Shown here: one piece after another, positions 1 through 64,000 of the stretch
How the letters are laid out: the number at the start of each line of letters is the position of its first letter
How positions within the stretch are numbered: position 1 is the first letter of the stretch
NCBI GenBank assembly: GCA_963804815.1
Contig: CAWDRU010000002.1
Coordinates: 7,126,939-7,190,938, forward strand
Source: Blastocatellia bacterium
GTDB lineage: Bacteria > Acidobacteriota > Blastocatellia > UBA7656
Direction: 5' to 3'
Length of the DNA stretch: 64,000 nucleotides
Position numbers and translations under genes: made by a program
The notes under the pieces: model-generated
Told to the model about the DNA's origin: nothing
The model's input: the letters and a program-made list of their open reading frames with translations, nothing else
The model's database searches: none

Positions 1-786
1 GTGCGGAAGTCCGCTCAGCATTTGTTTAAAGGCGGTAGCCTTTGTATCAATATCTTCCCCCGCGCGCAGATGCTCGGCATAAGATTTGAGACGGTCGAGA
101 GCTGACGGCTGTGGCGACCACCTCCACATATTCACCCAGTGGTCGGGCGCTTCAAAGATGTCGCTGTTCCGGTGTGCGTTCTTTACCCAGCCCCTGACCT
201 CATCAGGCCTTTCGGCGAGTTCACGGATAAGCCGTCCTGGCAGTACCAGACGGAACTGGCGCTGGTTGTGCTCATAACTGGCCGAGAACTCCAGGCCGTC
301 GTCCGTGACCGCTTCAAGGGCGAGCCGCAGACGTGACCAGCGCAGAAGGATCGGATGCTCGTAAACGAGTAAGACCTTGAATAATTCTAAGAAGCGATCA
401 TCAAGCTCGATATCCTGGGCAATCAGCTTTTCGCGCAGCTCATCCATGCCGAATATGACTCGCAGGGTTCGGCCTTTTGCAGGGGTTACCGCATCGGGAA
501 TCAGGCTGATTGCGGCGTCCAGTTCCCTAGAGGCTTTTTTCCACATGTGACGTTCCCCTCGCGGTAGCACTTTGAAAAATGTGTTGCGGGTCAAATCCGT
601 GTAGTAAAACGGCTTTTCGACCGTCATGTGTCGGCCACAGACCGGGCAGGCGGCCTTGTGCAGTTCGCCGCGCAATATACGGTCGCGCGATTCCGGCGAA
701 CGCTTGACGTTAATACTATCGGCCAGTTGGACAACTAGACTGTTGCCGCATACACACCTTACTGTTTGTGGGTGAAAAACAGCCAA
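1..786 (-). CDS. CpXC-domain zinc-ribbon protein. Partial: continues beyond the window start. Begins with TTG at 786 and is not in the supplied ORF track because it has no stop inside the window.
   Basis: Hand translation of the minus strand from 786 downward gives about 260 aa with no stop: LAVFHPQTVRCVCGNSLVVQLADSINVKRSPESRDRILRGELHKAACPVCGRHMTVEKPFYYTDLTRNTFFKVLP... Two CxxC/CPxCG motifs with the spacing and Gel...CPxCG...Y.D pattern typical of the CpXC family. GGAGG sits 8 nt upstream of the TTG. Confidence 0.5.
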   Translation of the reverse strand, partial: MAVFHPQTVRCVCGNSLVVQLADSINVKRSPESRDRILRGELHKAACPVCGRHMTVEKPFYYTDLTRNTFFKVLPRGERHMWKKASRELDAAISLIPDAVTPAKGRTLRVIFGMDELREKLIAQDIELDDRFLELFKVLLVYEHPILLRWSRLRLALEAVTDDGLEFSASYEHNQRQFRLVLPGRLIRELAERPDEVRGWVKNAHRNSDIFEAPDHWVNMWRWSPQPSALDRLKSYAEHLRAGEDIDTKATAFKQMLSGLPH

Positions 787-852
787 TGCTATTACCTCCT
801 TTAGTATGGCCGGGGTTCGCCCCGGCCTGTAGGACGCTTGAAAGCCGCGAGA

Positions 853-1665
853 TTAAAGTTTCGACAATCTTGAGAGTCTTGCACCATGGCACCCGACCTG
901 ATCGTTAAAGGGATGAACAATCTCCCCCGGCTGCACCGGGCGGGGCTTCTTTGTGAGGCGGACCTGTTTATTCTGAGGAGTATCAGGTGTTAGCGCCTTG
1001 TAAAATGTGTTGAAGTCGCTAATGGTGCTGTGAGGCGGGGGTGGGCCGCAGTGACAATCGAAGTCGATTACGTACCTGATGCCTTTTTTAACATCGGAAG
1101 CATCAGCCCTCATTTTAATTACGCCGTCAATTGTCAAGACAGCTACGCTTTCCGGAGTATCGAGGTATATATTGGCAGCGATTTCATCTGCCAGTTTTCC
1201 AAAGTTTTTCTTATTTGCCTCTCCCAACCTGAGCTCCGCAGTATCCTCGAAGCGCTTCCTGGTATAGAAGAGAGCGTTGTTGACGCGAAAAATGGGCTTG
1301 ATCCTACCTTTCTTTGTCTTATACTGCCGGTCCGGGTGCAGGTCGGTTTCTACATCTACAAACCAGCGGAAATCATTGGGGTCGCCTGTGCTCCCGGCTC
1401 TGTAAAACTTCGCCAAGCCCTTATAGGTTTCGATTTTTTTCCTGGATGTCTTCTTGACCTCCAGTGAAATTCTGGAACTCCCATCAGGGACCTGTATCTT
1501 TTCATCAGCCGCGCCCGGAGTTTTCTTTGTGACTGTGAGCTTGGCTTTGTGACACGGAGAGTCGATCAGGGCTCCTACTTCAGCGAACGGATTGCCCTCA
1601 GTGATTGCTGCCAGCACGAGGCCCTTGAACACTATTTGGATAGTCGGATCACTTGCTATAGCCAT
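853..1665 (-). CDS. Hypothetical protein of about 270 aa with no recognisable domain. The ORF extends to 1707; the start is placed at the second ATG.
   Basis: ORF 853..1707. GAGGAGAAAGAT precedes the ATG at 1665 (MAIASDPTIQ...), while the first ATG at 1707 has no SD. Sits 16-58 bp downstream of the CHAT gene stop on the same strand. Confidence 0.45.
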   Translation of the reverse strand: MAIASDPTIQIVFKGLVLAAITEGNPFAEVGALIDSPCHKAKLTVTKKTPGAADEKIQVPDGSSRISLEVKKTSRKKIETYKGLAKFYRAGSTGDPNDFRWFVDVETDLHPDRQYKTKKGRIKPIFRVNNALFYTRKRFEDTAELRLGEANKKNFGKLADEIAANIYLDTPESVAVLTIDGVIKMRADASDVKKGIRYVIDFDCHCGPPPPHSTISDFNTFYKALTPDTPQNKQVRLTKKPRPVQPGEIVHPFNDQVGCHGARLSRLSKL

Positions 1666-1722
1666 ATCTTTCTCCTCAAAGCTTGAAGTAACTAATTCCG
1701 ATTTCATGCAGACATCGGCGAT

Positions 1723-4700
1723 TCAAAAATCAGCATGTCCGCCGATGGTTACAAATGACGCCCAGTTGTAGGGCAGGCGACTACGGTGGTCGTCTTCCCT
1801 GAGCATCTCCCTTTGCGCTTCACTCAGGGCTTCGACTGTAGTCATCTTTCCGATCATGCGGTTACGGTGAAAGCGTATCATCAGCTTAGCGGTGGAATCC
1901 GTATCGACCGGCCATAGACTTGCCACGACAAGCGGAATCCGCTTCGCTATGAAAGGCCGTGCGAGCCCGATCATGCCTTCCCCGCCGTAATAGCGTTCAA
2001 CTCCAGTCCGGCAAGCCGAGAGCACCACCAGCCGCGCCCGTTCAAGATTCAAACTGTATATTTCATTGGCTTGAAGAACCCCGCTTGACTCGCCTGTCAA
2101 ATCTTTCGCCAGCACGAGCTTCGAGCGCATCGAATTCCACTCGTCTGCTATCGCATGCATGGCGAGGTGAATAACATCCGCTTTCTCTATTTCACTTTTA
2201 ACTCGTCTCTTTGTGGCTGACTTCCCGATGAGCGGGGCGGGCGAGCCGTAATAGCCGGTTATGGCCTCTGCCTCTCTGGCAGCCGAATGCAAATCGGCAA
2301 GTCCCGGAAACTTGTCGGTATCAAAGAGCGGGTTGCCGACGCTCAATAGCTTTTCGTTTTTCAATTTGCCTTTTTGATCGGCAGCTTCTGAACAAAGAAT
2401 GAAAACGTTTGAGCTGGGAGAAAGCGCAAACGTATGCTCCTCGATAAAGTATGGACCCGAAGCCCCGGAAACTTTCAGAGCGCCGAACGGAAGATAATTC
2501 AGAATCTTGTCGGGGACGATATAGAGTTGCTTCTCTTTATCGAGAGCGCCCTCGACGGGCTTGATAAGCAAGTCATACAGCGCCGCGGCCTTGTGCGAAG
2601 CCGCCTCCTCGCTATTCCCATCCTGCGCGGAGATCAACTGAAGATAGTCGCGAACCATCTGATTCAACTCTTCAACTGGTAGGCGCAGCAGTTTGCTGAA
2701 AAAGCCGTCTTTTGATACTACCCAGATCACCAGACTGTCTTTCAATACGGCGTATTGCAGTATCTGCGTCTGCGTCGGCATCTGCTGTCGAATATCTTCG
2801 ATGCCCAGCGGCTGCGTGACCTCGCTAAAGCGTATGTCAGGGCTTTCGCGGTCCTCGATGAGCTTAACGTTTGTGCTTATCATATCGCGCAGCGACCGGG
2901 CACGGCTTCTTTCTGAAAAATCAAAAGCCTTTTGCTCATTGCCCTTCTTCGCATACTCAAACTCGATTGCGATGTCATAGATGCTCTGTTCGCCATCGAA
3001 GAAGGTGTTGCGGTTGCTCTCTTCCAATATCTTAGACCTGTGCTGCTCAAAAAGATTAAGGAGCCGGTCCAACTCCTCCTCGAACGAAGGGCAGATGCCC
3101 TGCTCCATGCAGCAAAGCAGTTTGTCTTTCCAAGCCATGTAATTAAAGAAAATCGAGCCTACATCATGGTAAAGTTGAATCGCCCGGTCGTAGTTTTCCA
3201 GAGCCTTATCGAAATCTCCCGCTTTCCTGTAAACATAGCCCAGATGCAGGTAGCAGTATGCGATGGTGTCTGTCTGGACGCTCTTGTCAGGGAAAGAATT
3301 TCCTATCTCAAGGGCGCGCTTTATACTGTTAGCCGCTTCGACATAATCGCCCCTTCTGGCCAGCATCTCCCCCAGATGATTGTAGGAGCGACTTGCGAAC
3401 CACGGCCTTTCCCCATCCAATGCTATTTGCAAAGCTTCCTTTTGAAATGCGATTGCAGCCGCAGGCAGACCGAACTGGTCCAGGGTTAACGATATGGAAA
3501 AATAGTGCCGCCATCTCTGCACCCGCTGTGGCAAACAGGTTAGGGCGAGCGACAATGCCTGCGCATGCAGATCGAGGGCTTTCTGGTAATTGTTTATAAA
3601 ACGATATTCGTCTGCCAGTTGAAAAGTGCTCCCTTCAAAACCCGATGTATCGCCCATATCTTCTGAAAGCTTCAAAGAGCGCGTGGTATGACTTATAGCC
3701 GTCGAAAAGTCTCTAAGGCTCTGATTTCCATGAGCCGTGGCGGTGAGAATCTGCGCCAGTAATTTTTTATACTGAGACTCCTCGCAGCTTCGAGCGATGC
3801 TTTGAAAGATGGCAAGCCCCGGGCCGGGGTTCAACTGGCGTAAATAAGTTTGTCCTATCGCGTACTTCGTGTAGATTGCTTCATAAATATCGCCAGCGCG
3901 TTCAAAGCTCTTTTCAGCGTCATCGTATAATCTTCTGGCTTCCTCAAAATTGTTTTTAGAAGCGATTTCCCGACCTTTTTTCACCAGGCTGCGCGCCTGC
4001 AACATGTTCTTTCGTTGAGCCGGGGTTATGGTCCTGTAAAAACGAACCAGATCGAGCAGGAACCGGTCGCGCGCCTGCCTGTACTCCAGATCAGCTGCGT
4101 AGGCCAGCGCATCGAGTCTTTCGTCGGCTTCGATAAGGCGTCGTTCGGTGACCAGAGCGAGATGCTCGTCCATCAGCCGATTCTCGATGAAATTCCCGGT
4201 CATATCAGGGTTCTGGTTAAGTAGCTTCCATGCCTGCACATCATCTTTAGACTTGTAGGCATTGAGGAAATTTTGAAAAAGCTGCTCTCTGTTTTGCGAA
4301 GGCTGCTCCTCATGTTCTCCAGGCAAACTGAGATTCTGGCGCGCTTCTTCTGCCCATTTTGAATCAGAGTCTTTTTTCAGATAATTCTTCCATGCCTCAG
4401 CGGCCTGTTGTTGCAGGTTCATGTGCTGCAAACATAAAGCGCAATTGAAAAGGGCTTCAGGAAGCGCAGGTTCCAATCCCAATGCCCGGTTGAGTTGCTC
4501 AAGGCTTTTCGCGAAATATTCCAGCCCTCTCCCCGACTCGCCTTTCATTCGATCAGCTTTCCCAAGTTCGAGCAGAGCCGCCCCGTAGTCGCTATGAAAC
4601 TGCGCGTTATTCGACTCTGTTTCGAGCGCTTCTTCAAATTGGGTAATCGCTTGATCGAACTGCCTCTCGGTTAAATAATATATGCCGAGAGCGTGTCGTG

Positions 4701-5007
4701 ATTTTGCGCTCCGGTTAGCCTTGTCATCATACAGAAGTAGCAATGCCGCGCGGTCACGAGTTACTCGCTCAAGTGAGTTTGCCTCACCATCCCGCGTATT
4801 GAGAAAGGCGGCATAGGATAATAATGTAAGCCGCGCTTCAAATGGCCGTTGCTGCCTGTAGGCGTCACGCAGCGCGCGGACTCCGCGCTCGACATCTGTT
4901 TGCGGAATGAACGTGTATATAAAACCGAAGCCCGCCGCAAACAGAATCAGTAAGCAGATAGCTATCTGTCGGACGTTCGCAGTACGAATCTTACTCCGGA
5001 GGCCCAT
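1723..5007 (-). CDS. Membrane-anchored TPR-repeat protein with a C-terminal CHAT (caspase-like) protease domain.
   Basis: 1094-aa ORF. N-terminal TM helix (IAICLLILFAAGFGFIYTFI), then about 700 aa of TPR-like repeats. The C-terminus carries the CHAT His/Cys dyad context: ...VIHLAMHA... and ...RLVVLSACRTG... Confidence 0.8.
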   Translation of the reverse strand: MGLRSKIRTANVRQIAICLLILFAAGFGFIYTFIPQTDVERGVRALRDAYRQQRPFEARLTLLSYAAFLNTRDGEANSLERVTRDRAALLLLYDDKANRSAKSRHALGIYYLTERQFDQAITQFEEALETESNNAQFHSDYGAALLELGKADRMKGESGRGLEYFAKSLEQLNRALGLEPALPEALFNCALCLQHMNLQQQAAEAWKNYLKKDSDSKWAEEARQNLSLPGEHEEQPSQNREQLFQNFLNAYKSKDDVQAWKLLNQNPDMTGNFIENRLMDEHLALVTERRLIEADERLDALAYAADLEYRQARDRFLLDLVRFYRTITPAQRKNMLQARSLVKKGREIASKNNFEEARRLYDDAEKSFERAGDIYEAIYTKYAIGQTYLRQLNPGPGLAIFQSIARSCEESQYKKLLAQILTATAHGNQSLRDFSTAISHTTRSLKLSEDMGDTSGFEGSTFQLADEYRFINNYQKALDLHAQALSLALTCLPQRVQRWRHYFSISLTLDQFGLPAAAIAFQKEALQIALDGERPWFASRSYNHLGEMLARRGDYVEAANSIKRALEIGNSFPDKSVQTDTIAYCYLHLGYVYRKAGDFDKALENYDRAIQLYHDVGSIFFNYMAWKDKLLCCMEQGICPSFEEELDRLLNLFEQHRSKILEESNRNTFFDGEQSIYDIAIEFEYAKKGNEQKAFDFSERSRARSLRDMISTNVKLIEDRESPDIRFSEVTQPLGIEDIRQQMPTQTQILQYAVLKDSLVIWVVSKDGFFSKLLRLPVEELNQMVRDYLQLISAQDGNSEEAASHKAAALYDLLIKPVEGALDKEKQLYIVPDKILNYLPFGALKVSGASGPYFIEEHTFALSPSSNVFILCSEAADQKGKLKNEKLLSVGNPLFDTDKFPGLADLHSAAREAEAITGYYGSPAPLIGKSATKRRVKSEIEKADVIHLAMHAIADEWNSMRSKLVLAKDLTGESSGVLQANEIYSLNLERARLVVLSACRTGVERYYGGEGMIGLARPFIAKRIPLVVASLWPVDTDSTAKLMIRFHRNRMIGKMTTVEALSEAQREMLREDDHRSRLPYNWASFVTIGGHADF

Positions 5008-5278
5008 GCAAGCTCCTAAAGCCCAAAAATCTGCAAGTTCACCGTTGTTTCCCTAGCTTCTAAGGTAGTTGTCTATGTTTCTCGCGCGTTTCAATCGCCC
5101 CTTATGGAGCTTTTGTTCATTCCCGAACTTTTGTTCCATACAGGACTTGCTTCACTATAAATGGTGAAACCTGGTTTTTCATTTCATGTGCCGGTTAATT
5201 GCCTGCGACAGTATAACCGGGTGAAATGTTTTTCGATTATGGTCATTTAGGAATAGATACCAGAAAAGGAGAATAGTT

Positions 5279-5365
5279 ATGGCCTGCACCTTAACGAGGA
5301 ATGAAGTATCGGACATCGTAATAGAAGGACGATGTGTTGAGATTGGCCCCTCGCATAAGGGTTGA
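5279..5365 (+). other. Small 28-aa ORF (MACTLTRNEVSDIVIEGRCVEIGPSHKG) with a strong SD. It lies in the divergent intergenic region between the CHAT operon and the 796-aa membrane-protein gene. Could be a leader peptide or a micro-protein.
   Basis: AAAGGAGAA sits 7 nt upstream of the ATG at 5279. There is an in-frame TGA at 5363. No homolog was recognised. Confidence 0.2.
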
Positions 5366-5585
5366 TCTGTTACTCAACGTAAACATCAATCAGGCATTTT
5401 AACCTCTAACTTTGGAGTTGGGCTTCAATATAAAAAGGGAAGTTCTGCTCATATGGCAACACCTTCGCGGGAACGCTTACCATTCGCTTCGGAGAGGGCA
5501 GAAAACTATGAGTTGTCAGATGTGGGGGCTGCCGCCGCTCGATAACTTAACCGGGCGCGACGGTCTGAGGCGCGGAGAGTCCGGC

Positions 5586-7976
5586 ATGGTTAAGAGTATA
5601 TTTCGCTTTGTAAATAAAATTACGGCTGTTGTGTTTATCGCCGCCTGCGTTTTCGTTCAACCCGAAGCGGCTCAGGTGCAGCCTTCACGGTCAGTCGTCT
5701 TTCTGGACGAGAGAGATTTAACCGTCGATTTCGACCGCATCCTGCAACAGGAAAGGCGGCTCACAGTAGGCATTCGCAATAACGATTCCAAAGGCGCGCA
5801 GAAGGTGGAACTACGCCTAGTCGGCATAGTGCCTCAGGTCGGTGATCCTGATAGCAAACTGATCAAGGTGGTGCCCGACTCGGTCGTTAAAGAGTTAGCC
5901 TCCGGGCAGGCAGCAGATTTTGATCTGACCTTTAAAGAGGGCGCGCGACCCACGTCGGGAACTTATGAAGGCGTTCTCGTCGCAATGGGAGAGAGTGGGG
6001 AACTCGCAAGGCGAAAGCTCATCCTACAGATTAAAGAAGTAACTTCTACCTCTTCAACCCAAACGCCTGCCGTCAAGCCGGAGGACCCGTCTCGCATCGC
6101 TCTTCTGCCTGAACGATTAAAGTCCCTGACTTTATCCGGGACGAATTTCTTACCCTCCCTGATCAGCCAACTCACTCCGGCGTTTTTCTTTGTAGGGGTG
6201 ACGCTGATTCTACTCTGGGCTGTTTTGAAAGGAATAAGGAAAACCGACCGTAACGGGCAAATCCGCGCACTCCGCGAAGTTGGCTCACTGTTGGCTATGG
6301 TCTGGTTCGTATTGATCTTTCTTGAATGGGGCAAGATCATAGAGCCTCCGGGCTTTCATAAGGTGGAGATACAGTCCATCCCTCTGCTCTCGCAAACCGG
6401 CGACGCTACTCTAGGCATTGTGGCCGCCTCTGATGGCGACCTCGGAAAACTCGCGAGGGAAAATGATCAGTTAGTGGTGAAGGGCATCGAACATGCAGGA
6501 AAGTATGAAGGCTCGATGCCTTTTGGGACTAATAAGGACTTCGCGGTTATAGTGAACGTCGCCGATTGGTGGCCTTATGCAATTCTAACGATTGGACTCG
6601 GTGTCTTATTGGGTTACGGGGTTGTTAATTACTACAAGCTCAGGCGTGGCATAGACGAGCAAAACGTACGGGCCACTAAGCTGTGGAAGAAGATCATTGA
6701 TGACGAGAGCTATTATCAACACGATCACAACAGCCGACCATACGCCGTGGCTCGTATGGTAGAGCTGGCACAGGAATGGATAGCGCTCGTACAAGCAGAC
6801 CTGAGCGCCAGTAAGACCGACGATGCTAAAAACAGATTAGATCGCCTTGAAACGTACGCCAATTTGTTCGCGCGTCTGCGAGTAGACGTAGACGATCTTT
6901 TTAATCTTGAGCAGGAAGTTAAGGGCAGAATTCAAGAACAGGATTTTGACCTGAAGATTGGCTCTGTAAACTCGCTCAATAAGGTAAAAGATTTATTCAT
7001 TTTATTGAACAGCAATCCATTCAGATTTTCGCCCAATGGGGCCGAGACCGAACAGGCCGATAAGCTTAAAGCGATCCAAACGCAGGTACCACCCCTTGTA
7101 AGCTGGCTTCGAGAGTTGAGAGATACTCACATCCTGATCGCCAAAACTTTAAAATGGGCAAGGGAGTTAGAAGATGCCAGCACCTCGAACTGGACACAGC
7201 CGCAGAAGGACAAGCTTGCAGAGCAGATTGATAAAATAGAGAAGGCGGGCTTTAAAGCGCTGACAAGAGAACAGACTGATCTGGTGACTTGCAGGACCGA
7301 AACCCAGGATGCATACCTCGTGATTAGAAACTTACAGGAAGAAGTTGAAAAAGGATTCGGCGACATATTGATACCGAAAGAGAAGGCCCATCTTATCTTT
7401 GCAGCGCCCGCATTATCAGCGCCGGAACCGGAAGCGCTGCCGAAATCCTGGCTCTGTAATGTAATGAGCTTTGACGGGGAAAAGACCGATTGTTCCGGCG
7501 ATTCAGATGACCTCTTTACCTTCACAGCTTTGGTCCAATTCAAAAAGCCGCTCGTCAGCGAAAAGAGCTATCGATGGGACTTCGATGATAGTTCGGCTCC
7601 GGTAACGCATACGATACCTGCGGGGACAGTCGGAAACGTGGATTTGAAAATAAGCCACCGTTTCGGGGCCGGAGGAAAGTACAATGTCACGCTTTTAGAT
7701 GAGAGCGGTAATTCGCGGGGCCGTTGGCAGGCGATGGTCAGTTTAGGCATGGGCCGTTGGGAGAGAGCCCTTTCCGCTTTCAAATTCGCCGAACAGAAGA
7801 TGACTCTGATTACAGGATTGCTGACGGTCGGTTCAGGCTTTTTGACGCTATACTACGCCAGCCCGACCTGGGGGGCACCAGCCGATTATCTTAAAGCATT
7901 CTTGTGGGGATCTGTGATCTCCGAAGGCTTAAAATACGTAAGCAACCTCGTGGGTCGCCTATGGCCTGCAAGCTAA
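5586..7976 (+). CDS. Large polytopic membrane protein with a signal peptide, a central coiled-coil region and a PKD-like beta-sandwich segment. Function unknown.
   Basis: ORF 5412..7976; start chosen at MVKSIFRFVNKITAVVFIAACVFVQPEAAQ (GGAGAG upstream). Hydrophobic helices at AFFFVGVTLILLWAVL, LLAMVWFVLIFL, WWPYAILTIGLGVLLGYGVV and two near the C-terminus. A PKD-like stretch reads SFDGEKTDCSGDSDDLFTFTALV...YRWDFDDSSAPVTHTIPAGTVGNVDLKISHRFGAGGKYNVTLLDESGN. Confidence 0.6.
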   Translation: MVKSIFRFVNKITAVVFIAACVFVQPEAAQVQPSRSVVFLDERDLTVDFDRILQQERRLTVGIRNNDSKGAQKVELRLVGIVPQVGDPDSKLIKVVPDSVVKELASGQAADFDLTFKEGARPTSGTYEGVLVAMGESGELARRKLILQIKEVTSTSSTQTPAVKPEDPSRIALLPERLKSLTLSGTNFLPSLISQLTPAFFFVGVTLILLWAVLKGIRKTDRNGQIRALREVGSLLAMVWFVLIFLEWGKIIEPPGFHKVEIQSIPLLSQTGDATLGIVAASDGDLGKLARENDQLVVKGIEHAGKYEGSMPFGTNKDFAVIVNVADWWPYAILTIGLGVLLGYGVVNYYKLRRGIDEQNVRATKLWKKIIDDESYYQHDHNSRPYAVARMVELAQEWIALVQADLSASKTDDAKNRLDRLETYANLFARLRVDVDDLFNLEQEVKGRIQEQDFDLKIGSVNSLNKVKDLFILLNSNPFRFSPNGAETEQADKLKAIQTQVPPLVSWLRELRDTHILIAKTLKWARELEDASTSNWTQPQKDKLAEQIDKIEKAGFKALTREQTDLVTCRTETQDAYLVIRNLQEEVEKGFGDILIPKEKAHLIFAAPALSAPEPEALPKSWLCNVMSFDGEKTDCSGDSDDLFTFTALVQFKKPLVSEKSYRWDFDDSSAPVTHTIPAGTVGNVDLKISHRFGAGGKYNVTLLDESGNSRGRWQAMVSLGMGRWERALSAFKFAEQKMTLITGLLTVGSGFLTLYYASPTWGAPADYLKAFLWGSVISEGLKYVSNLVGRLWPAS

Positions 7977-8067
7977 CGTAGGAACAAGACAGGGGTCAGC
8001 GGATGTTAGTGTCGTTACCCAAAAAATCACCAAATCACCGGGCTACTAATGTGATTGAGTAAGGTGA

Positions 8068-8577
8068 CTAAGCGCGACGAATAGTAAGAGAGATAACCTG
8101 GCGCACCCATCGTGCCTGGCGCTTTTCATCAGGAACAACGATCCGCAACGGCCCTTCTGTTGCCGACAGAGGATTCCCGTCCTTGCGGTCCACAAGCAAT
8201 ATCACTTTGTCGGTATAAGCGGGGTCGAGTTCAGGTAGCGCGAAAACTGCCCGGTAACCGTCTGAAGCTTCTACTATCAGGTATAGCGAGAGATTTTTAC
8301 CACGCAGACCATCTCCGAGCGGTACACCAGCGAGGCGCAGAATCTCTGCAATCGCTACGCCTTCATAAGCGTTTTCTTTTCCGCCATGATCTTTTGCCCG
8401 GACCGTTCGACGCGGGAGCTTTGCCAGATCTGCGGCGCTCAGTTTCAGCGGTCGCTCTACTTCTCCGCCGACGCTTAGCGCAACCCTTGAGTTAATACCA
8501 GTCGCCTGTTTCTCCTGCGAACAGATTGCAGGAGAATAGGAAAACAGAATCAGACACAGTGCGAGAATATGAGCCAT
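8068..8577 (-). CDS. Small secreted protein resembling a molybdopterin-dependent oxidoreductase (Oxidored_molyb-like) domain.
   Basis: 169 aa with a signal peptide (MAHILALCLILFSYSPAICS). The C-terminal ...GPLRIVVPDEKRQARWVRQVISLTI is typical of the sulfite-oxidase-fold Mo-binding family. Confidence 0.4.
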   Translation of the reverse strand: MAHILALCLILFSYSPAICSQEKQATGINSRVALSVGGEVERPLKLSAADLAKLPRRTVRAKDHGGKENAYEGVAIAEILRLAGVPLGDGLRGKNLSLYLIVEASDGYRAVFALPELDPAYTDKVILLVDRKDGNPLSATEGPLRIVVPDEKRQARWVRQVISLTIRRA

Positions 8578-8729
8578 CTTCTAAGCCTCACTGGAATGTT
8601 TGATTTGCAGACCTTATAGGCTAAACCCTTTCAAAGCAAGAGGGATGTATCAAAATGCTATTAAATTGTATAAAATCGTATAACAATTTTAATCTCTACT
8701 TGACGTTAAACAGCTAAACACGTATAAAG

Positions 8730-8855
8730 GTGGGCCGGAATATCATCGAGTCAGTAATCACTCGTCAGAGCGCCGAAGAATTGAACATCAAGAAGGGCGA
8801 CACAGTCACGGCGGTCGTTAAAGCGACCGAGGTGATGATCTCTAAACAGCAGTAA
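8730..8855 (+). pseudogene. Truncated Mop/TOBE (molbindin) domain remnant. Only the C-terminal half of a roughly 68-aa molybdate-binding domain is present.
   Basis: GTG-initiated 41-aa frame VGRNIIESVITRQSAEELNIKKGDTVTAVVKATEVMISKQQ matches the C-terminal half of TOBE domains (...TSVITxESxxELGLKxGDEVxAxIKATxVMI...). An in-frame TAA lies immediately upstream of the GTG. Confidence 0.35.
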
Positions 8856-8971
8856 AACAAGACTCCGAGCCTTCGCGCCTAAAGGTCAGGCCATAGCACC
8901 TGCCAATGGACGATGGCCGATAGGGTCAGACGGGAAACAGTCTGGCCTCCCTACTTTGGAAAGGAGCATAC

Positions 8972-11900
8972 ATGAAAGTCCCGCTACTTAAGTCTCTTTT
9001 TGTCCTTTTGCTTCTCGTCAGTTCAGTTCACATTTCAATCCACACCGCAGCAGCGCAAGCTGGGCAAGCCGAGCTTACAGGCGAAGTGCGAGATCAATCG
9101 GGTGCTGTAGTCCCCGACACTAAGATCACTGTGACTGAAACCAACTCTAATCAATCTTATCTCACAATGGTGAGGTCGAGCGGCGTCTACACTTTCACGG
9201 GGCTCAAGCCGGGGTTGTATACGGTAGCCGCTGAAGTTGCGGGGTTCAAACGCTACGTCCGCGAAGGCGTCCAACTTGCGACGGGCGAGAAGGTAAGACT
9301 CGACGTTCAGCTGGAAGCAGGGGCGGTTAGCGAAAGTATCACGATCAAATCCGACGCGCCGCTGCTCAGGAGTGAAACGGGCAGCCTCGGCCAGGTCATC
9401 AGCAATCGCAAGATCGTTGACCTGCCGCTCAATGGCCGCACGTTCGTCCAGCTTGTGGCTCTGGCTTCGGGAGTCGCGCTGCCGCCTGCCTCGTTCTTCC
9501 CGCGCATCAACGGCGGTCGCCCTAGGACTAATGAATACCTGTTTGACGGCATCTCGGTCTTGCAGCCAGAGCCGGGGCAGGTCGCTTTCTTCCCGATCAT
9601 TGATGCGATTCAAGAGTTCAAGGTTGAAACCAACAGCCCGCCCGCCGAGTTCGGGCGCTTCAACGGCGGCGTCATCAATCTGACGACAAAATCGGGGGCG
9701 AACGAATTTCACGGCTCCGCATTTGAATTCTTCAGAAATGAAGTTCTGAATGCTCGCAACCTGTTTGCGCCCGCGACGGCAAACGACCCTAACAAACCTG
9801 TGTTCCGTCGCAACCAGTATGGGTTTGTATTGGGCGGCCCGATCATCAAAGACAAGACGTTCTTCTTCGGCGACTATCAAGGCACCCGGCAACTGATCGG
9901 GCGGGTTCGCATCTCGACCGTGCCAACGCTTTTGCAGCGACAGGGCATCTTCACAGAACTGGTTGGTGGGGTCGCGCCCAGGATATTCGACCCCGCGACG
10001 ACAAGGCCCCGGCAGGGCGGCGGATTCACGCGCGATCAGTTCGCAGGCAATCAAATCCCCACGTCCAGAATTGACCCTGTAGCTTTGGCCTTACTCAACC
10101 GTTACCCGCTGCCCACTTCAAGCGCGACAGCCAACAACTTTCGCAGGGTCGCTAATGAGAGCGACGAGCAAGACCAATTCGACATTCGTATAGATCACAG
10201 GTTTTCGGACAAAGATCAGGTTTTCGCGCGTTACTCATTTGCAAAAGATTTGCTCGACCCCGTCACCCCGCTGCCGGAAGGGAGCGGCAACATCACATCG
10301 GGGGCTACGGGTTTAACAGACACTCGCGGCCATTCTTTCGCTTCAAACTACATTCACCTCTTCAGTCCGAGGCTGAGCAACGAGCTTCGCTTCGGTTACA
10401 CACGCCGCGTGATTGACCGCAAAGCATTACTTCTGGACTCGCCGCCTTCCGAGAGTCTGAGGCTGCCGGGCATCCCGTCGAACGCCGCTTTTCAGAACGA
10501 ACTTCCTACCTTCTTAATTGATGGGTTTCAGCAACTCGGCCCTGCCGCGAACACCGATTCCGACTTTCGCACGGATGTGACGGAGATCGTTGACACGGTG
10601 GCTTTTCAGCGCGGCAGACATTCGATTAAGGCCGGTCTGGATTTTCGATGGGAGCGGCTCGACATTATTCAGCCGCCGTCGCCGACAGGGTCTTTCCGCT
10701 TCAGCACTCTGTTTACTGATTTGCCGGGCACGACCGGAGCGGGCAATCCGTTTGCGAGTTTTCTGCTGGGGCAGGTGCAGACCTTTTCAATCGACCTGCA
10801 GCAGAACGCTATTCGTCCCCGCGCTCACATACAGGAATACTTCATTCAGGACGATTGGAAGGTCACGCCGCGGCTTACGATCAATGCGGGGCTGAGATAT
10901 ACGCTCAACTTCCCCTCAACAGAAGTTGATAATCAAGGAGCGATTTTCAACCTGCAAACTCAGCAGTTTGATTTCTTTGGCGAAGACGGATTCCCACGAT
11001 CTGGCCGCGAGCTACATAAGGCCAACTTCGGGCCGCGTCTGGGCGTTGCGTATCGGTTGACGGACAAAACAGTAGTGCGCTCAGGTTATGGCTTGATCTG
11101 GATAGAGATGGCGGGCATTACAACTCCATTCATCAACCCACAATTCCCATTCATCCAGACCGTTTCGCAAAGGACGCTGGACAATGTTAATCCTGCTTTT
11201 GTGCTGAAGGGCGGGCCGAGCGTCGCGCCGATCCCGCTCACGCCTGATGCGGGGCTGGGGCAGGGAGTTTTTTCGGTTGATCGCGGACTCGGCTCCGGCT
11301 ACGCGCAGCAGTGGAATCTGGCAATTCAGCAGGAGATCACAAACAACCTGTATTTCGAGATAGCTTACGCAGGGTCGAAGATCACCCACGTCGGCATACC
11401 TGACACGAACATCAACCAACTCACAGCCGAACAACTCCAGATGGGCGCGGCACTGCTTCAACGCGTGCCCAACCCGTTCTTCGGGCAGATACCGCGCTCA
11501 TCCAGTTTAGGTGACCCGACCATACCGTTAGCGCAACTCCTGAAGCCGTTCCCACGATTCACCACGGTCAGCCTGTTTCGTAACAATGTCGGCAATACAA
11601 ACTACAATGCGTTGCAGATGAAAGTAGAGAAGCGACTTTCACAAGGATTTTCTTTCCTCGCAAGCTACACCCGATCAAAGCTTATAGACGAAGCGTCGTC
11701 TGTCTTTGACGCAAGTATACTGACAGGGCCTGTGGCGAATTTTCCCGTAGCCGACAGTTTCAACCGCAAACTCGAACGCGACGTATCGAGCGGCGACATC
11801 CCGAACGTGTTCGTCGCGAGTTTCACTTATGAGCTTCCGTTCGGGGCAGGCCGCAAGTTTGACCCGCGAGGAGTTGCAGGAAAGTTCCTGCGCGGATGGG

Positions 11901-12334
11901 AAGTTGCAGGAGTCGTAACAGTTCAATCAGGATTACCGCTTGCCGTCACACAGGCGACGAACTTCAATGCATTCGCGGGATTCGGCACACAACGACCGAA
12001 CCGTATAGCCAAGCCCGATCTGCCTGGCGCTCAACAAAGCACCGTAAAGTTTTTCAACACGGATGCCTTCCAGATCGCGCCGCAGTTCACCATCGGTAGT
12101 AGTTCCCGAAATCCTGTGCGCGGGCCGAACTACCGCAACACGGATGTGGCGCTAATCAAGCGGACATACATCAACGAGCGAATGAATGTTGAGTTCAGAG
12201 CCGAGGCATTCAACCTGACAAACACGCCGCCGCTGTCTGCTCCGAATGTTGTGCTCGGTACTCCTGGCTTTGGTTCAATAACAGCAGCAGGCGATCCGCG
12301 AGTAATTCAGTTCGCGCTGAAATTCAACTTTTGA
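8972..12334 (+). CDS. TonB-dependent outer-membrane receptor with an N-terminal carboxypeptidase-regulatory-like domain.
   Basis: 1120 aa with a signal peptide. The N-terminal GEVRDQSGAVVPDTKITVTETNSNQSYLTMVRSSGVYTFTGLKPGLYTVAAEVAGFKR is a CarboxypepD_reg-like domain. Plug and barrel follow, with a C-terminal aromatic ending ...FALKFNF. Confidence 0.85.
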   Translation: MKVPLLKSLFVLLLLVSSVHISIHTAAAQAGQAELTGEVRDQSGAVVPDTKITVTETNSNQSYLTMVRSSGVYTFTGLKPGLYTVAAEVAGFKRYVREGVQLATGEKVRLDVQLEAGAVSESITIKSDAPLLRSETGSLGQVISNRKIVDLPLNGRTFVQLVALASGVALPPASFFPRINGGRPRTNEYLFDGISVLQPEPGQVAFFPIIDAIQEFKVETNSPPAEFGRFNGGVINLTTKSGANEFHGSAFEFFRNEVLNARNLFAPATANDPNKPVFRRNQYGFVLGGPIIKDKTFFFGDYQGTRQLIGRVRISTVPTLLQRQGIFTELVGGVAPRIFDPATTRPRQGGGFTRDQFAGNQIPTSRIDPVALALLNRYPLPTSSATANNFRRVANESDEQDQFDIRIDHRFSDKDQVFARYSFAKDLLDPVTPLPEGSGNITSGATGLTDTRGHSFASNYIHLFSPRLSNELRFGYTRRVIDRKALLLDSPPSESLRLPGIPSNAAFQNELPTFLIDGFQQLGPAANTDSDFRTDVTEIVDTVAFQRGRHSIKAGLDFRWERLDIIQPPSPTGSFRFSTLFTDLPGTTGAGNPFASFLLGQVQTFSIDLQQNAIRPRAHIQEYFIQDDWKVTPRLTINAGLRYTLNFPSTEVDNQGAIFNLQTQQFDFFGEDGFPRSGRELHKANFGPRLGVAYRLTDKTVVRSGYGLIWIEMAGITTPFINPQFPFIQTVSQRTLDNVNPAFVLKGGPSVAPIPLTPDAGLGQGVFSVDRGLGSGYAQQWNLAIQQEITNNLYFEIAYAGSKITHVGIPDTNINQLTAEQLQMGAALLQRVPNPFFGQIPRSSSLGDPTIPLAQLLKPFPRFTTVSLFRNNVGNTNYNALQMKVEKRLSQGFSFLASYTRSKLIDEASSVFDASILTGPVANFPVADSFNRKLERDVSSGDIPNVFVASFTYELPFGAGRKFDPRGVAGKFLRGWEVAGVVTVQSGLPLAVTQATNFNAFAGFGTQRPNRIAKPDLPGAQQSTVKFFNTDAFQIAPQFTIGSSSRNPVRGPNYRNTDVALIKRTYINERMNVEFRAEAFNLTNTPPLSAPNVVLGTPGFGSITAAGDPRVIQFALKFNF

Positions 12335-12775
12335 AAAGAGAAGTCGTTATAGTCTCTTTCGGCGAGCATGGAAAGTGAGGCAGAAAATGAAGCTCTGGGA
12401 ACAAACCAAAGCAGTCTTTAACTCAAGCTGAAAACTCTATGCGGTCGTAGCGATGGCCTTCATCCTGCTGATCGCCTGCAATTATTAAGCGCGTAGAACT
12501 CTTCTAATCCATATTTTTCAATAAGCTTTTCTGCGTAAGTACCCAGCTGAATCTATCTCATATCTTATTTTTAAGTAAGACCAAACAACAAAGTAGCTTA
12601 AGTTTCTTTTTTTGTTTTGTCTTTTGTGTAGCAGTACCTTTAGCCACGCGCGCAAAGATGCTTCTCGCCTTCGTGGAAAGTCAATCACTGATGCCGGTTG
12701 ACTTTAATCAATCGTGATGTATACTACTGCCCCTATATGACTTATCAAGTCTTGTCTTGATTCATTGGAGTAACA

Positions 12776-13456
12776 ATGGAGAATCCAGACATTACAAGTA
12801 AAGGAGATAACTCTCCTAAAATAATCAAGCCAAAAAAAAGCCGCGTTGTCGGTAAAAAACTATGTGAGTTTTTTGTGAATATAGCAGCGCACATTAACAG
12901 ACAAAGATCCCGCAAGTTCTTAGCTGGCTTTTCATTATTTTTATTGTTCGCAATTTCTACTTATGCCGTGATTAGTGTAATAGCTGCATCTGGGCCACGG
13001 TTTCTTTATCGTGATAAGCCATTCAACGAGTTAACTAAAGCAGGCATCGACATAAGGCTGGATCAATCAAGGAGCTTATTTCAAGTTGGTATACTCATTT
13101 TAGGTGGATTATGGGGATTGCTTATTGCAAAAAGAGGTGAGGCAGCCCTGATGTTCAAAGACTATCCTGAAGTAATTATGATTGTGTGTGCAACTATATT
13201 TCTCATTGCATCATTTTTCTTTCATACAGTTTATATAACCAGGATTTCTGATATCTATTCTGACGCCGGAGAAGTAATAGGCAAACAAATACAAGTAAAC
13301 CCCAATGACAAACAACCAATGTCTATTCCAGATGTGTTTGCGCCAAATATAAACTATATGTTTGTCTCCCAAAGTTTATTCCTGATTTCTGGGGTTGGGA
13401 TTGCGTTACTAGCCTTCGTTAGTGCTTACAAGTTCAAACCGGAGAAAACACAATGA
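12776..13456 (+). CDS. Hypothetical integral membrane protein (low-GC island).
   Basis: 226 aa with four hydrophobic helices, in an AT-rich context. Its stop overlaps the next start, indicating an operon. Confidence 0.45.
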   Translation: MENPDITSKGDNSPKIIKPKKSRVVGKKLCEFFVNIAAHINRQRSRKFLAGFSLFLLFAISTYAVISVIAASGPRFLYRDKPFNELTKAGIDIRLDQSRSLFQVGILILGGLWGLLIAKRGEAALMFKDYPEVIMIVCATIFLIASFFFHTVYITRISDIYSDAGEVIGKQIQVNPNDKQPMSIPDVFAPNINYMFVSQSLFLISGVGIALLAFVSAYKFKPEKTQ

Positions 13457-14148
13457 AAAGGCATGTTGTTTTACTATTCTTAATCATTTTAAGCTTAATA
13501 GTTTTTTCAAATCAGATACCTATAAAGCATATAGAGGCTCAGGAAAAAAAGAAGAGTGATGATAAGAAGAAAGACCCTCCTGGACCGCCTGTCGTGCGCA
13601 ATAAGGATCGAGATCAAAGGGTATATAGAGGGATAAATTCAACTCAAGCCACCTCTGAAATACTAACAAGTGATGAAAAATCGTTCTTAGAGCTTTCCTC
13701 TAAAAAAATAAGTGACTTACAGCCGCATGTTCCTGCCACCATGATTCGGAATGATAAAGACACAATCGCTGAATCTTTGAGGGAGATTGAAAGTAAGTAT
13801 GAGAAAAAAGGCTTCGATAATTCCAATATTCGATCTGCGATATTTTTTAGTTGGGCTACACTGCGGGGCGACATTTTAAACCCGGAGGAAAAGCTTGAGA
13901 GAAAAGTTTTTGTATCTTTTGCAAAGAAATTAGGATTGCTTAAAATTTTAACCGATCCGGCTGGAGCAAGAGTGAAGATTGATAATATAGATCGCCCTGA
14001 AACCACCAATATTTCTTTTTGGCTTGTTGGCGGCCAATACCGAATACAAATTACTAAAGATGGATATGTACCTATAAATGAAGAATGTGATGTCAAAGAA
14101 CTTGATGTAACGGAAGTTAAGAGGGTCCTCGAAAAGAAGAATGAATAA
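13453..14148 (+). CDS. Secreted hypothetical protein with a C-terminal PEGA-like domain.
   Basis: Signal peptide MKRHVVLLFLIILSLIVFS. The C-terminal KILTDPAGARVKIDNIDRPETTNISFWLVGGQYRIQITKDGYVPINEECDV resembles PEGA beta-sandwich domains. Confidence 0.45.
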   Translation: MKRHVVLLFLIILSLIVFSNQIPIKHIEAQEKKKSDDKKKDPPGPPVVRNKDRDQRVYRGINSTQATSEILTSDEKSFLELSSKKISDLQPHVPATMIRNDKDTIAESLREIESKYEKKGFDNSNIRSAIFFSWATLRGDILNPEEKLERKVFVSFAKKLGLLKILTDPAGARVKIDNIDRPETTNISFWLVGGQYRIQITKDGYVPINEECDVKELDVTEVKRVLEKKNE

Positions 14149-14524
14149 GACTCTATACACTGCTATTTCTCCTCGCCTCTCCCCTCATTACCTACATTCA
14201 GGATTTAATCGCGGAGAGTAGCTTTTCAATCTTCTGTGGACTGCCAAACTCGCTCTGCTGCGGTGTCGCTTTTAATATCTCCACTGGTTTTTCTTTCGGT
14301 ACTCGCGGAAGCAGGCGTTATACTCCTCGCGGTTCTTGAATGATGAAAGGTTGGGCATACCTTTACAGTACAAGAGTCGATAACTTTGGCAATAATTTTA
14401 CTTGTCCACACTCCTGAAATCATTGCGCGTTATCCCGTAATCTGTAGTACAATGCTGCGGCCACACTTATCCTATGCCGCCAAGAGATCAGGCGGTGAAG
14501 TTTAGTTAAATTGATTACACAACT

Positions 14525-14758
14525 TTAGGCTCTAAATTTCAGCCCTAGCAGTAACGCAGCAAGAATCAACAATGTCCCAGAGCCTAAGTCAGAAGGGGTG
14601 CTTTGTTGATTTGCTTGACCACTACACTCTCCTGGGTAGTCCTCAATACATCCTGCTGTCCCACATTCACAGGCATACCCACTACCAAAAACATGACCTC
14701 CCAGAGCGGGAAAGGACAGACACAAAATGAGCATAACGGTTGCCAGTAATCGTTTCAT
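14525..14758 (-). CDS. Small exported Cys-rich protein of 77 aa with a C-terminal hydrophobic anchor.
   Basis: AAGGAGG sits 5 nt upstream of ATG(MKRLLATVMLILCLSFPALG...). Mature part GSGYACECGTAGCIEDYPGECSGQANQQSTPSDLGSGTLLILAALLLGLKFRA has five Cys plus a C-terminal TM segment and a basic tail. Confidence 0.45.
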   Translation of the reverse strand: MKRLLATVMLILCLSFPALGGHVFGSGYACECGTAGCIEDYPGECSGQANQQSTPSDLGSGTLLILAALLLGLKFRA

Positions 14759-14819
14759 CACTTCCTCCTTAAAGGGGTTGTACGGGTATCTCACATATCA
14801 TCTTTCAAGTTTTCAAGCA

Positions 14820-15974
14820 TTGGGTGAAAGACTTATTCATGAGGCTGAGACTATACAAGCTTTCCGGCAGACTGAAAAGTTAGAAGAATTAGGCTTGATA
14901 CTATCCAACTTCCCAATAAAAGAATACCGGTTAGCAGGCCAATTCTATATCGGATGGTCTATTAATCGGAAGGGTCACGATGCACAGGAATTATTTGAAA
15001 AGGTTGTCGAGGAATCAAACACCTATCGAGCAAGGGCATTAATAGATTTAGGAAGCAGGCAAGCAAGAAAGGGATACTTTAGTTCCAGCATTCCTTACTA
15101 TACTGAGGCTCTTAAGTATTCTCAGAATACCTATACAATCGTACAAGCAGAAAGAAGCATCGCTGCCGCCAAAGGAGTTGAAGGGTACCATATAAAAGCT
15201 CTTAAAGATTTGAAACGGATTGCGCCTTTAGTGCGATATAGTCCACCTATTGAGCGACTCCAGTATTTAAACTCTCTTGCAATAGAATTAGCAAAGGTTG
15301 GAAGAGTGGAAGAAGCCCGAAATGTCTGTCAGATTACACTTGCCTCACCTTTTGCGTTTGCATACCCTGAGTGGCGCGAAACCGGGCAGGAGATAGAACA
15401 AAAATCCCGCCGTGCATCTCGTTCAGTTGTGGCAGTCAGTAAGAAGATTATTCAGCGAAAAATTAAAGAAACATCAAACCAACAATCTCTTGCAACCTAC
15501 GAGCAGAAAATCGAACTGGACAGTAATTTGCTTCCGTTCAGACGACGGCAACCTATCCACCCTCAAATCCCGCTCTACAGTCACCTTGAGACTACGGGTA
15601 ATCAATACACGACAGGTCAAAAACGATCACTCATCGTTGACATCGTTTCCCACCTTAATGAAGTCTCTTTAGATCGCCTCTTTGCTTTGGCCATGGAGCT
15701 TGACGAACCGCAATCTCGCAGGCCAAGACAGATTGATCTTGAAGAGAAAGGCACTCTCGAAACGTTGATGAGCCTCTGGACCAGCGGCGATCTGGACCCT
15801 AACGACCACGTTGCGGTGTTGTCTGCTCTCAGGGATTGCGACAATAATCTCCGCTTCAAAAACATCATCAACGAGATGATTACTTACATATTTCGCTTCA
15901 CACAGGAACGTATGCAAGGCGAATCTTTCTGGCGCAAACGAGTCGAGGCGCAGCTCACTCCTGAAACCGATTAG
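14820..15974 (+). CDS. Hypothetical protein with a helical, TPR-like composition. The start is uncertain (a TTG at 14820 is proposed).
   Basis: The ORF-track ORF 14727..15974 has no internal ATG for more than 350 codons and overlaps the strongly supported minus-strand gene ending at 14758. The in-frame TTG at 14820 removes the overlap. Confidence 0.35.
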   Translation: MGERLIHEAETIQAFRQTEKLEELGLILSNFPIKEYRLAGQFYIGWSINRKGHDAQELFEKVVEESNTYRARALIDLGSRQARKGYFSSSIPYYTEALKYSQNTYTIVQAERSIAAAKGVEGYHIKALKDLKRIAPLVRYSPPIERLQYLNSLAIELAKVGRVEEARNVCQITLASPFAFAYPEWRETGQEIEQKSRRASRSVVAVSKKIIQRKIKETSNQQSLATYEQKIELDSNLLPFRRRQPIHPQIPLYSHLETTGNQYTTGQKRSLIVDIVSHLNEVSLDRLFALAMELDEPQSRRPRQIDLEEKGTLETLMSLWTSGDLDPNDHVAVLSALRDCDNNLRFKNIINEMITYIFRFTQERMQGESFWRKRVEAQLTPETD

Positions 15975-16408
15975 CCTTTGCTTTGCGATTTCATAGTTTC
16001 TATGTAGTTCAACACTTCTTGCAATTGCTTGAGTGACATTTGCAACAACGTCTTTAGTATCTTCGTCAACTCAGGACTCGATACAATTTTCCCAATTGCT
16101 TTTGCAAGAATGGTTCCCGGCCAGGGATCGCGTCTACAGGCTGATTTATAATCGAGTGGAAGCCCTCGTGCGACATTGAAAACATCATCTTCCGGCTCGT
16201 CAATACCGACGGCCAGAGCCTTGAGCTTACTAACGGAAGGGTTCCACGCCTTACCGTTGACGATACTACCGATATAAGCGTCAGTTATTCCTTTAAGACT
16301 ACGTTCCTCAACATTCAGATGAGTGAGTTGTTTTTCTTCGAGAATGCGTTTGACGTACTGGCTAAGTGTTTCGATTTTCTTATTTCTGTCGATCCTGTCA
16401 GTGACCAT
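15971..16408 (-). CDS. XRE-family helix-turn-helix transcriptional regulator.
   Basis: Start chosen at MVTDRIDRNKK (AGGA upstream). The HTH_3-like stretch reads LSQYVKRILEEKQLTHLNVEERSLKGITDAYIGSIVNGKAWNPSVSKLKALAVGI. Confidence 0.5.
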   Translation of the reverse strand: MVTDRIDRNKKIETLSQYVKRILEEKQLTHLNVEERSLKGITDAYIGSIVNGKAWNPSVSKLKALAVGIDEPEDDVFNVARGLPLDYKSACRRDPWPGTILAKAIGKIVSSPELTKILKTLLQMSLKQLQEVLNYIETMKSQSKG

Positions 16409-16536
16409 AGATGTCCTATAGCTAATTAGGAAAGGATATAGTGTGGTCAGTCCCCTTAGGGAAGTCTTGTACCATAGGCTGGGCGGACTCTCAATAGAAG
16501 ATTCAGGCAGACTACGGACTGACGAAAGAATACTCT

Positions 16537-16625
16537 TCCTTTTCCCTGTCAAGGTCGTCCCATAAACGGTACCCTAGACGCCCGTTTCGACTGACCGTTT
16601 CCTTCTCTTCCTGTGACAGGGAAAA
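16537..16625. repeat. Perfect 17-bp inverted repeat, CTTCCTTTTCCCTGTCA ... TGACAGGGAAAAGGAAG, with a nested AAACGG...CCGTTT repeat.
   Basis: Read directly from the sequence. The left arm overlaps the 5' end of the XRE-regulator ORF. Confidence 0.6.
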
Positions 16626-17202
16626 GGAAGCAACCGTAATAGAGATAATCACCAGGTACGCTGTGCCTGCTGAAAGACCAGGCTCTTTGATCTGGGAGAT
16701 AGGATTATACGATCTTGATGCTGTGGCTGAGGAGATCGTTAAAACACTATGCGTAAATTCTTCTCGATGATCTTTGAAATAGCATTTGCCTTATGCTGTG
16801 TGCCTGTGGCTATCTGGCAAAACGAGAGAGCCAGGAGAAAGCAGTAGACTTGCCCCTTTGCCGTTTGGCAGGGGGTGGTAGGGGGTGCGCTCTGAGTCGC
16901 TGCGCAATAGAGAAGGGAAGAGGACATATGCAGTATATTACCCTGCCTTTCCAAAACACTAACCAGCTTGATAATCATAGAGTTCTGAGCGATGAATGGT
17001 TGAAGCCGTTTCAACGGTAGTTTCAACGCTGGTTTCTCAGTTCTTCGTCTATCTTTTTAAGGATAAACTCTCGGTCTTTGCCAAACCACTTGAGACTTTC
17101 GCGGATCACAACGTCCCTTTTCTGCTCATCCCCTGACCTGCTTCCCTAAATTCGAGCCATCGATTGTGAGACAATCGCTCCCATGCGACGGAGGAACAAT
17201 CG

Positions 17203-17472
17203 ATGAAGAAAAGCCGATTCACTGATCAACAGATCGTTGCAATACTTCGGGAAGCAGAAACCAGCACAGATACCGTAGAGACTGTTTGCCGAAAACATTC
17301 TATCTCCGCTCACACTTTCTACCGCTGGCGTAACAAGTTCGGTGGGCTGGAAGTCAAAGACGCTACCAGGCTCAAAGAGCTTGAACGTGAGAATCAACGC
17401 CTCAAGAAGATTGTTGCTGACCAGGCGCTCGATATCTCTGTCCTTAAGGAGATCAACTCAAAAAAATGGTGA
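17203..17472 (+). CDS. IS3-family transposase OrfA (HTH).
   Basis: [19 protein letters not shown]...[18 protein letters not shown] is a typical IS3/IS407-group OrfA. An A7 slippery run at about 17460-17466 overlaps the orfB start, consistent with a programmed -1 frameshift. Confidence 0.85.
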
Positions 17473-18308
17473 GCGCACTCGTCCGCAGAGATATGGTTGG
17501 CTTTGCTGTTGGAAAAGGATTGTCTGTAAGGAGGGCGTGTGCGCTTGTTCGAGTTGCGAGGTCGGCGCGGGGCTACGCCAGTCGCATGAAGAAGAAGGAT
17601 GCTGAATTGGGCGATAAGCTGCGGCTTATCGCCAGAACTCATACTCGCTACGGATATAGACGAGCAACTGCTTTGATAAAGCAAGAGGGTATGGCCATAA
17701 ATTCGAAGCGGGTCTATAGGCTTTGGCGCAAAGAAGGACTCTGTTTACCCAGGCGCAGACCGCGCAAGCGAGTTCGCACAATTTGCCTGCGCCCTTTTGC
17801 GGCGACACGGGTCAACCAGGTGTGGGCCTATGATTTTGTGTTTGACTCCTGCGCCAACGGGCAGAAGTTGAAACTTCTTACAGTAGTGGATGAATCAACC
17901 AGAGAGAGTTTGGCGATAGAAGTAGGAGGCAGGATTAATTCACAGGCAGTGATAGGTGTGCTGATAAGACTGATGAGCGTGCACGGACAGCCCGAATATC
18001 TAAGAAGTGATAACGGGCCGGAGTTCGTATCGAAAGCGGTAAAACAGTGGTTGAGCAGCAACGGAGTGAAGACAGCCTATATAGAAGGAGGCAAGCCGTG
18101 GCAGAATGGGTTAAATGAGAGCTTTAATGGAAAACTGCGAGATGAATGCTTGAACTTGGAATGGTTCAGAAACCGAGCAGAGGCAAAGGTAGTAATCGAG
18201 CAGTGGCGGAAGCATTATAACGAGAAGCGACCGCATTCGAGTTTAGGGTATAAAACACCAGCGCAGTTTCGCGCTGAACAGACTGGCTTGGAAGCTATCT
18301 CATCTTAG
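17466..18308 (+). CDS. IS3-family transposase OrfB (DDE integrase core).
   Basis: 280 aa with rve-type DDE motifs (...VWAYDFVFD..., ...SDNGPEFVS..., ...[24 protein letters not shown]...). Confidence 0.85.
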
Positions 18309-18480
18309 TTGGCCCGAAGAACGGGGACAGGTCACCCCAATGGCCGCTGAAGGTGGGTTCATACGGGTCAAAAATGGCCCCAGGGGACGTTTTGCGCCCT
18401 TCTGTTTGGAATAATGCGATGTGCGCTGTTTCAACTGCCCTATGAGACGAACAGCAAAACAGCTAAACAGATATAAGTGG

Positions 18481-18975
18481 CTACTTCAATCTGCTTAGAA
18501 TTGAGGTCTTCTGATGCGCTCGTTTTAGATCCTCAGTTTGTAGCTGAACATAGATTTGAGTTGTGTTGATTGAGCTATGACCAAGTAAGCAGCGAATCTC
18601 TGAGATGTCGCCTCCTTCACGAATAAAATTTAGACCGAAGTTATGTCTAAGCTGATGAAACAGACGGTACGGAACACCAAGCCGTCTACAAAGCCGTTCC
18701 CAGTCTCGAAGAATGTTTCTATACGAGAGCCGGTTTTCAGTAGAGGTGCAGAAGATATAGTCACTCCTCTTATCGAGTCGCTTTTTGAAATACAGAAACA
18801 GTAGCTTTTTAAGGTCAGAACTGAAGGGTACGATACGCTCTTTACCGCCTTTGCCTTTCACCCTGAGAAGCTGGTTATCAAGGCGAGTCCATTGGTTTTA
18901 AGCGTCAAGACCTCTTCAATTCGACAGCCGGTATCAATCAAAAGACACGCAAGAGCATATAAACGCTCATTCATA
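18481..18975 (-). pseudogene. Tyrosine recombinase/integrase remnant. The N-terminal domain is missing and there is a +1/-1 frameshift near 18862.
   Basis: Upstream frame MNERLYALACLLIDTGCRIEEVLTLKTNGLA (box I Arg region) stops after ...ITSFSG. The other frame continues LDNQLLRVKGKGGKERIVPFSSDL...HQLRHNFGLNFIREGGDISEIRCLLGHSSINTTQIYVQ (catalytic R, H-x-x-R and Y regions). Confidence 0.7.
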
Positions 18976-19002
18976 GAATTCCTTTGGTTTGTGGTGGAGT
19001 AT

Positions 19003-19340
19003 CAGGGCTGTAACAAAGTAGCTTGACAATAGAAAAGAAAGGACCTAACTCGGTAATCTGTAAGTTGCAAGACTATGCAGAACCGGAGGAAGGTCTTTGA
19101 TGAAGTATAACACTGCTTCTGTTTTTGATGAGCCTCTACAATCGAGGGTGTCCGAAATTTTGTGTAAATCGGCTTTTCGACAATCTGATGGAAATATTGT
19201 GTGTGTGTGTAAATGCTATCCTTACGGACTTTGCCGACGTTGAGTGGCTTGATAGTCGAATGAGGCCAAAGGGATTTACACAATCTATCTGACCCCCCCC
19301 CCATCCACTTGAAGGGCTGAAGCTCATCCTACGGCGCTGA
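19003..19340 (+). mobile_element. Miniature (MITE-like) derivative of an ISAs1-family element. It keeps the terminal IR plus the first ~6 codons of the transposase, then a deletion junction and the opposite IR.
   Basis: 19003-19105 matches the reverse complement of 25960-26063 nearly base for base, including the ATGAAGTATA(A/C)CACTG transposase start. The inverted terminus ...AGACTTTGTTACAGCCG lies at about 19322-19338. Confidence 0.55.
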
Positions 19341-19485
19341 ATCAGACTTTGTTACAGCCGTGCCTCCCCCCTCTTATTTGGTTTTAACGAGAAACATGCT
19401 TTTGAGTTCATGACCGAAGTTTCTCCGCTTTCGGCACGGTTACTGGCTACAGGCTGGTTTATGCTCTCTCCTGTTTTAACTCCCT

Positions 19486-20691
19486 AGATGGACGGCACAC
19501 CAAGATAAGGAGGTGAGCCATCAGCAAATGGTATAATTACCGGATACTCAAAACACTTATTTTGTAAGGAGGTCCGGTGCTCTCTAAACAGGATCGTCTT
19601 GAAGCCATGCGCCGCTTCAAGCACAAGAAAACTAAATCTCATGAGCGCTTGCGCTACCACGCCCTGCTGCTCGTCACCGATGACTACTCTTTCCAGCAGA
19701 TCGCTGATCTGCTCTTTGTTGATCCTGAATCGATCTCGCGTTGGATCCAAATCTATCAACGTGACGGGCTCGATGGCTTGAAGAATAACCCACTGTGGGG
19801 CGGGGAGCGGGGACAGCGCTGGCTCAACAATGAGCAGTTGACCCAACTCGGTACGTTGCTCGACCAGGAAGGCATGCCGGGCACGGAGGTGGGCACTGGT
19901 TGGACCGTTCGCGCTATCATCAATCTGGTTCAGGAGCGTTTCTCGATCAGCTACTCTCAGCGCGGTATGCGCAAGATTCTGCGCACCCTGAACTTCAGTA
20001 GCCAGCGCGGTCGCCCGTTCTACAACCGGCGGACGCCCGCAGATCAACAGCGTTTCGAGAAAGAAACCCTTGAAGTTCTCGAAGAATTCGCCGATTCGGG
20101 CAAGCGTTTGATTCCACTGGCGGGCGATCAGACACGAGTCTATCTGGAAGGCACGGTCGGCAAGCGATGGAGTCGGCGCGGCCACCAACCGAAAGTGCCC
20201 TCGGCGTCGCGCCGCAAATACGCCGAGAACATCTAGGGAGCGGTGCACGTGGCAACAGGCGAGGAGGTAGCTCCCTTCTCGATAGATTTTCAGGATGCAG
20301 ATGCGACGATCCGGTGGTTTGAGATGGTGATTGAAGAGAATCCACGAGGGAAGATATTGGTGTGGCTGGACTCTGCACCGCATCTGGTGCACGAAGAGGT
20401 CGACGAGTGGCTTGAGAGGCAACAAAGAATTCGAGTGAAACGCTTCCCACACTACACACCGGAGGAGAATCCAAAAGAAGCGACGTGGAAGACGCTTAAG
20501 CAGGAAGCGAGTGTGCAGGGCTGGCATCCGACGAAAAAGAGTCTGTCGGAAGCGATAGATTGCTTTTATCAGTCGGTCAGACGACATAAGGTGAACTTTC
20601 TGGAGCGGTTCGGTTATGTCTGGAAGAGGGGACGTATCCACCCGCTGCCTCAATTATCATGAGTCGGCATTTTGGTGTGCCGTCCATCTAG
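19486..20691 (+). mobile_element. IS630-family element (copy A) with perfect 20-bp terminal inverted repeats. Its transposase is interrupted by an in-frame TAG.
   Basis: IRL CTAGATGGACGGCACACCAA is at about 19485-19504; IRR TTGGTGTGCCGTCCATCTAG is at about 20672-20691. Confidence 0.75.
19577..20662 (+). pseudogene. IS630-family (DDE_3) transposase with an in-frame amber stop at 20237-20239.
   Basis: ORFs 19577..20236 and 20243..20662 are in the same frame, separated only by TAG (...RKYAENI*GAVHVATGEEV...). HTH N-terminus and DDE C-terminus are typical of IS630/Tc1. Confidence 0.75.
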
Positions 20692-20693
20692 AG

Positions 20694-22082
20694 CATTGGC
20701 ATCTACACATGTTGGCCGGATCAGCCCGTATCATAGCGAGAAAATCCCGGTAGACTGAGACACGCTACTTGTCTGAGTTCATCGACACTGTATCGCTCAA
20801 GCGCATTCAGCACTGCTAGCAGCGTCCATAATCCAGCCAGCATCGCTGAGTCGGTCACTCGGCGGTCACGACGCATCTGTCTGCCACTCAATCGCACCAG
20901 GAGATTACGCGCCTGCTCGCTCTCAGGTGTCTGACCGCGCGCCAACTGCCAGACAACCACTGCCGCCATTGCTGTCACCAATAACCGTTTAGCTATTGCT
21001 TCGGCGCTCTCCTGTTGCCAATGCTCCAAATTATGGCCGCTGGATTTCAACAGCTTAAAGTAACTCTCTATTTTCCACCGCCACACATACCACTGCGCGA
21101 TCTGCTCTGCCGTCACCGTTTCAGGCAAGTTCGTCAGTAGCAGCCACTCCGCATACAACGATTCATCTGGTAAAACGATCCGGCTCACGACAAGCCTCAA
21201 CTGCAAAGCTTTGCCATAGACTCGCTCACGGGGCTGCTTGATGCCGCCCTTTTGTCGATGTGGGAAGGCCGGTCGGGTAATCGTCACCTTCGTTTCAGCC
21301 AGCAGTTGCTGCCCGACAAGTCCGGGCGCAACAGCAATTGCCTGGCCCAGCCGCAATGACAAGCCTGCTGCCACACGGCCCAGTCGCCGCCTCTCTCCTT
21401 CAAACTCCACCTGCGGTACTGCCCGCGCCCGCACAATAAAAGCTTCTCCTTGATCATCCCACTGTCGGTAATGACCAACCGAGTCGGCGGCGCGATCAAT
21501 AAGATGCACGACGGGCTTGGACAACTGCATCTTGCTGATGGTCGCCAGGGTGTCGGTGATTTCATCAAGGTGCGAGCAATCGGCCAATACCGGCGACTGG
21601 CGCGTCGTGTATAAACCATCATTGGCCCACAAGCTAAACGACAGCGGAGAGATGGGTGTGCCGTCACGATCAGATATCAATAAGGCAGTTTGCAAGCTGT
21701 AACCGAGCGAACGCTTATGACAGATGGCCTTGCGGTCGGCTTTACGGGTATGCAGATCGTAATTGAGTTCAGACCAGTCGTGAATAATCAGAGCAAAGTC
21801 GCCGGTTTCGTCTGTAAGCACTCGTTTGGCAGCGGCGATCAGCGGCTCGGCTAATTGAGGAAGCGAAACAGCCGGATTGCTATAAAAACGCCAGGCGGCC
21901 TGAGTGCTGGCGAAAGCAGTACCGGCAGCGGGCAAAGCCCGAAGCCCTGCGGCGACGGCCTGTGTTGGGTTCATCTGCTCGGTCACGAGTTGCTGATAGC
22001 GCCGTTGCAGGCGCAGTTCAAGATTGGGTGTTGCAAACACATTTTATAATATTAGCGTACTCGACATGTGTAGATGCCAATG
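20694..22082 (-). mobile_element. IS4-family insertion sequence, copy 1 (about 1389 bp), with perfect 18-bp terminal IRs and a 9-bp TSD CATCTAGAG.
   Basis: Ends are CATTGGCATCTACACATG ... CATGTGTAGATGCCAATG. Flanking direct repeats catctagag lie at about 20685-20693 and 22083-22091. Inserted at the very tip of the IS630-A right IR. Confidence 0.8.
20721..22040 (-). CDS. IS4-family (DDE_Tnp_1) transposase, intact, GTG start.
   Basis: 439 aa with YVWRWKIESYFKLLKS, the C-terminal IS4 signature (YREK-type). Identical to ORF 31336..32655. Confidence 0.85.
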   Translation of the reverse strand: MFATPNLELRLQRRYQQLVTEQMNPTQAVAAGLRALPAAGTAFASTQAAWRFYSNPAVSLPQLAEPLIAAAKRVLTDETGDFALIIHDWSELNYDLHTRKADRKAICHKRSLGYSLQTALLISDRDGTPISPLSFSLWANDGLYTTRQSPVLADCSHLDEITDTLATISKMQLSKPVVHLIDRAADSVGHYRQWDDQGEAFIVRARAVPQVEFEGERRRLGRVAAGLSLRLGQAIAVAPGLVGQQLLAETKVTITRPAFPHRQKGGIKQPRERVYGKALQLRLVVSRIVLPDESLYAEWLLLTNLPETVTAEQIAQWYVWRWKIESYFKLLKSSGHNLEHWQQESAEAIAKRLLVTAMAAVVVWQLARGQTPESEQARNLLVRLSGRQMRRDRRVTDSAMLAGLWTLLAVLNALERYSVDELRQVACLSLPGFSRYDTG

Positions 22083-22300
22083 CATCTAGAGCTTGGTAAA
22101 AAAATACCCCTTTGGCGTGAGTCCGAGGGGAATACTTTCTGTTGCCAGATTTCTTTCTCTCGGAGCCACACCCAAAGGGTACTATGACTTCTCACGCCGT
22201 AAGTTTCCTTACAGAGCAAGTATAGCAAACTGACAGAATCTGCAAATAGTTAAGCTGGGGATAACTCCACGCTACTCTTTAGACACCGCTCTCGTCGTTA

Positions 22301-22435
22301 TCAGGGTTCTATGTCTTCGTCTCGATCAGAAGGGTACTTAAGAGTCTGACCAGCTTTTACGTTCGTCTTAACTTCAGGAAAGTTTTGGTCTTCAATGTAT
22401 CTCACAAAGAATGGTACTTCGTTTTTAGTATCCAT
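22301..22435 (-). CDS. Small 44-aa acidic peptide (MDTKNEVPFFVRYIEDQNFPEVKTNVKAGQTLKYPSDRDEDIEP). Paralog of the peptide at 43868..44038. Not in the ORF track.
   Basis: About 60% identical to the 43868 peptide. Preceded on the minus strand by GAGG (SD) and a consensus sigma70 promoter: TTGACA - 18 nt - TATCTT. Confidence 0.55.
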   Translation of the reverse strand: MDTKNEVPFFVRYIEDQNFPEVKTNVKAGQTLKYPSDRDEDIEP

Positions 22436-22454
22436 AGTTACCTCTTGGGCAGAA

Positions 22455-22484
22455 AAGATACTCTTTGCATTGATGCAGTGTCAA
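22455..22484 (-). promoter_or_regulatory. Sigma70-type promoter (TTGACA-N18-TATCTT) for the small peptide gene. The spacer holds a TGCATCAATGCA palindrome.
   Basis: Minus-strand reading is TTGACACTGCATCAATGCAAAGAGTATCTT. The -35, the -10 and the TGCATCA spacer core are conserved with 43820-43849. Confidence 0.5.
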
Positions 22485-22602
22485 TCACTTATAGCAAATC
22501 CAGTTTGGCTGTCCCTGTGGATAACATACAGCGTCAAATAGAGATTACTGGGCATATTTATTTTTTTGCTATTTTTCCAGGCGGTTGCTTCGGTCTAAAT
22601 CG

Positions 22603-23817
22603 AAACCTATGAGATTGGCACAGATCAGGTTCTCTCTGATAAATCGATTGTTGCTACACACTCGATTTGTCTCGGAGAACAAGCTGTGCCCAACTCGACC
22701 ATACTTGACCTTCCGCAACCTCAGCAAGAACAGATGCTTTCTCAAATCCGTCAAGCCCGTTACGGTTACTTGCTCGCGCTGCACGTCCTTCTGCTTTGTG
22801 CCCCTGGCCGCACGCCTACCGAGATCGCTGCCTTCTTGTTCTGCTCGCCTTCTTCGGTCTATCGCATCGTCTCGGCTTATCACTGTCAGTCGCTCGGCTT
22901 TGCCTTCACTGAGGATGGCCAACCTCAACCTCCTGTGCCAACCTCTTGTCTGTCGCCTTCCTTGCGACGCTCCTTACTGGCATTGCTCAAAGCCGCGCCT
23001 CACGCCTTCGGTTGGTGTCGCACGCGCTGGAGTTGCGCAACTCTGGCTGCACAACTCAAAGTCAATCGTGGCATCACCGCCTCTGCCGATACCACCCGTC
23101 GCTGGTTGCATCAACTCGGCTGGGTTTGGAAGCGGGCCAAGCTCATCACTAAAGATGATGATCCGCAACGGGTCGAGAAGTTGGCACGAATTCGCTGGAT
23201 CTTTGAGCATATAAGCGCGAAACAACTCCTACTGTTTGCTGATGAACTCGACATCCACTTGTTGCCAAAAGTTGGCTATCAGTGGATGGAGAAAGGCAGC
23301 CAACTTGAAGTCTGCACGCCGGGTACAAATGAGAAGGACTATCTGGCCGGAGCTCTTGATATAGTCACAGGCCGTATGTTGCACTGCGTCTGGTTTCGCA
23401 AAACCAGCGGCCTGTTCATTGATCTGCTCAAGGTCATTGACCGAACCTACTCGGCCTATCAGTATACGAATATCTTCGTGGTTGTGGACAATTACAAAAT
23501 CCACAAAGCTAAGGCGGTCGAGCAATGGCTTCTGAGGCATCCACGAATAGAGTTGATATATCTAGCCGACCTACTGCCCGAAAGCCAATCCTATAGAGCG
23601 AGCCTTTGGAGATGTGCATGATAAATGCACGCGCAATCACAAGCGAAAGCGACTGCGGGATTTGGTTGGAGATGTGATCAAGCATTTGCGAGTCAATGGC
23701 CCGTGGAAATACAAGCTGTCTGAAATCTACTACATAGTAGAAGTCACAGCAGCGGTTGAAAAGATGGCTGCTGATGAAAGGTTAAAGGCTGCCGCTTGAG
23801 TGTCCCAATCTCACGCG
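22603..23817 (+). mobile_element. IS630-family element (copy B, different lineage from copy A). Its transposase is frameshifted by a 1-bp insertion near the C-terminus.
   Basis: Terminal inverted repeats about CTATGAGATTGGCACA ... GTGTCCCAATCTCAC. The transposase frame switches at about 23570: ...IELIYL then (+1) PTYCPKANPIERAFGDVHDKCTRNHKRKRL... Confidence 0.65.
22686..23799 (+). pseudogene. IS630-family transposase, frameshifted (ORFs 22686..23621 and 23614..23799).
   Basis: The DDE_3 C-terminus ...VVVDNYKIHKAKAVEQWL... continues in the +1 frame after a single inserted G in ctaGccgacctac. Confidence 0.7.
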
Positions 23818-23962
23818 GCCTGATTTAGTGCAGCCGCACATCATAGCGATGCAGCAAAGCAGGAGAATAGGCAACAGGTTATAGGGTTTACCTTTAGCTT
23901 GTCTAAAATCGGGAAGAAGTGATAAAGCTTGAGCAAGAGAAGGCACAGAAGTGCTCATAGGC
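23818..23962 (-). pseudogene. N-terminal fragment of a second ISAs1-family transposase, truncated by IS630-B.
   Basis: Minus-strand translation MSTSVPSLAQALSLLPDFRQAKGKPYNLLPILLLCCIAMMCGC... matches the DDE_Tnp_1-associated N-terminus of ISAs1-family transposases. It runs into the IS630-B right IR. Confidence 0.45.
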
Positions 23963-23964
23963 GT

Positions 23965-25154
23965 TCCTCCTAAGAAATTGATGTGTCAACCTCATTCTAC
24001 AGAGGAACGCCTCTTTCTCGCAGACAATGAATAGACCTTGCGGGATGGCTGAGGCCATTGGCAGTCTCCTGAATGCCGCAATGCTGTTTGAACGCGAGCG
24101 TTTCTTGAACGCTGCTCCTTATGAGCGCACCCAGGACCGTCGCGACTACTCTAACGGCTTCAAGGCAAAGCGGCTGCGCACGAGAGTCGGCGACCTCGAC
24201 TTGCGCATTCCACAAGTGCGCAACTCAGACTTCTATCCCCAAGCTCTTGAACGCGGCACTCGCTCAGAGCGCGCTTTGAAACTCTCACTGGCCGAGATGT
24301 AGGTGCAGGGAGTTTCGACTCGCAAGGTCAAAGCCATCACTGAGAAGCTGTGCGGCTTTGAAGTCACATCCGCCCAGGTCTCACGAGCAACTGCCGAGTT
24401 GAATGAACATTTCAAGCAATGGCGAGAGCGTCGGCTGGGGCCTATGCCTTACCGGCAAGTCGATGCCCGCTACGAACATGTTCGTGAGGGCGGGCTGGTC
24501 ATAGACGAAGCCGTTTTCACTGCTATTGGCATTGATCTTGAAGGCCGCCGTGAAGTGATAGGCACGAGCATCAGCCGAAGTGAGGCGGAAGTCCATTGGC
24601 GAGAGTTTCTACAGAGGCTTGTCGGGCGCGGGTTGAGCGGATTGGAGTTAATAACGAGTGACGCGCACTCAGGACTTGAGGCCACGCGCAAGGCAGTGTT
24701 GCCGAGCGTGCCCTGGCAGCGGTGTCAATTTCATCTGCAACAGAATGCTACCCAGTATGTGGTGAGAGTAGAGCAGCGAAAAGAGGTGGCGGCGGATATA
24801 AGAGCAATCTTCAACGCGCCTAATCGCAATGAGGCAGAGCGGTTGCTGGCAGCGGCGGTGAAGAAGTATAGCCAGAGCGCGCCGCGACTGAGCGTGTGGA
24901 TGGAAGAAAATCTGGAGCAGGGGCTAACAGTAATGAGTTTCCCTGCCGAGCATCAGAAGCAGCTGAGAACGACGAACCTGTGCGAGCGAGTAAATCGAGA
25001 GATAAAGCGGCGGACGAGAGTGGTGAGCATATTCCCGAATGCGCGATCACTAGAGAGGCTGGTGACGGCAGTGTTGATGGAGATAAGTGAGGACTGGCAG
25101 AGTGGTGCTCGCTACTTGACGATGACTTGAATTGGTTTCTTGTGAGGAGTGAAT
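23965..25154 (+). mobile_element. IS256-family element. Ends are approximate. The transposase is interrupted by an in-frame TAG.
   Basis: A Mutator-type transposase occupies 24027..25130. Putative imperfect terminal repeats lie about 23965-23990 and 25131-25157. It abuts or truncates the ISAs1 transposase at 25155. Confidence 0.55.
24027..25130 (+). pseudogene. IS256-family transposase with an amber stop at 24300-24302, where the conserved Tyr of EMY-x-GVSTRKV is expected.
   Basis: ORFs 24027..24302 and 24303..25130 are in the same frame (...LKLSLAEM*VQGVSTRKVKAITE...). The DDE and CxxH region ...PWQRCQFHLQQNA... is present. Confidence 0.75.
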
Positions 25155-26063
25155 TTACAGAAATAACATTGCACTATCCTGCTCAAAACGTCCGTGCTGC
25201 TTGTCTAGACTCTCGGCTCGCTCGAAATCATTACCGATGACCTTGAGGCGCGTATAGCCTCCTTCTATCTCAAACAGCGCGGCTATATCTGAACGCAGGC
25301 TGGCCTGGTTACCTTTCACTGTCCAGAGGTAATCTCCACCAGCTTCTACGACCAGTCGAGAGAGCTTACGTTGCGCAAACATAGCGTCGCCGGTAACGAC
25401 TTTTCCCTGCAAATCTATGCTTTTGAGCAGGCGGGGGGCGACCACCACTTCATTCTCTTTAGAGCCTACCTCCATCTGCATCCTGCATCAGCACGATTCC
25501 TTTATCCGGTAAGTGGGCTGCGAGTAAGTGCAAGCCTTGCTTTTGGCCAGCCCTTATCGTGCCTCTGAGCGCCTTCCCATCCAGGTTGATCTCTACGGCT
25601 TGCCCCGCATCAGGATCAGAGAGCAGGAAACGGCTGACGGCCTGTTGTAGTTGCTCAACATCAACTGCCTTTCCCAGTATTCTAGAATAGGTAATCGGAT
25701 GGGGCACGGTGTCGCGATCAAAGCCGAGAGTTTCACGTAGAAGTTCTTTGCGCAACTCTATCCACTGAACAATGCCGCGAGGTTCCTGCTCGCCAGCGAG
25801 TTTAGCTAGAATGACGAAGACCAAAGCTAAAGCGAGGGGGTAGCGAATCCCGTGTGGGTCACGGCGGTCATTGAGCTTATCGAGATGCTCATAGAGACTG
25901 CCGACATCAAAGAAGAAAGCTTCATCAATATCCTCAGGCAAAAAGGCAGCAGTGGTATACTTCATTGAGACCTTCCTCCGGTTCTGTTTAGTCTTGCAAC
26001 TTACAGATTAACCGGGTTAGGTCCTTCTTTTTAATTGTCAACCTACTTTGTTACAGCCCTGAT
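25155..26063 (-). mobile_element. ISAs1-family element. This is the right-hand portion, with a terminal IR at 26043-26063. The transposase is frameshifted and C-terminally truncated by the IS256 insertion.
   Basis: Transposase ORFs 25459..25965 (MKYTTAAFLPEDIDEAFFFDVGSLYEHLDKLNDRRDPHGIRYPLA...) and 25155..25481 read as one gene with a frameshift near 25470. Terminal sequence CTACTTTGTTACAGCCCTGAT. Confidence 0.6.
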
Positions 26064-26197
26064 GTTGGAACCGTATTCGTTTTTGAATCTGAATCGTTGT
26101 CGAATAGAAACATTTAAGTTTTCTGCATGGTTTTAGAAATCTTTTCCGTCTTATCCAAATGGGGGAAATCCAATAACAAAATTATAAGGAGAAAAGC

Positions 26198-26947
26198 ATG
26201 CATCGTTTCATGCCTTTCAATAGAGCACTGCTCTGTGCTCTCATCGCCCCCCTTCTACTATCGGCTGCTTCGACTGCACTTGCGCAGCAGAGCCGCCCAC
26301 GGTTTACAAAAGCTTTCGTAGTCGATGACAGATTATCTGCGCTCAGGCACAACGCCGATGTGAAATCGCCAGTTATTCACAGGCTTCGCATCGGACGACC
26401 TGTCTTCATTTTTGCATCAAAGACCGATGGCTCCAACCCCGCAGGATTTTATCGCGTTGCTGTGTCGCGCAGGACTCGCGGATGGATTCACGCAGCCGCG
26501 CTTGCTGTGGTGGGGCGAGCGGGCGAAGATGATCGTTTCATGAAACTCATTCAAAATACCGGCGACGGCATAGATCGAATAATGCTGTGTCGGCTCTTTC
26601 TCGAACACTTCAATCGCTCTGCTCTCGCTCCGCGCGCGTTGCTTGCAATCGGAGAAGAAGCCGATCAGGCAGCAGCGGCGCTCACTCGTTACGCGCGCAA
26701 GAGACTCAAAGAACTCGATGAGAAAAACGGCAACGCAAGCCTTCGCGATTATTACCTGAATGACCCGGGACTGGATCGTTACAGCAAACTGCAAGTCGCC
26801 TTTGACTTCAAAGATTCAACAGCCGAATACAGCTATGACGGCAAGTCGTATCGCGAAATCATACGACGTTTTCCCGACAGCAAAGAGGCGCAGATTGCTC
26901 GCGCGCGACTTGACCGCGCGGGCGGGCGACTGGCCCGACAGAAATAG
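26198..26947 (+). CDS. Secreted hypothetical protein.
   Basis: 249 aa with signal peptide ALLCALIAPLLLSAASTALAQQ. Confidence 0.5.
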   Translation: MHRFMPFNRALLCALIAPLLLSAASTALAQQSRPRFTKAFVVDDRLSALRHNADVKSPVIHRLRIGRPVFIFASKTDGSNPAGFYRVAVSRRTRGWIHAAALAVVGRAGEDDRFMKLIQNTGDGIDRIMLCRLFLEHFNRSALAPRALLAIGEEADQAAAALTRYARKRLKELDEKNGNASLRDYYLNDPGLDRYSKLQVAFDFKDSTAEYSYDGKSYREIIRRFPDSKEAQIARARLDRAGGRLARQK

Positions 26948-27178
26948 AGCAGCCCGCAGGAAACGATGAATGATGAACGCGCATTGAGAATAAAGCGGGC
27001 GCTGTCTTTCATCACTCATCATTCATCGTTTCTTTTCATTCTCAAAGCCCTCTGCAATCTTTCAGTTAAACGCTTTCTGCTTCTTGCAAATCCTGTCAGT
27101 TTCAGTTTAGATATTTTCGTGCGATATCCACAGTATGGCGGTAGAAAACGTCTTACGATGACGGAGGAATAGAGGAAC

Positions 27179-27355
27179 ATGCCAAGAGGAACGTGTCCCG
27201 AATGCGACGAGGACGTCCAGGTCGATGAAGATACCGATAAGGGCGATGTCGTCGAATGTGAAGCTTGCGGTACGCAACTGGAAGTCGTTGGCCTTGACCC
27301 AATCGAGCTTGATGTGGCAGTGGAAGAAGAAGAAGAAGATTGGACTGAGACTTAG
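27179..27355 (+). CDS. lysW: LysW-like amino-group carrier protein: a 58-aa zinc ribbon with an acidic EDWTE C-terminus.
   Basis: Translation is MPRGTCPECDEDVQVDEDTDKGDVVECEACGTQLEVVGLDPIELDVAVEEEEEDWTET. Matches LysW/ArgW features: CPEC...C..CG...LEVVGLDP..L and a terminal E-rich tail ending EDWxE. GGAGGAATAGAGGAAC sits upstream. Not in the ORF track because it is under 60 aa. Confidence 0.55.
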   Translation: MPRGTCPECDEDVQVDEDTDKGDVVECEACGTQLEVVGLDPIELDVAVEEEEEDWTET

Positions 27356-27502
27356 CGCAAGCCGCGCCGCGATCATGCAGCAATCAGCATAACCATGGAT
27401 TTGAATGTAGAGGCCACCTTGCACAGGTGGCTTCTATATTGTGAGTGCGTTGAAGGCGGATTGCCTGATAAAGGCGCGCTAACTCTCAATCCTAAAGGCC
27501 GG

Positions 27503-27910
27503 ATGATGACAACTATTATTGACAATAACAAGACGAAGAAGAACGGTCGAACATTGCGCGTGTTATTCAACTGTTCTAAGTGCCCTGCTTATTGCTGTAG
27601 CTATGATCGAGTAGAGGTCACTAAGACAGATTTGCTTCGCATCGCCAAGCACTTCGGCCTATCTTACAAGGAAGCCGAAAAGCGTTATACAAAGATCGCT
27701 TTCGGCGACCGTGTGCTTCGCCATCAAAAAGATCACATCTTTAAACGAGTCTGCCAGTTTCTCGATACCAAAGAGCGACGCTGCACGATCTATCATGCAC
27801 GGCCCGCCGTCTGCCGCGAGTACCCGGACAGCCTGCGATGCGGCTATTACGACTTTCTCGCTTCGGAGCGCCGCCGCCAGGGCGATGAAGAATTTATTCC
27901 CTCGGCATGA
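27503..27910 (+). CDS. YkgJ-family (CxxCxxCC) zinc/iron-chelating domain protein.
   Basis: ...LFNCSKCPAYCCSYDRVEVTKTDLLRIAKHFGLSY...CQFLDTKERRCTIYHARPAVCREYP is a UPF0153/YkgJ signature. The start is set at MMTTII; the ORF extends to 27395. Confidence 0.6.
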   Translation: MMTTIIDNNKTKKNGRTLRVLFNCSKCPAYCCSYDRVEVTKTDLLRIAKHFGLSYKEAEKRYTKIAFGDRVLRHQKDHIFKRVCQFLDTKERRCTIYHARPAVCREYPDSLRCGYYDFLASERRRQGDEEFIPSA

Positions 27911-27966
27911 ATAATCAGCCGTCAATCAGGCTGAGAAAATAACGCTTAGGCGAGTAAGGCATTGCG

Positions 27967-29316
27967 TTGATAAAGCCGAAACAGGTCAGCCCCGCGCGCC
28001 GCGCCGCGTTCGACATTCTGCGCCGCGTAGAGGCCGAAGGCGCGTATGCTTCGGTTCTCATCTCTCGGCTTCCCGAATCGAACCTGTCGCGCGAAGACCG
28101 CTCGCTCGCGCAAGAGATAGCGCTCGGCGTGTTGCGCCGAAGGCGACTGCTCGATTATTTCATAGAACGCTACTCGCGCCGCGCCACATCCCGCCTCGAC
28201 CTCTCTGTTTTGATAGCGCTTCGCATGGGGCTTTATCAGTTGCGCTACCTGACACGCATTCCGCAGCGCGCGGCAGTCAACGAATCTGTGAATCTTGTGA
28301 AACTGGCGCGCGTCCACAGCGCTGCCGGAATGGTCAACGCCGTCCTGCGCAACGCGGCGCGCCATATGGATGAAGGCTTCGCCGAAGAAATTTCAGACCC
28401 GCTTGAAAGACTCTCAATCGAACTTTCTCATCCGCGATGGATGCTTGAACGCTGGATGAAATCACTGGGCGATGCAGAAGCGCGTGCGCTCGCGCTTGCC
28501 AATAACGAACCGCCAACGACAGCTTTTCGCGTCAACACGCTCCGCGCCACTGTTGATGAAACGCTCGCACATCTTAAAGATGCGGGCCTCGGCCTGCGCC
28601 CGTCGACTTTAACGCCCGGCGCGTTTATCGTTGAAAGCGGCGCGGCGTCACTACTGGCCGAAGCCGCAGAGCGCGGCATCATCTATATTCAGGATGAAGC
28701 GTCGCAACTGGTATCGCGGCTGCTCGACCCTGAAAGCGGCAGCCGCGTGCTTGACCTGTGCGCAGCGCCCGGCTCCAAGTCGTCTCATATAGCGGCGCTC
28801 GCCGAAGGAAAAGCATGGATCGTAGCATGTGACATTCATCCGCACAGGCTCGCGACGCTTGGCGCGACGTGTCGAAAGCTCGGCATCGATTCGATTGATC
28901 GCGTTGCTCTGGACGCGACTACTGCGTTGCCTTTTGCCGATAGCGCCGTCGGGTTCGACCGCGTGTTGATTGATGCGCCATGCACGGGCACGGGCACGCT
29001 CCGTCGAAACCCTGAGATCAAGTGGCGACTTGAGGCTGATACGATTGAGCGCCTCGCTCGCGTTCAATTGCGATTGCTTGAGCGCGCGACCGATGTGCTC
29101 AAGCGAGGCGGGCGACTGGTTTACTCAACCTGTTCAATCGAGCGCGAAGAGAATGAAGAGGTGATCGGGCGGTTCATCGAAAGCGGCGCGCCTTACAGAT
29201 TGCTGCGCCCGGACGCTCATTTTGACCTCATCACTGCCGAAGGCTTTGTGAGAACATTTCCACACCGTCACGGCGCGGATGGTTTCTTCGCCGCCGTGCT
29301 TGAAAAAACCGGTTGA
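27967..29316 (+). CDS. rsmB: 16S rRNA (cytosine967-C5)-methyltransferase RsmB/Sun family.
   Basis: 449 aa with a NusB-like N-terminus and a SAM-MTase core (...VLDLCAAPGSKSSHIA..., ...DRVLIDAPCTGTGTLRRNPEIKW..., ...GGRLVYSTCSIEREENEEV...). Confidence 0.85.
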   Translation: MIKPKQVSPARRAAFDILRRVEAEGAYASVLISRLPESNLSREDRSLAQEIALGVLRRRRLLDYFIERYSRRATSRLDLSVLIALRMGLYQLRYLTRIPQRAAVNESVNLVKLARVHSAAGMVNAVLRNAARHMDEGFAEEISDPLERLSIELSHPRWMLERWMKSLGDAEARALALANNEPPTTAFRVNTLRATVDETLAHLKDAGLGLRPSTLTPGAFIVESGAASLLAEAAERGIIYIQDEASQLVSRLLDPESGSRVLDLCAAPGSKSSHIAALAEGKAWIVACDIHPHRLATLGATCRKLGIDSIDRVALDATTALPFADSAVGFDRVLIDAPCTGTGTLRRNPEIKWRLEADTIERLARVQLRLLERATDVLKRGGRLVYSTCSIEREENEEVIGRFIESGAPYRLLRPDAHFDLITAEGFVRTFPHRHGADGFFAAVLEKTG

Positions 29317-30248
29317 GCGCGAAAGCGAAAGTAGGTTTTATGAGACGAGTAATCCTGAGCCTGTTGATGGTTGTTTTCTCGGTTTCGATGATGAACGCGG
29401 ACAGTACCGTTCAGAAAAAGACTCAGATAATAATTCTCGGAACAGGGACTCCGAACGCCGACCCTGAGCGGTCCGGCCCGTCGGTCGCCATTGTAGTAAA
29501 TGATACGCCGTACATAATTGACTTCGGGCCGGGCGTTGTTCGCCGCGCGGCTGCGGCTTTCCAGAAAGGCGTCGAAGGGCTTGCGGTCAGTCGGCTAAAG
29601 ACTGCTTTTGTAACTCACCTGCACTCCGATCACACGGTCGGATACGCCGATTTGATCTTTACCCCGTGGACGCTGGATCGGAAAGAGCCGCTTGCAGTCT
29701 ACGGCCCCAGAGGCATCCGTGCGATGACTGCGCATCTGCTCGCGGCATACAAAGATGACATCCGCATACGAACGAGGGGGCTTGAGCCGTCCAACCACAC
29801 GGGCTTCAAAGTCATCGCGCACGAGATAAAGCCCGGCCTTATCTACAAAGATGCGAATGTCACGGTCAAAGCTTTTCTCGTAAAACACGGCTCGTGGCCT
29901 CAAGCGTTCGGTTACAGATTTGAAACATCGGACCGTACTATAGTCATCTCAGGCGATACCACGCCGAGCGCGAGCGTGATCGATAATTGCAACGGCTGCG
30001 ATGTGCTGATTCACGAAGTCTACTCGACCGCAGGGTTTGCCCGCAGAACTCCTGAATGGCAAAAGTATCACTCGCGTTTTCATACGTCCACGCGCGAGCT
30101 TGCAGAGATTGCGACAAAAGCCAGACCCGGATTGCTCATTCTTTATCACCAACTGTTCTGGGGCGCGACCGATGCGGATTTGATCAAAGAGGTGCAACAG
30201 ACCTATCACGGAAAGGTAGTATCGGGTCGCGACCTCGATATTTATTAG
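29313..30248 (+). CDS. MBL-fold metallo-hydrolase, exported.
   Basis: Signal peptide, then THLHSDHTVGYADLIFTPW (HxHxDH motif) and later ...CDVLIHEVY... Confidence 0.7.
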   Translation: MSAKAKVGFMRRVILSLLMVVFSVSMMNADSTVQKKTQIIILGTGTPNADPERSGPSVAIVVNDTPYIIDFGPGVVRRAAAAFQKGVEGLAVSRLKTAFVTHLHSDHTVGYADLIFTPWTLDRKEPLAVYGPRGIRAMTAHLLAAYKDDIRIRTRGLEPSNHTGFKVIAHEIKPGLIYKDANVTVKAFLVKHGSWPQAFGYRFETSDRTIVISGDTTPSASVIDNCNGCDVLIHEVYSTAGFARRTPEWQKYHSRFHTSTRELAEIATKARPGLLILYHQLFWGATDADLIKEVQQTYHGKVVSGRDLDIY

Positions 30249-30263
30249 CGCAGAGGTTCTATT

Positions 30264-31229
30264 ATGAAAAGCGATGTGACGATCAACGATATTCAACAGG
30301 CAAAGGGGCGCATAGCTTCAATCGTTCGCCGCACGCCGCTCGAACATTCCGCATGGCTTTCAACCGAGTTAGAGCGCGATGTACGGCTAAAACTCGAATG
30401 CTTTCAGGTGACAGGCTCGTTCAAACTTCGCGGCGCGATGGCGAAGCTTTCTCGATTGACCGAAGCTGAGAGCGCGCGCGGCATATTGACTGTTTCGGCT
30501 GGCAATCATGGACTGGCCGTTGCTCACTGCGCCAGCGCGCTCTCGCTTGATGCCACGATAATCGTGCCGCGCTCGGCCTCGCCCACGAAGGTCGCTGCTA
30601 TTCGTCGTTATCCGGTCACGCTCATCGAGCGCGGCGCAGACTATGACGAAGCCGAACTGGCGGCGCGCGAAATGGAGCGCGAAACGGGTGCGACGTTCGT
30701 TTCACCATATAACGACGCCGATGTGATAGCGGGGCAGGGAACCATCGCGCTTGAAATTCTGGAAGACGCGCCTGATGTTGACGCCATCCTTGTGCCGGTC
30801 GGAGGCGGAGGGTTGCTGGCGGGAGTTTCAGTAGCCGTGAAAGCCAACTATCCGCACATCGAAGTCTACGGCGTGGAGCCGCTCTCTTCGCCCACGATGT
30901 ACGAAGCGCTTCGCGCGGGCCGCATCCTTGAGATAAAAGAAGAAGCGACGATAGCCGACGGGCTGGCCGGAAACATCGAAGCGGGCTCGATCACGTTTCC
31001 GCTCGTCGCGCATCTGGCCGACGGAATTATTCTTGTCAGCGAAGAGTCGATGCGCGATGCAATCAGGCGCGTAGCGCGCGAAGATCACATAATGATCGAA
31101 GGCTCGGCGGCGGTCGCCATCGCCGCGCTCGCAGACGAGCGACTTAAAGGTCAGCGTACCGTTGCGGTAATCACTGGCCGCAACATCAGCCTCGATCTGT
31201 TCGCAGGCATAATCTCGAATCACAAGTGA
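30264..31229 (+). CDS. PLP-dependent threonine/serine dehydratase family enzyme.
   Basis: 321 aa. LECFQVTGSFKLRGA is the PLP-lysine motif; ...TVSAGNHGLAVA..., and the glycine loop ...VPVGGGGLLAGV... Confidence 0.75.
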   Translation: MKSDVTINDIQQAKGRIASIVRRTPLEHSAWLSTELERDVRLKLECFQVTGSFKLRGAMAKLSRLTEAESARGILTVSAGNHGLAVAHCASALSLDATIIVPRSASPTKVAAIRRYPVTLIERGADYDEAELAAREMERETGATFVSPYNDADVIAGQGTIALEILEDAPDVDAILVPVGGGGLLAGVSVAVKANYPHIEVYGVEPLSSPTMYEALRAGRILEIKEEATIADGLAGNIEAGSITFPLVAHLADGIILVSEESMRDAIRRVAREDHIMIEGSAAVAIAALADERLKGQRTVAVITGRNISLDLFAGIISNHK

Positions 31230-31308
31230 AGATTTACACTTGTTTGGGTTTGAATGTGGATTCACCGCAGCGCCCTGGGCGGCCCTGCGGTGAACCGGTC
31301 TTATATTT

Positions 31309-32697
31309 CATTGGCATCTACACATGTTGGCCGGATCAGCCCGTATCATAGCGAGAAAATCCCGGTAGACTGAGACACGCTACTTGTCTGAGTTCATCGA
31401 CACTGTATCGCTCAAGCGCATTCAGCACTGCTAGCAGCGTCCATAATCCAGCCAGCATCGCTGAGTCGGTCACTCGGCGGTCACGACGCATCTGTCTGCC
31501 ACTCAATCGCACCAGGAGATTACGCGCCTGCTCGCTCTCAGGTGTCTGACCGCGCGCCAACTGCCAGACAACCACTGCCGCCATTGCTGTCACCAATAAC
31601 CGTTTAGCTATTGCTTCGGCGCTCTCCTGTTGCCAATGCTCCAAATTATGGCCGCTGGATTTCAACAGCTTAAAGTAACTCTCTATTTTCCACCGCCACA
31701 CATACCACTGCGCGATCTGCTCTGCCGTCACCGTTTCAGGCAAGTTCGTCAGTAGCAGCCACTCCGCATACAACGATTCATCTGGTAAAACGATCCGGCT
31801 CACGACAAGCCTCAACTGCAAAGCTTTGCCATAGACTCGCTCACGGGGCTGCTTGATGCCGCCCTTTTGTCGATGTGGGAAGGCCGGTCGGGTAATCGTC
31901 ACCTTCGTTTCAGCCAGCAGTTGCTGCCCGACAAGTCCGGGCGCAACAGCAATTGCCTGGCCCAGCCGCAATGACAAGCCTGCTGCCACACGGCCCAGTC
32001 GCCGCCTCTCTCCTTCAAACTCCACCTGCGGTACTGCCCGCGCCCGCACAATAAAAGCTTCTCCTTGATCATCCCACTGTCGGTAATGACCAACCGAGTC
32101 GGCGGCGCGATCAATAAGATGCACGACGGGCTTGGACAACTGCATCTTGCTGATGGTCGCCAGGGTGTCGGTGATTTCATCAAGGTGCGAGCAATCGGCC
32201 AATACCGGCGACTGGCGCGTCGTGTATAAACCATCATTGGCCCACAAGCTAAACGACAGCGGAGAGATGGGTGTGCCGTCACGATCAGATATCAATAAGG
32301 CAGTTTGCAAGCTGTAACCGAGCGAACGCTTATGACAGATGGCCTTGCGGTCGGCTTTACGGGTATGCAGATCGTAATTGAGTTCAGACCAGTCGTGAAT
32401 AATCAGAGCAAAGTCGCCGGTTTCGTCTGTAAGCACTCGTTTGGCAGCGGCGATCAGCGGCTCGGCTAATTGAGGAAGCGAAACAGCCGGATTGCTATAA
32501 AAACGCCAGGCGGCCTGAGTGCTGGCGAAAGCAGTACCGGCAGCGGGCAAAGCCCGAAGCCCTGCGGCGACGGCCTGTGTTGGGTTCATCTGCTCGGTCA
32601 CGAGTTGCTGATAGCGCCGTTGCAGGCGCAGTTCAAGATTGGGTGTTGCAAACACATTTTATAATATTAGCGTACTCGACATGTGTAGATGCCAATG
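31309..32697 (-). mobile_element. IS4-family insertion sequence, copy 2. Identical to copy 1, with a 9-bp TSD CTTATATTT.
   Basis: Same 18-bp terminal IRs. Flanking direct repeats cttatattt lie at about 31300-31308 and 32698-32706. Inserted between the dehydratase and pirin genes. Confidence 0.8.
31336..32655 (-). CDS. IS4-family transposase (identical to 20721..22040).
   Basis: 439-aa protein identical to copy 1. Confidence 0.85.
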   Translation of the reverse strand: MFATPNLELRLQRRYQQLVTEQMNPTQAVAAGLRALPAAGTAFASTQAAWRFYSNPAVSLPQLAEPLIAAAKRVLTDETGDFALIIHDWSELNYDLHTRKADRKAICHKRSLGYSLQTALLISDRDGTPISPLSFSLWANDGLYTTRQSPVLADCSHLDEITDTLATISKMQLSKPVVHLIDRAADSVGHYRQWDDQGEAFIVRARAVPQVEFEGERRRLGRVAAGLSLRLGQAIAVAPGLVGQQLLAETKVTITRPAFPHRQKGGIKQPRERVYGKALQLRLVVSRIVLPDESLYAEWLLLTNLPETVTAEQIAQWYVWRWKIESYFKLLKSSGHNLEHWQQESAEAIAKRLLVTAMAAVVVWQLARGQTPESEQARNLLVRLSGRQMRRDRRVTDSAMLAGLWTLLAVLNALERYSVDELRQVACLSLPGFSRYDTG

Positions 32698-32704
32698 CTT
32701 ATAT

Positions 32705-33409
32705 TTACTGGTTCATAGGCACATCTATCAGGATGAAGCTCGTGTCATCGTAGGCTTCCAATCGCAGCACGCCTTCCTGTGCGATGCGCGCCTGATCTTT
32801 CGTCGTCAGCCTTTCATCGTTTATTCCCAGATCGCCTTTTGTGACGTAAACAAACGCGCCGCGCGAGTTCTTTACCTCGAACTCCACGCTCTGGCCCGCG
32901 TCTAAATCGGCCATATAGATCGTCGAATCCGTGTGAATCGTAACAACGTCATTCAGTCCCTGCCCCGAAGCTACCGGCAGCAATTGATTCTTTCTGGAAT
33001 CGAGCGAAAAACTCTTCTGGTCGTAACTGGGTTGCAATCTCCGCTCGCCGGGGAGAATCCAGATTTGATAGAGATGAAGCGGCTCGCTGCTCAGATTGTG
33101 TTCGGAATGCGTGATGCCTGTGCCTGCGGACATTCGCTGCACCTCGCCCGCCTTGATCGTCGTGCGATTGCCCATGCTGTCTTCGTGCGTGATCTCGCCG
33201 TTCAGCATGATGGTGATGATCTCCATCTCGCGATGCGGGTGAGTCGGAAACCCTGAGTTCGCTTTCAACACATCGTCGTTAAAGACGCGCAGCGAGCCGA
33301 ACTGAACGTTTGCCGGGTCGTAGTAGTTGTCGAACGAAAACAGCCAGTAGGTCTTCAGCCATCCGAAATCCGAAAAATATCTCTCATCTGCTCTGATCGT
33401 TTTAATCAT
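32705..33409 (-). CDS. Pirin-family protein (bicupin; quercetin-dioxygenase-like).
   Basis: ...FPTHPHREMEIITIMLNGEITHEDSMGN... is the pirin metal-binding signature. AGAGAGGAAACA precedes ATG(MIKTIRADERYF). Confidence 0.8.
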   Translation of the reverse strand: MIKTIRADERYFSDFGWLKTYWLFSFDNYYDPANVQFGSLRVFNDDVLKANSGFPTHPHREMEIITIMLNGEITHEDSMGNRTTIKAGEVQRMSAGTGITHSEHNLSSEPLHLYQIWILPGERRLQPSYDQKSFSLDSRKNQLLPVASGQGLNDVVTIHTDSTIYMADLDAGQSVEFEVKNSRGAFVYVTKGDLGINDERLTTKDQARIAQEGVLRLEAYDDTSFILIDVPMNQ

Positions 33410-33571
33410 TGTTTCCTCTCTAAACCTGAAATGAAGAATAAAAAACAACCCGACTCAACCGGAGCCGGGCTGCTTTTCACATGCCTCATAATAATTCTAG
33501 CAAAGTTGTAAAGAGAGCACTTTATGGTCAGTCTGTAACCATAAAGGTACTGTACGGAATCTGATGCAGCT

Positions 33572-34069
33572 TCACTTCGCAGCAATTACCGCGTAACTGC
33601 GCCCGCTGTATAGCCGAATGCCCTCTGCCGCTTTCGTCATCGTAAGCGGGCGCGGGCGTTTGAGCGCGCTGTCTTTGGTGATGCTGGCCGAAAGCAAAGC
33701 TCCGCCGCCAATATCAAAGATGTTCAGCTTGTCTTCAGAGAAGCCGAAGCCGTATGCCCCCGGCGCAAGCTCCGAGCCGCCGACCGTGATGCGCGAATCT
33801 GTAATAAAAAAGCCCTGATATTTTGCCTGAATCTCGGTTGAGTAACCGGACGTATCCACAAGCGCCGCGATGACGAATCGTTTGACCCCAAAGCGAACTG
33901 CCGCCGCATTGCGCATCTGTGTAGGCGCGCTCTGGCCTTCGTAATAAAAACTCTCCGGCACCACGCGCTTTAATTCTGCGCCGCTGAGGATCGCGGCAGG
34001 CTCCTGCGCGATTGCTGTAGTGAACGACAAAAGCATCATTATCACCGGCATCCATAGGCGTTTCGGCAT
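33572..34069 (-). CDS. Secreted hypothetical protein.
   Basis: Start at MPKRLWMPVIMMLLSFTTAIAQE (signal peptide), which avoids overlap with the upstream gene. Confidence 0.45.
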   Translation of the reverse strand: MPKRLWMPVIMMLLSFTTAIAQEPAAILSGAELKRVVPESFYYEGQSAPTQMRNAAAVRFGVKRFVIAALVDTSGYSTEIQAKYQGFFITDSRITVGGSELAPGAYGFGFSEDKLNIFDIGGGALLSASITKDSALKRPRPLTMTKAAEGIRLYSGRSYAVIAAK

Positions 34070-34116
34070 AAGTTTATTTTCTCCCTGAAGTTTTAACTCG
34101 CAAAAGAGTTTATATC

Positions 34117-34686
34117 TCAATCGCGCCCAACACCAAGCGCGTCGGCAACGCGGTTGATGTAATTGAACCATGCTGCGATCAGTGTGATCTGCAAAATCGT
34201 CTGGTCGTCAAAGCCTGCGCCGTGCAAAAGCTCGTGATCCTGCTTTGTGATCTTTGTAGCATCCTTCGTCAGTTTCACCACGAAATCGAGCATCACGCGA
34301 TCCTGCTCAGAGATATTGGCTTTTGTGTAATCCTCGCGCAGCGACTGAACCAATTCGTCATCCAATGTGACTCGACGCAGAAACTCTGCGTGCGATTCGA
34401 TTCAGTAATGGCAGCGATTCGTGACCGAAACCATCGTGGTTATCATTTCGTGCTGGCGTCTGGTGAGCTGTAGCTCTGGCGACATCAACACGCCGAACGT
34501 CGAAAACGCATGATAGAGAGCGTCGGGAATGAGACTGTGCGATGCGACGATTCCGGCGGCTTCGCCTTCGGGAACCGTATGAACTGGCGACGCATACTCC
34601 TGCGGGTAAAGATGGCGTTGATCTTCGACGGCGTGCCGCAACTGCTCGTTTGCTTCTGACAACGGAATAGTTTTGATCCACGTCAT
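34117..34686 (-). CDS. AhpD/carboxymuconolactone-decarboxylase-family (peroxidase-related) protein with an in-frame UGA at 34402-34404 in the CxxC redox motif. Candidate selenoprotein.
   Basis: ORFs 34402..34686 and 34117..34365 are in the same frame. Read-through gives ...[10 protein letters not shown]-[UGA][11 protein letters not shown]..., matching the N.C.YC..SH motif of TIGR01926 AhpD-like proteins. A 7-bp stem ACGCAGA/UCUGCGU with a GUU-containing loop begins 10 nt after the UGA. AGGAG lies upstream of the ATG. Confidence 0.55.
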
Positions 34687-34688
34687 TA

Positions 34689-36035
34689 TTATTTCTCCTG
34701 CTTTTTACGGAAGACGAGATGATAAACCGGAGCGCCGAGCGCCACAACCGCACAGCCCAGCGCCGCCTGCTCAGGGTTATTTGCTGCCAGCATAACTAAC
34801 AGCATAATTACGAGCGCGAGAAATATCACAGGGGCCATAGGATAACCGGGCGTGTGAAACGCCTCGGCTGATTGCGGATTTTTTCTCATCACGAACACAG
34901 CCGCGACCGTCAATCCGACAAACACGACCGTCACGAATACAAAGTACGCCACGATCTGATTGAACGTGCCGACGGCCACCAGCAGCGACGCGAGGGCGGC
35001 TTGCAGAACGCAGGCGCGGGCGGGCGTGTTGAATCGAGGGTGTAGTTTTGCAGCCATATTCAGGAACACGCCGTCGCGCGCCATCGCATAATATACGCGC
35101 GGCGCTGTGATGATTACCGCAAGCAGACTGCCCAGCACAGAGACTATTACTATGCCTGAAAAAACCTGCCCGCCCGCGCGGCCAAAAAGAATTTCTCCGG
35201 CCTGCGCGGCGAACGTTTCGCCCGAAGTCGCGCGATCAATCGGCACAAGATAAATGAATGCCGCGCTCGTTATGATATAGACGAGCGTGACGATGCCGAC
35301 TCCGAATACGAGCGCGCGCGGCATTGTGCGAACGGGGTCGCGCACTTCGCCCGCAAGCTTGCTTGCGTCCCACCACCCGCCGAATGAAAAGAACGCCGCG
35401 ACCATTCCACCTGCCAACGCGCCAGCCAGCGGCGCAGACCCCGCGCGTTGCGCAACGAATGGAGTGAAGTTGGACCAGTCGCCCAGCCCAAGGCAGAATC
35501 CCCATAAAACTATCAGCGCAAGCAGCCCGAGTTTGAGTATCGTGAGCCACCTCATGAGCCACGCGCCGAGTTGAACGCCCAGGATGTTTGCGGCTGCCAT
35601 CAGGCAGATCGCCGCAATCGCAACAGCCTTCGTCCCAGTCGTTGAAAGTTTGATTATGTAGCCGACATAACTGGCCGCCCCTGTGGCCAGCGCAGCCGTG
35701 ATGCCGGGGTCCATCACGAGAAAGCACTTCCAGCCATAAAGAAAGGCAAGGCGCGGCCCATAGGCTTCGCGCAGGTAAACGTATCCACCGCCCGCTTCGG
35801 GAAAGCGCGCGGCCAGCCCGCCGTAACAGAGCGCGCCGCTTATAGCCATCCCGCCCATCACCAGCCACACGACCATCACCCACATCGGCGAGCCGAGCGA
35901 TTTCGCCATATCAGCCGGAGTCAGAAAAATGCCAACCGCTATGACTTCGCCCGCGACCATTGCCGTTGCCGACAGGAGACCGAGTTGCCGCCTTAAGCCG
36001 CTTTCGGGTTGCGCTTTCTGTGTCACATTCAACAC
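34689..36035 (-). CDS. APC-family amino acid permease.
   Basis: 448 aa with 12 predicted TM helices, typical of the amino acid/polyamine/organocation family. Its stop is 2 nt from the downstream AhpD-like gene start. Confidence 0.75.
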   Translation of the reverse strand: MLNVTQKAQPESGLRRQLGLLSATAMVAGEVIAVGIFLTPADMAKSLGSPMWVMVVWLVMGGMAISGALCYGGLAARFPEAGGGYVYLREAYGPRLAFLYGWKCFLVMDPGITAALATGAASYVGYIIKLSTTGTKAVAIAAICLMAAANILGVQLGAWLMRWLTILKLGLLALIVLWGFCLGLGDWSNFTPFVAQRAGSAPLAGALAGGMVAAFFSFGGWWDASKLAGEVRDPVRTMPRALVFGVGIVTLVYIITSAAFIYLVPIDRATSGETFAAQAGEILFGRAGGQVFSGIVIVSVLGSLLAVIITAPRVYYAMARDGVFLNMAAKLHPRFNTPARACVLQAALASLLVAVGTFNQIVAYFVFVTVVFVGLTVAAVFVMRKNPQSAEAFHTPGYPMAPVIFLALVIMLLVMLAANNPEQAALGCAVVALGAPVYHLVFRKKQEK

Positions 36036-36068
36036 GTCAGTAGAGTAGCCCTTAAAACAGAGAAGCCT

Positions 36069-39035
36069 TTAAAACGAGAAGCGCGCGGCGAGTTGAAATG
36101 CGCGCGGGCCGCCCGATCCGAACACGCCGCCCGCCGTCGTCACGGCCCGCCCGAAGCTTGACGATTTCAGAAAACCCGCGCTGTTTGTGTCGTTGCTGTC
36201 GCGTACGAGCACGTTTGCAAATCCCGAATAATTTACATTCGACACGCCTAAAACGTTCGTCACGTTGAAGAGATTGAATACCTCGACTATGGGGTCGAGC
36301 CGGAAACGCTCGCCGAGCCGGAACGATTTCGTTACCCGCAGATCGAAGGAATTGAAACTGTCGTTGAATCGAGCGTCGTCGCGCACGAGCGGAAGCAACT
36401 GGCTGTTTATGCCGCCGCCCGCGTTCACCTGTCGCAGAAAATCGTTCAACTCCGCTCCCGTATGAAATACGCGCCCGCCCGCGTTGCGTTGCAGGACGGG
36501 AATGCGCGTGCTGCCATCTGGCAGAATTATGTCCATCGGCACGCCGGAAGCAATCGTCCATATGGGCGCGAGTTGAAACCCGCCGGGCAGATCGAACGCG
36601 CCGGAAAGCGCGAAGCGATGGCGCTGGTCGTTCGGGGTCGGCCCGTAATCCAGTCTGAGATTGTTTGAATCCAACGGCCCGCTCGCGAAAGGAATCTGAT
36701 CGTCGTTCGCATAGTTGAATGATTTCGACAGCGTGTAGGAGGCGCGCAGTTGCGTGCGACGGGAGAAGCGTTTTTCTACACTCACCAGCAACCCGTCGTA
36801 TTTCGTCTTGACGCTCGATTCGATATTGACCACCCTGTCCGGCCCGCCGACCACAGGATTGAAGACCGTTCCAATCGTGCGACCGATGATGAAGTGCGTG
36901 CCGAAGTTGTGCAGATAGTCCGCGCGCACCAGAAAGTCTCCGCCAAACTCTCGCTGCACGCCGATGTTAGTCTGCTGCACCATCGGATTTTGCAGGCCGT
37001 TGTCTATGATGTTGATTCCACCTGCGCCTGCGCCCGGCAGTATGAACCCTGTGAACGGGTTGCTGATCGTGGGCGCGACCGGCGGGAACTGGCCCGTGTT
37101 GGGGTCGAGAAAGAAAACATTGCCCGCGCGCACTTCGATAGCGAGCGCGCGCCCGTCAAGCCCGCGTTCGAGCGATTCGACCTCAAGCGTCACGCGATCA
37201 TAGTAGATGCCGTAGCCGCCGTGAACGCTTGTGCGCCCGTCCGCGCTTGCCCAGTTGAAGCCCAGACGCGGGCCAAAATTATCTTTATCGCGCTCGCGTT
37301 TGCCGCTCAGAAACGGCAGTATCAGAGGATTGAGTTCGTCTGTGCGGCTGACGTTCTTCACGTCTGTGTCGAGTTCGTAACGCAAGCCGACATTCAATGT
37401 GAAGCGCGGGTGAATTCGCCAGTTGTCCTGAACGAAGAAAGCGAAATAGTTGTTGTCCGCGTCAGGAATGATCAGCGCGCGTTCAGGGGTCGCGCTGCGA
37501 AGCGTGACTGCAAACAACAGGTCGTTGTCATCAATGCGGCCATCGCCGTTGTGATCGAAGCTCGCGAAATCTTCGACCAGTTCGATGCGACCCTGCTGAA
37601 AGACTCTCAGATCGAAGTCCGAATCAATGCGCTGCCACTCGCCGCCGAAATTGACGCTGTGCGCGCCTTTCACAATCGAGAAGGTGTCGGCGAACTGTAG
37701 ACGATTCATTCTGGTCTGCTGCGGCACGCGGAATGAAGCGCCGTCCTGTATGCTCGGAAACGTAAGCTGCGGGCCGACAATTACCGGGTCGGTTTTATTG
37801 ATGAAGTTAGTCACGCTGAAGTTGAAGTTGTTGATAGCGCGCGGTGAAAGCAGGTGCGTCCAGTTGGTCAGAAATGACTGGAAATTATTCCTGCCCGATT
37901 GCCGCTGCGAGGCAGTGCCGAGGGCGCGAATCAATGTGCTTGCCGATATATCATCGGCGCGCTCGATTGAATAACGTGCGCTTATGCGATCTTTGGGCGA
38001 GATGACCCAGTCGCCGCGCCCTGTAGCGAGCAGATCGTTTAGCGGCGCAAGCGCAAAGCCGCGCTTGATAGTGCGCGTCGCCGTGTCGCGCTCCGCTACG
38101 AGAGTTGCGCCGTCCTGATTGCGATACTCGAAAGAACCGAACCAGAATATTTTATCTTTTATGACAGGCCCGCCGACGCCAACCGCGACCTGCTGGTGGT
38201 CGAAGGGCGGGTCAGGGTTGCTGCGATCAAAGGTCGCGGGCAGCCCTTGCAGATTGCGGTCGCGGAAGAAGAACGAAGTCGATCCGTGCAGTTCGTTCGT
38301 CCCGGTTTTGGTCACTATGTTGATGACGGAAGAACCCGAACGGCCAAGCTCTGCCGAGAAGCGATTCGTGGCGATTTGAAACTCCTGCACGGCTTCCTGC
38401 GAGATATTGATGAGCGAACCGCCGACAACATCATCATTGTTGTCCGCGCCGTCAACCGTGACGTTACCGCCGCGCCCAAGCTGTCCCGCCGACGAGATCA
38501 ACACGGTATTGACTTTCGTCGGGTCGAAATTCGGCGCGGGCGAGTTGCCGGGAATCAGCAGCGCCAGTTCGAGAAAGTTTCTGCCGTTGAGCGGCAGGCT
38601 GTCAATCGCGCGCCTGCTCACTACGCCGTCAACGATGGATGTAGTCTTGTTAACCAATTCAATCGCAGACACAACCTGATCGACGACATCGAGGGCTCTG
38701 ACATCAAGTGTTGTGTTGAGAGATAGTATTTGCCCGACTTCCAGCGCGAAGGGGGCGTAATTCCGGTCTCTGAATCCGCTCACCCGCATCTTGACTTCGT
38801 ATTCGCCGGGAGGCAGGCCGGTGATCGTAAAAAGTCCTTCGTCGTTAGTTTTGACCGTGCGGTGAAGTCCGGTCGCTTTTTGCGTTGCTGTGATTTCGGC
38901 CCCGCCAATGACCGCGCCTTGCGGGTCTGTGATGCGACCGTTGAGAGTTGCTGTCGCAACCTGCTGAGCGCCCGCTTGCGGAATCAAATAACAGGTCAAT
39001 AATAGGATGACGAAAACTGCCGCGTTGCGTTTCAC
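36069..39035 (-). CDS. TonB-dependent outer-membrane receptor with an N-terminal carboxypeptidase-regulatory-like domain.
   Basis: 988 aa with a signal peptide. GRITDPQGAVIGGAEITATQKATGLHRTVKTNDEGLFTITGLPPGEYEVKMRVSGFR is a CarboxypepD_reg-like domain. The C-terminal residue is F. Confidence 0.85.
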   Translation of the reverse strand: MKRNAAVFVILLLTCYLIPQAGAQQVATATLNGRITDPQGAVIGGAEITATQKATGLHRTVKTNDEGLFTITGLPPGEYEVKMRVSGFRDRNYAPFALEVGQILSLNTTLDVRALDVVDQVVSAIELVNKTTSIVDGVVSRRAIDSLPLNGRNFLELALLIPGNSPAPNFDPTKVNTVLISSAGQLGRGGNVTVDGADNNDDVVGGSLINISQEAVQEFQIATNRFSAELGRSGSSVINIVTKTGTNELHGSTSFFFRDRNLQGLPATFDRSNPDPPFDHQQVAVGVGGPVIKDKIFWFGSFEYRNQDGATLVAERDTATRTIKRGFALAPLNDLLATGRGDWVISPKDRISARYSIERADDISASTLIRALGTASQRQSGRNNFQSFLTNWTHLLSPRAINNFNFSVTNFINKTDPVIVGPQLTFPSIQDGASFRVPQQTRMNRLQFADTFSIVKGAHSVNFGGEWQRIDSDFDLRVFQQGRIELVEDFASFDHNGDGRIDDNDLLFAVTLRSATPERALIIPDADNNYFAFFVQDNWRIHPRFTLNVGLRYELDTDVKNVSRTDELNPLILPFLSGKRERDKDNFGPRLGFNWASADGRTSVHGGYGIYYDRVTLEVESLERGLDGRALAIEVRAGNVFFLDPNTGQFPPVAPTISNPFTGFILPGAGAGGINIIDNGLQNPMVQQTNIGVQREFGGDFLVRADYLHNFGTHFIIGRTIGTVFNPVVGGPDRVVNIESSVKTKYDGLLVSVEKRFSRRTQLRASYTLSKSFNYANDDQIPFASGPLDSNNLRLDYGPTPNDQRHRFALSGAFDLPGGFQLAPIWTIASGVPMDIILPDGSTRIPVLQRNAGGRVFHTGAELNDFLRQVNAGGGINSQLLPLVRDDARFNDSFNSFDLRVTKSFRLGERFRLDPIVEVFNLFNVTNVLGVSNVNYSGFANVLVRDSNDTNSAGFLKSSSFGRAVTTAGGVFGSGGPRAFQLAARFSF

Positions 39036-39133
39036 TTTATTCCTCCCCGACTATCGTTTGTATAGGGTCACACAGATACCCCGCTGCGATCACTTCGCAG
39101 CCGCAGGGTCGCGTTTTCCGGTGCATTCGCAGA

Positions 39134-39652
39134 TTAAGACAACCTGTACTCGAACATGAATCGCCCGATTTGCATTGTGCCTTTGCTGCCGCTGGCCGCA
39201 GGGGTGATTAAAAAAGAGCGAATTGGGCCACGCCTCGCATCTCTTTGCGCCTTGATTGCGCCAAGCATTTTCCCGCTGGCCGCTTCGTAAAACCTGACCT
39301 CGACCGTATCATCATCCACACGCTTGTAGCCGAACACATACTCGCCCGGCTGTAGCGCCACCTCGCCTACAGAAACCTGTACCTGCGCGATCAGGAAATG
39401 CGAATATTTGCCTTCGGCAGCATACCCTGCCGTGATCAGCACAGCGCCCGCGATGAATTTACCCTGACCGTCAGTCACCCCCGAAGCCGTGCGGAATTCC
39501 GTTTCGATGCGCTCCTTTTCAACAACGGCTCTGGCTGGAATGACCGACCTCAACTCCTTCTCGGTCGCCTGCCGCCAGATTGCGAAAACCGAAGCCGAGC
39601 AAATAAGAATCAGTGAGCAAATAAGAATCGGTGCGCTCAAGATGTTTTTCAT
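39134..39652 (-). CDS. Secreted hypothetical protein.
   Basis: Start at MKNILSAPILICSLILICSASVFA (signal peptide). Sits upstream of, and on the same strand as, the TonB-dependent receptor. Confidence 0.4.
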   Translation of the reverse strand: MKNILSAPILICSLILICSASVFAIWRQATEKELRSVIPARAVVEKERIETEFRTASGVTDGQGKFIAGAVLITAGYAAEGKYSHFLIAQVQVSVGEVALQPGEYVFGYKRVDDDTVEVRFYEAASGKMLGAIKAQRDARRGPIRSFLITPAASGSKGTMQIGRFMFEYRLS

Positions 39653-39946
39653 GAAATTTTTTCGCTCCACCGCGCGCAATCTTAGCATCCGGACAATGAA
39701 GGCAGACAGCGAAAAAGATTGCGCGCGGCAAAACGCTTTTATCAGGCACTGGCACATCCTTTGGATTTCGCGGTTTGAGTCGTAAACAAGAAATGGGGTG
39801 TAAAGACTGTCGCCTTTACACCCACAAAATCCGCTCATTAAACTTTGAGGTTACCTTAGTACGAGCAGAGAATACCCTGATTGGGAATTCCTGTCATTAA
39901 ACCAGGGTATAAATTTTAACTATAACTTTAGTTATAGACCGGGCGG

Positions 39947-40579
39947 CTAATCCATGTGCACGATGCCGCGCTGGAGCGCGAAGGTTGCGGCCTGCGTGCG
40001 GTCGCTGACGCCGAGTTTGCTCAGTATGTTGTTGATATGGATCTTGACCGTGCCTTCGGCGATGAACAATTTGGCGGCGATCTCTTTATTGCTCCTGCCT
40101 TCAACGATGAGCCTCAACACTTCAAGCTCGCGAGCAGTCAACTCCGTGCGGTTCATCCGCTCGGCCAGCCGATTCGCCACTTCGGCTGGAATGCGGCGCT
40201 GTCCTGCGTGTACTGCGCGAATTGCTTCGACCAGACCATCGCGCATCATGTCTTTCAGCAGGTAAGCGCGCGCGCCTGCCTGTAGCGCGCGATAGATGTC
40301 TTCATCCCCATCGTAGGTCGTCAACACGATAAAACGCCCTTCGGGAAATTCTTTGCGAATCGTGGCGATGGCTTCGATGCCGTCCATCTCCGGCATGCGC
40401 AAATCCATGAGCGTGATGTCTGGTCGGTGCTGGCGAAAGAACTCGACAGCCTGACTGCCTGTTGTCGCCTCGGCCACAACCGTCATATCCGGCTGCGTGT
40501 GGATGACTGCGGATAGCCCCATACGCACAACGAAATGATCGTCGGCAATCAGTATGCGAATCGGTTTATCATCGCTCAT
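39947..40579 (-). CDS. NarL/FixJ-family response regulator (REC plus LuxR-type HTH).
   Basis: RILIADDHFVVRMGL...DITLMDLRMPEMDGIEA is a receiver domain. The C-terminal ...LTARELEVLRLIVEGRSNKEIAAKLFIAEGTVKIHINNILSKLGV is a LuxR HTH. Confidence 0.85.
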   Translation of the reverse strand: MSDDKPIRILIADDHFVVRMGLSAVIHTQPDMTVVAEATTGSQAVEFFRQHRPDITLMDLRMPEMDGIEAIATIRKEFPEGRFIVLTTYDGDEDIYRALQAGARAYLLKDMMRDGLVEAIRAVHAGQRRIPAEVANRLAERMNRTELTARELEVLRLIVEGRSNKEIAAKLFIAEGTVKIHINNILSKLGVSDRTQAATFALQRGIVHMD

Positions 40580-40639
40580 AGCTTCTACATCTTATCGCCA
40601 ACCGTCTGCGGTTGAAACTCAATCTGCGATAGCCCTCTC

Positions 40640-43600
40640 TCAATCTGCGGGGGCCGTCACACGAATTTCGGTGCCCACGCCCGGACGACTCTCCACGGCG
40701 AGCTTGCCCCGCAAACGCTCGGCCCGTTCGCGCATTCCGATCAAACCGAAATGGCCGTCCACGGAAGCCGTGCCGCCCTGCGCATCGAAACCACAGCCGT
40801 CATCCTTTACGCGCAGACCGACCTGCTTAGGCTCGAACTCAAGCTCAACCAGAATCTTTTCGGCTTTCGCGTGCTTCATCACATTGGTCATCGCTTCCTG
40901 CCCGATGCGCAACAGATTGCTCTCCACCGTTGCCGGAAGCGGTCGCGCCGCGCCTGTGACCTGAAACTCCGCTCGCACGCTGGTGCCTGCCGTCAATCGC
41001 TTTGCCTCGTCCGACAACGCGGTTGCCAGGTCTGCGCTCTCCAGAGCCTGCGCGCGCAGATCCCAGACCGAGCGACGCGCTTCGGAAAGGCTGTGTGTGA
41101 TCAGGCTTTGCGCAAGCTCAAGGTGTTGTTTTGCCGCGGTCGGCGATTTGTCCATCATCTTGCCGACGGCTTCGATCTGTAGCGATATGCCGACGAACCC
41201 CTGCGCCAGCGTGTCGTGAATGTCGCGAGCCAGACGGGAACGCTCGACCAGCACGGCGGCAAACTGCGCTTTTATCCGTTTGATGCGCAGGTGATAGATC
41301 GCCCAGCCTGCCAGCCCCGCAGCCAGAAGCAGCAGCATGTAAAACCAGTAGGTCTGATAGAAACGCGGCTCTATGTAAAACCGAAATGCCGCGCCCTCCT
41401 CGTTCCATACGCCGTCGTTGTTTGAAGCCATAACGCGAAACGTGTAATGGCCCGGCGGAACGCTTGTGAAATACGCGACGCGACGCGTGCCCGCATCAAT
41501 CCAGTCTCTGTCGAAGCCTTCGAGCTTGTATTTGAATCGGACTTTTTCCGGCGCGACGAAGCTCAGACCCGTGTATTGAAATTCAAGGCGATAGACGCCT
41601 GCCGCCAGTTCCGCGCCCGCCCGCCTGTCAACAGGTTTATCATCCGCGATAACCTGTTCAATCACGACAGGAGGCTTCTGATCGTTGAACTTCAGGTGCT
41701 GCGGGTCAATCATCGCTACGCCTTTTACAGTCGGAAACCAGAGCCTGCCATCGCGGCTGCGCCATCCTGCGGGCTGCCCTCCGCCCGTGCATTCGCGGCT
41801 CTCCAATCCGTCTGCCGTTCCATAAGAGGTGGAATTGACATATGAAATCTTACCGTCGGCGAAATCGTTGAGCTGCTGGCGGCTTGCTCGAAACACGCCC
41901 TTCGTCGAGCTCATCCAGAGGTTGTCTTTGCCGTCGTCGAGTATTTGAAAGACGCAATCGTCAAACAAACCGTTTTTAGTTGTGTAAGCCGTGAGCCTGC
42001 CGTCCTTGAACCTGTTCAGCCCGCCGTTGCGCGTACCTATCCATAGCGCGCCGTCCGCATCTTCGTAGATGGCATGAATGCTGTTGTCGGAAAACTGCTG
42101 TTGGCTTGTGAATTTGCCGTCTTTGAATCTGTTCAGCCCGCCGCTGCGCGTGCCAATCCAGAGCGTGCCGTCGGCGGATTGGCTGAGCGCCAGAATCGCG
42201 TCATCGCTGAGCCCGTCTTCCGTAGTGTAAACAGTGAACTTTCCGTCTTTCAATCGAGTCAACCCGCCGAGCGTGCCGATCCAGAGCGCGCCCGCGCGGT
42301 CTTCGTAGATGGCCCACACGGCATTGCTCGACAGCCCATCGAGCACCGTGTATGTAGTAAAAGTTTCGTTTTGCAGGCGGCAAAGCCCGGCAGGTGTGCC
42401 AATCCAGAGCACGCCCGCGCGATCTTCTCTCAGCGCGCGGACGATGTTGCTTGCCAGCCCGTCTTTTGTAGTAAAGGTTCTGGGCTTATCGCCTTTTATT
42501 CGAGTAAGCCCCGATTGCGTACCCATCCACATCGCGCCGTCGCGTGTTTCGTACGCCGCCCATACGAGATCGCCTGCAAGCCCTTCGCTGGCTGTGAAGG
42601 TCGTGAACTTTTTATCTTTGAACAGGTCAAGCCCGCCCGATTCTGTTCCCACCCACAGATTGCCTTCGCGGTCTTCGAGCACCGAAAGCACTACGTTGCC
42701 CGACAGCCCTTCTCGCGTCGTGTAAGACGCGAGCCTGCCTGCGCGCCATCTGGTCAGGCCCGCACCTGTTGCGAGCCACAGGCTGCCCGCGCTGTCTTCA
42801 TAGATCGAATACACGCTGTTATCGGCAAGTCCGTCCTGAACTGTGAGCGTAGCGAATTTCCCATTCGTCAATCGGCTCAGGCCGCCGTCCGTGCCGATCC
42901 AGAGCGTGCCCGCGCGGTCTTCGTGAATAGACCACACAAGGTTGTTCGCCAATCCGTCGCGCGTGGTGTAAACGGTGAAGCTATCGGTCGCGAATCGAAC
43001 CAGCCCGCCGGGCGTGCCAAACCACAAACTGCCTTCGCGGCTTTCATAAATCGCCGAGACGTTGTTTGCCGGTAACCCGTCTTTCATTGCGTAGACCGCA
43101 TCTATTTGCTCGCCGTTGAATCGCGCGAGCCCGCCGAGCGTGCTGACCCACAGATTGCCTCGACGATCTTCATAAATCGCGCCGACGCTGTTGCTCGGTA
43201 ATCCCTCGTTTGTTGTGTAGGAAGTGAATCGACCATCTCGAAACCGGCTCAGGCCATTGGGCGTGCCGATCCAGAGCGCGCCCGCGCGGTCTTCGTAGAT
43301 GGAATTGACGCGGTCGCTTGCCAGCCCGTCTTTGGTCGAGTAGCCGACGATTTTACCGTCGCTGTATTCGAGCAGTCCCGTATCGGTTCCGACCCATAAA
43401 TTGCCCTGACGATCTTCGAGCAGATTTTGAATCGAGTCACTTTTAATCGCTTCGTCAATGTGGCGGTCGAAGACGACAAAACGCGCGCCGTCAAAACGCA
43501 CCAGCCCCCCATCGGTCGCAAGCCATATATATCCGTCGCGCGTCTGTGCAATAGCGCGCACAGTGTTTTGCGGCAAACCGCTTTCCGTGCGCCATACATT

Positions 43601-43756
43601 GTGGCTATATTGCCCAAGCTCTTTATCCGAATCGAGGGCAAGGCCCGTCCGGCTGAACGCAATGTAGAGCGTTGCGCACAAACACAGACAGATGACAATG
43701 TTTCGTTTTCGAGTCCGTTTCATCAGCGCGCTTATTATGCCACACAGATAATTCAC
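40640..43756 (-). CDS. Hybrid-type sensor histidine kinase with a periplasmic two-component regulator propeller (Reg_prop repeats plus Y_Y_Y) and a HisKA_3/HATPase_c core.
   Basis: 1038 aa. About 14 repeats of the ...G.LW.GT.GGL..F form, then a TM helix (YWFYMLLLLAAGLAGWAIY). ARDIHDTLAQ is the H-box; the C-terminal ATPase ends ...GLIGMRERAERLRGKLAVESRPGVGTEIRV. Confidence 0.85.
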   Translation of the reverse strand: MNYLCGIISALMKRTRKRNIVICLCLCATLYIAFSRTGLALDSDKELGQYSHNVWRTESGLPQNTVRAIAQTRDGYIWLATDGGLVRFDGARFVVFDRHIDEAIKSDSIQNLLEDRQGNLWVGTDTGLLEYSDGKIVGYSTKDGLASDRVNSIYEDRAGALWIGTPNGLSRFRDGRFTSYTTNEGLPSNSVGAIYEDRRGNLWVSTLGGLARFNGEQIDAVYAMKDGLPANNVSAIYESREGSLWFGTPGGLVRFATDSFTVYTTRDGLANNLVWSIHEDRAGTLWIGTDGGLSRLTNGKFATLTVQDGLADNSVYSIYEDSAGSLWLATGAGLTRWRAGRLASYTTREGLSGNVVLSVLEDREGNLWVGTESGGLDLFKDKKFTTFTASEGLAGDLVWAAYETRDGAMWMGTQSGLTRIKGDKPRTFTTKDGLASNIVRALREDRAGVLWIGTPAGLCRLQNETFTTYTVLDGLSSNAVWAIYEDRAGALWIGTLGGLTRLKDGKFTVYTTEDGLSDDAILALSQSADGTLWIGTRSGGLNRFKDGKFTSQQQFSDNSIHAIYEDADGALWIGTRNGGLNRFKDGRLTAYTTKNGLFDDCVFQILDDGKDNLWMSSTKGVFRASRQQLNDFADGKISYVNSTSYGTADGLESRECTGGGQPAGWRSRDGRLWFPTVKGVAMIDPQHLKFNDQKPPVVIEQVIADDKPVDRRAGAELAAGVYRLEFQYTGLSFVAPEKVRFKYKLEGFDRDWIDAGTRRVAYFTSVPPGHYTFRVMASNNDGVWNEEGAAFRFYIEPRFYQTYWFYMLLLLAAGLAGWAIYHLRIKRIKAQFAAVLVERSRLARDIHDTLAQGFVGISLQIEAVGKMMDKSPTAAKQHLELAQSLITHSLSEARRSVWDLRAQALESADLATALSDEAKRLTAGTSVRAEFQVTGAARPLPATVESNLLRIGQEAMTNVMKHAKAEKILVELEFEPKQVGLRVKDDGCGFDAQGGTASVDGHFGLIGMRERAERLRGKLAVESRPGVGTEIRVTAPAD

Positions 43757-43819
43757 AAATCAGCTTGCCGCCGTAAAGCTGTCTACAGAGACAGCCATTC
43801 TCGACTTGTGGGTAAGTAA

Positions 43820-43849
43820 TTGACATTGCATCAGCAACAGGCGTATCTT
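43820..43849 (+). promoter_or_regulatory. Consensus sigma70 promoter (TTGACA-N18-TATCTT) for the small peptide gene. It is divergent from the sensor-kinase operon start.
   Basis: TTGACATTGCATCAGCAACAGGCGTATCTT followed by GGAGG 5 nt before the ATG at 43868. The architecture and the TGCATCA spacer core are shared with the 22455-22484 promoter. Confidence 0.5.
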
Positions 43850-43867
43850 TGCGCCAGGGAGGTTACG

Positions 43868-44038
43868 ATGAAAACGAATAACGAACAACCATTCTTTGCG
43901 AGATTCTTAGAGGGACAGAATTTTCCTGAAATTAAGACGAGCGTAAAAGCCGGGGTAAGTCAGAAATACCCATCCGATATAGACGAAACTGATAAATACC
44001 CATCTGATGGTGATGATTCTGGCTTAGGCGAACCATAA
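43868..44038 (+). CDS. Small 56-aa acidic peptide (MKTNNEQPFFARFLEGQNFPEIKTSVKAGVSQKYPSDIDETDKYPSDGDDSGLGEP). Paralog of the 22301..22435 peptide, with a duplicated KYPSD motif.
   Basis: Has a strong promoter and SD. About 60% identity to the other copy (PFFxRFlE, QNFPE, KT.VKAG and KYPSD blocks). Confidence 0.55.
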   Translation: MKTNNEQPFFARFLEGQNFPEIKTSVKAGVSQKYPSDIDETDKYPSDGDDSGLGEP

Positions 44039-44127
44039 ACCTCATTTTACCCGGAGCCATAATCCTGGAGACGCAGAGGAATACACTTATCACTCTGCGC
44101 CTCCTCGGCTTCTAAAGAACTCTTCGA

Positions 44128-47776
<3,649 letters not shown>

Positions 47777-47845
47777 ACCTCGATTTTAACACGAACACAC
47801 GGTCGCGTCATGAAATCAAAGCTATGGTCTGCTGCTCAGTTTAAA

Positions 47846-48319
47846 TTAAAAAGACGGCTTGCCCGACGGAGGCACGGCGGCAGAGTTGATGCCGTTGCCG
47901 TATAAAGGCACGCGCTGCGGACTGTCAACAGCGTTATCTGTAATCGTCAAAGTTGATTTGCGGCTTCCGGTCGCCGACGGATTGAAACTCACATCAATGA
48001 CGCAACTCTTGCCGGGACTGATTGTGCTTCCGGTGCACGTATCGCCGCTGAACGAGAAATCATTGCTGTCGTCATTGATAATCGTGGCGCTGTTGATATA
48101 AAGCGGTTTGCCTCCCCCGTTGGTCAATGTGATCCTTTGAGGTTTACTGGCGCTTTTAACTACCTGATCCTTGAAATCTAAACTCAAGGGATTCAGCGTG
48201 ACGCTCGGAGGCGCGCCGCTCGCCTGAATCTCTTTTGTTTTACTGCCCGTTGTTTGAGCGACTGCAACGAGAGACAGAAGAGTCAATATGGAAAATCCAA
48301 TAACCAGTGTTCGTTTCAT
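47846..48319 (-). CDS. Secreted hypothetical protein (beta-sandwich, ASH/choice-of-anchor-like).
   Basis: Start at MKRTLVIGFSILTLLSLVAVAQT. The mature region is rich in T/S/N/G with a ...CVIDVSFNPSATGSRKSTLTITDNA... beta-sandwich pattern. Confidence 0.45.
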   Translation of the reverse strand: MKRTLVIGFSILTLLSLVAVAQTTGSKTKEIQASGAPPSVTLNPLSLDFKDQVVKSASKPQRITLTNGGGKPLYINSATIINDDSNDFSFSGDTCTGSTISPGKSCVIDVSFNPSATGSRKSTLTITDNAVDSPQRVPLYGNGINSAAVPPSGKPSF

Positions 48320-48877
48320 GACGCCCCCCCCGCCAGTATTATAATTGAGCGGGCATGCGAGCGGAAGCCGATGCAGCGGCTCAGGTTGACTGAGCGGCTC
48401 AGTTTGACAAGCCCTCTTTTTGTGATATAGGTTTGGCATCTCCGGCTGATTTTTCAAACGGGGGCAACAAAGAAGTGGAGCAGAAGGTCAGAATCGAAAT
48501 CAAAGGCAAGGACGAATTCTGGGCACGCGCTTTTCATGTCGAGTGGGGGCATCAGTACCCGGACAGAACCCTTGCGCCTTCGAGCGAGAGTTATTTTCTT
48601 GCCGAAGCGGCGTGGCTCATTGATCTCGAACGAGTGGCGGCAGCGACTTTTTGCACTATTACGCGCGCGCCCGACTCTCCGCAGCGCCGCCGCTGGCTGA
48701 CTTCGATCATACCGCGACGCGACAGAGATTAAGGCAATCGGAATCATAAAGACGCGCGCCCGGAACTTGCCTGATGAATCGGTTCAGAGGTACCCTAGTG
48801 TGCCTGGCGATTATAACGATTTTGGATTTTAGATCTATGTGGAAAGCATCTGCACAAATTTGCAACTTCCATCTCTG

Positions 48878-48913
48878 CGAATCCAAAATCCAAAATCTAA
48901 AATCCAAAATGGG
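48878..48913. repeat. Tandem octamer repeat (AATCCAAA/AATCTAAA), four units, upstream of a Tat-exported gene.
   Basis: aatccaaaatccaaaatctaaaatccaaaa read directly from the sequence. Confidence 0.6.
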
Positions 48914-48918
48914 AGAGC

Positions 48919-49533
48919 GTGATGGAAGACAAAAAAGATGATATGACGCGAAGAGAAGCAATCAAGGGCATCGGCGTTGGAGTCGGCGTGATTGCCACGC
49001 TGCCGGTTCTCGGCAACCCGGTTGCGGCTCAGGACGGGGCGCATAATCACTCGCATATGGCGGCGAAGCCTGCCCCGCAGACAAAGCCCGCCAAGCTTCG
49101 CTTCTTCACAGAGGAAGAGAATCGAACGGTGATCGAGATGAGCGAGCGCATCATTCCTGCCGACGATTCTTCGCCGGGCGCGAAAGAGGCGCGCGTCAGC
49201 GAGTACATCGATCTGATAGTGAGCGAGTCGCCTGACATGACGAAACAGAACTGGCGCGAAGGGCTTGCCGCGATCAATAAGATGAGCCGCGATAAGTACA
49301 GCGCTGCATTTGCCGATGCGGGCGCAGAAAAACAGGTCGAACTGCTCAAAGAGATCAGCCGGAACGAGAAGTCTCCGACCACACTCGAAGAGCGATTCTT
49401 CCGCACGGTCAAGTACGCAACCGTTGACGGGTACTACACGTCGGAGATAGGCATTCATAAAGAGTTGCACTACAAGGGGAACAGCTACCTGAAAGAGTTC
49501 ACGGGCTGCACACATCCTGAGCATCAGAGCTAG
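48919..49533 (+). CDS. Gluconate 2-dehydrogenase subunit 3-family protein (Tat-exported small subunit).
   Basis: A twin-arginine signal (MTRREAIKGIGVGVGVIATLPVLGNPVAAQ), then ...ERIIPADDSSPGAKEARVSEYIDLIV... typical of that family. Confidence 0.55.
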   Translation: MMEDKKDDMTRREAIKGIGVGVGVIATLPVLGNPVAAQDGAHNHSHMAAKPAPQTKPAKLRFFTEEENRTVIEMSERIIPADDSSPGAKEARVSEYIDLIVSESPDMTKQNWREGLAAINKMSRDKYSAAFADAGAEKQVELLKEISRNEKSPTTLEERFFRTVKYATVDGYYTSEIGIHKELHYKGNSYLKEFTGCTHPEHQS

Positions 49534-49578
49534 GACCCGGCGCGGGAACACATAAGCTACAAAGCCGGGAGGCATACC

Positions 49579-51228
49579 ATGAAGCGAGTCGCTTTGGCTC
49601 TTGTGTTGTCTTTAATTTCCACTACCGGATTCTCTCAACATCAACATTCGTCTCCTGCCGACGGGAAGCCTGCCTCGTTGATAGAGGGACTGGGCGAACA
49701 CCATCATCCGGTTTCAACCTCTAACGCCGAAGCGCAGCGGTTCTTCGATCAGGGGCTTACGCTCGTCTACGCATTCAATCACGATGAAGCCATTCGCTCG
49801 TTCAAGCGCGCGGCAGAGCTTGACCCTGACCTTGCGATGGCTTATTGGGGCGTTGCGCTTGCGCTTGGCCCCAACATCAATCTCGACATGGATGCCGAGC
49901 GAGGCAAGCTTGCCTATGAAGCTGTTCAGAAGGCTGTTGCGCTCGCCGCAAAAGCGCCTGAGCAGGAGCGCGCCTACATCGAAGCGCTTCGGACCAGATA
50001 TTCAAACGACCCGAAAGCCGACAGGAAAAAGCTCGATTTAGCCTACAAGAACGCGATGGGCGAGATGGCGCGGCGCTACCCGGATGATCTGGATGCGGCG
50101 ACGCTCTACGCCGAAAGCGCGATGGATTTGCGGCCCTGGCAATTCTGGAGCGCGGCAGGCCAGCCAGCCGAAGGCACCGAAGAGATAGTCGCTGTGCTTG
50201 AATCGGTTCTCAAGCGCGACCCCGATCACATAGGCGCGAATCACTACTATATTCATGCGGTCGAAGCATCGCGTCACCCTGAATGGGCGCTGCCCAGCGC
50301 GCAGCGCCTCAAGGTGCTGACCCCTGCGGCAGGTCATCTGGTTCATATGCCTGCGCACATTGATATGCGAACGGGCAACTATGAAGCCGCAGCGCGGGCA
50401 AACGCCTACGCGGCTGAAGCTGACCGCGAACATATCAGGAACAACGGCGGGCAGGGCGTCTACCCGATGATGTACTACACGCACAACCTGCACTTCTTAT
50501 CCATAGCTCACAGTATGCAGGGAAATTTCCGCGATGCGAAGCGGGCGGCTGATCAGCTTGAGACTCATCTCAATCCGTATCTCACCAGCATGCCTGATAT
50601 GATAGGAATGCTCGATGGATTTCTGTCTCTTCCTGCTTTGACGCTGGTTCGCTTCCGCAGATGGGATGATGTTTTGAAGACTGCTGCCGCTGATAAGAGG
50701 CTGGCAGCGACGAATGCGCTGTGGCACTTCGCTCGCGGGATGGCTTACGCGAGCACTGGAAAGATTGACAGCGCCGAAGACGAGCGAAACATTTTAGTGA
50801 CCGCCGCAAAAAACATTCCGGCAGATGCCCGGTACGGCATTAACACCGTGAGCAACGTATTGAAGATTGCCGAGAATGTTTTGAGCGCAAAGATTGCTCT
50901 TGCGAAAAACGATAAGAGTTCAGCCATCGAGCTTCTGAAGAAAGCCGTGGAAGTGGAAGACGCTTTGAGTTATACAGAGCCAGCCGATTGGAATATGCCT
51001 GTCAGGGAAACGCTCGGCAGCGTGCTCGTTTTGAACGGAAATCCTCAGGAAGCGGAAAGAGTATTTCGAGCAGATCTGGAAAAGAATCCGCGAAACGGGC
51101 GCTCGCTTTTCGGGCTGAATGAAAGCCTGAAAGCGCAGGGGAAAAAATCCGCCGCTCAGTTCGTTCAAAGAGAGTTTCAGGCGGCCTGGAAGAATGCCGA
51201 CACTCAGCTTCGCATAGAAGACCTTTGA
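49579..51228 (+). CDS. Exported TPR-like repeat protein of unknown function.
   Basis: 549 aa with a signal peptide and helical repeats with A/Y/L periodicity. Confidence 0.45.
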   Translation: MKRVALALVLSLISTTGFSQHQHSSPADGKPASLIEGLGEHHHPVSTSNAEAQRFFDQGLTLVYAFNHDEAIRSFKRAAELDPDLAMAYWGVALALGPNINLDMDAERGKLAYEAVQKAVALAAKAPEQERAYIEALRTRYSNDPKADRKKLDLAYKNAMGEMARRYPDDLDAATLYAESAMDLRPWQFWSAAGQPAEGTEEIVAVLESVLKRDPDHIGANHYYIHAVEASRHPEWALPSAQRLKVLTPAAGHLVHMPAHIDMRTGNYEAAARANAYAAEADREHIRNNGGQGVYPMMYYTHNLHFLSIAHSMQGNFRDAKRAADQLETHLNPYLTSMPDMIGMLDGFLSLPALTLVRFRRWDDVLKTAAADKRLAATNALWHFARGMAYASTGKIDSAEDERNILVTAAKNIPADARYGINTVSNVLKIAENVLSAKIALAKNDKSSAIELLKKAVEVEDALSYTEPADWNMPVRETLGSVLVLNGNPQEAERVFRADLEKNPRNGRSLFGLNESLKAQGKKSAAQFVQREFQAAWKNADTQLRIEDL

Positions 51229-51429
51229 AAATCTGACTTCAACGTTCAGCGTAATTGAAGCTACGCGCGCGTAGCTAAAGAAAGTGATTCACCGTAGAGT
51301 CGCCGCAGGACACAGACGGGGCGCAGAGGTTGATAATTTCTCTGCACAATCTCTGCGTCCTGCGGCGACTCTGCCGTGAACGGGTTTTATACTCATACGG
51401 GCTAAAGGTTATGGGGCACTAAACCGATT

Positions 51430-53526
51430 ATGAAACGAACAGGTTTAATCATCCCGGCATGCGCGATTTTATTTCTCTTTCTACCGGTACGCACAAGCGG
51501 TCAGGAATTGAAACTCATCCCTGAGCCAAAGCAGGTGCAAAAACAAAATGGCGTGTTCAACATCAACTCGAAGACGCGCATAGTCATCAACGCTGCGCAC
51601 GCGGAAGAAGACCGCACAGCCGCCAACACCATTGCCGAAGAGATCGAGTCTGCGACCGGACAGAAAATCAAAATCACTATCGCGCGCTCTGCACCTGAAT
51701 CAAACGCCATATATCTTGCCCGCGCAGATGACGACCGCAGGCTTGCATCCTTGCTTGAAGCCGCAAGCCTCAGCCTTGATGACAAGCTCGGTGAAGAAGG
51801 TTATGCGCTCTACGCAACGGGCGAGCGCGTCATCTGCGCGGCGCGAACCGCTCAGGGGCTTTTCTACGGCGCGCAGACGCTCAGGCAATTGATTGATCGA
51901 GGCGAGCACGCGCGGGCCACCTGCCCTGCGGTTGCGATAAAAGACTGGCCGACTATGCGCTGGCGCGGCGTGCACGACGACATCAGTCGCGGCCCTGTCC
52001 CGACGCTCGATTACATGAAGAGACAGATTCGCACCTGCGCGGCCTTCAAGCTGAACATGTTTTCGCTCTATATCGAACACACCTTCGATTATCAAAAGCA
52101 CCCGCTCATTGCGCCGAAAGAGGGCGCGCTGACTGCCGACGAGATCAGACAACTCGTCGAATACGGCAGGCGTTACTATGTGACGATAGTTCCAGAGCAG
52201 CAGGCGTTCGGGCATCTCCATCACGTGCTGAAAAACGAATTTTATAACGAGATAGCCGAAACTCCGCACGGCCACGTGCTTGCGCCGGTCAATCCGAAAT
52301 CCTACGATTTTATCAGAGATATTTACGCGGAGATCGTGCCTCTGTTTCCCGGCCCGCTCTTTCACATAGGCGCGGACGAGACATTCGAGCTTGGCCGAGG
52401 GCAAACGAAAGAGCGAGTCGATGAAGTCGGAATTGGTCCGATCTATATCCAACACATCAAGCGCATAGCCGAGATAGTGAAGCCTTACAACAAGCGGCTG
52501 ATGTTCTGGGGCGATATAGCCATTAAATACCCGGAACTGCTTGCCGTCATGCCGAAAGACGTTATCGCCGTGGCATGGAATTACAATGCAGGCGCGCAGT
52601 TCGACGACCTGTTGAAGCCTTACAAAGATGCGGGGATCGATATATTTGTTTCGCCCGGCGCAAACAACTGGAATCGCATCTTTCCGAACTTCGACACGGC
52701 GTTCATCAACATCAAGAACTTTGTCCGCGATGGCCAGAAGTATGGCGCGCTCGGAATGCTGAACACAACCTGGGACGATGACGGCGAGGCGCTGTTTGCT
52801 ATGACGTGGCCTGCGATTGTTTTCGGAGCCGCGTGCTCGTGGCAGGAAGGCGAAGCGGCCATCGAGAGCTTCAAATCGAAATATGACTGGGCGTTTTATC
52901 GCAACACGGACAACACGTTTCGTGATGCGATACAAAGCCTGACGCGCGCACACTCGCTGCTTCGCACGGCGGGGGCCGGGGAGGCGAATAATGAAGCTTT
53001 CTGGACCAGCCCTTTTTCAGAAGTCGGCGCAATCTACAATCAGAAAGCGATTGTTGCGGCGAAGGATGTCAGGCTTGAAGCGGAGCGCGCGCTTGCTTCG
53101 CTTTATCGCAATCACTCGAAAGCGAGAGAGAATCGCGACACGGTCGATTATCTGATTTTTGCGGCCTTGCGACTGGACCTGCTTGGAATGAAGATTCAGT
53201 TTGCAAGCGAGATGAGCAGGTACTACTGGGAAGCATATCTGAATATGAGCAATCGCAGTCTGGTCTCGCGCAACCTGAACGAGATAGCGGGCGTCAACGC
53301 GCGGCTTCAGGATTTGCGCGACGCGACGACCAGACTGCGCGGGATGTATTCTGATTTGTGGCTAAGGGAAAATCGCCCCTACTGGCTAGGCAATGTGGTT
53401 GTGCGATATGACAATCTGGCGAGCATGTTTCAATCGAAGATTCAATCTGTGCAGGAGGCGAAAGCTCAGTATCGCGAGCAATCAACTTTGCCGACGCCAC
53501 AGCAGATGGGATTTTTTATACGATGA
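51430..53526 (+). CDS. Glycoside hydrolase family 20 beta-N-acetylhexosaminidase.
   Basis: Signal peptide, then the GH20 catalytic block ...MRWRGVHDDISRGPVPTLDYMKRQIRTCAAFKLNMFSLYIEHTF... and the HIGADET(E) catalytic motif. Confidence 0.8.
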   Translation: MKRTGLIIPACAILFLFLPVRTSGQELKLIPEPKQVQKQNGVFNINSKTRIVINAAHAEEDRTAANTIAEEIESATGQKIKITIARSAPESNAIYLARADDDRRLASLLEAASLSLDDKLGEEGYALYATGERVICAARTAQGLFYGAQTLRQLIDRGEHARATCPAVAIKDWPTMRWRGVHDDISRGPVPTLDYMKRQIRTCAAFKLNMFSLYIEHTFDYQKHPLIAPKEGALTADEIRQLVEYGRRYYVTIVPEQQAFGHLHHVLKNEFYNEIAETPHGHVLAPVNPKSYDFIRDIYAEIVPLFPGPLFHIGADETFELGRGQTKERVDEVGIGPIYIQHIKRIAEIVKPYNKRLMFWGDIAIKYPELLAVMPKDVIAVAWNYNAGAQFDDLLKPYKDAGIDIFVSPGANNWNRIFPNFDTAFINIKNFVRDGQKYGALGMLNTTWDDDGEALFAMTWPAIVFGAACSWQEGEAAIESFKSKYDWAFYRNTDNTFRDAIQSLTRAHSLLRTAGAGEANNEAFWTSPFSEVGAIYNQKAIVAAKDVRLEAERALASLYRNHSKARENRDTVDYLIFAALRLDLLGMKIQFASEMSRYYWEAYLNMSNRSLVSRNLNEIAGVNARLQDLRDATTRLRGMYSDLWLRENRPYWLGNVVVRYDNLASMFQSKIQSVQEAKAQYREQSTLPTPQQMGFFIR

Positions 53527-53537
53527 GATAGCCGGGT

Positions 53538-53972
53538 TCAGCTCGCTCTGGCTCTGAGCGAATTCGTTGACCGGGCATTGTGATGTTTCGCCTCAGACAG
53601 CGCCTGACATTTCAGCGCGCTTTCGACCAGGGCAAAAAGTTTCTCTGGCTCAATCGGCTTTTCAATGTAGTAAAGCGAGCCTTGCCGCAGCGCTTCGATC
53701 TGATACCGGATGTCTGTCATGCCTGATACGACGATGACGACCGTGTTCGGACACAGCTTATGAACGAAGCGGCAAAGCTCAAGCCCCGAAGCTCCCGGCA
53801 TGTGTATGTCTGTAACCACAAGCTTGAACGATCTTGCCGCGAGCAGTCGCATGGCTTCTTCAGCGTTTGCGGCAGCAATACAGGAGTAGGCGAGTCCGAG
53901 CAGCGCTATCATGCCGTTGCGCGTCGGTTCGTCGTCGTCAACGATGAGCATCGATACGTCTTTATCATTCAT
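53538..53972 (-). CDS. Single-domain response regulator (REC only).
   Basis: MNDKDVSMLIVDDDEPTRNGM...VVTDIHMPGASGLEL...VIVVSGMTD. GAGGTGA precedes the ATG. The ORF extends to 54008. Confidence 0.7.
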   Translation of the reverse strand: MNDKDVSMLIVDDDEPTRNGMIALLGLAYSCIAAANAEEAMRLLAARSFKLVVTDIHMPGASGLELCRFVHKLCPNTVVIVVSGMTDIRYQIEALRQGSLYYIEKPIEPEKLFALVESALKCQALSEAKHHNARSTNSLRARAS

Positions 53973-54218
53973 AATCACCTCTGAACAGCACTGAAACATT
54001 CTTTGCAAGCCCTGAGCCAGTTTGATTTGGTACTCAATTCGGGCAGGCAGACTGGAATTTCATCAAATTCGTCTTCGTTCAGTGCGGTTTTGACGATATA
54101 CCATTTAATTCCTGTGTAAAAAATTCACAGGCTGAGCGGTAAGAAAAGCCTGCTTGTCAGGCGCAGCGGCAATGCTACAATGCAGGCGAACCCGCATCGC
54201 AGCAAGGGAGCTTGAATT

Positions 54219-55193
54219 ATGAATACGGTAACCTTTAAAGATGTATTGTCGGCTAAAAGACGCATACGGCCTTACCTTCGGCCCACGCCCCTGCACAGCT
54301 ACCCGGCGATTAACCAGTTGATAGGAACAGAGGTATTCATCAAGCACGAAAACTATCAACCCGTTGGAGCTTTCAAAGTGCGAGGAGGCGTGAACCTCAT
54401 CTCTCAACTTAGCGCGGAAGAAAAAGAGCGCGGAGTCATTGCAGCCTCGACAGGCAATCACGGTCAGTCGGTCGCTTATGCCGCGCGACTGTTCGGCGTG
54501 CGAGCGCGAATCGTTGTGCCCGAAGCCGCCAATCCCGGCAAGGTCGCCGCGATGCAGGGCTTCGGAGCCGAAGTCATATTCCACGGCGAGAAGTTCGATG
54601 AAGCGCGGGTTCATTGCGAATCGCTCGCGCGTGAAGAAGGACTGCGTTACATCCATTCAGGCGACGAGCCATTATTGATCGCAGGCGTCGCAACCGAAGC
54701 CCTTGAGATGCTGGAAGACGAGCCTGAGCTTTCCGCCATCTTCGTTCCGGTTGGCGGCGGAAGCGGGGCCGCGGGCGTATCGATAGCCGCGACAGCAATC
54801 AACCCTTCGATACGTGTCATAGGCGTGCAGGCTGAAAACTCGCCAGCCGCATATGAATCGTGGCGGCAAAAGCGATTGGTCGAAGCAATGAATCGTACTT
54901 TTGCCGAAGGGCTTGCAACAGGCTCTGCATTTTCGCTGCCCCAATCAATACTATGGGAACATCTCAAGGAGTTCGCGCTGGTTGCGGAAGACGAAATAAT
55001 GCGGGCGATGGTCTGGATGATCGAGTACGCGCACACTTTGGTTGAAGGCGCGGGGGCCGCGCCGCTTGCCGCGCTCTACAATATGCGCGAACAGTTTCGA
55101 GGACAGAAAGTCGGCCTTGTATGTTCAGGCGGCAACACCTCGCTCGAACATTTAAGAGAGGCTTTAGGCCGTGCGCGATCCGAAAATTCATAA
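54219..55193 (+). CDS. PLP-dependent threonine/serine dehydratase family enzyme, second paralog.
   Basis: ...IKHENYQPVGAFKVRGG... is the PLP-Lys motif; ...ASTGNHGQSVAYAA... and ...VPVGGGSGAAGVS... Confidence 0.75.
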   Translation: MNTVTFKDVLSAKRRIRPYLRPTPLHSYPAINQLIGTEVFIKHENYQPVGAFKVRGGVNLISQLSAEEKERGVIAASTGNHGQSVAYAARLFGVRARIVVPEAANPGKVAAMQGFGAEVIFHGEKFDEARVHCESLAREEGLRYIHSGDEPLLIAGVATEALEMLEDEPELSAIFVPVGGGSGAAGVSIAATAINPSIRVIGVQAENSPAAYESWRQKRLVEAMNRTFAEGLATGSAFSLPQSILWEHLKEFALVAEDEIMRAMVWMIEYAHTLVEGAGAAPLAALYNMREQFRGQKVGLVCSGGNTSLEHLREALGRARSENS

Positions 55194-55669
55194 AGACTTC
55201 GATAATCACATCCGAGCTACAAATATTGCATTATGTCGCGCGCGAATTTCGTCTGTTCATGTTGGGCGACCAGCAGACATTGAATTCGGGCGTGATGTTG
55301 CTGATTGACAGGCCCTTTGTTAAAGTTCAGCGCCTCACCCGCTCTACAGACCAGTCGAACGCACAAACTCAAAGGAGCGAAGAGATGATCGTCATAAGTT
55401 CGAGAAAGAATTTCTGGGAGCCAATCGCCTTTTCAACCAGAGAAGTTATCAGAAATATTGATCTCAACAACGCGGCGGACCCGGGCGCTGAAATGAGCGA
55501 CGCGGATTTTAAGATTGCCATCACGGGAAAGAAATTACTTCTTCTGATTCATGGATATAACAATAAAGAGAGCGCCATTTTGCCGCTATAGCCAGTTACA
55601 AGCTCTGAGAATGGCCTCTCAAACGAGGCTCCGATTTATTAACCGGATCGCGCTGAAAGGATAATCACA

Positions 55670-57400
55670 ATGGCTGATTCAATCTTCTCCAGAACATTTG
55701 GCCGCCTGACCAATCTTGTAACCGGGAGCACTCCCTGGTACAAGCTGCCGACCTTACTTGGAATTCCAAAACTGTTTCGGATACGCGAAAAGATGCGAAA
55801 AGAGAATCTCCGCGACACGGGGAAGATAGCGTCCATACCGACTCCCACGCTCGGCAAACCCGACGAGCGCCAGCGTATGTCGCGCACGGTGGACGGGACC
55901 TACAACGATCTGAAAGACCCGAAGATGGGGTGCAGCGGCGCGCGTTTCGGTCGTAACGTGCCGCTCGATCATATCACCCCCGAAGAAGGGCCTGCGCTCC
56001 TTACCCCAAGCCCGCGAACCGTAAGCGTAGAGTTGATGACTCGCAATCAGTTTCAGCCCGCCACGATACTGAACCTGCTGGCCGCCGCGTGGATTCAGTT
56101 CATGCTTCACGACTGGCTCAGCCACGGAAACAACGAGAAAGAAAACCCCATCATAGTGCCTCTCAGAGAGGGCGATGACTGGCCTGAGCCGCCTATGGCA
56201 GTTCGGCGCACCCGACGCGACCCGACGCGCCCGCCCGGCGATACCGACAAGCGCTCGACCTTCACTAACACTGAAACGCACTGGTGGGACGGGTCGCAGC
56301 TTTACGGCAGCGATCAGGCGACGCTCAACCGTGTGCGGTCAGGAGAAAACGGCAAGCTGCGCATAGGCGTTGACGGGTTGTTGCCACTTGATCCGCACAC
56401 GGGGATTGAAATATCGGGCGTAACGGGCAACTGGTGGATCGGGCTGAGCCTGCTGCATACGCTGTTTACGCTCGAACATAACGCCATATGTGATCGCCTG
56501 CGCGCCGAGCACAAAACGTGGTCTGATGAAGAGCTTTTCAACCATGCCCGGCTGGTGAATGCCGCGCTGATGGCAAAGATTCACACGATTGAATGGACGC
56601 CTGCGATAGTCCCTCATCCGACGGCCAAGCTCGCGCTCAACGGCAACTGGACGACGATACGAAGATCGGATCAGGATCACACGGGCGCTCCATACTGTCT
56701 AACCGAAGAGTTCGTCGCCGTCTATCGCATGCATCCGTTGATGCCTGATGACTATGTTTTTCGCTCGCACTCGACCGGCAATGTGCTTCAGGAGCGAACA
56801 CTGTCGAAAGTCGTCGGCAACCAGTCGCGAGAGATAATGAAAGAGGTGACACTGACGGATCTTTTCTACTCGTTCGGCGTCTCGCATCCGGGTGCAATCA
56901 GGCTGCATAACTATCCGCGATTTTTCCAGCGCCTCGAACGCAGCGACGGCCCGCTTATAGACCTTGCCGCCGTAGACGTGCTCAGAGACCGCGAGCGCGG
57001 TGTGCCTCGTTATAACGAGTTCCTCAAGCTGATTGATAAGCCGCCGGTAGAAAAGTTTGAAGACCTGACTTCTAACAAAGAATGGGCCGAAGAGATCAAA
57101 CGGGTTTACGGCAATGACATAAATCGAGTTGACCTGATGACGGGCCTGTATGCAGAAGACCTGCCCGAAGGATTCGGTTTCTCAGAGACCGCGTTTCGCA
57201 TATTCGTTTTGATGGCCACCCGGCGATTGCAAAGCGACCGCTTCTTTACCACCGATTACACCGAAAAGGTTTACACGAAGACGGGCCTCGACTGGATAGA
57301 GAACAACAACCTGCGAACTATTCTACAGAGACATTACCCGGACCTCGGCCAGTTTGTGAGCCGCGTCGATAACGCCTTCGCGCCGTGGCCGAAAAAATAA
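55670..57400 (+). CDS. Animal-haem-peroxidase (peroxidase/cyclooxygenase superfamily) protein.
   Basis: 576 aa. ...NLLAAAWIQFMLHDW... (distal His region), ...HTLFTLEHNAICDRL... and ...RGVPRYNEFL... match An_peroxidase domain blocks. Confidence 0.65.
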   Translation: MADSIFSRTFGRLTNLVTGSTPWYKLPTLLGIPKLFRIREKMRKENLRDTGKIASIPTPTLGKPDERQRMSRTVDGTYNDLKDPKMGCSGARFGRNVPLDHITPEEGPALLTPSPRTVSVELMTRNQFQPATILNLLAAAWIQFMLHDWLSHGNNEKENPIIVPLREGDDWPEPPMAVRRTRRDPTRPPGDTDKRSTFTNTETHWWDGSQLYGSDQATLNRVRSGENGKLRIGVDGLLPLDPHTGIEISGVTGNWWIGLSLLHTLFTLEHNAICDRLRAEHKTWSDEELFNHARLVNAALMAKIHTIEWTPAIVPHPTAKLALNGNWTTIRRSDQDHTGAPYCLTEEFVAVYRMHPLMPDDYVFRSHSTGNVLQERTLSKVVGNQSREIMKEVTLTDLFYSFGVSHPGAIRLHNYPRFFQRLERSDGPLIDLAAVDVLRDRERGVPRYNEFLKLIDKPPVEKFEDLTSNKEWAEEIKRVYGNDINRVDLMTGLYAEDLPEGFGFSETAFRIFVLMATRRLQSDRFFTTDYTEKVYTKTGLDWIENNNLRTILQRHYPDLGQFVSRVDNAFAPWPKK

Positions 57401-57482
57401 CTGTGAGCAGATCAAAGCAGTCGAACAGCAGATCGCACAGCATAGTAAACAGGTATATCAGACTTAAAAAAGGAGCCATCTC

Positions 57483-57989
57483 ATGCCGAACGAAATCACC
57501 ATCAAGTACGGAACCAACGCCAATGCCAAAGATGTAACAGAATTCTCGCTTGCAGTGCTTAAAGACATTCTGCGAACTGCGGGGCTTGGAAGCGCGCTCA
57601 TTTCAAGCACGGCGCGCTCGCCCGCTCAACAGGCTCGCGTTATGTACAACAACATCGTGGCTCAGGGAGTTGCGGCGCAAAAGAAATTGTATGCCGCGGC
57701 TGGCGATGCGGTGATCGATGTTTATGTGAAATCAAAGGCTGCCAAAAAATCGCCCAATCAGATAAAGGCGGATATGGAAGCGAAGATAATAGAGATAGGC
57801 CCGGGCCGCGTTTCTCATCACGCCGCAGACCCGAAAGTGCTGAACGTGTTCGATGTGGCTCCGTCATCAATCGGCGACAAGAAGGCGTTTGAACTCGCAG
57901 TATCGAAAGAGAAGCGCGTATCGAAATTCCTGCTTCCGCCGAATGATCCGGGCTATCATCTGGAGATACCTCAACCCCCTGCCGGATAG
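57483..57989 (+). CDS. Hypothetical protein with a weak LAS/M15 peptidase-like SxHxxxxD motif.
   Basis: 168 aa. ...GPGRVSHHAADPKVLNVFDV... A GGAG lies upstream of the start. Confidence 0.35.
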   Translation: MPNEITIKYGTNANAKDVTEFSLAVLKDILRTAGLGSALISSTARSPAQQARVMYNNIVAQGVAAQKKLYAAAGDAVIDVYVKSKAAKKSPNQIKADMEAKIIEIGPGRVSHHAADPKVLNVFDVAPSSIGDKKAFELAVSKEKRVSKFLLPPNDPGYHLEIPQPPAG

Positions 57990-58017
57990 GCAGAGCGTCG
58001 AGAGGGCAAATCCGCCT

Positions 58018-59331
58018 TTACGCAAATGGCGGCGGGTCGAAGACAGACATAATTTGCGCGACCATCTCTTCTCTGGACTTGAAGCGCGATTCTTCGTAGC
58101 AGCCAAGCGGATTTTCGACTACGTTCACGAGGCACTTGTTGCAGTAAGTGCAAGGCTTCTCGGCGCGGTCAAGCCCTCGTGCGAAAATCTTCACCAGATC
58201 ATTGTTTGCCACAAGCGGGCGCGCGATTGAGACCGCGTCACACGAGTCGTCCGTAATCGCCTTTCTGATGACAGAGGCAGTTTGAAAGCCTCCTGTACAG
58301 ATTACAGGGATGCTGACGGCTTGCTTGATGGCGCGCGAGTCAGGCAGGTTGATGCCTTCTATCTGATCGCCTGTTGCCTTGTCCCATCTCTGCTGGAAGA
58401 ACTTATTCGCAGGCCATGTACGAAACAGCATGTAATTTCTGAACGTGTGCGTTCCGCTTGACAGCATTGTGTCATAGCTTTTGATAAGTTCATCGAGCGG
58501 GAACGGCCCAGCGGGGTTGCGCGGGTGAGGAAAAGAACTGCCCGACGAAACGTGTATCGCGTCCACGCCATCCGCTTCGAGCCACTTGCAGACTTTTATC
58601 GAATCATCAATTGTATTGCCCTTTTCTTCAAACGGAAGCATGGCATTGTTATATTCGGTTGCGCTGATCTTCATCTGCAGGTGAAAATCCGGCCCTACTT
58701 TCGCGCGAATCGCTCGAACGATTTCGCGGACAAATCGCGCGCGGTTCTCAAGCGAGCCGCCGTATTCATCCTTTCGATCATTGATTGCCGAACTGAGGAA
58801 TTGAGTTATCAGATAGCCGTTTGCGCCGTGAAGCTCGACCCCGTCAAGACCGGCTTCGCGGGCGCGCCGCGCGCCTTCGGCGAACGCACTTACGGTCTCC
58901 TGAATCTGCGCGACCGTCATGCGCTCGCATTCAAACCCGTGCATCGGTTCCGATTTATCCGTAGAGCTTAATCCTTTTGCGTACTCTATCCCTTGAATGT
59001 CGCGCTGTCGCCCGCCATGACTGAGCTGGAGTATGAATTTGCAATCGTGTTCGTGTACGCGCCTGCCCAGTTCTTTCCAGAACGGAATTCTTTTATCGCT
59101 GTCAATCGTCGCGTAGTTGGGAACGATGCGCCCGCGCATCTGAACCGGCACAAACGAAGAGATGATGGCCCCGACGCCGCCGCGCGCAAACTTCAACTCC
59201 CAGTTGATTCGCGCCTGGTTGCCTGAGCCGTCGTAATTATCAAACCGCCCAGAGATGTTCGAGCGGAAGAATCGGTTTTTAACCATGAGATTCTTGAATT
59301 TCAACGGCTGGAAAATAATGTCTGCGCTCAT
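58018..59331 (-). CDS. Old-yellow-enzyme-family NADH:flavin oxidoreductase with a C-terminal Cys cluster (2,4-dienoyl-CoA-reductase-like).
   Basis: The N-terminus ...FKNLMVKNRFFRSNISGRFDNYDGSG...FILQLSHGGRQ is an Oxidored_FMN TIM barrel. The C-terminus carries CTYCNKCLVNVVENPLGCYEE. Confidence 0.75.
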   Translation of the reverse strand: MSADIIFQPLKFKNLMVKNRFFRSNISGRFDNYDGSGNQARINWELKFARGGVGAIISSFVPVQMRGRIVPNYATIDSDKRIPFWKELGRRVHEHDCKFILQLSHGGRQRDIQGIEYAKGLSSTDKSEPMHGFECERMTVAQIQETVSAFAEGARRAREAGLDGVELHGANGYLITQFLSSAINDRKDEYGGSLENRARFVREIVRAIRAKVGPDFHLQMKISATEYNNAMLPFEEKGNTIDDSIKVCKWLEADGVDAIHVSSGSSFPHPRNPAGPFPLDELIKSYDTMLSSGTHTFRNYMLFRTWPANKFFQQRWDKATGDQIEGINLPDSRAIKQAVSIPVICTGGFQTASVIRKAITDDSCDAVSIARPLVANNDLVKIFARGLDRAEKPCTYCNKCLVNVVENPLGCYEESRFKSREEMVAQIMSVFDPPPFA

Positions 59332-59489
59332 AATGACTACCTCTCACTATTTATAGACGGGAAATCTGCTTTATGTAATGCACAAATCTCGGATCATTCA
59401 TCGCGCTACACGATAAGAAAGCGCATCATTGTTCGAGCCAAATCCGTCTATTGAGATGAGAGAGAAAACAGCATGAAGGAGATCGGCTT

Positions 59490-60371
59490 ATGAGCGCAAA
59501 TAACAAAGAGGGGAAACTGAGATTGAGTCTGGTCGATGTTTTAGGCAACAACATCGGAGGCAGGGTGAGCGTGCGGCTGCGCCATCAGGTTCTTAGCGAT
59601 TCGCAAGTGCTGAACGACCTCGATGCGTCGAAGAGGATTATTATCTCTAACCTCTTTGGCATTCCGCAGGGGCTTTATCGAATCGAAATTGACCCGTCGG
59701 TTTATCTGCCCACGAGCCGCTTCGTCACGATCAAAGCCAGCGGCTTCACGGATCTGAAGATTACCTGCGCCATCGATCCCGGAAAGGTCAAGCGCATCAC
59801 ACCGCCGGAATTTGCCGATCTGCCTGCCGATACGCGCAGGCTGTTAGAGAACAGCGATGGCGTGTTGTCATTTGAAGGCAGGAAAGGCAAAGAACTCTAC
59901 GATGCGCTGAGTGACGTTCATAAAGCAAACGTGTTGAACCTGACCGCGAAATGCGCCGCGACCCCCTTGAGTAACGGGAAGACCGTATTGCCTTTCATCG
60001 AAAAGATAATCGAGATTCGAGGCGACCGTTTCTTTGTAGTCGCGCCGATAGAGTTGCGAAAAGAGACTAAAAACAGCGAGATCGTCGGACTCTTTAAATC
60101 TGCGCCCGACAAGCTTCACACTCCGCCGCAGGGATTCGCGCGCGCCGGGAGCGTCAAGACTCTGGACATGTATGGGAACCTGCAACTGACATATTTCCTG
60201 AACGGCAATGACTGCCTTGTAGACATAGACATTGACCCTGCGGCTGGACTTGAACACCTGTTTCAGGTGCTTGAGCACAAGCTTACGGGCAACCAAACAC
60301 ACCCTTATGCTGTGCGTGATATTTTGGTCGAGCAACAACAAATCGACCCGGAATACCGTTTTGTGGTTTAA
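59490..60371 (+). CDS. Hypothetical protein.
   Basis: 293-aa ORF with a plausible start. No recognisable domain. Confidence 0.4.
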   Translation: MSANNKEGKLRLSLVDVLGNNIGGRVSVRLRHQVLSDSQVLNDLDASKRIIISNLFGIPQGLYRIEIDPSVYLPTSRFVTIKASGFTDLKITCAIDPGKVKRITPPEFADLPADTRRLLENSDGVLSFEGRKGKELYDALSDVHKANVLNLTAKCAATPLSNGKTVLPFIEKIIEIRGDRFFVVAPIELRKETKNSEIVGLFKSAPDKLHTPPQGFARAGSVKTLDMYGNLQLTYFLNGNDCLVDIDIDPAAGLEHLFQVLEHKLTGNQTHPYAVRDILVEQQQIDPEYRFVV

Positions 60372-60382
60372 TAAACCGCGAA

Positions 60383-61348
60383 ATGCGACAACATATTCTT
60401 GGCATCGATCTTGGCGGAACCAAAGTCATGGCCGCCGTAATTGACGGCGACGGTCAGGTCATGAGCCGCGCACGAGCTAAGACCAAAGCGTGGCGCGATG
60501 ACGAAGGCGTATTTCAAACTATCGCTCAAACCGGGCGACTGGCCGTCGAGCAGGCGGGCATCGAATCATCCCGCCTGCGTGCGGTGGGCATAGGCGCGCC
60601 CGGCCCGCTCGACCCCGACACGGGCTACATAATCGAATCCTCAAACATGAAGTTCAAGAACTTCCCGCTCGGCCCTCGCCTTGCCGAAGTGTTCAAATGT
60701 CGGGCCATCGTTGACAATGATGTGAACGCAGGCGCTTACGGGGAATTCAGAAGAGGCGCAGCGCGCGGCGCAAGCGAAGTGGTGGCCATGTTTGTGGGTA
60801 CAGGCATCGGCGGCGGCCTGATCATAAACGGCGCGCTTTATCACGGAGCGAGCAAGAACGCGGGCGAGGTGGGCCACATCGTCGTCAAGGCGAACGGGCC
60901 TCGGTGCGGCTGCGGCGCGCGCGGATGCCTTGAATCGGTTGCCAGCCGCACGGCGATGACGCGCGACATAAGGCGCAGCATTGAGCGCGGGGAAAATACC
61001 TCGGTCAGAGATTTGCTGAAGAAGGACACGGATTCGCTTAGTGGCAATGATCTCAGGAAAGCATACGACGCAGGCGACGAGCTTGTGATAAAGACGCTTC
61101 ATCGCGCGGCGAAATTCATAGGCATCGGCATAGGAAGCCTCGTCAACCTGCTCGCGCCGGAGATAGTTGTGCTGGGTGGCGGAGTCATCGAGGCGATGAC
61201 GGATGATTTCCTTGCTCGAATAGATCGCTCGACCCGGCGCGTGGCTCTGGATTTTGCCACGAAGGATTTGAAGATAGTCCGCGCCGAACTTGGCGACGAC
61301 GCGGGCGTGATCGGGGCTGCGATGCTTGCGCGAGAAGCGCTGGGTTAA
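60383..61348 (+). CDS. ROK-family sugar kinase (glucokinase / N-acetylglucosamine kinase-like).
   Basis: ILGIDLGGTKVMAAVIDGDGQV is the ATP-binding N-terminus. The Zn motif ...GHIVVKANGPRCGCGARGCLE... (CxCGxxGCxE) is present. Confidence 0.85.
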   Translation: MRQHILGIDLGGTKVMAAVIDGDGQVMSRARAKTKAWRDDEGVFQTIAQTGRLAVEQAGIESSRLRAVGIGAPGPLDPDTGYIIESSNMKFKNFPLGPRLAEVFKCRAIVDNDVNAGAYGEFRRGAARGASEVVAMFVGTGIGGGLIINGALYHGASKNAGEVGHIVVKANGPRCGCGARGCLESVASRTAMTRDIRRSIERGENTSVRDLLKKDTDSLSGNDLRKAYDAGDELVIKTLHRAAKFIGIGIGSLVNLLAPEIVVLGGGVIEAMTDDFLARIDRSTRRVALDFATKDLKIVRAELGDDAGVIGAAMLAREALG

Positions 61349-61415
61349 AATCAACCAACGTTAACTGATATAATCCATAGCAAAGTGATATCGATCTGTA
61401 GTTGAGGGTAATGGG

Positions 61416-62873
61416 GTGAAATCACGTTTGAAACTCGATTTAATTTTATGCGTTATTTTTCTTACGGCGGTTGCCTGTCCGTCTTTTGCTCAGAAGAACA
61501 AGATAAAAGAGAGCGCCGTAAAGCAGTATAATCTCGGCATAGAGCTTGGCAGCAAAGAGCGATGGCAGGAGGCTGTTGAAGCCTATAAGAAGGCGATTCA
61601 AATCAGCTCGAATTTTGCCGACGCCTACAGTAATCTGGGCAATGCTTATGGAAAACTGGGCAATGACACAGAAGCCATAGCCGCTTACAATCAGGCGATT
61701 CGGATCAAGCCGGACTTTGCCGAAGCGTATTATAATCTCGGCAACGTTTACCTCAAACAGAAGCGGTATCAGGAAGCGATTGGCGTCTACGGCACGGCAT
61801 CGCAGTTGAAGCCGGACTTTGCCGAAGCGTTCAATAATCTTGGCCTTGCATACGGCGAGTTGAACCGATATGAACAGGCGACCGAAGCATACAAAGAAGC
61901 GATCCGCATCAAACCCGGCTACGCCGATTCGATCTATAATCTGGGTGATGCTTATGGAAAGCTCGGTCGCTGGGCTGAGGCAATCATAGCTTTCAAACAG
62001 GCGCTCACGGTCAAGCCTGATGCTGCGAAAGCTTACAACGGCATCGGGCTTGGATACGGCAATCTGAAAAGGTATCAAGATGCGATTGACGCTTTAAATC
62101 AGGCAGTCCAACTCAAGGCCGCTGATTCATTCACCTATAACAATCTCGGCGTGGCCTATAGCAATCTCGGTCGCCATCAGGAAGCCTTGAAAGCTTACAG
62201 GCAATCGGTCGAGATGAATCCTGAATCTGCCGACGCCTACTATAATCTGGGTCTGGCGCACGATAAGCTCGACCAGACCGGTGACGCGATAGAGGCATTC
62301 AAGCGCGCAATCCGTATTCGCCCGGTTGACGCGCGGACTCACCATGATCTGGCTCTGATGTATGGCAAACTCGGCAATCGCGAGCAGGAAGTGGATGAAC
62401 TGAAACAGGCGATACGCATAAATCCCAACTACGGCGATGCTCATCATAATCTGGGTCTGGCTTATTCAGAACTGGGTCGCTATCAGGAGGCGATAAATTC
62501 ATATAAGCAGGCGCTTCTGATCAGGCCGGATAATATCGAAACGTATATCGGCATGGGGTTCGCGTATAACGAACTGGGCCGTTATCAGGAAGCCGTAGAT
62601 GCGTATAAGCAGGCTCTGCGGTTCAAGCCCTCATCCGACAGGGCGTATTTCAGTATGGGCGTCTCTTACATGCATCTGGACCGGACGCAGGAAGCTGTGG
62701 AGGCTTTCAGGCATGCAATTCAATTCAATGCCGATTCTGCCGACGCTCATTTCAATCTGGGAGCCGCGTATGTTTATCTCAAAGACAGAGAACAATCGCT
62801 CAGGGAGTACGAGATTCTAAAGTCGCTCGATCCGGCTCTGGCAGAGAAGCTCCTGAAAATCATCCCCAAATGA
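61416..62873 (+). CDS. Exported tetratricopeptide-repeat protein.
   Basis: Signal peptide, then about 13 canonical 34-aa TPRs (...AYSNLGNAYGKLGNDTEAIAAYNQAIRIKPDFAEAYYNLGNVY...). Confidence 0.8.
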   Translation: MKSRLKLDLILCVIFLTAVACPSFAQKNKIKESAVKQYNLGIELGSKERWQEAVEAYKKAIQISSNFADAYSNLGNAYGKLGNDTEAIAAYNQAIRIKPDFAEAYYNLGNVYLKQKRYQEAIGVYGTASQLKPDFAEAFNNLGLAYGELNRYEQATEAYKEAIRIKPGYADSIYNLGDAYGKLGRWAEAIIAFKQALTVKPDAAKAYNGIGLGYGNLKRYQDAIDALNQAVQLKAADSFTYNNLGVAYSNLGRHQEALKAYRQSVEMNPESADAYYNLGLAHDKLDQTGDAIEAFKRAIRIRPVDARTHHDLALMYGKLGNREQEVDELKQAIRINPNYGDAHHNLGLAYSELGRYQEAINSYKQALLIRPDNIETYIGMGFAYNELGRYQEAVDAYKQALRFKPSSDRAYFSMGVSYMHLDRTQEAVEAFRHAIQFNADSADAHFNLGAAYVYLKDREQSLREYEILKSLDPALAEKLLKIIPK

Positions 62874-62943
62874 AAACGATAACAGGTGGCGTAGCATAAG
62901 CCACGCCACCTGCAAAAGTTGAATTGGAGTTTGAAGGATAGAT

Positions 62944-63897
62944 TCAGTTGTTTTGTGCCGCGTTTAGCAGGTGCTCAGGAGGCATGCGCAGGTCCCAGAC
63001 CAGTCGAAACCACGACATCACGCGCAATGTGTAGTAGCTGAAATCAATTTCCCACCAGAAGAATCCCTGCTTCACCGATGCCATATAGTGATGATGATTG
63101 TTGTGCCAGCCTTCGCCGCCTGTCCATAGCGCAATCCAGAAATTATTGCGACTGTCGTCCGTAGTCTTATACCGTCGGCTGCCCCACATATGCGCGAGCG
63201 AGTTTACCGTAAACGTCCCGTGATAAAGCAGCACAGTGCTGATGACGAATCCCCAGACAAGCCATTGCCATCCGCTTTCACCAAACAGAACGCCGCCAAA
63301 AAAACAGGCGACTGCCAGCGCGATGCCCGGTATCACGTGATAAGTGTTCAGCCATCTCAACTCGCGAAAGCGCGCGAAATCTTTGATCGCGTTCCAGTCC
63401 GTGGCATCGAATCTGCGGCTGATTACCCAGCCGACGTGCGACCACCAGAAGCCGTCTTTAACGGGCGAGTGAACGTCGCCTTCCTGATCCGTGTATTTGT
63501 GATGGCGGCGATGATGCGCAGCCCACCACAGCGGGCCTTTCTGAACGGCCATCGTGCCGAGCAGGGCGAACAGAAACTGAACGAATCGGCTCGTCTTGAA
63601 AGTGCGATGTGAAAAATAGCGATGAAACCCGGCGGTCAATCCAAACATTCGCACGGCATAAAGCCCGACGCACAGCAGCACCGCAGGAAGACTGACTCCT
63701 ACAAAGATGACGGTCAGGCATGCTACATGCATTAATATGAAGGGAACGGTTTTTGGCGAAAACGTGCCGCTGAGGTCTTCAACATAATCCGACTCAGGTT
63801 TAACCGGCTTGCTGGGTGCGAGCTTTGCTGCTGTCGCAAAAGTTGAATGTGATGGTTTCGGTAAAGTGGACGGCGGCGCAGATTTTATTTCTAGCAT
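62944..63897 (-). CDS. Membrane acyl-CoA (Delta9-type) fatty-acid desaturase.
   Basis: Three His boxes (HRYFSHR, HRRHHKYTD, HNNHHHY) plus TM helices. Confidence 0.85.
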   Translation of the reverse strand: MLEIKSAPPSTLPKPSHSTFATAAKLAPSKPVKPESDYVEDLSGTFSPKTVPFILMHVACLTVIFVGVSLPAVLLCVGLYAVRMFGLTAGFHRYFSHRTFKTSRFVQFLFALLGTMAVQKGPLWWAAHHRRHHKYTDQEGDVHSPVKDGFWWSHVGWVISRRFDATDWNAIKDFARFRELRWLNTYHVIPGIALAVACFFGGVLFGESGWQWLVWGFVISTVLLYHGTFTVNSLAHMWGSRRYKTTDDSRNNFWIALWTGGEGWHNNHHHYMASVKQGFFWWEIDFSYYTLRVMSWFRLVWDLRMPPEHLLNAAQNN

Positions 63898-64000
63898 TAT
63901 CTCTCCTACAAAGTATATATCCTAACAAATTCCTATAGCAGGCTGGAAGAAGAAAACGAAAAATAATTTTCATAGCTCGAATAATTGTATCAAACGGTTT

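Follow-up and report, generated by a model that had tools for sequence, protein, structure and literature searches.

A sigma-less TPR-CHAT locus of a Blastocatellia bacterium, possibly a derived copy of a cassette recurrent in soil bacteria

The one TPR-CHAT anti-sigma factor that has been characterised is DdvA of Myxococcus xanthus, a transmembrane anti-sigma factor with a periplasmic TPR-CHAT part that is partnered by its ECF sigma factor, DdvS (PMC11506125). The reported distribution is narrow, DdvA-like proteins having been found only in Myxococcota and in one Comamonas (PMC11506125). It has also been reported that constant effectors can form pairs with proteases of the trypsin, caspase or subtilisin class (bioRxiv 10.1101/2025.11.14.688446) and that gasdermins adjoin C14 or CHAT proteases (bioRxiv 10.1101/2021.06.07.447441). 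The locus described here lies within positions 1-7976 of 64,000 nt of Blastocatellia MAG DNA, the whole of which is called the window below, and comprises the cassette genes and a divergent gene (Table 1). One of its products shares with DdvA a single membrane pass, an extensive TPR-CHAT portion at the C-terminus and a conserved His-Cys dyad. The initial annotation had compared this protein with Csx29; its closest characterised relative is instead found in DdvA/DdvS, and the 64-kb window contains no CRISPR-type tandem array. Our preferred reading, to which we assign a probability of roughly 0.55, is that the locus derives from a recurrent cassette, of which it is a copy without the sigma gene and with a CpXC-zincin in the peptidase slot.

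Table 1. Positions of the features of the locus, counted from the first nucleotide of the window
Feature	Coordinates	Strand	Basis
CpXC + HExxH protein, 5' part (aa 1-262 of 589)	1..786	-	translation; Pfam CpXC 7.9e-24; runs off the window
GC hairpin	808..827	-	perfect 8-bp stem, unique in the window
U270, 270-aa all-beta protein	853..1665	-	no family match; 261 representatives; AF2 pLDDT 92.7; synteny
TPR-CHAT protease, membrane-anchored, 1094 aa	1723..5007	-	ORF, Pfam, hydrophobicity, orthologue alignment
Divergent intergenic region, 578 bp	5008..5585	.	without sigma or anti-sigma remnant
Divergent 796-aa membrane protein	5586..7976	+	ORF, Pfam, hydrophobic segments

All four ORFs were confirmed at the coordinates in Table 1. 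The stop codon of the CHAT gene is separated from the start of the gene for the 270-aa protein, here called U270, by 57 bp, or by 15 bp if an alternative start at 1707 (284 aa) is used, and the U270 ATG is preceded by GAGGAG at a distance of 7 nt. The TTG start of the CpXC gene (786), with AGGAGG upstream of it, follows the U270 stop codon after 66 bp. This spacer contains the hairpin GGCCGGGG-CGAA-CCCCGGCC, for which 0 chance matches are expected and which lacks a U-tract; the fold of the whole spacer was nothing exceptional (z -1.6). Promoter-like and terminator-like sites were not enriched over shuffled sequence, and therefore the operon proposed in the initial annotation is based solely on the common strand and the close spacing, both of which were borne out. 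The upstream region shared with the divergent gene, estimated earlier at about 580 bp and measured slightly shorter (Table 1), yielded no shared promoter motif.

The assignment of TPR and CHAT regions was supported by Pfam. The CHAT domain (PF12770, clan CD) occupies aa 807-1089 (nt 1741-2589), with an E-value of 4.9e-62 and 210.4 bits against a cutoff of 24, and covers profile positions 4-288 of 289; many TPR families were matched in the region of approximately aa 98-620. No sequence match to the CHAT entries of the PDB was detectable. The N-terminal transmembrane helix and the catalytic motifs that had been noticed earlier were likewise confirmed: the only hydrophobic helix spans aa 15-33 (nt 4909-4965), the motif VIHLAMHA begins at aa 945 and contains His947 and His951, and VVLSACRTG begins at aa 994 and contains Cys999, with the codons of His951 and Cys999 at 2155-2157 and 2011-2013, respectively. 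His947, His951 and Cys999 are invariant in six orthologues, either histidine being a candidate catalytic residue. The charge distribution suggests an N-in/C-out orientation, in which the TPR-CHAT part would be located outside the cytoplasm. The orthologues, which are 37-71% identical, have, ahead of their one TM helix (at about aa 107-160), an N-terminal anti-sigma-like domain of about 105 aa. This domain is absent from the window protein, which begins 14 residues before its TM helix, with an in-frame stop 17 codons upstream of the ATG.

For U270, the earlier view that the protein has no recognisable domain held throughout, as no model of Pfam, NCBIfam or PADLOC matched it and a profile search of the PDB was empty. 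The confident AF2 model had no fold match in the PDB or BFVD, the best TM score in the PDB being about 0.1. These sequences, at least 261 cluster representatives at E<=1e-3, define an unnamed protein family that is unannotated and for which no fold relative could be detected; against its HMM the window copy scored 5.5e-85, as good as the scores of its relatives. Its motifs are C38-H39, D98-F-R-W, D203-C-H-C, S216-D-F and a C-terminal Cys257. In the family, the C-terminus carries a conserved Pro...Cys motif after a variable linker, and a cysteine is present within the last 40 residues in 147 of 148 full-length members. Signal peptides are absent from U270 of this branch, and Sec or Tat signals occur in about 10% of distant members.

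The adjacency of the TPR-CHAT and U270 genes proved to be conserved. U270 is located directly downstream of a TPR-CHAT gene in all 16 related loci with enough DNA: all seven distinct homologues (26-54% identity) with upstream DNA found by U270-anchored look-ups follow such a gene, and a CHAT-anchored metagenome scan gave a U270-family ORF 21-216 bp after CHAT in every one of the 10 loci (9 distinct) with downstream DNA. Upstream of CHAT, a gene for a protein of 183-236 aa was present in 8/8 loci with upstream DNA, and its product matched Sigma70_r2 (7e-6), ECF sigma superfamily models (up to 1.9e-13), RpoE 2q1z (8e-4) and, weakly, the NCBIfam model 'type III-E CRISPR-associated RpoE-like sigma factor' (3.3e-4). 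Among the loci examined, the third slot is taken by a peptidase of varying catalytic class, which is S8 in eight loci (L046, L049, L051, L052, L054, L056, L068 and L069), C14 in two (L062/63 and L064) and M36 in one (L074). These slot proteins have no signal peptides and are presumably cytoplasmic, and in every informative locus U270 lies between CHAT and a second peptidase. The canonical order is an ECF-like sigma gene, a DdvA-like anti-sigma-TM-TPR-CHAT gene, one to three copies of U270 and a peptidase gene.

The divergent gene is a mere neighbour and lies outside the conserved cassette, no homologue of its 796-aa product being present in the related cassettes (loci L046-L068), and its suggested role as a conserved partner is not upheld. 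The signal-like N-terminus described for this protein was seen again, together with a long helical region, but in place of at least five TM helices there were three hydrophobic segments that stood out clearly and one or two that were weaker, and the PKD match was sub-threshold (21 bits versus 27 for Pfam). It is highly improbable, for these reasons and because an ECF-like sigma gene sits upstream of CHAT in the examined cassettes, that TPR-CHAT, U270 and the CpXC protein act with the 796-aa protein as a four-gene system, even though the divergent intergenic region is common to both transcription units and CHAT, like the 796-aa protein, is a membrane protein. Beyond the membrane-protein gene, at a distance of 7-17 kb, there is a low-GC block along with ORFs for transposases and integrases.

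The window copy departs from the canonical order at both ends. Queries with the sigma factor and the N-terminal domain (tblastn, E<=10) gave nothing credible in 5008-5585, and no homologue of the cassette sigma was found anywhere in the 64-kb window. As the window is devoid of the sigma gene and of the anti-sigma domain, a DdvA-like signalling step cannot operate in cis. At the other end, leftward extension on the same MAG contig (L001:12683-14452) reached the end of the CpXC gene and gave a complete protein of 589 aa. Its N-terminal 137 aa match Pfam CpXC (PF14353; 84.4 bits against a cutoff of 25.4, E 7.9e-24), so that this part of the initial annotation stands; the description as a small double-CPxCG zinc ribbon does not, since the first cysteine pair is CxCG and the C-terminal half contains an HExxH motif. 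In 44 homologues, C11/C13 and C47/C50 are each at least 90% conserved, H376, E377 and H380 of HExxH are invariant, and E526 and E530 of the EFFAELYA motif are at least 90% conserved; the HExxH and EFFAE residues may serve as metal ligands. Sub-threshold Pfam matches among the 44 members were to ATLF (19, best 0.013), Peptidase_Mx (7) and M76 (5), with a further weak match to one zincin-like family. A PDB sequence search gave no match, and Foldseek on the whole model (pTM 0.58) gave nothing at E<=0.001, metallopeptidases included. The HExxH with a downstream EFFAE-type glutamate motif resembles the arrangement in ATLF, and the nearest described proteins for this half are the anthrax-lethal-factor-like / MtfA-like gluzincins. 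This widely conserved 'CpXC domain-containing protein' is probably a metallopeptidase, a putative ATLF-like zincin, although this assignment lies below the Pfam threshold.

The exact CHAT-U270-CpXC trio was found nowhere else, in agreement with the earlier statement that the combination is not a described one, and the conservation of the neighbourhood does not extend to CHAT and CpXC. The 589-aa family is 48-70% identical across phyla, and 38 of its 39 other genome loci with a full-length protein have no CHAT nearby; a U270 homologue was present in 0/39, there was no conserved neighbour at all, and even the closest relatives (65-67% identity) stand alone. The adjacency in the window may be accidental. 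It is possible, if somewhat doubtful, that the cassette has decayed, such that a CHAT-U270 remnant lost the sigma gene, the anti-sigma domain and the peptidase by rearrangement and the CpXC-HExxH gene abuts it by chance. The absence of both canonical ends, the solitary habit of the CpXC family, the unique GC hairpin between the U270 and CpXC genes, and the transposase and integrase ORFs with the low-GC block would fit such a history. However, CHAT and U270 are full-length and intact, with the catalytic His and Cys of CHAT retained and the U270 HMM score undiminished, and the replacement gene, which has an RBS of its own and lies on the same strand at a distance of 66 bp, again encodes a probable peptidase, as is usual for the slot. 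Furthermore, in another Blastocatellia genome (L013), a sigma/anti-sigma pair of the cassette family and a TM-TPR-CHAT gene are directly followed by a CpXC-zincin gene, and the arrangement of the window is on record in two contigs, of 14.7 kb and >1 Mb.

If the locus is indeed a derived copy of the cassette, its working may be pictured by analogy with DdvA/DdvS. The outward TPR-CHAT part would sense or cleave something in the envelope, and in canonical cassettes this event would free the sigma factor and increase transcription of the downstream genes. U270 would be the constant functional core, processed or licensed by the neighbouring peptidase in the manner of known protease-effector pairs; the likeliest site would be the variable linker in front of the C-terminal Pro...Cys motif. 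In this genome, the CpXC-zinc-ribbon/HExxH zincin-like protein would have taken over the peptidase slot, and the CHAT protein, now deprived of a sigma-binding domain, might be solely a membrane-anchored protease or sensor, or might be regulated in trans. There is an apparent mismatch of compartments between the TPR-CHAT part, predicted to be extracytoplasmic, and the signal-less U270 and peptidases of this branch.

It has been reported that DdvA/DdvS controls a defence island (PMC11506125), and we consider it unlikely, but worth stating, that the locus is an anti-phage or abortive-infection module in which U270 serves as a dormant toxic effector, perhaps a membrane-active one, unleashed by the peptidase once the envelope sensor fires, as a new counterpart of gasdermin, Pepco or EACC1. 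A constant small protein beside class-swapping peptidases recalls the modules already described (10.1101/2025.11.14.688446, 10.1101/2021.06.07.447441), as does its C-terminal cysteine after a variable linker, and the C14 protein of L064 matches the NCBIfam model 'caspase, EACC1-associated type' at 7.9e-9. In contrast, U270 contains no amphipathic or TM segment and is unlike gasdermins or any solved structure in sequence and fold. U270, the CpXC protein and the 796-aa protein matched no PADLOC-DB 2.0 model, and the fourth protein gave only weak TPR and PDC-S39 matches, in its TPR region; the annotated parts of the flanks yielded no known defence gene. Only as a speculation, which we hold at low odds, would U270 found a structurally novel family of protease-licensed effectors, cut by S8, C14, M36 or CpXC-zincin peptidases and wired to a DdvA-like envelope-sensing switch of anti-sigma factor and ECF sigma. 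If that were true, the U270 system would be the eleventh protease-effector module and the first to be controlled from outside the cytoplasm, and, with U270 as a protease-activated effector, the logic of proteolysis-gated bacterial immunity would extend to envelope sensing. Because the output is fixed and compact, consisting of an unnamed all-beta protein and a class-swappable peptidase, the cassette offers a tractable two-gene read-out of sensor action.

Several described systems share single features with the cassette. Type III-E Craspase (Csx29, Csx30, Csx31, RpoE; PMC10028731) also links a TPR-CHAT protease to an ECF-type sigma factor, but its CHAT protein is cytoplasmic, whereas the one described here is membrane-anchored; we rejected this identity, as there is no Cas7-11 gene, no CRISPR array and no homologue of Csx30 or Csx31, and the neighbouring ORFs are unrelated to Cas. 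In the ECF54 context, an ECF sigma gene is found near carboxypeptidase, subtilase and CHAT genes, and proteolysis has been proposed as the regulatory principle (PMC8999054, PMC7826278). The resemblance, an ECF sigma gene syntenic with CHAT and subtilase, is one of genomic context taken from the literature; ECF54 was defined in Actinobacteria and described without an anti-sigma factor, whereas the CHAT protein of the cassette itself has an anti-sigma-like N-terminus. The 589-aa fusion found here differs from the usual CpXC protein, a small zinc ribbon that stands alone.

The protease-effector modules (MBL, alpha/beta-hydrolase, Pepco, EACC1 and bacterial gasdermin) are similar in that a constant non-protease gene lies beside peptidases that differ by clade (S8, C14, CHAT) and in that a C-terminal element of the constant protein is conserved. 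However, U270 falls outside all of these families by sequence and fold, the cassette peptidases carry no fused STAND-type sensors, the presumed sensor being the separate membrane TPR-CHAT/anti-sigma protein, and, unlike in those modules, the slot also takes metallopeptidases (M36 and CpXC-HExxH). Identification as a bacterial gasdermin system was likewise rejected, because U270 has no PADLOC match, PDB fold match or PDB profile match, and adjacency to a protease is the one gasdermin feature seen. The closest likeness is to DdvA/DdvS, whose exact layout, an N-terminal cytoplasmic domain with an adjoining upstream ECF-type sigma gene, is repeated in the orthologous cassettes, whereas the window copy is without either of these two elements. 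The anti-sigma domain of DdvA is of the CHCC zinc-binding type (ZASD), whereas no Cys/His zinc motif was found in the N-terminal domain of the CHAT orthologues, and the genes downstream are U270 and a peptidase in the cassette but CBASS/CRISPR genes for DdvA/DdvS. Unlike DdvA, the cassette occurs in Acidobacteriota and soil metagenomes, and the locus represents a second clade of TPR-CHAT anti-sigma factors, from these sources.

The ORFs described in the initial annotation were all found in the window, and their coordinates are listed in the table together with those of other features. The 1094-aa protein contains a single N-terminal hydrophobic helix (aa 15-33), and Pfam profile searches gave many TPR matches and a full-length CHAT match (E 4.9e-62), in agreement with its earlier description as a membrane-anchored TPR-CHAT protein. 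The proposed His and Cys sites are present in VIHLAMHA (His947/His951) and VVLSACRTG (Cys999), and both motifs are invariant across six CHAT orthologues. Searches of PDB sequences, run with the whole protein, with the CHAT domain alone and with a CHAT profile, found nothing beyond TPR proteins and a weak match to separase (E 0.22); they did not retrieve DdvA, the transmembrane TPR-CHAT anti-sigma factor of Myxococcus xanthus. The strand and spacing of the three genes fit the proposed operon; however, promoter-like and terminator-like sites in a generic scan of the window were not more frequent than in shuffled sequence, and therefore it is strand and spacing that argue for an operon.

Features of the window and of related loci (window coordinates unless a locus is named)
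Feature	Location	Strand	Remarks
CpXC-HExxH gene, 5' part	1-786	-	third slot of the window
U270, 270 aa	853-1665	-	GAGGAG ribosome-binding site
TPR-CHAT protein, 1094 aa	1723-5007	-	TPR matches, full-length Pfam CHAT
Divergent membrane protein, 796 aa	5586-7976	+	
Small secreted molybdopterin-oxidoreductase-domain protein	8068-8577	-	after membrane-protein gene
CarboxypepD_reg/TonB-dependent-receptor-like outer-membrane protein, 1120 aa	8972-12334	+	after membrane-protein gene
PEGA-domain ORF	13453-14148		
IS3-type integrase ORF (rve, HTH_21)	17466-18308		overlapped by low-GC block
DDE_Tnp_1 transposase ORF	20721-22040		just past low-GC block
L013 gene cluster	L013, 4594-11770	one strand	TM-TPR-CHAT (without anti-sigma domain), ECF-like sigma of the cassette family, 349-aa anti-sigma-like protein, CpXC-zincin
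S8 subtilase in third slot (n=8)	L046, L049, L051, L052, L054, L056, L068, L069		
C14 caspase in third slot (n=2)	L062/63, L064		
M36 fungalysin-type metallopeptidase in third slot (n=1)	L074		

The gene directly after the TPR-CHAT gene encodes a 270-aa protein, referred to here as U270, in which no domain had been recognised at first sight; Pfam, NCBIfam and PADLOC likewise gave no match, and among 45 members of its family no Pfam family recurred, even at E<=5. Word-indexed searches for relatives yielded two and then nine, and the family was recovered only with HMMER, run exhaustively against 1.84 billion cluster representatives; it comprises at least 261 of these at E<=1e-3, nearly all of 250-340 aa. 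Its hallmarks are an N-terminal strand (hFxGL) and a Cys-His pair; a DFRW motif occurs in 116 of the 148 full-length members and a DCxC...SDF segment in many, and near the C-terminus a Pro...Cys motif comes after a variable linker (147/148 members have a Cys within the last 40 residues). The AF2 model of U270 is almost all-beta (pLDDT 92.7, pTM 0.90). Comparison of this model with PDB and BFVD by Foldseek gave no match at E<=0.001, with top TM-scores of ~0.1, and no PDB sequence was matched in a profile search. The possibility that U270 is a gasdermin was rejected, there being no PADLOC match and no PDB fold match.

The initial annotation had raised the question of whether this neighbourhood is conserved in other genomes, and for the CHAT and U270 genes the adjacency proved to be strict. 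A TPR-CHAT gene is located just 5' of U270 in all seven distinct homologues (26-54% identity) with upstream DNA, and at the loci compared by tblastn the neighbouring CHAT gene shares 64-71% identity with the window protein. Since the U270 alignments contained no stretch conserved enough for a metagenome scan, the scan was anchored on the CHAT C-terminus instead and gave 13 loci. With an HMM from the U270 alignment, a U270-family ORF was found 21-216 bp 3' of the CHAT stop in 10/10 loci (9 distinct) with at least 800 bp downstream, and some loci contain two or three tandem copies. The gene after U270 encodes a peptidase in 11 of the 12 informative foreign cassettes. The class of this third-slot peptidase varies (S8, C14 or M36), these proteins have no signal peptides, and in the window the slot is occupied by the CpXC-HExxH gene. 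The exception among the 12 is L070 (4867-8629), a locus of a distant branch, where the next gene encodes a secreted 437-aa protein with a Sec signal and no Pfam match. The two U270 paralogues of this locus have Tat-like signal peptides (MKKLNRRDYLKR...), and it appears that all of its downstream module is exported, into the same compartment as the TPR-CHAT domain. The C14 peptidase of L064 (4431-5324) matches the NCBIfam family 'caspase, EACC1-associated type' (7.9e-9, below cutoff), a link between the peptidase slot and caspases from conflict systems already described. In the L046 cassette, a gene for a protein of 1193 aa (7818-11399) carrying a 5'-nucleotidase C-terminal domain comes after the S8 gene; it was not seen in the other cassettes.

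In these canonical cassettes, a gene of 183-236 aa is found 5' of the CHAT gene (8/8 loci with upstream DNA). Its product matches Sigma70_r2 (7e-6) as well as TIGR02989 (1.9e-13) and TIGR02937 (5.8e-8), both under their curated cutoffs, and a profile search matches RpoE (2q1z) at 8e-4, spanning sigma regions 2-4; these matches identify it as a divergent sigma factor of the ECF type. Four invariant cysteines (CxxxC...CxxxC) were observed between and after the sigma-2-like and sigma-4-like regions of these proteins (L046:707-1261, L056:3262-3810 and six homologues, alignment A6), a pattern which hints that the sigma factor itself has a metal or redox site. At the N-terminus, the orthologous CHAT proteins exceed the window protein by ~100 residues, and this conserved, Cys-free domain, which has no Cys/His motif, is followed by a single TM helix (about aa 107-160). 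The CHAT ORF of the window starts 14 residues ahead of its own TM helix, and an in-frame stop is located 17 codons 5' of this start. With tblastn, no remnant of a sigma gene or an anti-sigma domain was found in 5008-5585, and the 64 kb window as a whole gave no sigma or S8 homologue. Neither the sigma gene nor the anti-sigma domain is present in the window. An ECF-type promoter common to the eight cassette sigma genes and the window CHAT gene was also searched for and not found.

The third ORF of the window starts at a TTG codon (786), 66 bp 3' of U270 and with its own AGGAGG, and matches Pfam CpXC (7.9e-24), so that the CHAT and CpXC assignments of the initial annotation are both supported by Pfam. 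The product is not, however, a small zinc ribbon: the complete gene, read from a Blastocatellia (Acidobacteriota) MAG (GCA_049590935.1, contig JBAWDW010000238, which matches the window and stops 256 bp past the stop codon), encodes 589 aa. A word-indexed search gave 263 homologues, of which the 120 listed are mostly 560-625 aa and 48-70% identical, and come from Acidobacteriota, Alpha-, Beta- and Gammaproteobacteria, Bacteroidota, Cyanobacteria, Planctomycetota, Verrucomicrobiota and Myxococcota. Alignment of 44 members shows H376, E377 and H380 (RHEVGHAVHE) to be invariant, and E526 and E530 (EFFAELYAL) to be conserved at >=90%. The C-terminal half matches no Pfam family at threshold; weak matches among the 44 members were to ATLF (anthrax lethal factor; 19), Peptidase_Mx (7), M76 (5) and a zincin-like family (3). 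The AF2 model reaches pLDDT >90 at about aa 390-550, in the C-terminal half (pTM 0.58), and the whole-chain model has no PDB match at E<=0.001 by Foldseek. Because the motifs are conserved, the protein is probably a CpXC zinc ribbon fused to a putative gluzincin (CpXC-zincin). The U270-CpXC spacer contains a perfect GC stem of 8 bp closed by a CGAA loop (808-827, minus strand), unique in the window and with no U-tract after it; this may be an element for mRNA processing or stability, or else the scar of an insertion.

When CHAT-CpXC co-occurrence, which the initial annotation had proposed to examine, was analyzed, the 39 other full-length CpXC-zincin genome loci had no conserved neighbour, and the top neighbour clusters around 40 such loci were shadow ORFs within the CpXC gene. 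A U270 homologue was found at none of the 39 loci and a CHAT gene at one, L013, from a Pyrinomonadaceae MAG (OY970256.1) of the same class as the window. Therefore, the co-occurrence is not general, and the adjacency of the CpXC gene to the CHAT-U270 pair could be accidental; yet the association is found twice within Blastocatellia. The arrangement at L013 is 'split'; its 349-aa protein has an anti-sigma-like N-terminus and one TM helix.

The divergent 796-aa membrane protein has an N-terminus resembling a signal peptide, three clear hydrophobic segments and one or two weaker ones, and its PKD match was below threshold. Its homologue is absent from every related locus compared, and it was ruled out as a system component because it is not conserved there. 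The two genes after it are Acidobacteriota-typical and have no relation to the cassette. Farther on, a low-GC block at ~12-20 kb (GC 0.41-0.48 versus ~0.53 elsewhere), together with the integrase, transposase and PEGA-domain ORFs, suggests that 12000-22040 is a mobile or recently acquired segment, beginning ~4 kb past the membrane-protein gene.

DdvA is the sole characterised TPR-CHAT anti-sigma factor, and cryo-EM places its TPR-CHAT part in the periplasm (PMC11506125). By analogy, the TPR-CHAT part of the present proteins would face the periplasm as a sensor and possible site-1 protease, and in the canonical cassettes CHAT activation would free the sigma factor, inducing the downstream genes. 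Because U270 is constant against a changing peptidase class and has a variable linker before its conserved C-terminal motif, it would most plausibly be a substrate or partner processed by the adjacent peptidase; in the window's genome, the part of this peptidase may be taken by the zincin-like protein. Direct contact between CHAT and U270 is doubtful in the window's branch, since CHAT would be extracytoplasmic whereas U270 and the peptidase are apparently cytoplasmic. What makes the locus of interest is above all the U270 family, a fold orphan with a strict link to CHAT, together with the swappable peptidase slot.

Among known systems, Csx29/type III-E Craspase was rejected, as the locus has neither a CRISPR array nor Cas genes, and PADLOC gave no match supporting a defence role. 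The logic proposed for the U270-peptidase pair is the same as that of the MBL, alpha/beta-hydrolase, Pepco, EACC1 and gasdermin modules, in which each effector has a partner protease of the trypsin, caspase or subtilisin class (bioRxiv 10.1101/2025.11.14.688446; 10.1101/2021.06.07.447441). ECF54 sigma factors are encoded near subtilase and CHAT proteins according to a review (PMC8999054), and DdvA-like proteins have been reported only from Myxococcota and one Comamonas (PMC11506125). The sigma/anti-sigma-TPR-CHAT/U270/variable-peptidase cassette, the U270 family and the CpXC-zincin fusion appear to be undescribed in the literature searched. The sigma factor and the N-terminal domain-TM-CHAT layout of the canonical cassettes correspond to the architecture of DdvA and its ECF sigma factor, DdvS. 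The window locus would be like DdvA/DdvS in its working but is not a member of that class, because two defining features, the anti-sigma domain and an adjacent sigma gene, are absent from the window, in contrast to its orthologues, which have both.

Follow-up and report, generated by a model that had tools for sequence, protein, structure and literature searches.

Two short open reading frames that encode similar acidic peptides, one of them enclosed by insertion sequences (ISs), raise the question of what kind of product they specify, which enzymes could act on it, and whether the enclosed copy is still a working gene. Both lie in the window, the whole 64-kb stretch of DNA that was analysed. 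A sequence-only reading had described a 44-aa ORF on the minus strand (copy 1) and a 56-aa ORF on the plus strand (copy 2), and both exist as described (Table 1). The reading preferred here, with a probability of roughly 0.8, is that both ORFs are precursors of the microviridin/marinostatin family (group-1 graspetides, omega-ester peptides) and that they are satellite genes whose products are matured in trans.

Table 1. Positions in the window of the two precursor genes, their signals and the surrounding ISs, with the gene order of the ligase cluster L089 from the same genome bin.
Feature	Position	Strand	Description
Copy 1 precursor ORF	22301..22435	-	44 aa; microviridin-type; single core
Copy 1 predicted signals	22441..22484	-	-35 TTGACA 22484-22479; 18-nt spacer; -10 TATCTT 22460-22455; SD AAGAGG 22446-22441
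Copy 1 upstream block	22485..22545	-	Common to copy 2 and the L089:1861 paralogue; includes ACAGrGACAGCCA
Copy 1 hairpin	22093..22195	-	Long, then U-run; -49.6 kcal/mol, z = -5.0 (RNA fold)
Copy 2 precursor ORF	43868..44038	+	56 aa; class-II-type; two tandem cores
Copy 2 predicted signals	43820..43862	+	-35 TTGACA 43820-43825; 18-nt spacer; -10 TATCTT 43844-43849; SD GGGAGG 43857-43862
Copy 2 upstream block	43760..43819	+	Paralogous to 22485-22545
Copy 2 hairpin	44053..44112	+	Between copy 2 and convergent gyrB; -27.2 kcal/mol, z = -4.4 (RNA fold)
IS3	17466-18308		Member of IS nest
IS630-A (label used here)	19484..20691		Small IS; 23-nt terminal inverted repeats (TIRs); no transposase model matched
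IS4-family element	20694..22083		1390 bp; 100% identical to 31309-32698; 9-bp TSD CATCTAGAG
IS630-B	22595..23828		IS630-family; 28-nt imperfect TIRs; promoter-side boundary of the copy-1 remnant
IS256 fragment	24303-25130		Member of IS nest
ISAs1 N-terminal fragment	25459-25965		Member of IS nest
L089 gene 1			57-aa precursor
L089 gene 2			HlyD-like protein
L089 gene 3			Peptidase_C39/ABC_membrane/ABC_tran exporter, 895 aa
L089 gene 4			Second ABC protein, 718 aa
L089 genes 5			Precursors, 56 and 59 aa
L089 gene 6			ATP-grasp ligase, 341 aa; MdnB-type
L089 gene 7			ATP-grasp ligase, 329 aa; MdnC-type

Coding Status and Family Membership

Copy 1 consists of the leader MDTKNEVPFFVRYIEDQNFPEVKTNVKAG and a sole core, QTLKYPSDRDEDIEP, with the core motif TLKYPSDRDE. 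Copy 2 has the leader MKTNNEQPFFARFLEGQNFPEIKTSVKAG followed by the cores (V)SQKYPSDIDE and TDKYPSDGDD in tandem, the first with Ser at the canonical Thr position. BLASTP aligned the two peptides with 27/40 identities (68%, E 7e-20), which amounts to 61% of the 44-aa peptide, and the identity of about 60% given earlier was therefore fair. At the DNA level the similarity of the copies extends from ~110 nt upstream of the ATG, reaching ~60 nt 5' of the -35 hexamer, up to where the first KYPSD core ends. Between copy 1 and its orthologue at locus L087, third codon positions account for six of the nine differences, with dN 0.039, dS 0.219 and dN/dS 0.18; dN/dS between the two paralogues is 0.24. 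The third-position bias and the low dN/dS support the coding status of the ORFs. The claim that these are real, conserved genes and not random ORFs is borne out by the profile matches given below, by dozens of homologues and by dN/dS values of ~0.2, and such sequence data support the view that both are independently expressed small genes.

Copy 1 scored 28.4 bits against Pfam PF12559 (Inhibitor_I10, curated cut-off 21 bits) and 33.4 bits against NCBIfam NF033738 (titled 'microviridin/marinostatin family tricyclic proteinase inhibitor', cut-off 26 bits); the corresponding scores of copy 2 were 37.2 and 41.2 bits. Copy 2 is identical to P0001, a protein of a Blastocatellia metagenome-assembled genome (MAG) that carries the NF033738 title as its NCBI name. 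The earlier statement that no known family could be recognised did not hold, since both peptides exceed the cut-offs and one is already so named in GenBank. The exact copy 1 peptide is absent from the searched protein collection, which includes NCBI's proteins for the same MAG; its relatives are 44-aa orthologues of 86-93% identity, and its PFFVRYIE leader is common to P0014 and P0015 from other samples. A count of homologues had been proposed as a check, and it returned 13 and 33, every one a member of PF12559. P8, F9, F10, R12, E15, Q17 and the K..PSD.D motif are invariant in these homologues. In a 14-member alignment, P-F-F-x-R, E15, Q17 and K-x-P-S-D-x-D are likewise invariant and the pre-core 'AG' is nearly so. 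Protein-level homologues are numerous and spread across phyla. The sole PDB match was chain P of 5IG9 ('Microviridin'), aligned on PFFARFL and KYPSD with a weak E-value of 0.67.

Hallmarks of the family are a PFFARFL leader helix that binds and activates ATP-grasp ligases, and a TxKxPSD core with downstream acidic residues that receives two lactones and one lactam (PMC7823629, PMC8939145). Three classes of precursor have been distinguished, class II combining tandem cores behind one leader with a C39-peptidase exporter (PMC7823629). The leader of copy 2 contains the exact PFFARFL motif (PFFARFLE) and that of copy 1 a conservative variant, PFFVRYI (PFFVRYIE). The TxKxPSD pattern followed by two acidic residues was found in copy 1 and in both cores of copy 2. 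The guess at a RiPP, made from the duplicated KYPSD motif, was correct and can be narrowed to microviridin-type precursors, while the other suggestion, a phospho/acidic signalling tail, is without support.

Proposed Maturation and Location of the Enzymes

In the proposed pathway, the PFFARFL-type helix of the N-terminal leader would dock on dedicated ATP-grasp ligases and activate them. An MdnC-type ligase would form two side-chain lactones (Thr/Ser to Asp, and Ser to Asp/Glu) in each T/S-x-K-Y-P-S-D-x-D/E-D/E core, and an MdnB-type ligase would next form a Lys to Glu/Asp lactam, giving a caged tricyclic peptide expected to inhibit serine proteases. The nearly invariant pre-core 'KAG' is a probable double-glycine-type cleavage site of a C39-peptidase ABC exporter. 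Copy 1 would thus yield one core and copy 2 two cores of the class II type, and both genes would act as self-contained promoter-gene-hairpin satellites, served in trans by the cluster at locus L089.

Such enzymes are not encoded near the two genes. Pfam and NCBIfam searches covering nearly every ORF of >=150 aa found no ATP-grasp domain in the 64-kb window, and neither precursor adjoins a pair of paralogous ATP-grasp ligases (MdnC/MvdD and MdnB/MvdC) there. MvdD-type ATP-grasp ORFs occur in the flanks of 66 of the 78 genomic loci encoding family members; the 135 ligase ORFs from these loci, confirmed by Pfam as PF21068 (MvdD pre-ATP-grasp domain), were used as tblastn queries and revealed no ligase remnant in the window (best E = 0.009). 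Radical-SAM maturases had been suggested by the sequence-only reading; the relevant maturases are ATP-grasp ligases. The following candidates were considered and rejected. Two adjacent ORFs of ~315 aa (29313-31229) encode an MBL-fold hydrolase and a threonine dehydratase. A 389-aa ORF (19484-20653, minus strand) has no family match, lies inside a TIR-bounded IS and is probably a spurious antisense frame. A 322-aa ORF at locus L001, considered as a cryptic ligase, has no Pfam match.

A full cluster is present in the same genome bin. Contig JBAWDW010000102.1 of MAG GCA_049590935.1 is 99.995% identical to positions 33868-54038 of the window and carries copy 2. The ligase adjoining the closest copy-1 orthologue was used as query and retrieved P0053 (90% identity), which is encoded on contig JBAWDW010000155.1 of the same MAG, at L089, and occurs also on a 7.9-Mb contig. 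The 329-aa ligase of L089 (Table 1) matched the 5IG9 ligase (MdnC) at 3e-112, and the 341-aa ligase matched AMdnB (7M4S) at 2e-113 and 5IG8 at 2e-101. From these MdnC- and MdnB-type matches, both lactone- and lactam-forming activities would be available in the bin. With three precursors in L089 and two in the window, the bin holds at least five, and two cores are found in four of these five (the three of L089 and copy 2). Copy 2, with tandem cores behind a single leader, and L089, with its C39-peptidase ABC exporter, together show the class II arrangement. The stand-alone precursor of L089 has the same promoter cassette as the window genes and 85% DNA identity to copy 2. No GNAT N-acetyltransferase (MdnD/MvdB) was found among the Pfam matches of the window or the genes listed for L089; this enzyme is not required for cyclisation. 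Given a cluster elsewhere in the MAG and no ligase in the window, the window genes are satellite precursors, most likely matured in trans. That the window and L089 belong to one genome is suggested by metagenome binning.

Copy 1 Within a Nest of Insertion Sequences

Copy 1 had been described as marooned in a remnant of about 510 bp, and this is accurate, the interval between the IS4-family element and IS630-B measuring 511 bp (22084..22594). The IS4 element sits in the end of IS630-A, with ~10 nt between it and the copy-1 terminator, and IS630-B is itself inserted in an ISAs1-like fragment. The region from 14.7 to 26.1 kb forms a dense IS nest, and a pair of 96-nt inverted repeats (19001-19096/25968-26063, 85% complementary) brackets the whole nest including copy 1. 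Contig JBAWDW010000102.1, from a short-read NCBI MAG, begins at ~32.57 kb of the window, inside the second IS4 copy (31309-32698). The repeated IS4 accounts for the lack of copy 1 and the IS nest on that contig, and the position of its start indicates that the assembly behind the window is more contiguous than that MAG.

An earlier state of this region is suggested by comparison with relatives. At L087, 230 bp separate P0014, the closest copy-1 orthologue (93%), from the 3' end of an operon of a precursor, an MdnB-like and an MdnC-like gene, the two being convergent. The L087 and window sequences are ~89% identical from 4 nt upstream of the -35 hexamer through the gene and the hairpin/T-run to ~22095, and the match ends ~10 nt before the IS630-A/IS4 junction. 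L087 and L089 are 85% identical across both ligases, the similarity extending just 6 nt beyond the ligase stop codon. From these matches, the two halves of the L087 arrangement lie here on different contigs, the break falling where terminator and ligase stop codon meet. Originally the copy-1 module probably faced the ligase operon in convergent orientation, to be separated from it later by an IS-associated rearrangement; the alternative order of events is that the module inserted beside the ligase operon in the L087 lineage. Another relative, L091, has no copy-1-type gene downstream of its ligases. At L088 (9730-12910), four tandem precursors, including the copy-1-like P0024 (80%), stand directly upstream of two ligases and downstream of C39-ABC and ABC genes, which indicates that copy-1-type peptides are encoded within the operon in some lineages.

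The best surviving rival to the preferred reading takes copy 1 for a stranded relic that is still intact because the IS invasion was recent, its product being unmatured or, from a poorly recognised PFFVRYI leader, a bicyclic marinostatin-like peptide. We regard this as unlikely. The island between nested ISs and the 100% identity of the two IS4 copies, a sign of recent activity, would fit such a history, but the ORF, promoter, SD and terminator of copy 1 are all intact, and its dN/dS of 0.18 likewise speaks against the relic. The absence of the exact peptide from a protein collection that holds NCBI's MAG proteins points the same way as the island, and so does the leader, in which three residues of PFFARFL are replaced (A to V, F to Y, L to I). 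According to a review, MdnB does not tolerate changes in this motif, and a single substitution can be enough to prevent lactam formation by it (PMC7823629). PFFVRYIE is nevertheless conserved in P0014 and P0015, and at L087 it adjoins functional-looking ligases. Distance from the ligases is by itself no sign of loss, since other precursors of this genome are likewise far from them.

Neighbourhood of Copy 2 and Other Window Genes

Genes at 39947-43756 (minus strand) lie divergent from copy 2 and encode a LuxR-type response regulator and a sensor kinase of the Reg_prop/Y_Y_Y/HisKA_3 type (1027-1038 aa). Within the kinase gene, the propeller blades give rise to extensive DNA repeats. The upstream block of copy 2 falls within the divergent intergenic region shared with this histidine kinase gene. 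Orthologues of copy 2 adjoin either genes for an M23 peptidase and an ECF sigma factor or another precursor, and the two-component system was rejected as a dedicated regulator of copy 2 because the neighbourhood is not conserved. The same evidence bears on a second rival, in which the peptides act unmodified, for instance as acidic signalling or regulatory molecules tied to the two-component system, and resemble microviridins superficially. The divergent kinase and regulator pair and the lack of an adjacent ligase invite this view. It is very improbable, as the kinase is not a conserved neighbour, all cross-link residues of the family are retained and cognate ligases occur in the same bin, and maturation of both peptides in trans is preferred.

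Other genes of the window were recorded in passing. An animal haem peroxidase domain (PF03098, E 1e-107) is present at full length in a 576-aa protein (55670-57400, plus strand). A 1094-aa TPR and CHAT-domain (caspase-like protease) protein is encoded at 1723-5007 (minus strand); protease inhibitors could conceivably act on CHAT proteases or work together with them. A pair of PALP-family (threonine/serine dehydratase-like) paralogues is found at 30264-31229 and 54219-55193 (both plus strand), within 25 kb of each other; a PALP gene is also present ~5 kb away from the microviridin cluster of L091, probably by coincidence.

Predicted Expression Signals and the Shared Promoter Module

Each copy has a predicted promoter that agrees with the consensus at 10/12 positions and an SD spaced 5 nt from the ATG. 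Within the window, TTGACA-N18-TATCTTT is present at two sites only, those of copies 1 and 2, against 0.01 expected by chance. The TTGACA-N18-TATCTT promoter and SD described earlier are thus present at both genes, but 'textbook' overstates their quality, the -10 agreeing at 4/6 positions and the spacer being 18 nt long. The TGCATCA spacer core is indeed common to the copies in this genome, but it is confined to three paralogues there and absent from orthologues. The supposed palindrome 'TGCATCAATGCA' of copy 1 proved to be an imperfect, interrupted inverted repeat (TGCAT-CA-ATGCA) that orthologues do not conserve. Core and palindrome were rejected as an operator, since orthologues lack them and the short dyads, of which every spacer has one, have arms of 3-5 bp that could be due to chance. 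The L087 orthologue conserves the hexamers and the SD and has a different spacer, and the upstream block 22485..22545 is absent from orthologues in other genomes.

Downstream of copy 1, the hairpin predicted by folding looks like an intrinsic terminator. It is conserved with L087 to ~22095, and at L087 the orthologue and the convergent ligase operon have it in common. The hairpin that follows copy 2 has no U-run on the plus strand. No known RNA families were found across 21.9-44.3 kb.

The promoters belong to a wider module typical of this lineage, AAGTrATTGACA-N18-TATCTTTGC-N6-9-GGAGG, that stands upstream of stand-alone precursors in the window (twice) and at L089, L087, L005, L092 and L093, as well as on the metagenome contigs L097, L100, L105 and L107. 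Operon precursors directly upstream of ligases are without it. Between genomes, homology of the module starts sharply ~6 nt upstream of the -35 hexamer and ends at the coding sequence or terminator, and the module is a discrete unit in differing neighbourhoods. Its spacer TTCCACGAAGGCGAGGAG recurs nearly unchanged in several instances. A motif search placed the module also 5' of a gene for a Cys-rich secreted 97-aa protein (L005/L006) and of small ORFs in L014, L094/L102 and L099, and the promoter is therefore not specific to these peptide genes, since it precedes unrelated small genes too.

A third, degenerate module, TTGACT-N18-CATCTTTGC with the spacer TTCCACGAAGGCGAGAAG, lies at 12652-12689 (minus strand) of the window and is 85-92% identical to the modules of L087, L093 and L005. 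Neither a precursor nor a convincing ORF follows it, and it may be a relic or the promoter of a small RNA. That the similarity of the two copies is repeated non-coding DNA (a promoter module or MITE) with ORFs arising by chance, as the module before unrelated genes and at 12652-12689 and the likeness ~110 nt upstream of the ATG might suggest, can be considered already refuted by the third-position bias (6/9 against the orthologue), the low dN/dS, the curated protein profiles matched above threshold and the many protein-level homologues across phyla.

In all cassettes the conserved -10 region runs on to TATCTTTGC, for example at 43844-43852. Bacteroidetes promoters have a TAnnTTTG '-7' motif, which TATCTTTGC fits, and these Acidobacteria may use a non-canonical extended -10. 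A conserved module of this kind could help to define acidobacterial promoters. At L006 (764-1302) and L005 (9606-10144), the stand-alone precursor P0010, from another Blastocatellia lineage, follows the Cys-rich, signal-peptide-bearing 97-aa gene with the same module. The contig of the L006 pair carries HNH endonuclease, T4_Y16D and phage-integrase genes and may represent a mobile element.

A tentative extension of the preferred reading, which we consider possible but less likely than not, is that precursor genes in this Blastocatellia lineage have become autonomous, relocatable modules of ~300-400 bp (promoter, SD, precursor and hairpin) with a shared promoter module that, from its placement, would also drive other small secreted or membrane proteins. 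If this is true, it would imply a dedicated regulon or a promoter-capture mechanism, with control of the precursor repertoire split from the ligase operon, and such modules would diversify the protease-inhibitor output of one enzyme pair.

Comparison With Known Systems

The window peptides are members of a well-understood RiPP class, and for one of the two this annotation already exists. The finding moves them from an 'unknown acidic peptide family' to that class and does not describe a new system. The genes record the presence of microviridin-type systems in uncultured soil Blastocatellia, where a genome bin holds five or more precursors, and they indicate that unlinked satellite precursor genes would escape cluster-centred genome mining. 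The new natural core variants T-L-K, S-Q-K and T-D-K, together with the PFFVRYI leader, could serve in tests of protease specificity and of how much variation the ligases tolerate.

The closest comparison is with cyanobacterial MdnA/MvdE (class I/II, Ahmed et al. per PMC7823629), which share with the window peptides the PFFARFL-type leader and the TxKYPSDx(D/E)(D/E) core with all cross-link residues. Class II microviridins have one leader and tandem cores, as does copy 2, and MdnC/MdnB-type ligases with a C39-peptidase ABC exporter, as does the L089 cluster. In contrast to MdnA/MvdE, the host here is a member of the Blastocatellia (Acidobacteriota) and not a cyanobacterium, the window genes are unlinked from ligases and have their own promoter and hairpin, the leader of copy 1 is PFFVRYI, and Ser replaces Thr in core 1 of copy 2. 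Unlike microviridin systems, L089 has no GNAT acetyltransferase among its listed Pfam families.

Marinostatin of Alteromonas and chryseoviridin of Chryseobacterium belong to the same Pfam/NCBIfam family and follow the same leader logic. Chryseoviridin-type loci have been reported to combine multi-core precursors with several precursor genes (PMC8939145). Marinostatin is bicyclic and contains esters only, whereas the bin studied here has both ester- and amide-type ligases. In the prochlorosin system, many scattered ProcA precursor genes with a conserved leader are served by one enzyme, ProcM. The likeness of ProcA/ProcM to the present genes is one of genome organisation only, prochlorosins being lanthipeptides with a different chemistry.

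Follow-up and report, generated by a model that had tools for sequence, protein, structure and literature searches.

AhpD-like proteins of COG2128/TIGR01926 carrying a CxxU motif are a catalogued selenoprotein family (PMC2398784, Table 2; PMC13188914, table). Their description drew on the Sargasso Sea and GOS metagenomes, and selenoproteome reviews and BSepDB include them (PMC1088965, PMC2398784, PMC13188914, PMC13326102). Acidobacteria include users of selenocysteine (Sec) (PMC1794560; PMC12013277), and no searchable paper was found that links Blastocatellia with selenocysteine. In Mycobacterium tuberculosis AhpD, Cys133 is exposed and cross-links AhpC while Cys130 is partly buried (PMC6626918), and the pattern E-x11-C-x-Y-C/U-x3-H comprises the proton-relay residues of AhpD and PA0269 (PMC3141380). 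With respect to the recoding signal, a 17-nt upper stem-loop of the Escherichia coli fdhF SECIS suffices for SelB binding (PMC11431864). The published bSECIS model requires a loop of 3-9 nt opened by G and then G or U, a stem of 4-16 bp, a distance from UGA to loop of 16-37 nt and a minimum free energy (MFE) of -7.5 kcal/mol or lower (PMC13188914).

The window analyzed here, a 64-kb stretch of a 7.9-Mb contig, carries on its minus strand a mis-annotated AhpD-like gene in which UGA 95 is very probably recoded to selenocysteine by means of a SECIS element (Table 1). The first-pass annotation had described two adjacent minus-strand ORFs in one frame with a TGA between them, and a read-through protein of 189 aa. 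Both ORFs (34402..34686 and 34117..34365) are present in the ORF table, and translation of the whole interval ran through 189 sense codons and a single internal stop to the terminal stop, confirming both statements. The two ORFs are a single gene broken only by TGA. As had also been anticipated, standard gene callers split it, and GenBank, JGI and ENA all present fragments of 94 aa and 82 aa, labelled in GenBank as "hypothetical protein" and "peroxidase" respectively.

Table 1. Features of the AhpD-like locus, with window coordinates.
Feature	Position	Strand	Basis or detail
APC/LAT-like amino-acid permease, upstream	34689..36035	minus	AA_permease_2, 3.9e-57
Shine-Dalgarno-like AGGAG, 8 nt 5' of ATG, within permease gene end	34695..34699	minus	sequence
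AhpD-like (TIGR01926) gene, putative selenoprotein, full length	34117..34686	minus	sequence, translation, HMM matches
ATG start	34686-34684	minus	sequence
Active-site segment E80-x11-C92-H-Y94-U95-I-E-S-H99	34390..34449	minus	translation, profile match, conservation
Glu80 codon	34449-34447	minus	
Cys92 codon	34413-34411	minus	
Proposed Sec-UGA, codon 95, second-Cys position of CxxC	34402..34404	minus	translation, conservation, alignment
10-nt spacer AUCGAAUCGC, UGA to hairpin	34392..34401	minus	encodes I-E-S and first base of H99
His99 codon	34392-34390	minus	
Putative SECIS hairpin ACGCAGA-GUU-UCUGCGU, 7-bp stem and GUU loop	34375..34391	minus	fold, conservation
Hairpin 5' arm ACGCAGA	34391-34385	minus	
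Hairpin loop GUU	34384-34382	minus	
Hairpin 3' arm UCUGCGU	34381-34375	minus	
Terminal TGA	34119-34117	minus	sequence

TGA is an ordinary stop codon in the source genome. It ends 12 of 26 well-supported genes, the AhpD-like gene itself included, and is the commonest stop codon among them. Reassignment of TGA to Trp or Gly, a candidate prompted by the tryptophan printed in database proteins, was therefore ruled out. At the Sec position, 76 of the nearest 120 public proteins print W and 41 have Cys. Three of the W-printing proteins were traced to their DNA, where two proved to have TGA and one a true TGG; in the former two, both from JGI, the printed W thus stems from gene calling. The W at UGA may come from metagenome gene callers choosing the code-4 model on short contigs. 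Both kinds of artefact, the W and the split gene, can mislead alignments and family models. When the 64-kb window was scanned for further same-frame ORF pairs split only by TGA, none besides the AhpD-like gene was convincing, the remaining pairs being non-coding frames within real genes or neighbouring genes.

The read-through protein scored 37.2 bits against Pfam CMD (vs 23) and, with Cys put in place of the stop, 113.3 bits against TIGR01926 (cutoff 81.8, E 1.1e-32), which upholds the TIGR01926/CMD-family assignment made at the outset. That AhpD-like proteins are a known bacterial selenoprotein family, as was also claimed then, is documented in the catalogues cited above, and the window gene would therefore add to a known family. 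It resembles the catalogued members in its HMM family, in the CxxU placement of Sec, in having the SECIS directly 3' of UGA inside the coding region, and in that Cys homologues occur beside the Sec forms or in greater number. The catalogued examples come from marine metagenome reads and scattered genomes, whereas the clade of the window gene belongs to soil Acidobacteriota (Blastocatellia/Pyrinomonadaceae and Terriglobales). Against the profile for AhpD sensu stricto (TIGR00777) the protein scored 19.6 bits, the cutoff being 191.95, and only the active-site segment matched, residues 77-115 aligning without gaps to positions 115-153 of the profile. It is a member neither of NF041238, the AhpD_rel_CFYUT (seleno)protein family (61.8 vs a cutoff of 175), nor of NF053654, the YciW-related (seleno)protein family (32.1 vs 310). 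Both of these are selenoprotein families related to the product of the AhpD-like gene.

The motif N-x-C-x-Y-C/U-x-x-[SA]-H is present as N90-R-C92-H-Y94-U95-I-E-S-H99, with Glu80 lying 12 residues ahead of the first Cys. None of 52 homologues departs from E80, N90 or C92, and conservation of Y94 and H99 reaches 90 % or more. The UGA column coincides with the second Cys of CxxC in the Cys homologues and in the solved TIGR01926-type structures 2pfx (Silicibacter), 3c1l (Mesorhizobium Mlr4105), 2oyo, 2prr and 6k40 (Deinococcus radiodurans AhpD), which align with C92/U95. These structures are likewise about 190 aa long and their N-x-C-x-Y-C-x-x-x-H context aligns directly. Unlike the window gene, they carry Cys at the UGA position, and identity is only 24-31 %. 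To assess the fold, the homologue P0030 (72 % identity) was modelled with AlphaFold as a stand-in for the window protein. This model (pLDDT 85.6) comprised one all-helical AhpD-like domain spanning the UGA position, with two central helices flanking the site. Its similarity to the TIGR01926-type structures was high (TM ~0.8; 0.79-0.81 to 2pfx, 6k40 and 2prr over 184-186 columns), while similarity to M. tuberculosis AhpD (1knc, 1gu9; TIGR00777) was weak at TM ~0.5.

The relay pattern of M. tuberculosis AhpD, E118-x11-C130-x-x-C133-x3-H137, is nevertheless matched by the window protein. The two differ in that the window protein has Tyr at the His132 position, as does Pseudomonas aeruginosa PA0269, and in that no AhpC gene adjoins the window gene. 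The initial description of UGA as lying at the second, resolving Cys held for its position, which alignments place at the second Cys of CxxC. The term "resolving" did not hold, as Cys133 is the exposed attacking residue in M. tuberculosis AhpD. Since Cys133 is exposed and forms the AhpC cross-link, Sec95 would by analogy be the attacking residue, the usual role of Sec in selenoproteins.

The state of codon 95 was then compared among relatives. In a first census TGA was found at 159 of 162 related sites, to which locus L109 and a second copy in L077 were later added; the total of TGA loci is given as at least 160, with a sense codon at the site in three. The orthologues thus keep TGA, and the TGA at the window locus is no lone mutation. 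At the protein level the TGA loci are only 72-79 % identical to the window gene, and they comprise 151 distinct sequences, which excludes assembly artefacts of one sequence. Eighty of them are genome loci from approximately 78 species-representative genomes of Acidobacteriota, mainly Pyrinomonadaceae, Blastocatellia and Terriglobales, and many others lie on soil metagenome contigs. Over the 93 codons 3' of the TGA, 61 % of changed codons were synonymous and 158 of 159 loci had no further stop, a pattern that indicates purifying selection on the downstream region.

These observations bear directly on a nonsense pseudogene, in which a Cys codon (TGC/TGT) or TGG would have mutated to TGA and left two dead fragments. 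Such an origin would suit the two fragments annotated in GenBank, JGI and ENA and the TGG or TTA codons found at the site in some relatives. A dead gene is difficult to reconcile with a TGA retained in at least 160 loci at this level of divergence and across some 78 species genomes, with a downstream half that is open and constrained, or with hairpin synonymous sites that are frozen in the TGA forms only (see below). On these sequence comparisons the census effectively refutes the pseudogene reading, which we regard as having next to no probability. In the three relatives with a sense codon (TGG or TTA) at the Sec site the hairpin is intact; the UGA position is therefore occasionally lost.

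The hairpin begins at the 11th nt past the UGA, and the spacer that precedes it is constant in length in all relatives. With ViennaRNA the hairpin was the MFE fold whether 17, 36 or 71 nt of sequence were supplied. Taken alone, the 17-mer had an energy of -8.2 kcal/mol (z = -4.5), which was equalled by 1 of 200 shuffles. Sequence and fold therefore agree on the 7-bp stem with a GUU loop 10 nt past the UGA that had been noted initially. Judged against the bSECIS model, the loop of 3 nt with its GU start, the stem of 7 bp, the 17 nt from UGA to loop and the energy of -8.2 kcal/mol all lie within the published ranges. Together with the RNA-level selection described below, this bears out the original view that position and shape are those of a bacterial SECIS. 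With the E. coli fdhF SECIS the hairpin shares a length of 17 nt, a start at nt 11 past the UGA and a loop opened by G-U. It departs from fdhF in sequence and in loop size, its loop being the triplet GUU, and it lacks a bulged U. Rfam, searched up to E 10, returned no family for the hairpin.

In 152 of 159 TGA loci the 17-mer of the hairpin has exactly the same sequence, and the few changes seen elsewhere affect the two terminal pairs or make G-U out of A-U. Because the stem is invariant, no compensatory covariation was found among the TGA loci, and structural support comes from frozen synonymous sites rather than from paired changes. Synonymous-site entropy over 153 sequences was used instead. 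Codons +4 to +9, which form the hairpin, were the sole degenerate codons of 154 with a synonymous entropy of 0.2 bit or less, all other degenerate codons having 0.4-2.3 bit. The Cys forms, a control of four distinct sequences only, each differ at two to three of the frozen synonymous sites. A similar hairpin still folds in one of them, L164, but none forms in the other three. The peptide AEFLRR is conserved in the Cys forms too, so that the self-complementarity of the hairpin arises partly from the protein sequence. The entropy pattern nonetheless shows selection on the hairpin at the RNA level, beyond what the protein requires. The core GCAGAGTTTCTGC occurred 165 times in 1.72 Mb of locus DNA, always at the Sec site and nowhere else. 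The SECIS is compact (17 nt) and nearly invariant across very diverged genes, and is therefore a convenient tag for finding this AhpD-like selenoprotein. It would also suit studies of SelB specificity in Acidobacteriota.

The hairpin is also a perfect DNA palindrome, and gene callers offer a possible TTG start for the second ORF. Taken together these features would allow two polypeptides of 94 aa and approximately 82 aa, the inverted repeat serving in attenuation, in pausing or as a DNA palindrome to which a protein binds. The stop, however, splits the active-site motif, leaving C92 upstream and H99 downstream, and it falls between the two central helices of a single-domain fold. The TTG at codon +13 is present in only 36 % of relatives, and the palindrome is found solely 10 nt after the Sec TGA and nowhere else in 1.72 Mb. 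Two separate products are accordingly considered highly improbable.

For a gene translated through the UGA, the residue inserted is presumably Sec and not another. Decoding by a non-canonical tRNA, which would insert Cys, Ser or another residue and for which the hairpin would be a recruiting or pausing signal, has some basis in reports of allo-tRNAs in Acidobacteria that are possible nonsense suppressors and, from other phyla, of a SelC* tRNA(Cys) resembling tRNA(Sec) (PMC5389517). Candidates for such a reading are a UCA-anticodon allo-tRNA, a type reported from soil sequences derived from Acidobacteria, and a tRNA(Cys) of SelC* type that SelB would deliver; near-cognate Trp read-through at a low level is a further form of it. 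The identity of the residue is itself deduced from sequence. Against non-Sec decoding, the position, loop and energy of the hairpin are those of the SelB-dependent bSECIS model (PMC13188914), and the UGA stands where a documented CxxU selenoprotein family has its catalytic Cys (PMC2398784). A general opal suppressor would be costly, since TGA is the commonest stop codon here, and ARAGORN found no tRNA gene in the 64-kb window. Non-Sec decoding was therefore judged very improbable.

Components of the Sec pathway were searched for in the window and in the DNA of related loci. SelA-, SelB- and SelD-type domains were absent from the approximately 45 window ORFs scanned with Pfam. In approximately 1.7 Mb of related-locus DNA, which covers about 0.4 % of each genome, ARAGORN found nine tRNAs, none of them tRNA-Sec, and a tblastn search of the same locus DNA with an approximate E. 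coli SelD query gave no match. A split EF-hand/deiodinase-like gene beside the Cys form L165 was examined as a further candidate and rejected as frameshift noise in a long-read assembly, with no Sec codon. The lack of sel and tRNA genes in the window would be expected if the lineage used Sec and the source genome had since lost the machinery, with termination at codon 95, and Sec loss is frequent in bacterial evolution (PMC1794560). Such a loss would predict decay of the gene or its conversion to Cys. Instead the source genome retains the TGA, a perfect 17-nt hairpin, an intact downstream frame and the RBS without change, and identical copies are found in independent assemblies and read sets. 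A relic of this kind is very improbable, and the Sec machinery is presumably present in the source genome.

Under Sec recoding, a ribosome reaching UGA 95 would follow the standard bacterial route, in which the hairpin recruits SelB carrying GTP and Sec-tRNA(Sec). By analogy with fdhF, the cognate SelB is expected to bind the window hairpin. The product, 189 residues long, would be an AhpD-like thiol/selenol oxidoreductase and belong to TIGR01926, the "peroxidase-related" subfamily within the CMD superfamily. Its predicted redox center, C92-x-x-U95, would lie at a helix N-terminus, flanked by Glu80, Tyr94 and His99 as counterparts of the AhpD proton relay. Redox chemistry at this center would most likely begin with attack of Sec95 on an oxidised partner, for instance the sulfenate or disulfide of a peroxiredoxin, or else a small disulfide or hydroperoxide. 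The selenenyl-sulfide so formed would then be resolved by Cys92.

The value of the find lies in annotation and ecology, with no new principle involved. The TGA form is the dominant state among the closest relatives of the window gene. Its dominance in the approximately 78 species-level genomes implies that Sec decoding, and hence a need for selenium, is widespread in abundant soil Acidobacteriota of the Blastocatellia/Pyrinomonadaceae and Terriglobales.

With regard to gene context, the first-pass annotation had placed the gene in an operon after an APC permease. This is true in the window, where the permease TAA ends two bases ahead of the AhpD-like ATG, and the two genes are for that reason probably co-transcribed. 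The arrangement does not define the family, as a permease lies directly upstream in about 25-33 of approximately 108 related loci (a quarter to a third), as well as in several Cys forms. A downstream gene of 165 aa is common to only three loci and other neighbours vary, so that a conserved operon was ruled out. The best NCBIfam resemblance of the permease, below cutoff, was to an L-type amino acid transporter. The putative selenoenzyme may work with the adjacent LAT-like permease by reducing, after import, an amino acid in oxidised form, for example cystine or selenocystine.

Translation of the minus-strand AhpD-like frame at 34117-34686 gave 189 sense codons with a single internal stop, the TGA at codon 95 proposed to encode selenocysteine (Sec). 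The first-pass annotation had read two adjacent same-frame ORFs as one gene; both were in the mechanical ORF list exactly where it had placed them, and every detail of its observation (frame, hairpin and upstream permease) was confirmed. GenBank splits the gene into a 'hypothetical protein' (MGA9769608.1) and a 'peroxidase' (MGA9769607.1). The locus is identical in GCA_049590935.1, which was assembled from short reads of the same organism. Coordinates are collected in the table.

Table. Features of the candidate selenoprotein locus and of the rest of the window
Feature	Position	Strand	Basis or detail
Small Oxidored_molyb ORF	8068-8577	-	divergent, upstream of the riboswitch
Molybdenum-cofactor riboswitch	8851-8982	+	Rfam RF01055, 66 bits
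TonB-type outer-membrane barrel protein, 1120 aa	8972-12334	+	CarboxypepD_reg and OMP_b-brl_4
rve integrase	17466-18308		
DDE_Tnp_1 transposases, 439 aa, two identical copies	20721-22040 and 31336-32655		
DDE_3 gene	22686-23621		
Mutator-family transposase	24303-25130		
DDE_Tnp_1_assoc gene	25459-25965		
ORF, 165 aa	33572-34069	-	matched by neither Pfam nor NCBIfam; signal-like segment at the N-terminus; follows the selenoprotein gene after 47 nt
Terminator TGA	34119-34117	-	sequence
Hairpin ACGCAGA-GUU-UCUGCGU	34391-34375	-	sequence and ViennaRNA
10-nt spacer AUCGAAUCGC	directly after UGA	mRNA strand	sequence
Internal stop TGA	34404-34402	-	sequence
Start ATG	34686-34684	-	sequence
AGGAG	8 nt upstream of selenoprotein ATG	-	sequence
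APC-superfamily amino-acid permease	34689-36035	-	upstream ORF
ORF, 234 aa	39134-39838	-	adjoins TonB-type receptor; no Pfam or NCBIfam match
gyrB	44128-46626	-	
recF-like SMC_N/AAA gene	46568-47776	-	
Animal haem peroxidase homologue, 576 aa	55670-57400	+	Pfam An_peroxidase, 1e-107

When the stop was replaced by Cys, the product of 189 residues matched NCBIfam TIGR01926 'peroxidase-related enzyme' (113.3 bits against a curated cutoff of 81.8) and Pfam CMD, and did not reach the cutoffs of TIGR00777 (AhpD proper; 19.6 vs 191.95), NF041238 AhpD_rel_CFYUT (61.8 vs 175) or NF053654 YciW-related (32.1 vs 310). The closest solved structures by sequence were the structural-genomics 'uncharacterized peroxidase-related proteins' 2pfx, 3c1l, 2oyo and 2prr together with 6k40, the AhpD of Deinococcus radiodurans. 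Their C-x-x-C aligned with C92 and the UGA, which agrees with the earlier placement of UGA at the second Cys of the motif. The AlphaFold model of P0030 (P-numbers denote homologous proteins), 72 % identical to the window protein and used as its structural proxy, had a pLDDT of 85.6 and superposed on the nearest solved structures over 184-186 columns with a TM of about 0.8. The two called 'fragments' thus make up a single all-helical domain, with the CxxU position at the N-terminus of a helix (residues 92-105).

Residues 77-115 matched AhpD profile positions 115-153 without gaps, so Glu80, Cys92, Sec95 and His99 are the counterparts of Glu118, Cys130, Cys133 and His137 of Mycobacterium tuberculosis AhpD, and Tyr94 occupies the position of Tyr50 of PA0269 (PMC3141380). 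In the M. tuberculosis enzyme the exposed second Cys, Cys133, cross-links with AhpC, and Cys130 is partly buried (PMC6626918). By this analogy Sec would replace the attacking residue, and not the 'resolving' Cys as first proposed; with such correction the selenoprotein interpretation was supported.

To distinguish a codon from a mutation, the TGA was followed through related genes. A protein search returned 1141 homologues, and among the best 120 (P0001-P0120) the Sec position was printed as 'W' in 76, Cys in 41, Leu in 1 and Ser in 1, with P0090 left unclassified by the motif search. The DNA behind P0001 (locus L002) and P0008 (L035) carried TGA though 'W' was printed, that behind P0038 (L001) a genuine TGG, and that behind P0050 a TTA. 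Most 'W' entries probably arose as artefacts when genes were called on short contigs; they could mislead alignments. We then sampled 80 metagenome loci and 80 from species-representative genomes, 72-79 % identical in protein to the window gene and nearly all from Acidobacteriota (Pyrinomonadaceae, Blastocatellia, Terriglobales, a Chloracidobacterium bin), with a few from Gemmatimonadales and Dormiibacterota bins. Orthologues kept the TGA, as had been anticipated: the aligned-codon census gave TGA 159, TTA 2 and TGG 1, and TGA was also present in L109 and in an additional gene copy in L077. One retrieval pattern contained 'YC', so any bias in the sampling would have disfavoured TGA. Past the TGA, the frame stayed open for 92 codons in 158 of the 159 loci, and synonymous changes made up 61 % of the codons that had changed. 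A lone nonsense mutation was excluded by this census and the open downstream frame. A reassigned genetic code was likewise excluded, because TGA is the commonest ordinary stop in the window, ending 12 of 26 well-supported genes, the window gene included.

Sense replacements at the Sec codon, located here by 0-based codon offset, were TGG (Trp) at L001:954 and TTA (Leu) at L003:2597 and L020:1860; a single nucleotide change separates each from TGA. As the hairpin was still intact at all three loci, these are recent one-step Sec losses or sequencing errors. P0059, with Ser at the Sec position and His-to-Asn in the motif of its protein sequence, would be a similar case. In a rough neighbor-joining tree (no support values) most TGA forms fell in one group with a small number of Cys, Leu and Ser forms nested within it, a pattern that fits the known dynamic Sec-Cys exchange. 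The second copy in L077 lies near the contig end on the minus strand, opposite to the first, and has both TGA and hairpin. L129 (10282 onward) has an extra in-frame stop 52 codons past the Sec codon and is possibly a true pseudogene.

The SECIS-like 7-bp stem described 10 nt past the UGA was present and was predicted by ViennaRNA in 17-, 36- and 71-nt contexts, the isolated 17-mer having -8.2 kcal/mol and z = -4.5. The hairpin agreed with the published bacterial consensus (PMC13188914) in all four constraints: an apical loop of 3 nt (required 3-9 nt), an upper stem of 7 bp (4-16 bp), a UGA-to-loop distance of 17 nt (16-37 nt) and an MFE of -8.2 kcal/mol (-7.5 kcal/mol or lower). Its loop opens with GU, in keeping with the G followed by G/U of that consensus. 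At 17 nt it equals the minimal E. coli element in size (PMC11431864). Since the stem is invariant and covariation could not be scored, synonymous-codon entropy was measured per column in 153 distinct TGA sequences over 154 codons. Exactly six consecutive codons had an entropy of <=0.2 bit, +4 to +9 after the TGA (CAC GCA GAG TTT CTG CGT, H-A-E-F-L-R), and these coincide precisely with the hairpin. Other degenerate codons gave 0.4-2.3 bit, including Ser +3 immediately 5' (1.9 bit) and the invariant Arg +10 immediately 3' (2.2 bit). The 17-mer was unchanged in 152 of 159 loci, and the seven variants differed only at the two terminal pairs or by A-U to G-U. As controls, four distinct Cys-form genes (L164, L165, L167, L168) were compared with the frozen 18-mer: each had 2-3 synonymous differences, and the hairpin did not fold in three. 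At residue +5, Cys forms had A, V, L or T, and TGA forms always had Ala (GCA). The core GCAGAGTTTCTGC occurred 165 times in the 1.72 Mb of DNA examined, all at the Sec site.

With respect to the residue inserted at UGA, we infer Sec. No tRNA gene was found within the 64-kb window, no SelA, SelB or SelD domain among about 45 window ORFs scanned, and neither tRNA-Sec nor a SelD homologue in the relatives' flanks, which cover ~0.4 % of those genomes. Sec users exist among Acidobacteria (PMC1794560), Occallatibacter riparius being one (PMC12013277); our literature search found no paper tying Blastocatellia to selenocysteine. Decoding of UGA as another residue retains a small probability because unusual, suppressor-like allo-tRNAs have been reported from Acidobacteria-derived sequences (PMC5389517).

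The first-pass annotation had also assigned the gene to a known bacterial selenoprotein family, which the literature bears out: a GOS survey lists 299 Sec members of 'AhpD-like 1, COG2128, CxxU' (PMC2398784), a 2026 prokaryotic selenoproteome review 'AhpD-like protein, TIGR01926, CxxU' (PMC13188914), and BSepDB uses the AhpD-like family as its worked example (PMC13326102). This kind of selenoprotein is therefore already known. What is added is a well-supported member that GenBank splits in two, evidence of a Sec form dominating a large soil-Acidobacteriota clade, and a very clean minimal SECIS.

The upstream ORF was identified as an APC-superfamily permease, as claimed, with its TAA stop two bases ahead of the selenoprotein ATG; its best resemblance, below every curated cutoff, was to L-type amino-acid transporters. 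Among the roughly 108 loci whose upstream sequence was long enough, about 25-33 had the permease-then-AhpD-like order, which also recurred in several Cys forms. The remaining neighbours differ between loci, the 165-aa secreted protein downstream being common to three only. A functional link, for example if an oxidised amino acid were reduced after import, is conceivable though unsupported. Two Cys-form homologues, P0087 (JGI 3300047160) and P0076 (L165:3713-4801), are each followed by an EF-hand plus T4_deiodinase/Redoxin/AhpC-TSA protein, a possible redox partner whose family also has Sec members. A Sec codon in the split-looking L165 copy of this neighbour was rejected as frameshift noise in a long-read assembly.

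Elsewhere in the window, the riboswitch lies directly ahead of the TonB-type barrel gene; this class more usually precedes a gene for molybdate transporter or Moco biosynthesis functions. The region 17466-32655 is IS-rich, and the short-read assembly L169 of the same organism breaks exactly at the IS copy adjoining the pirin gene. The gyrB and recF-like genes stand side by side, an adjacency typical near a chromosomal replication origin.
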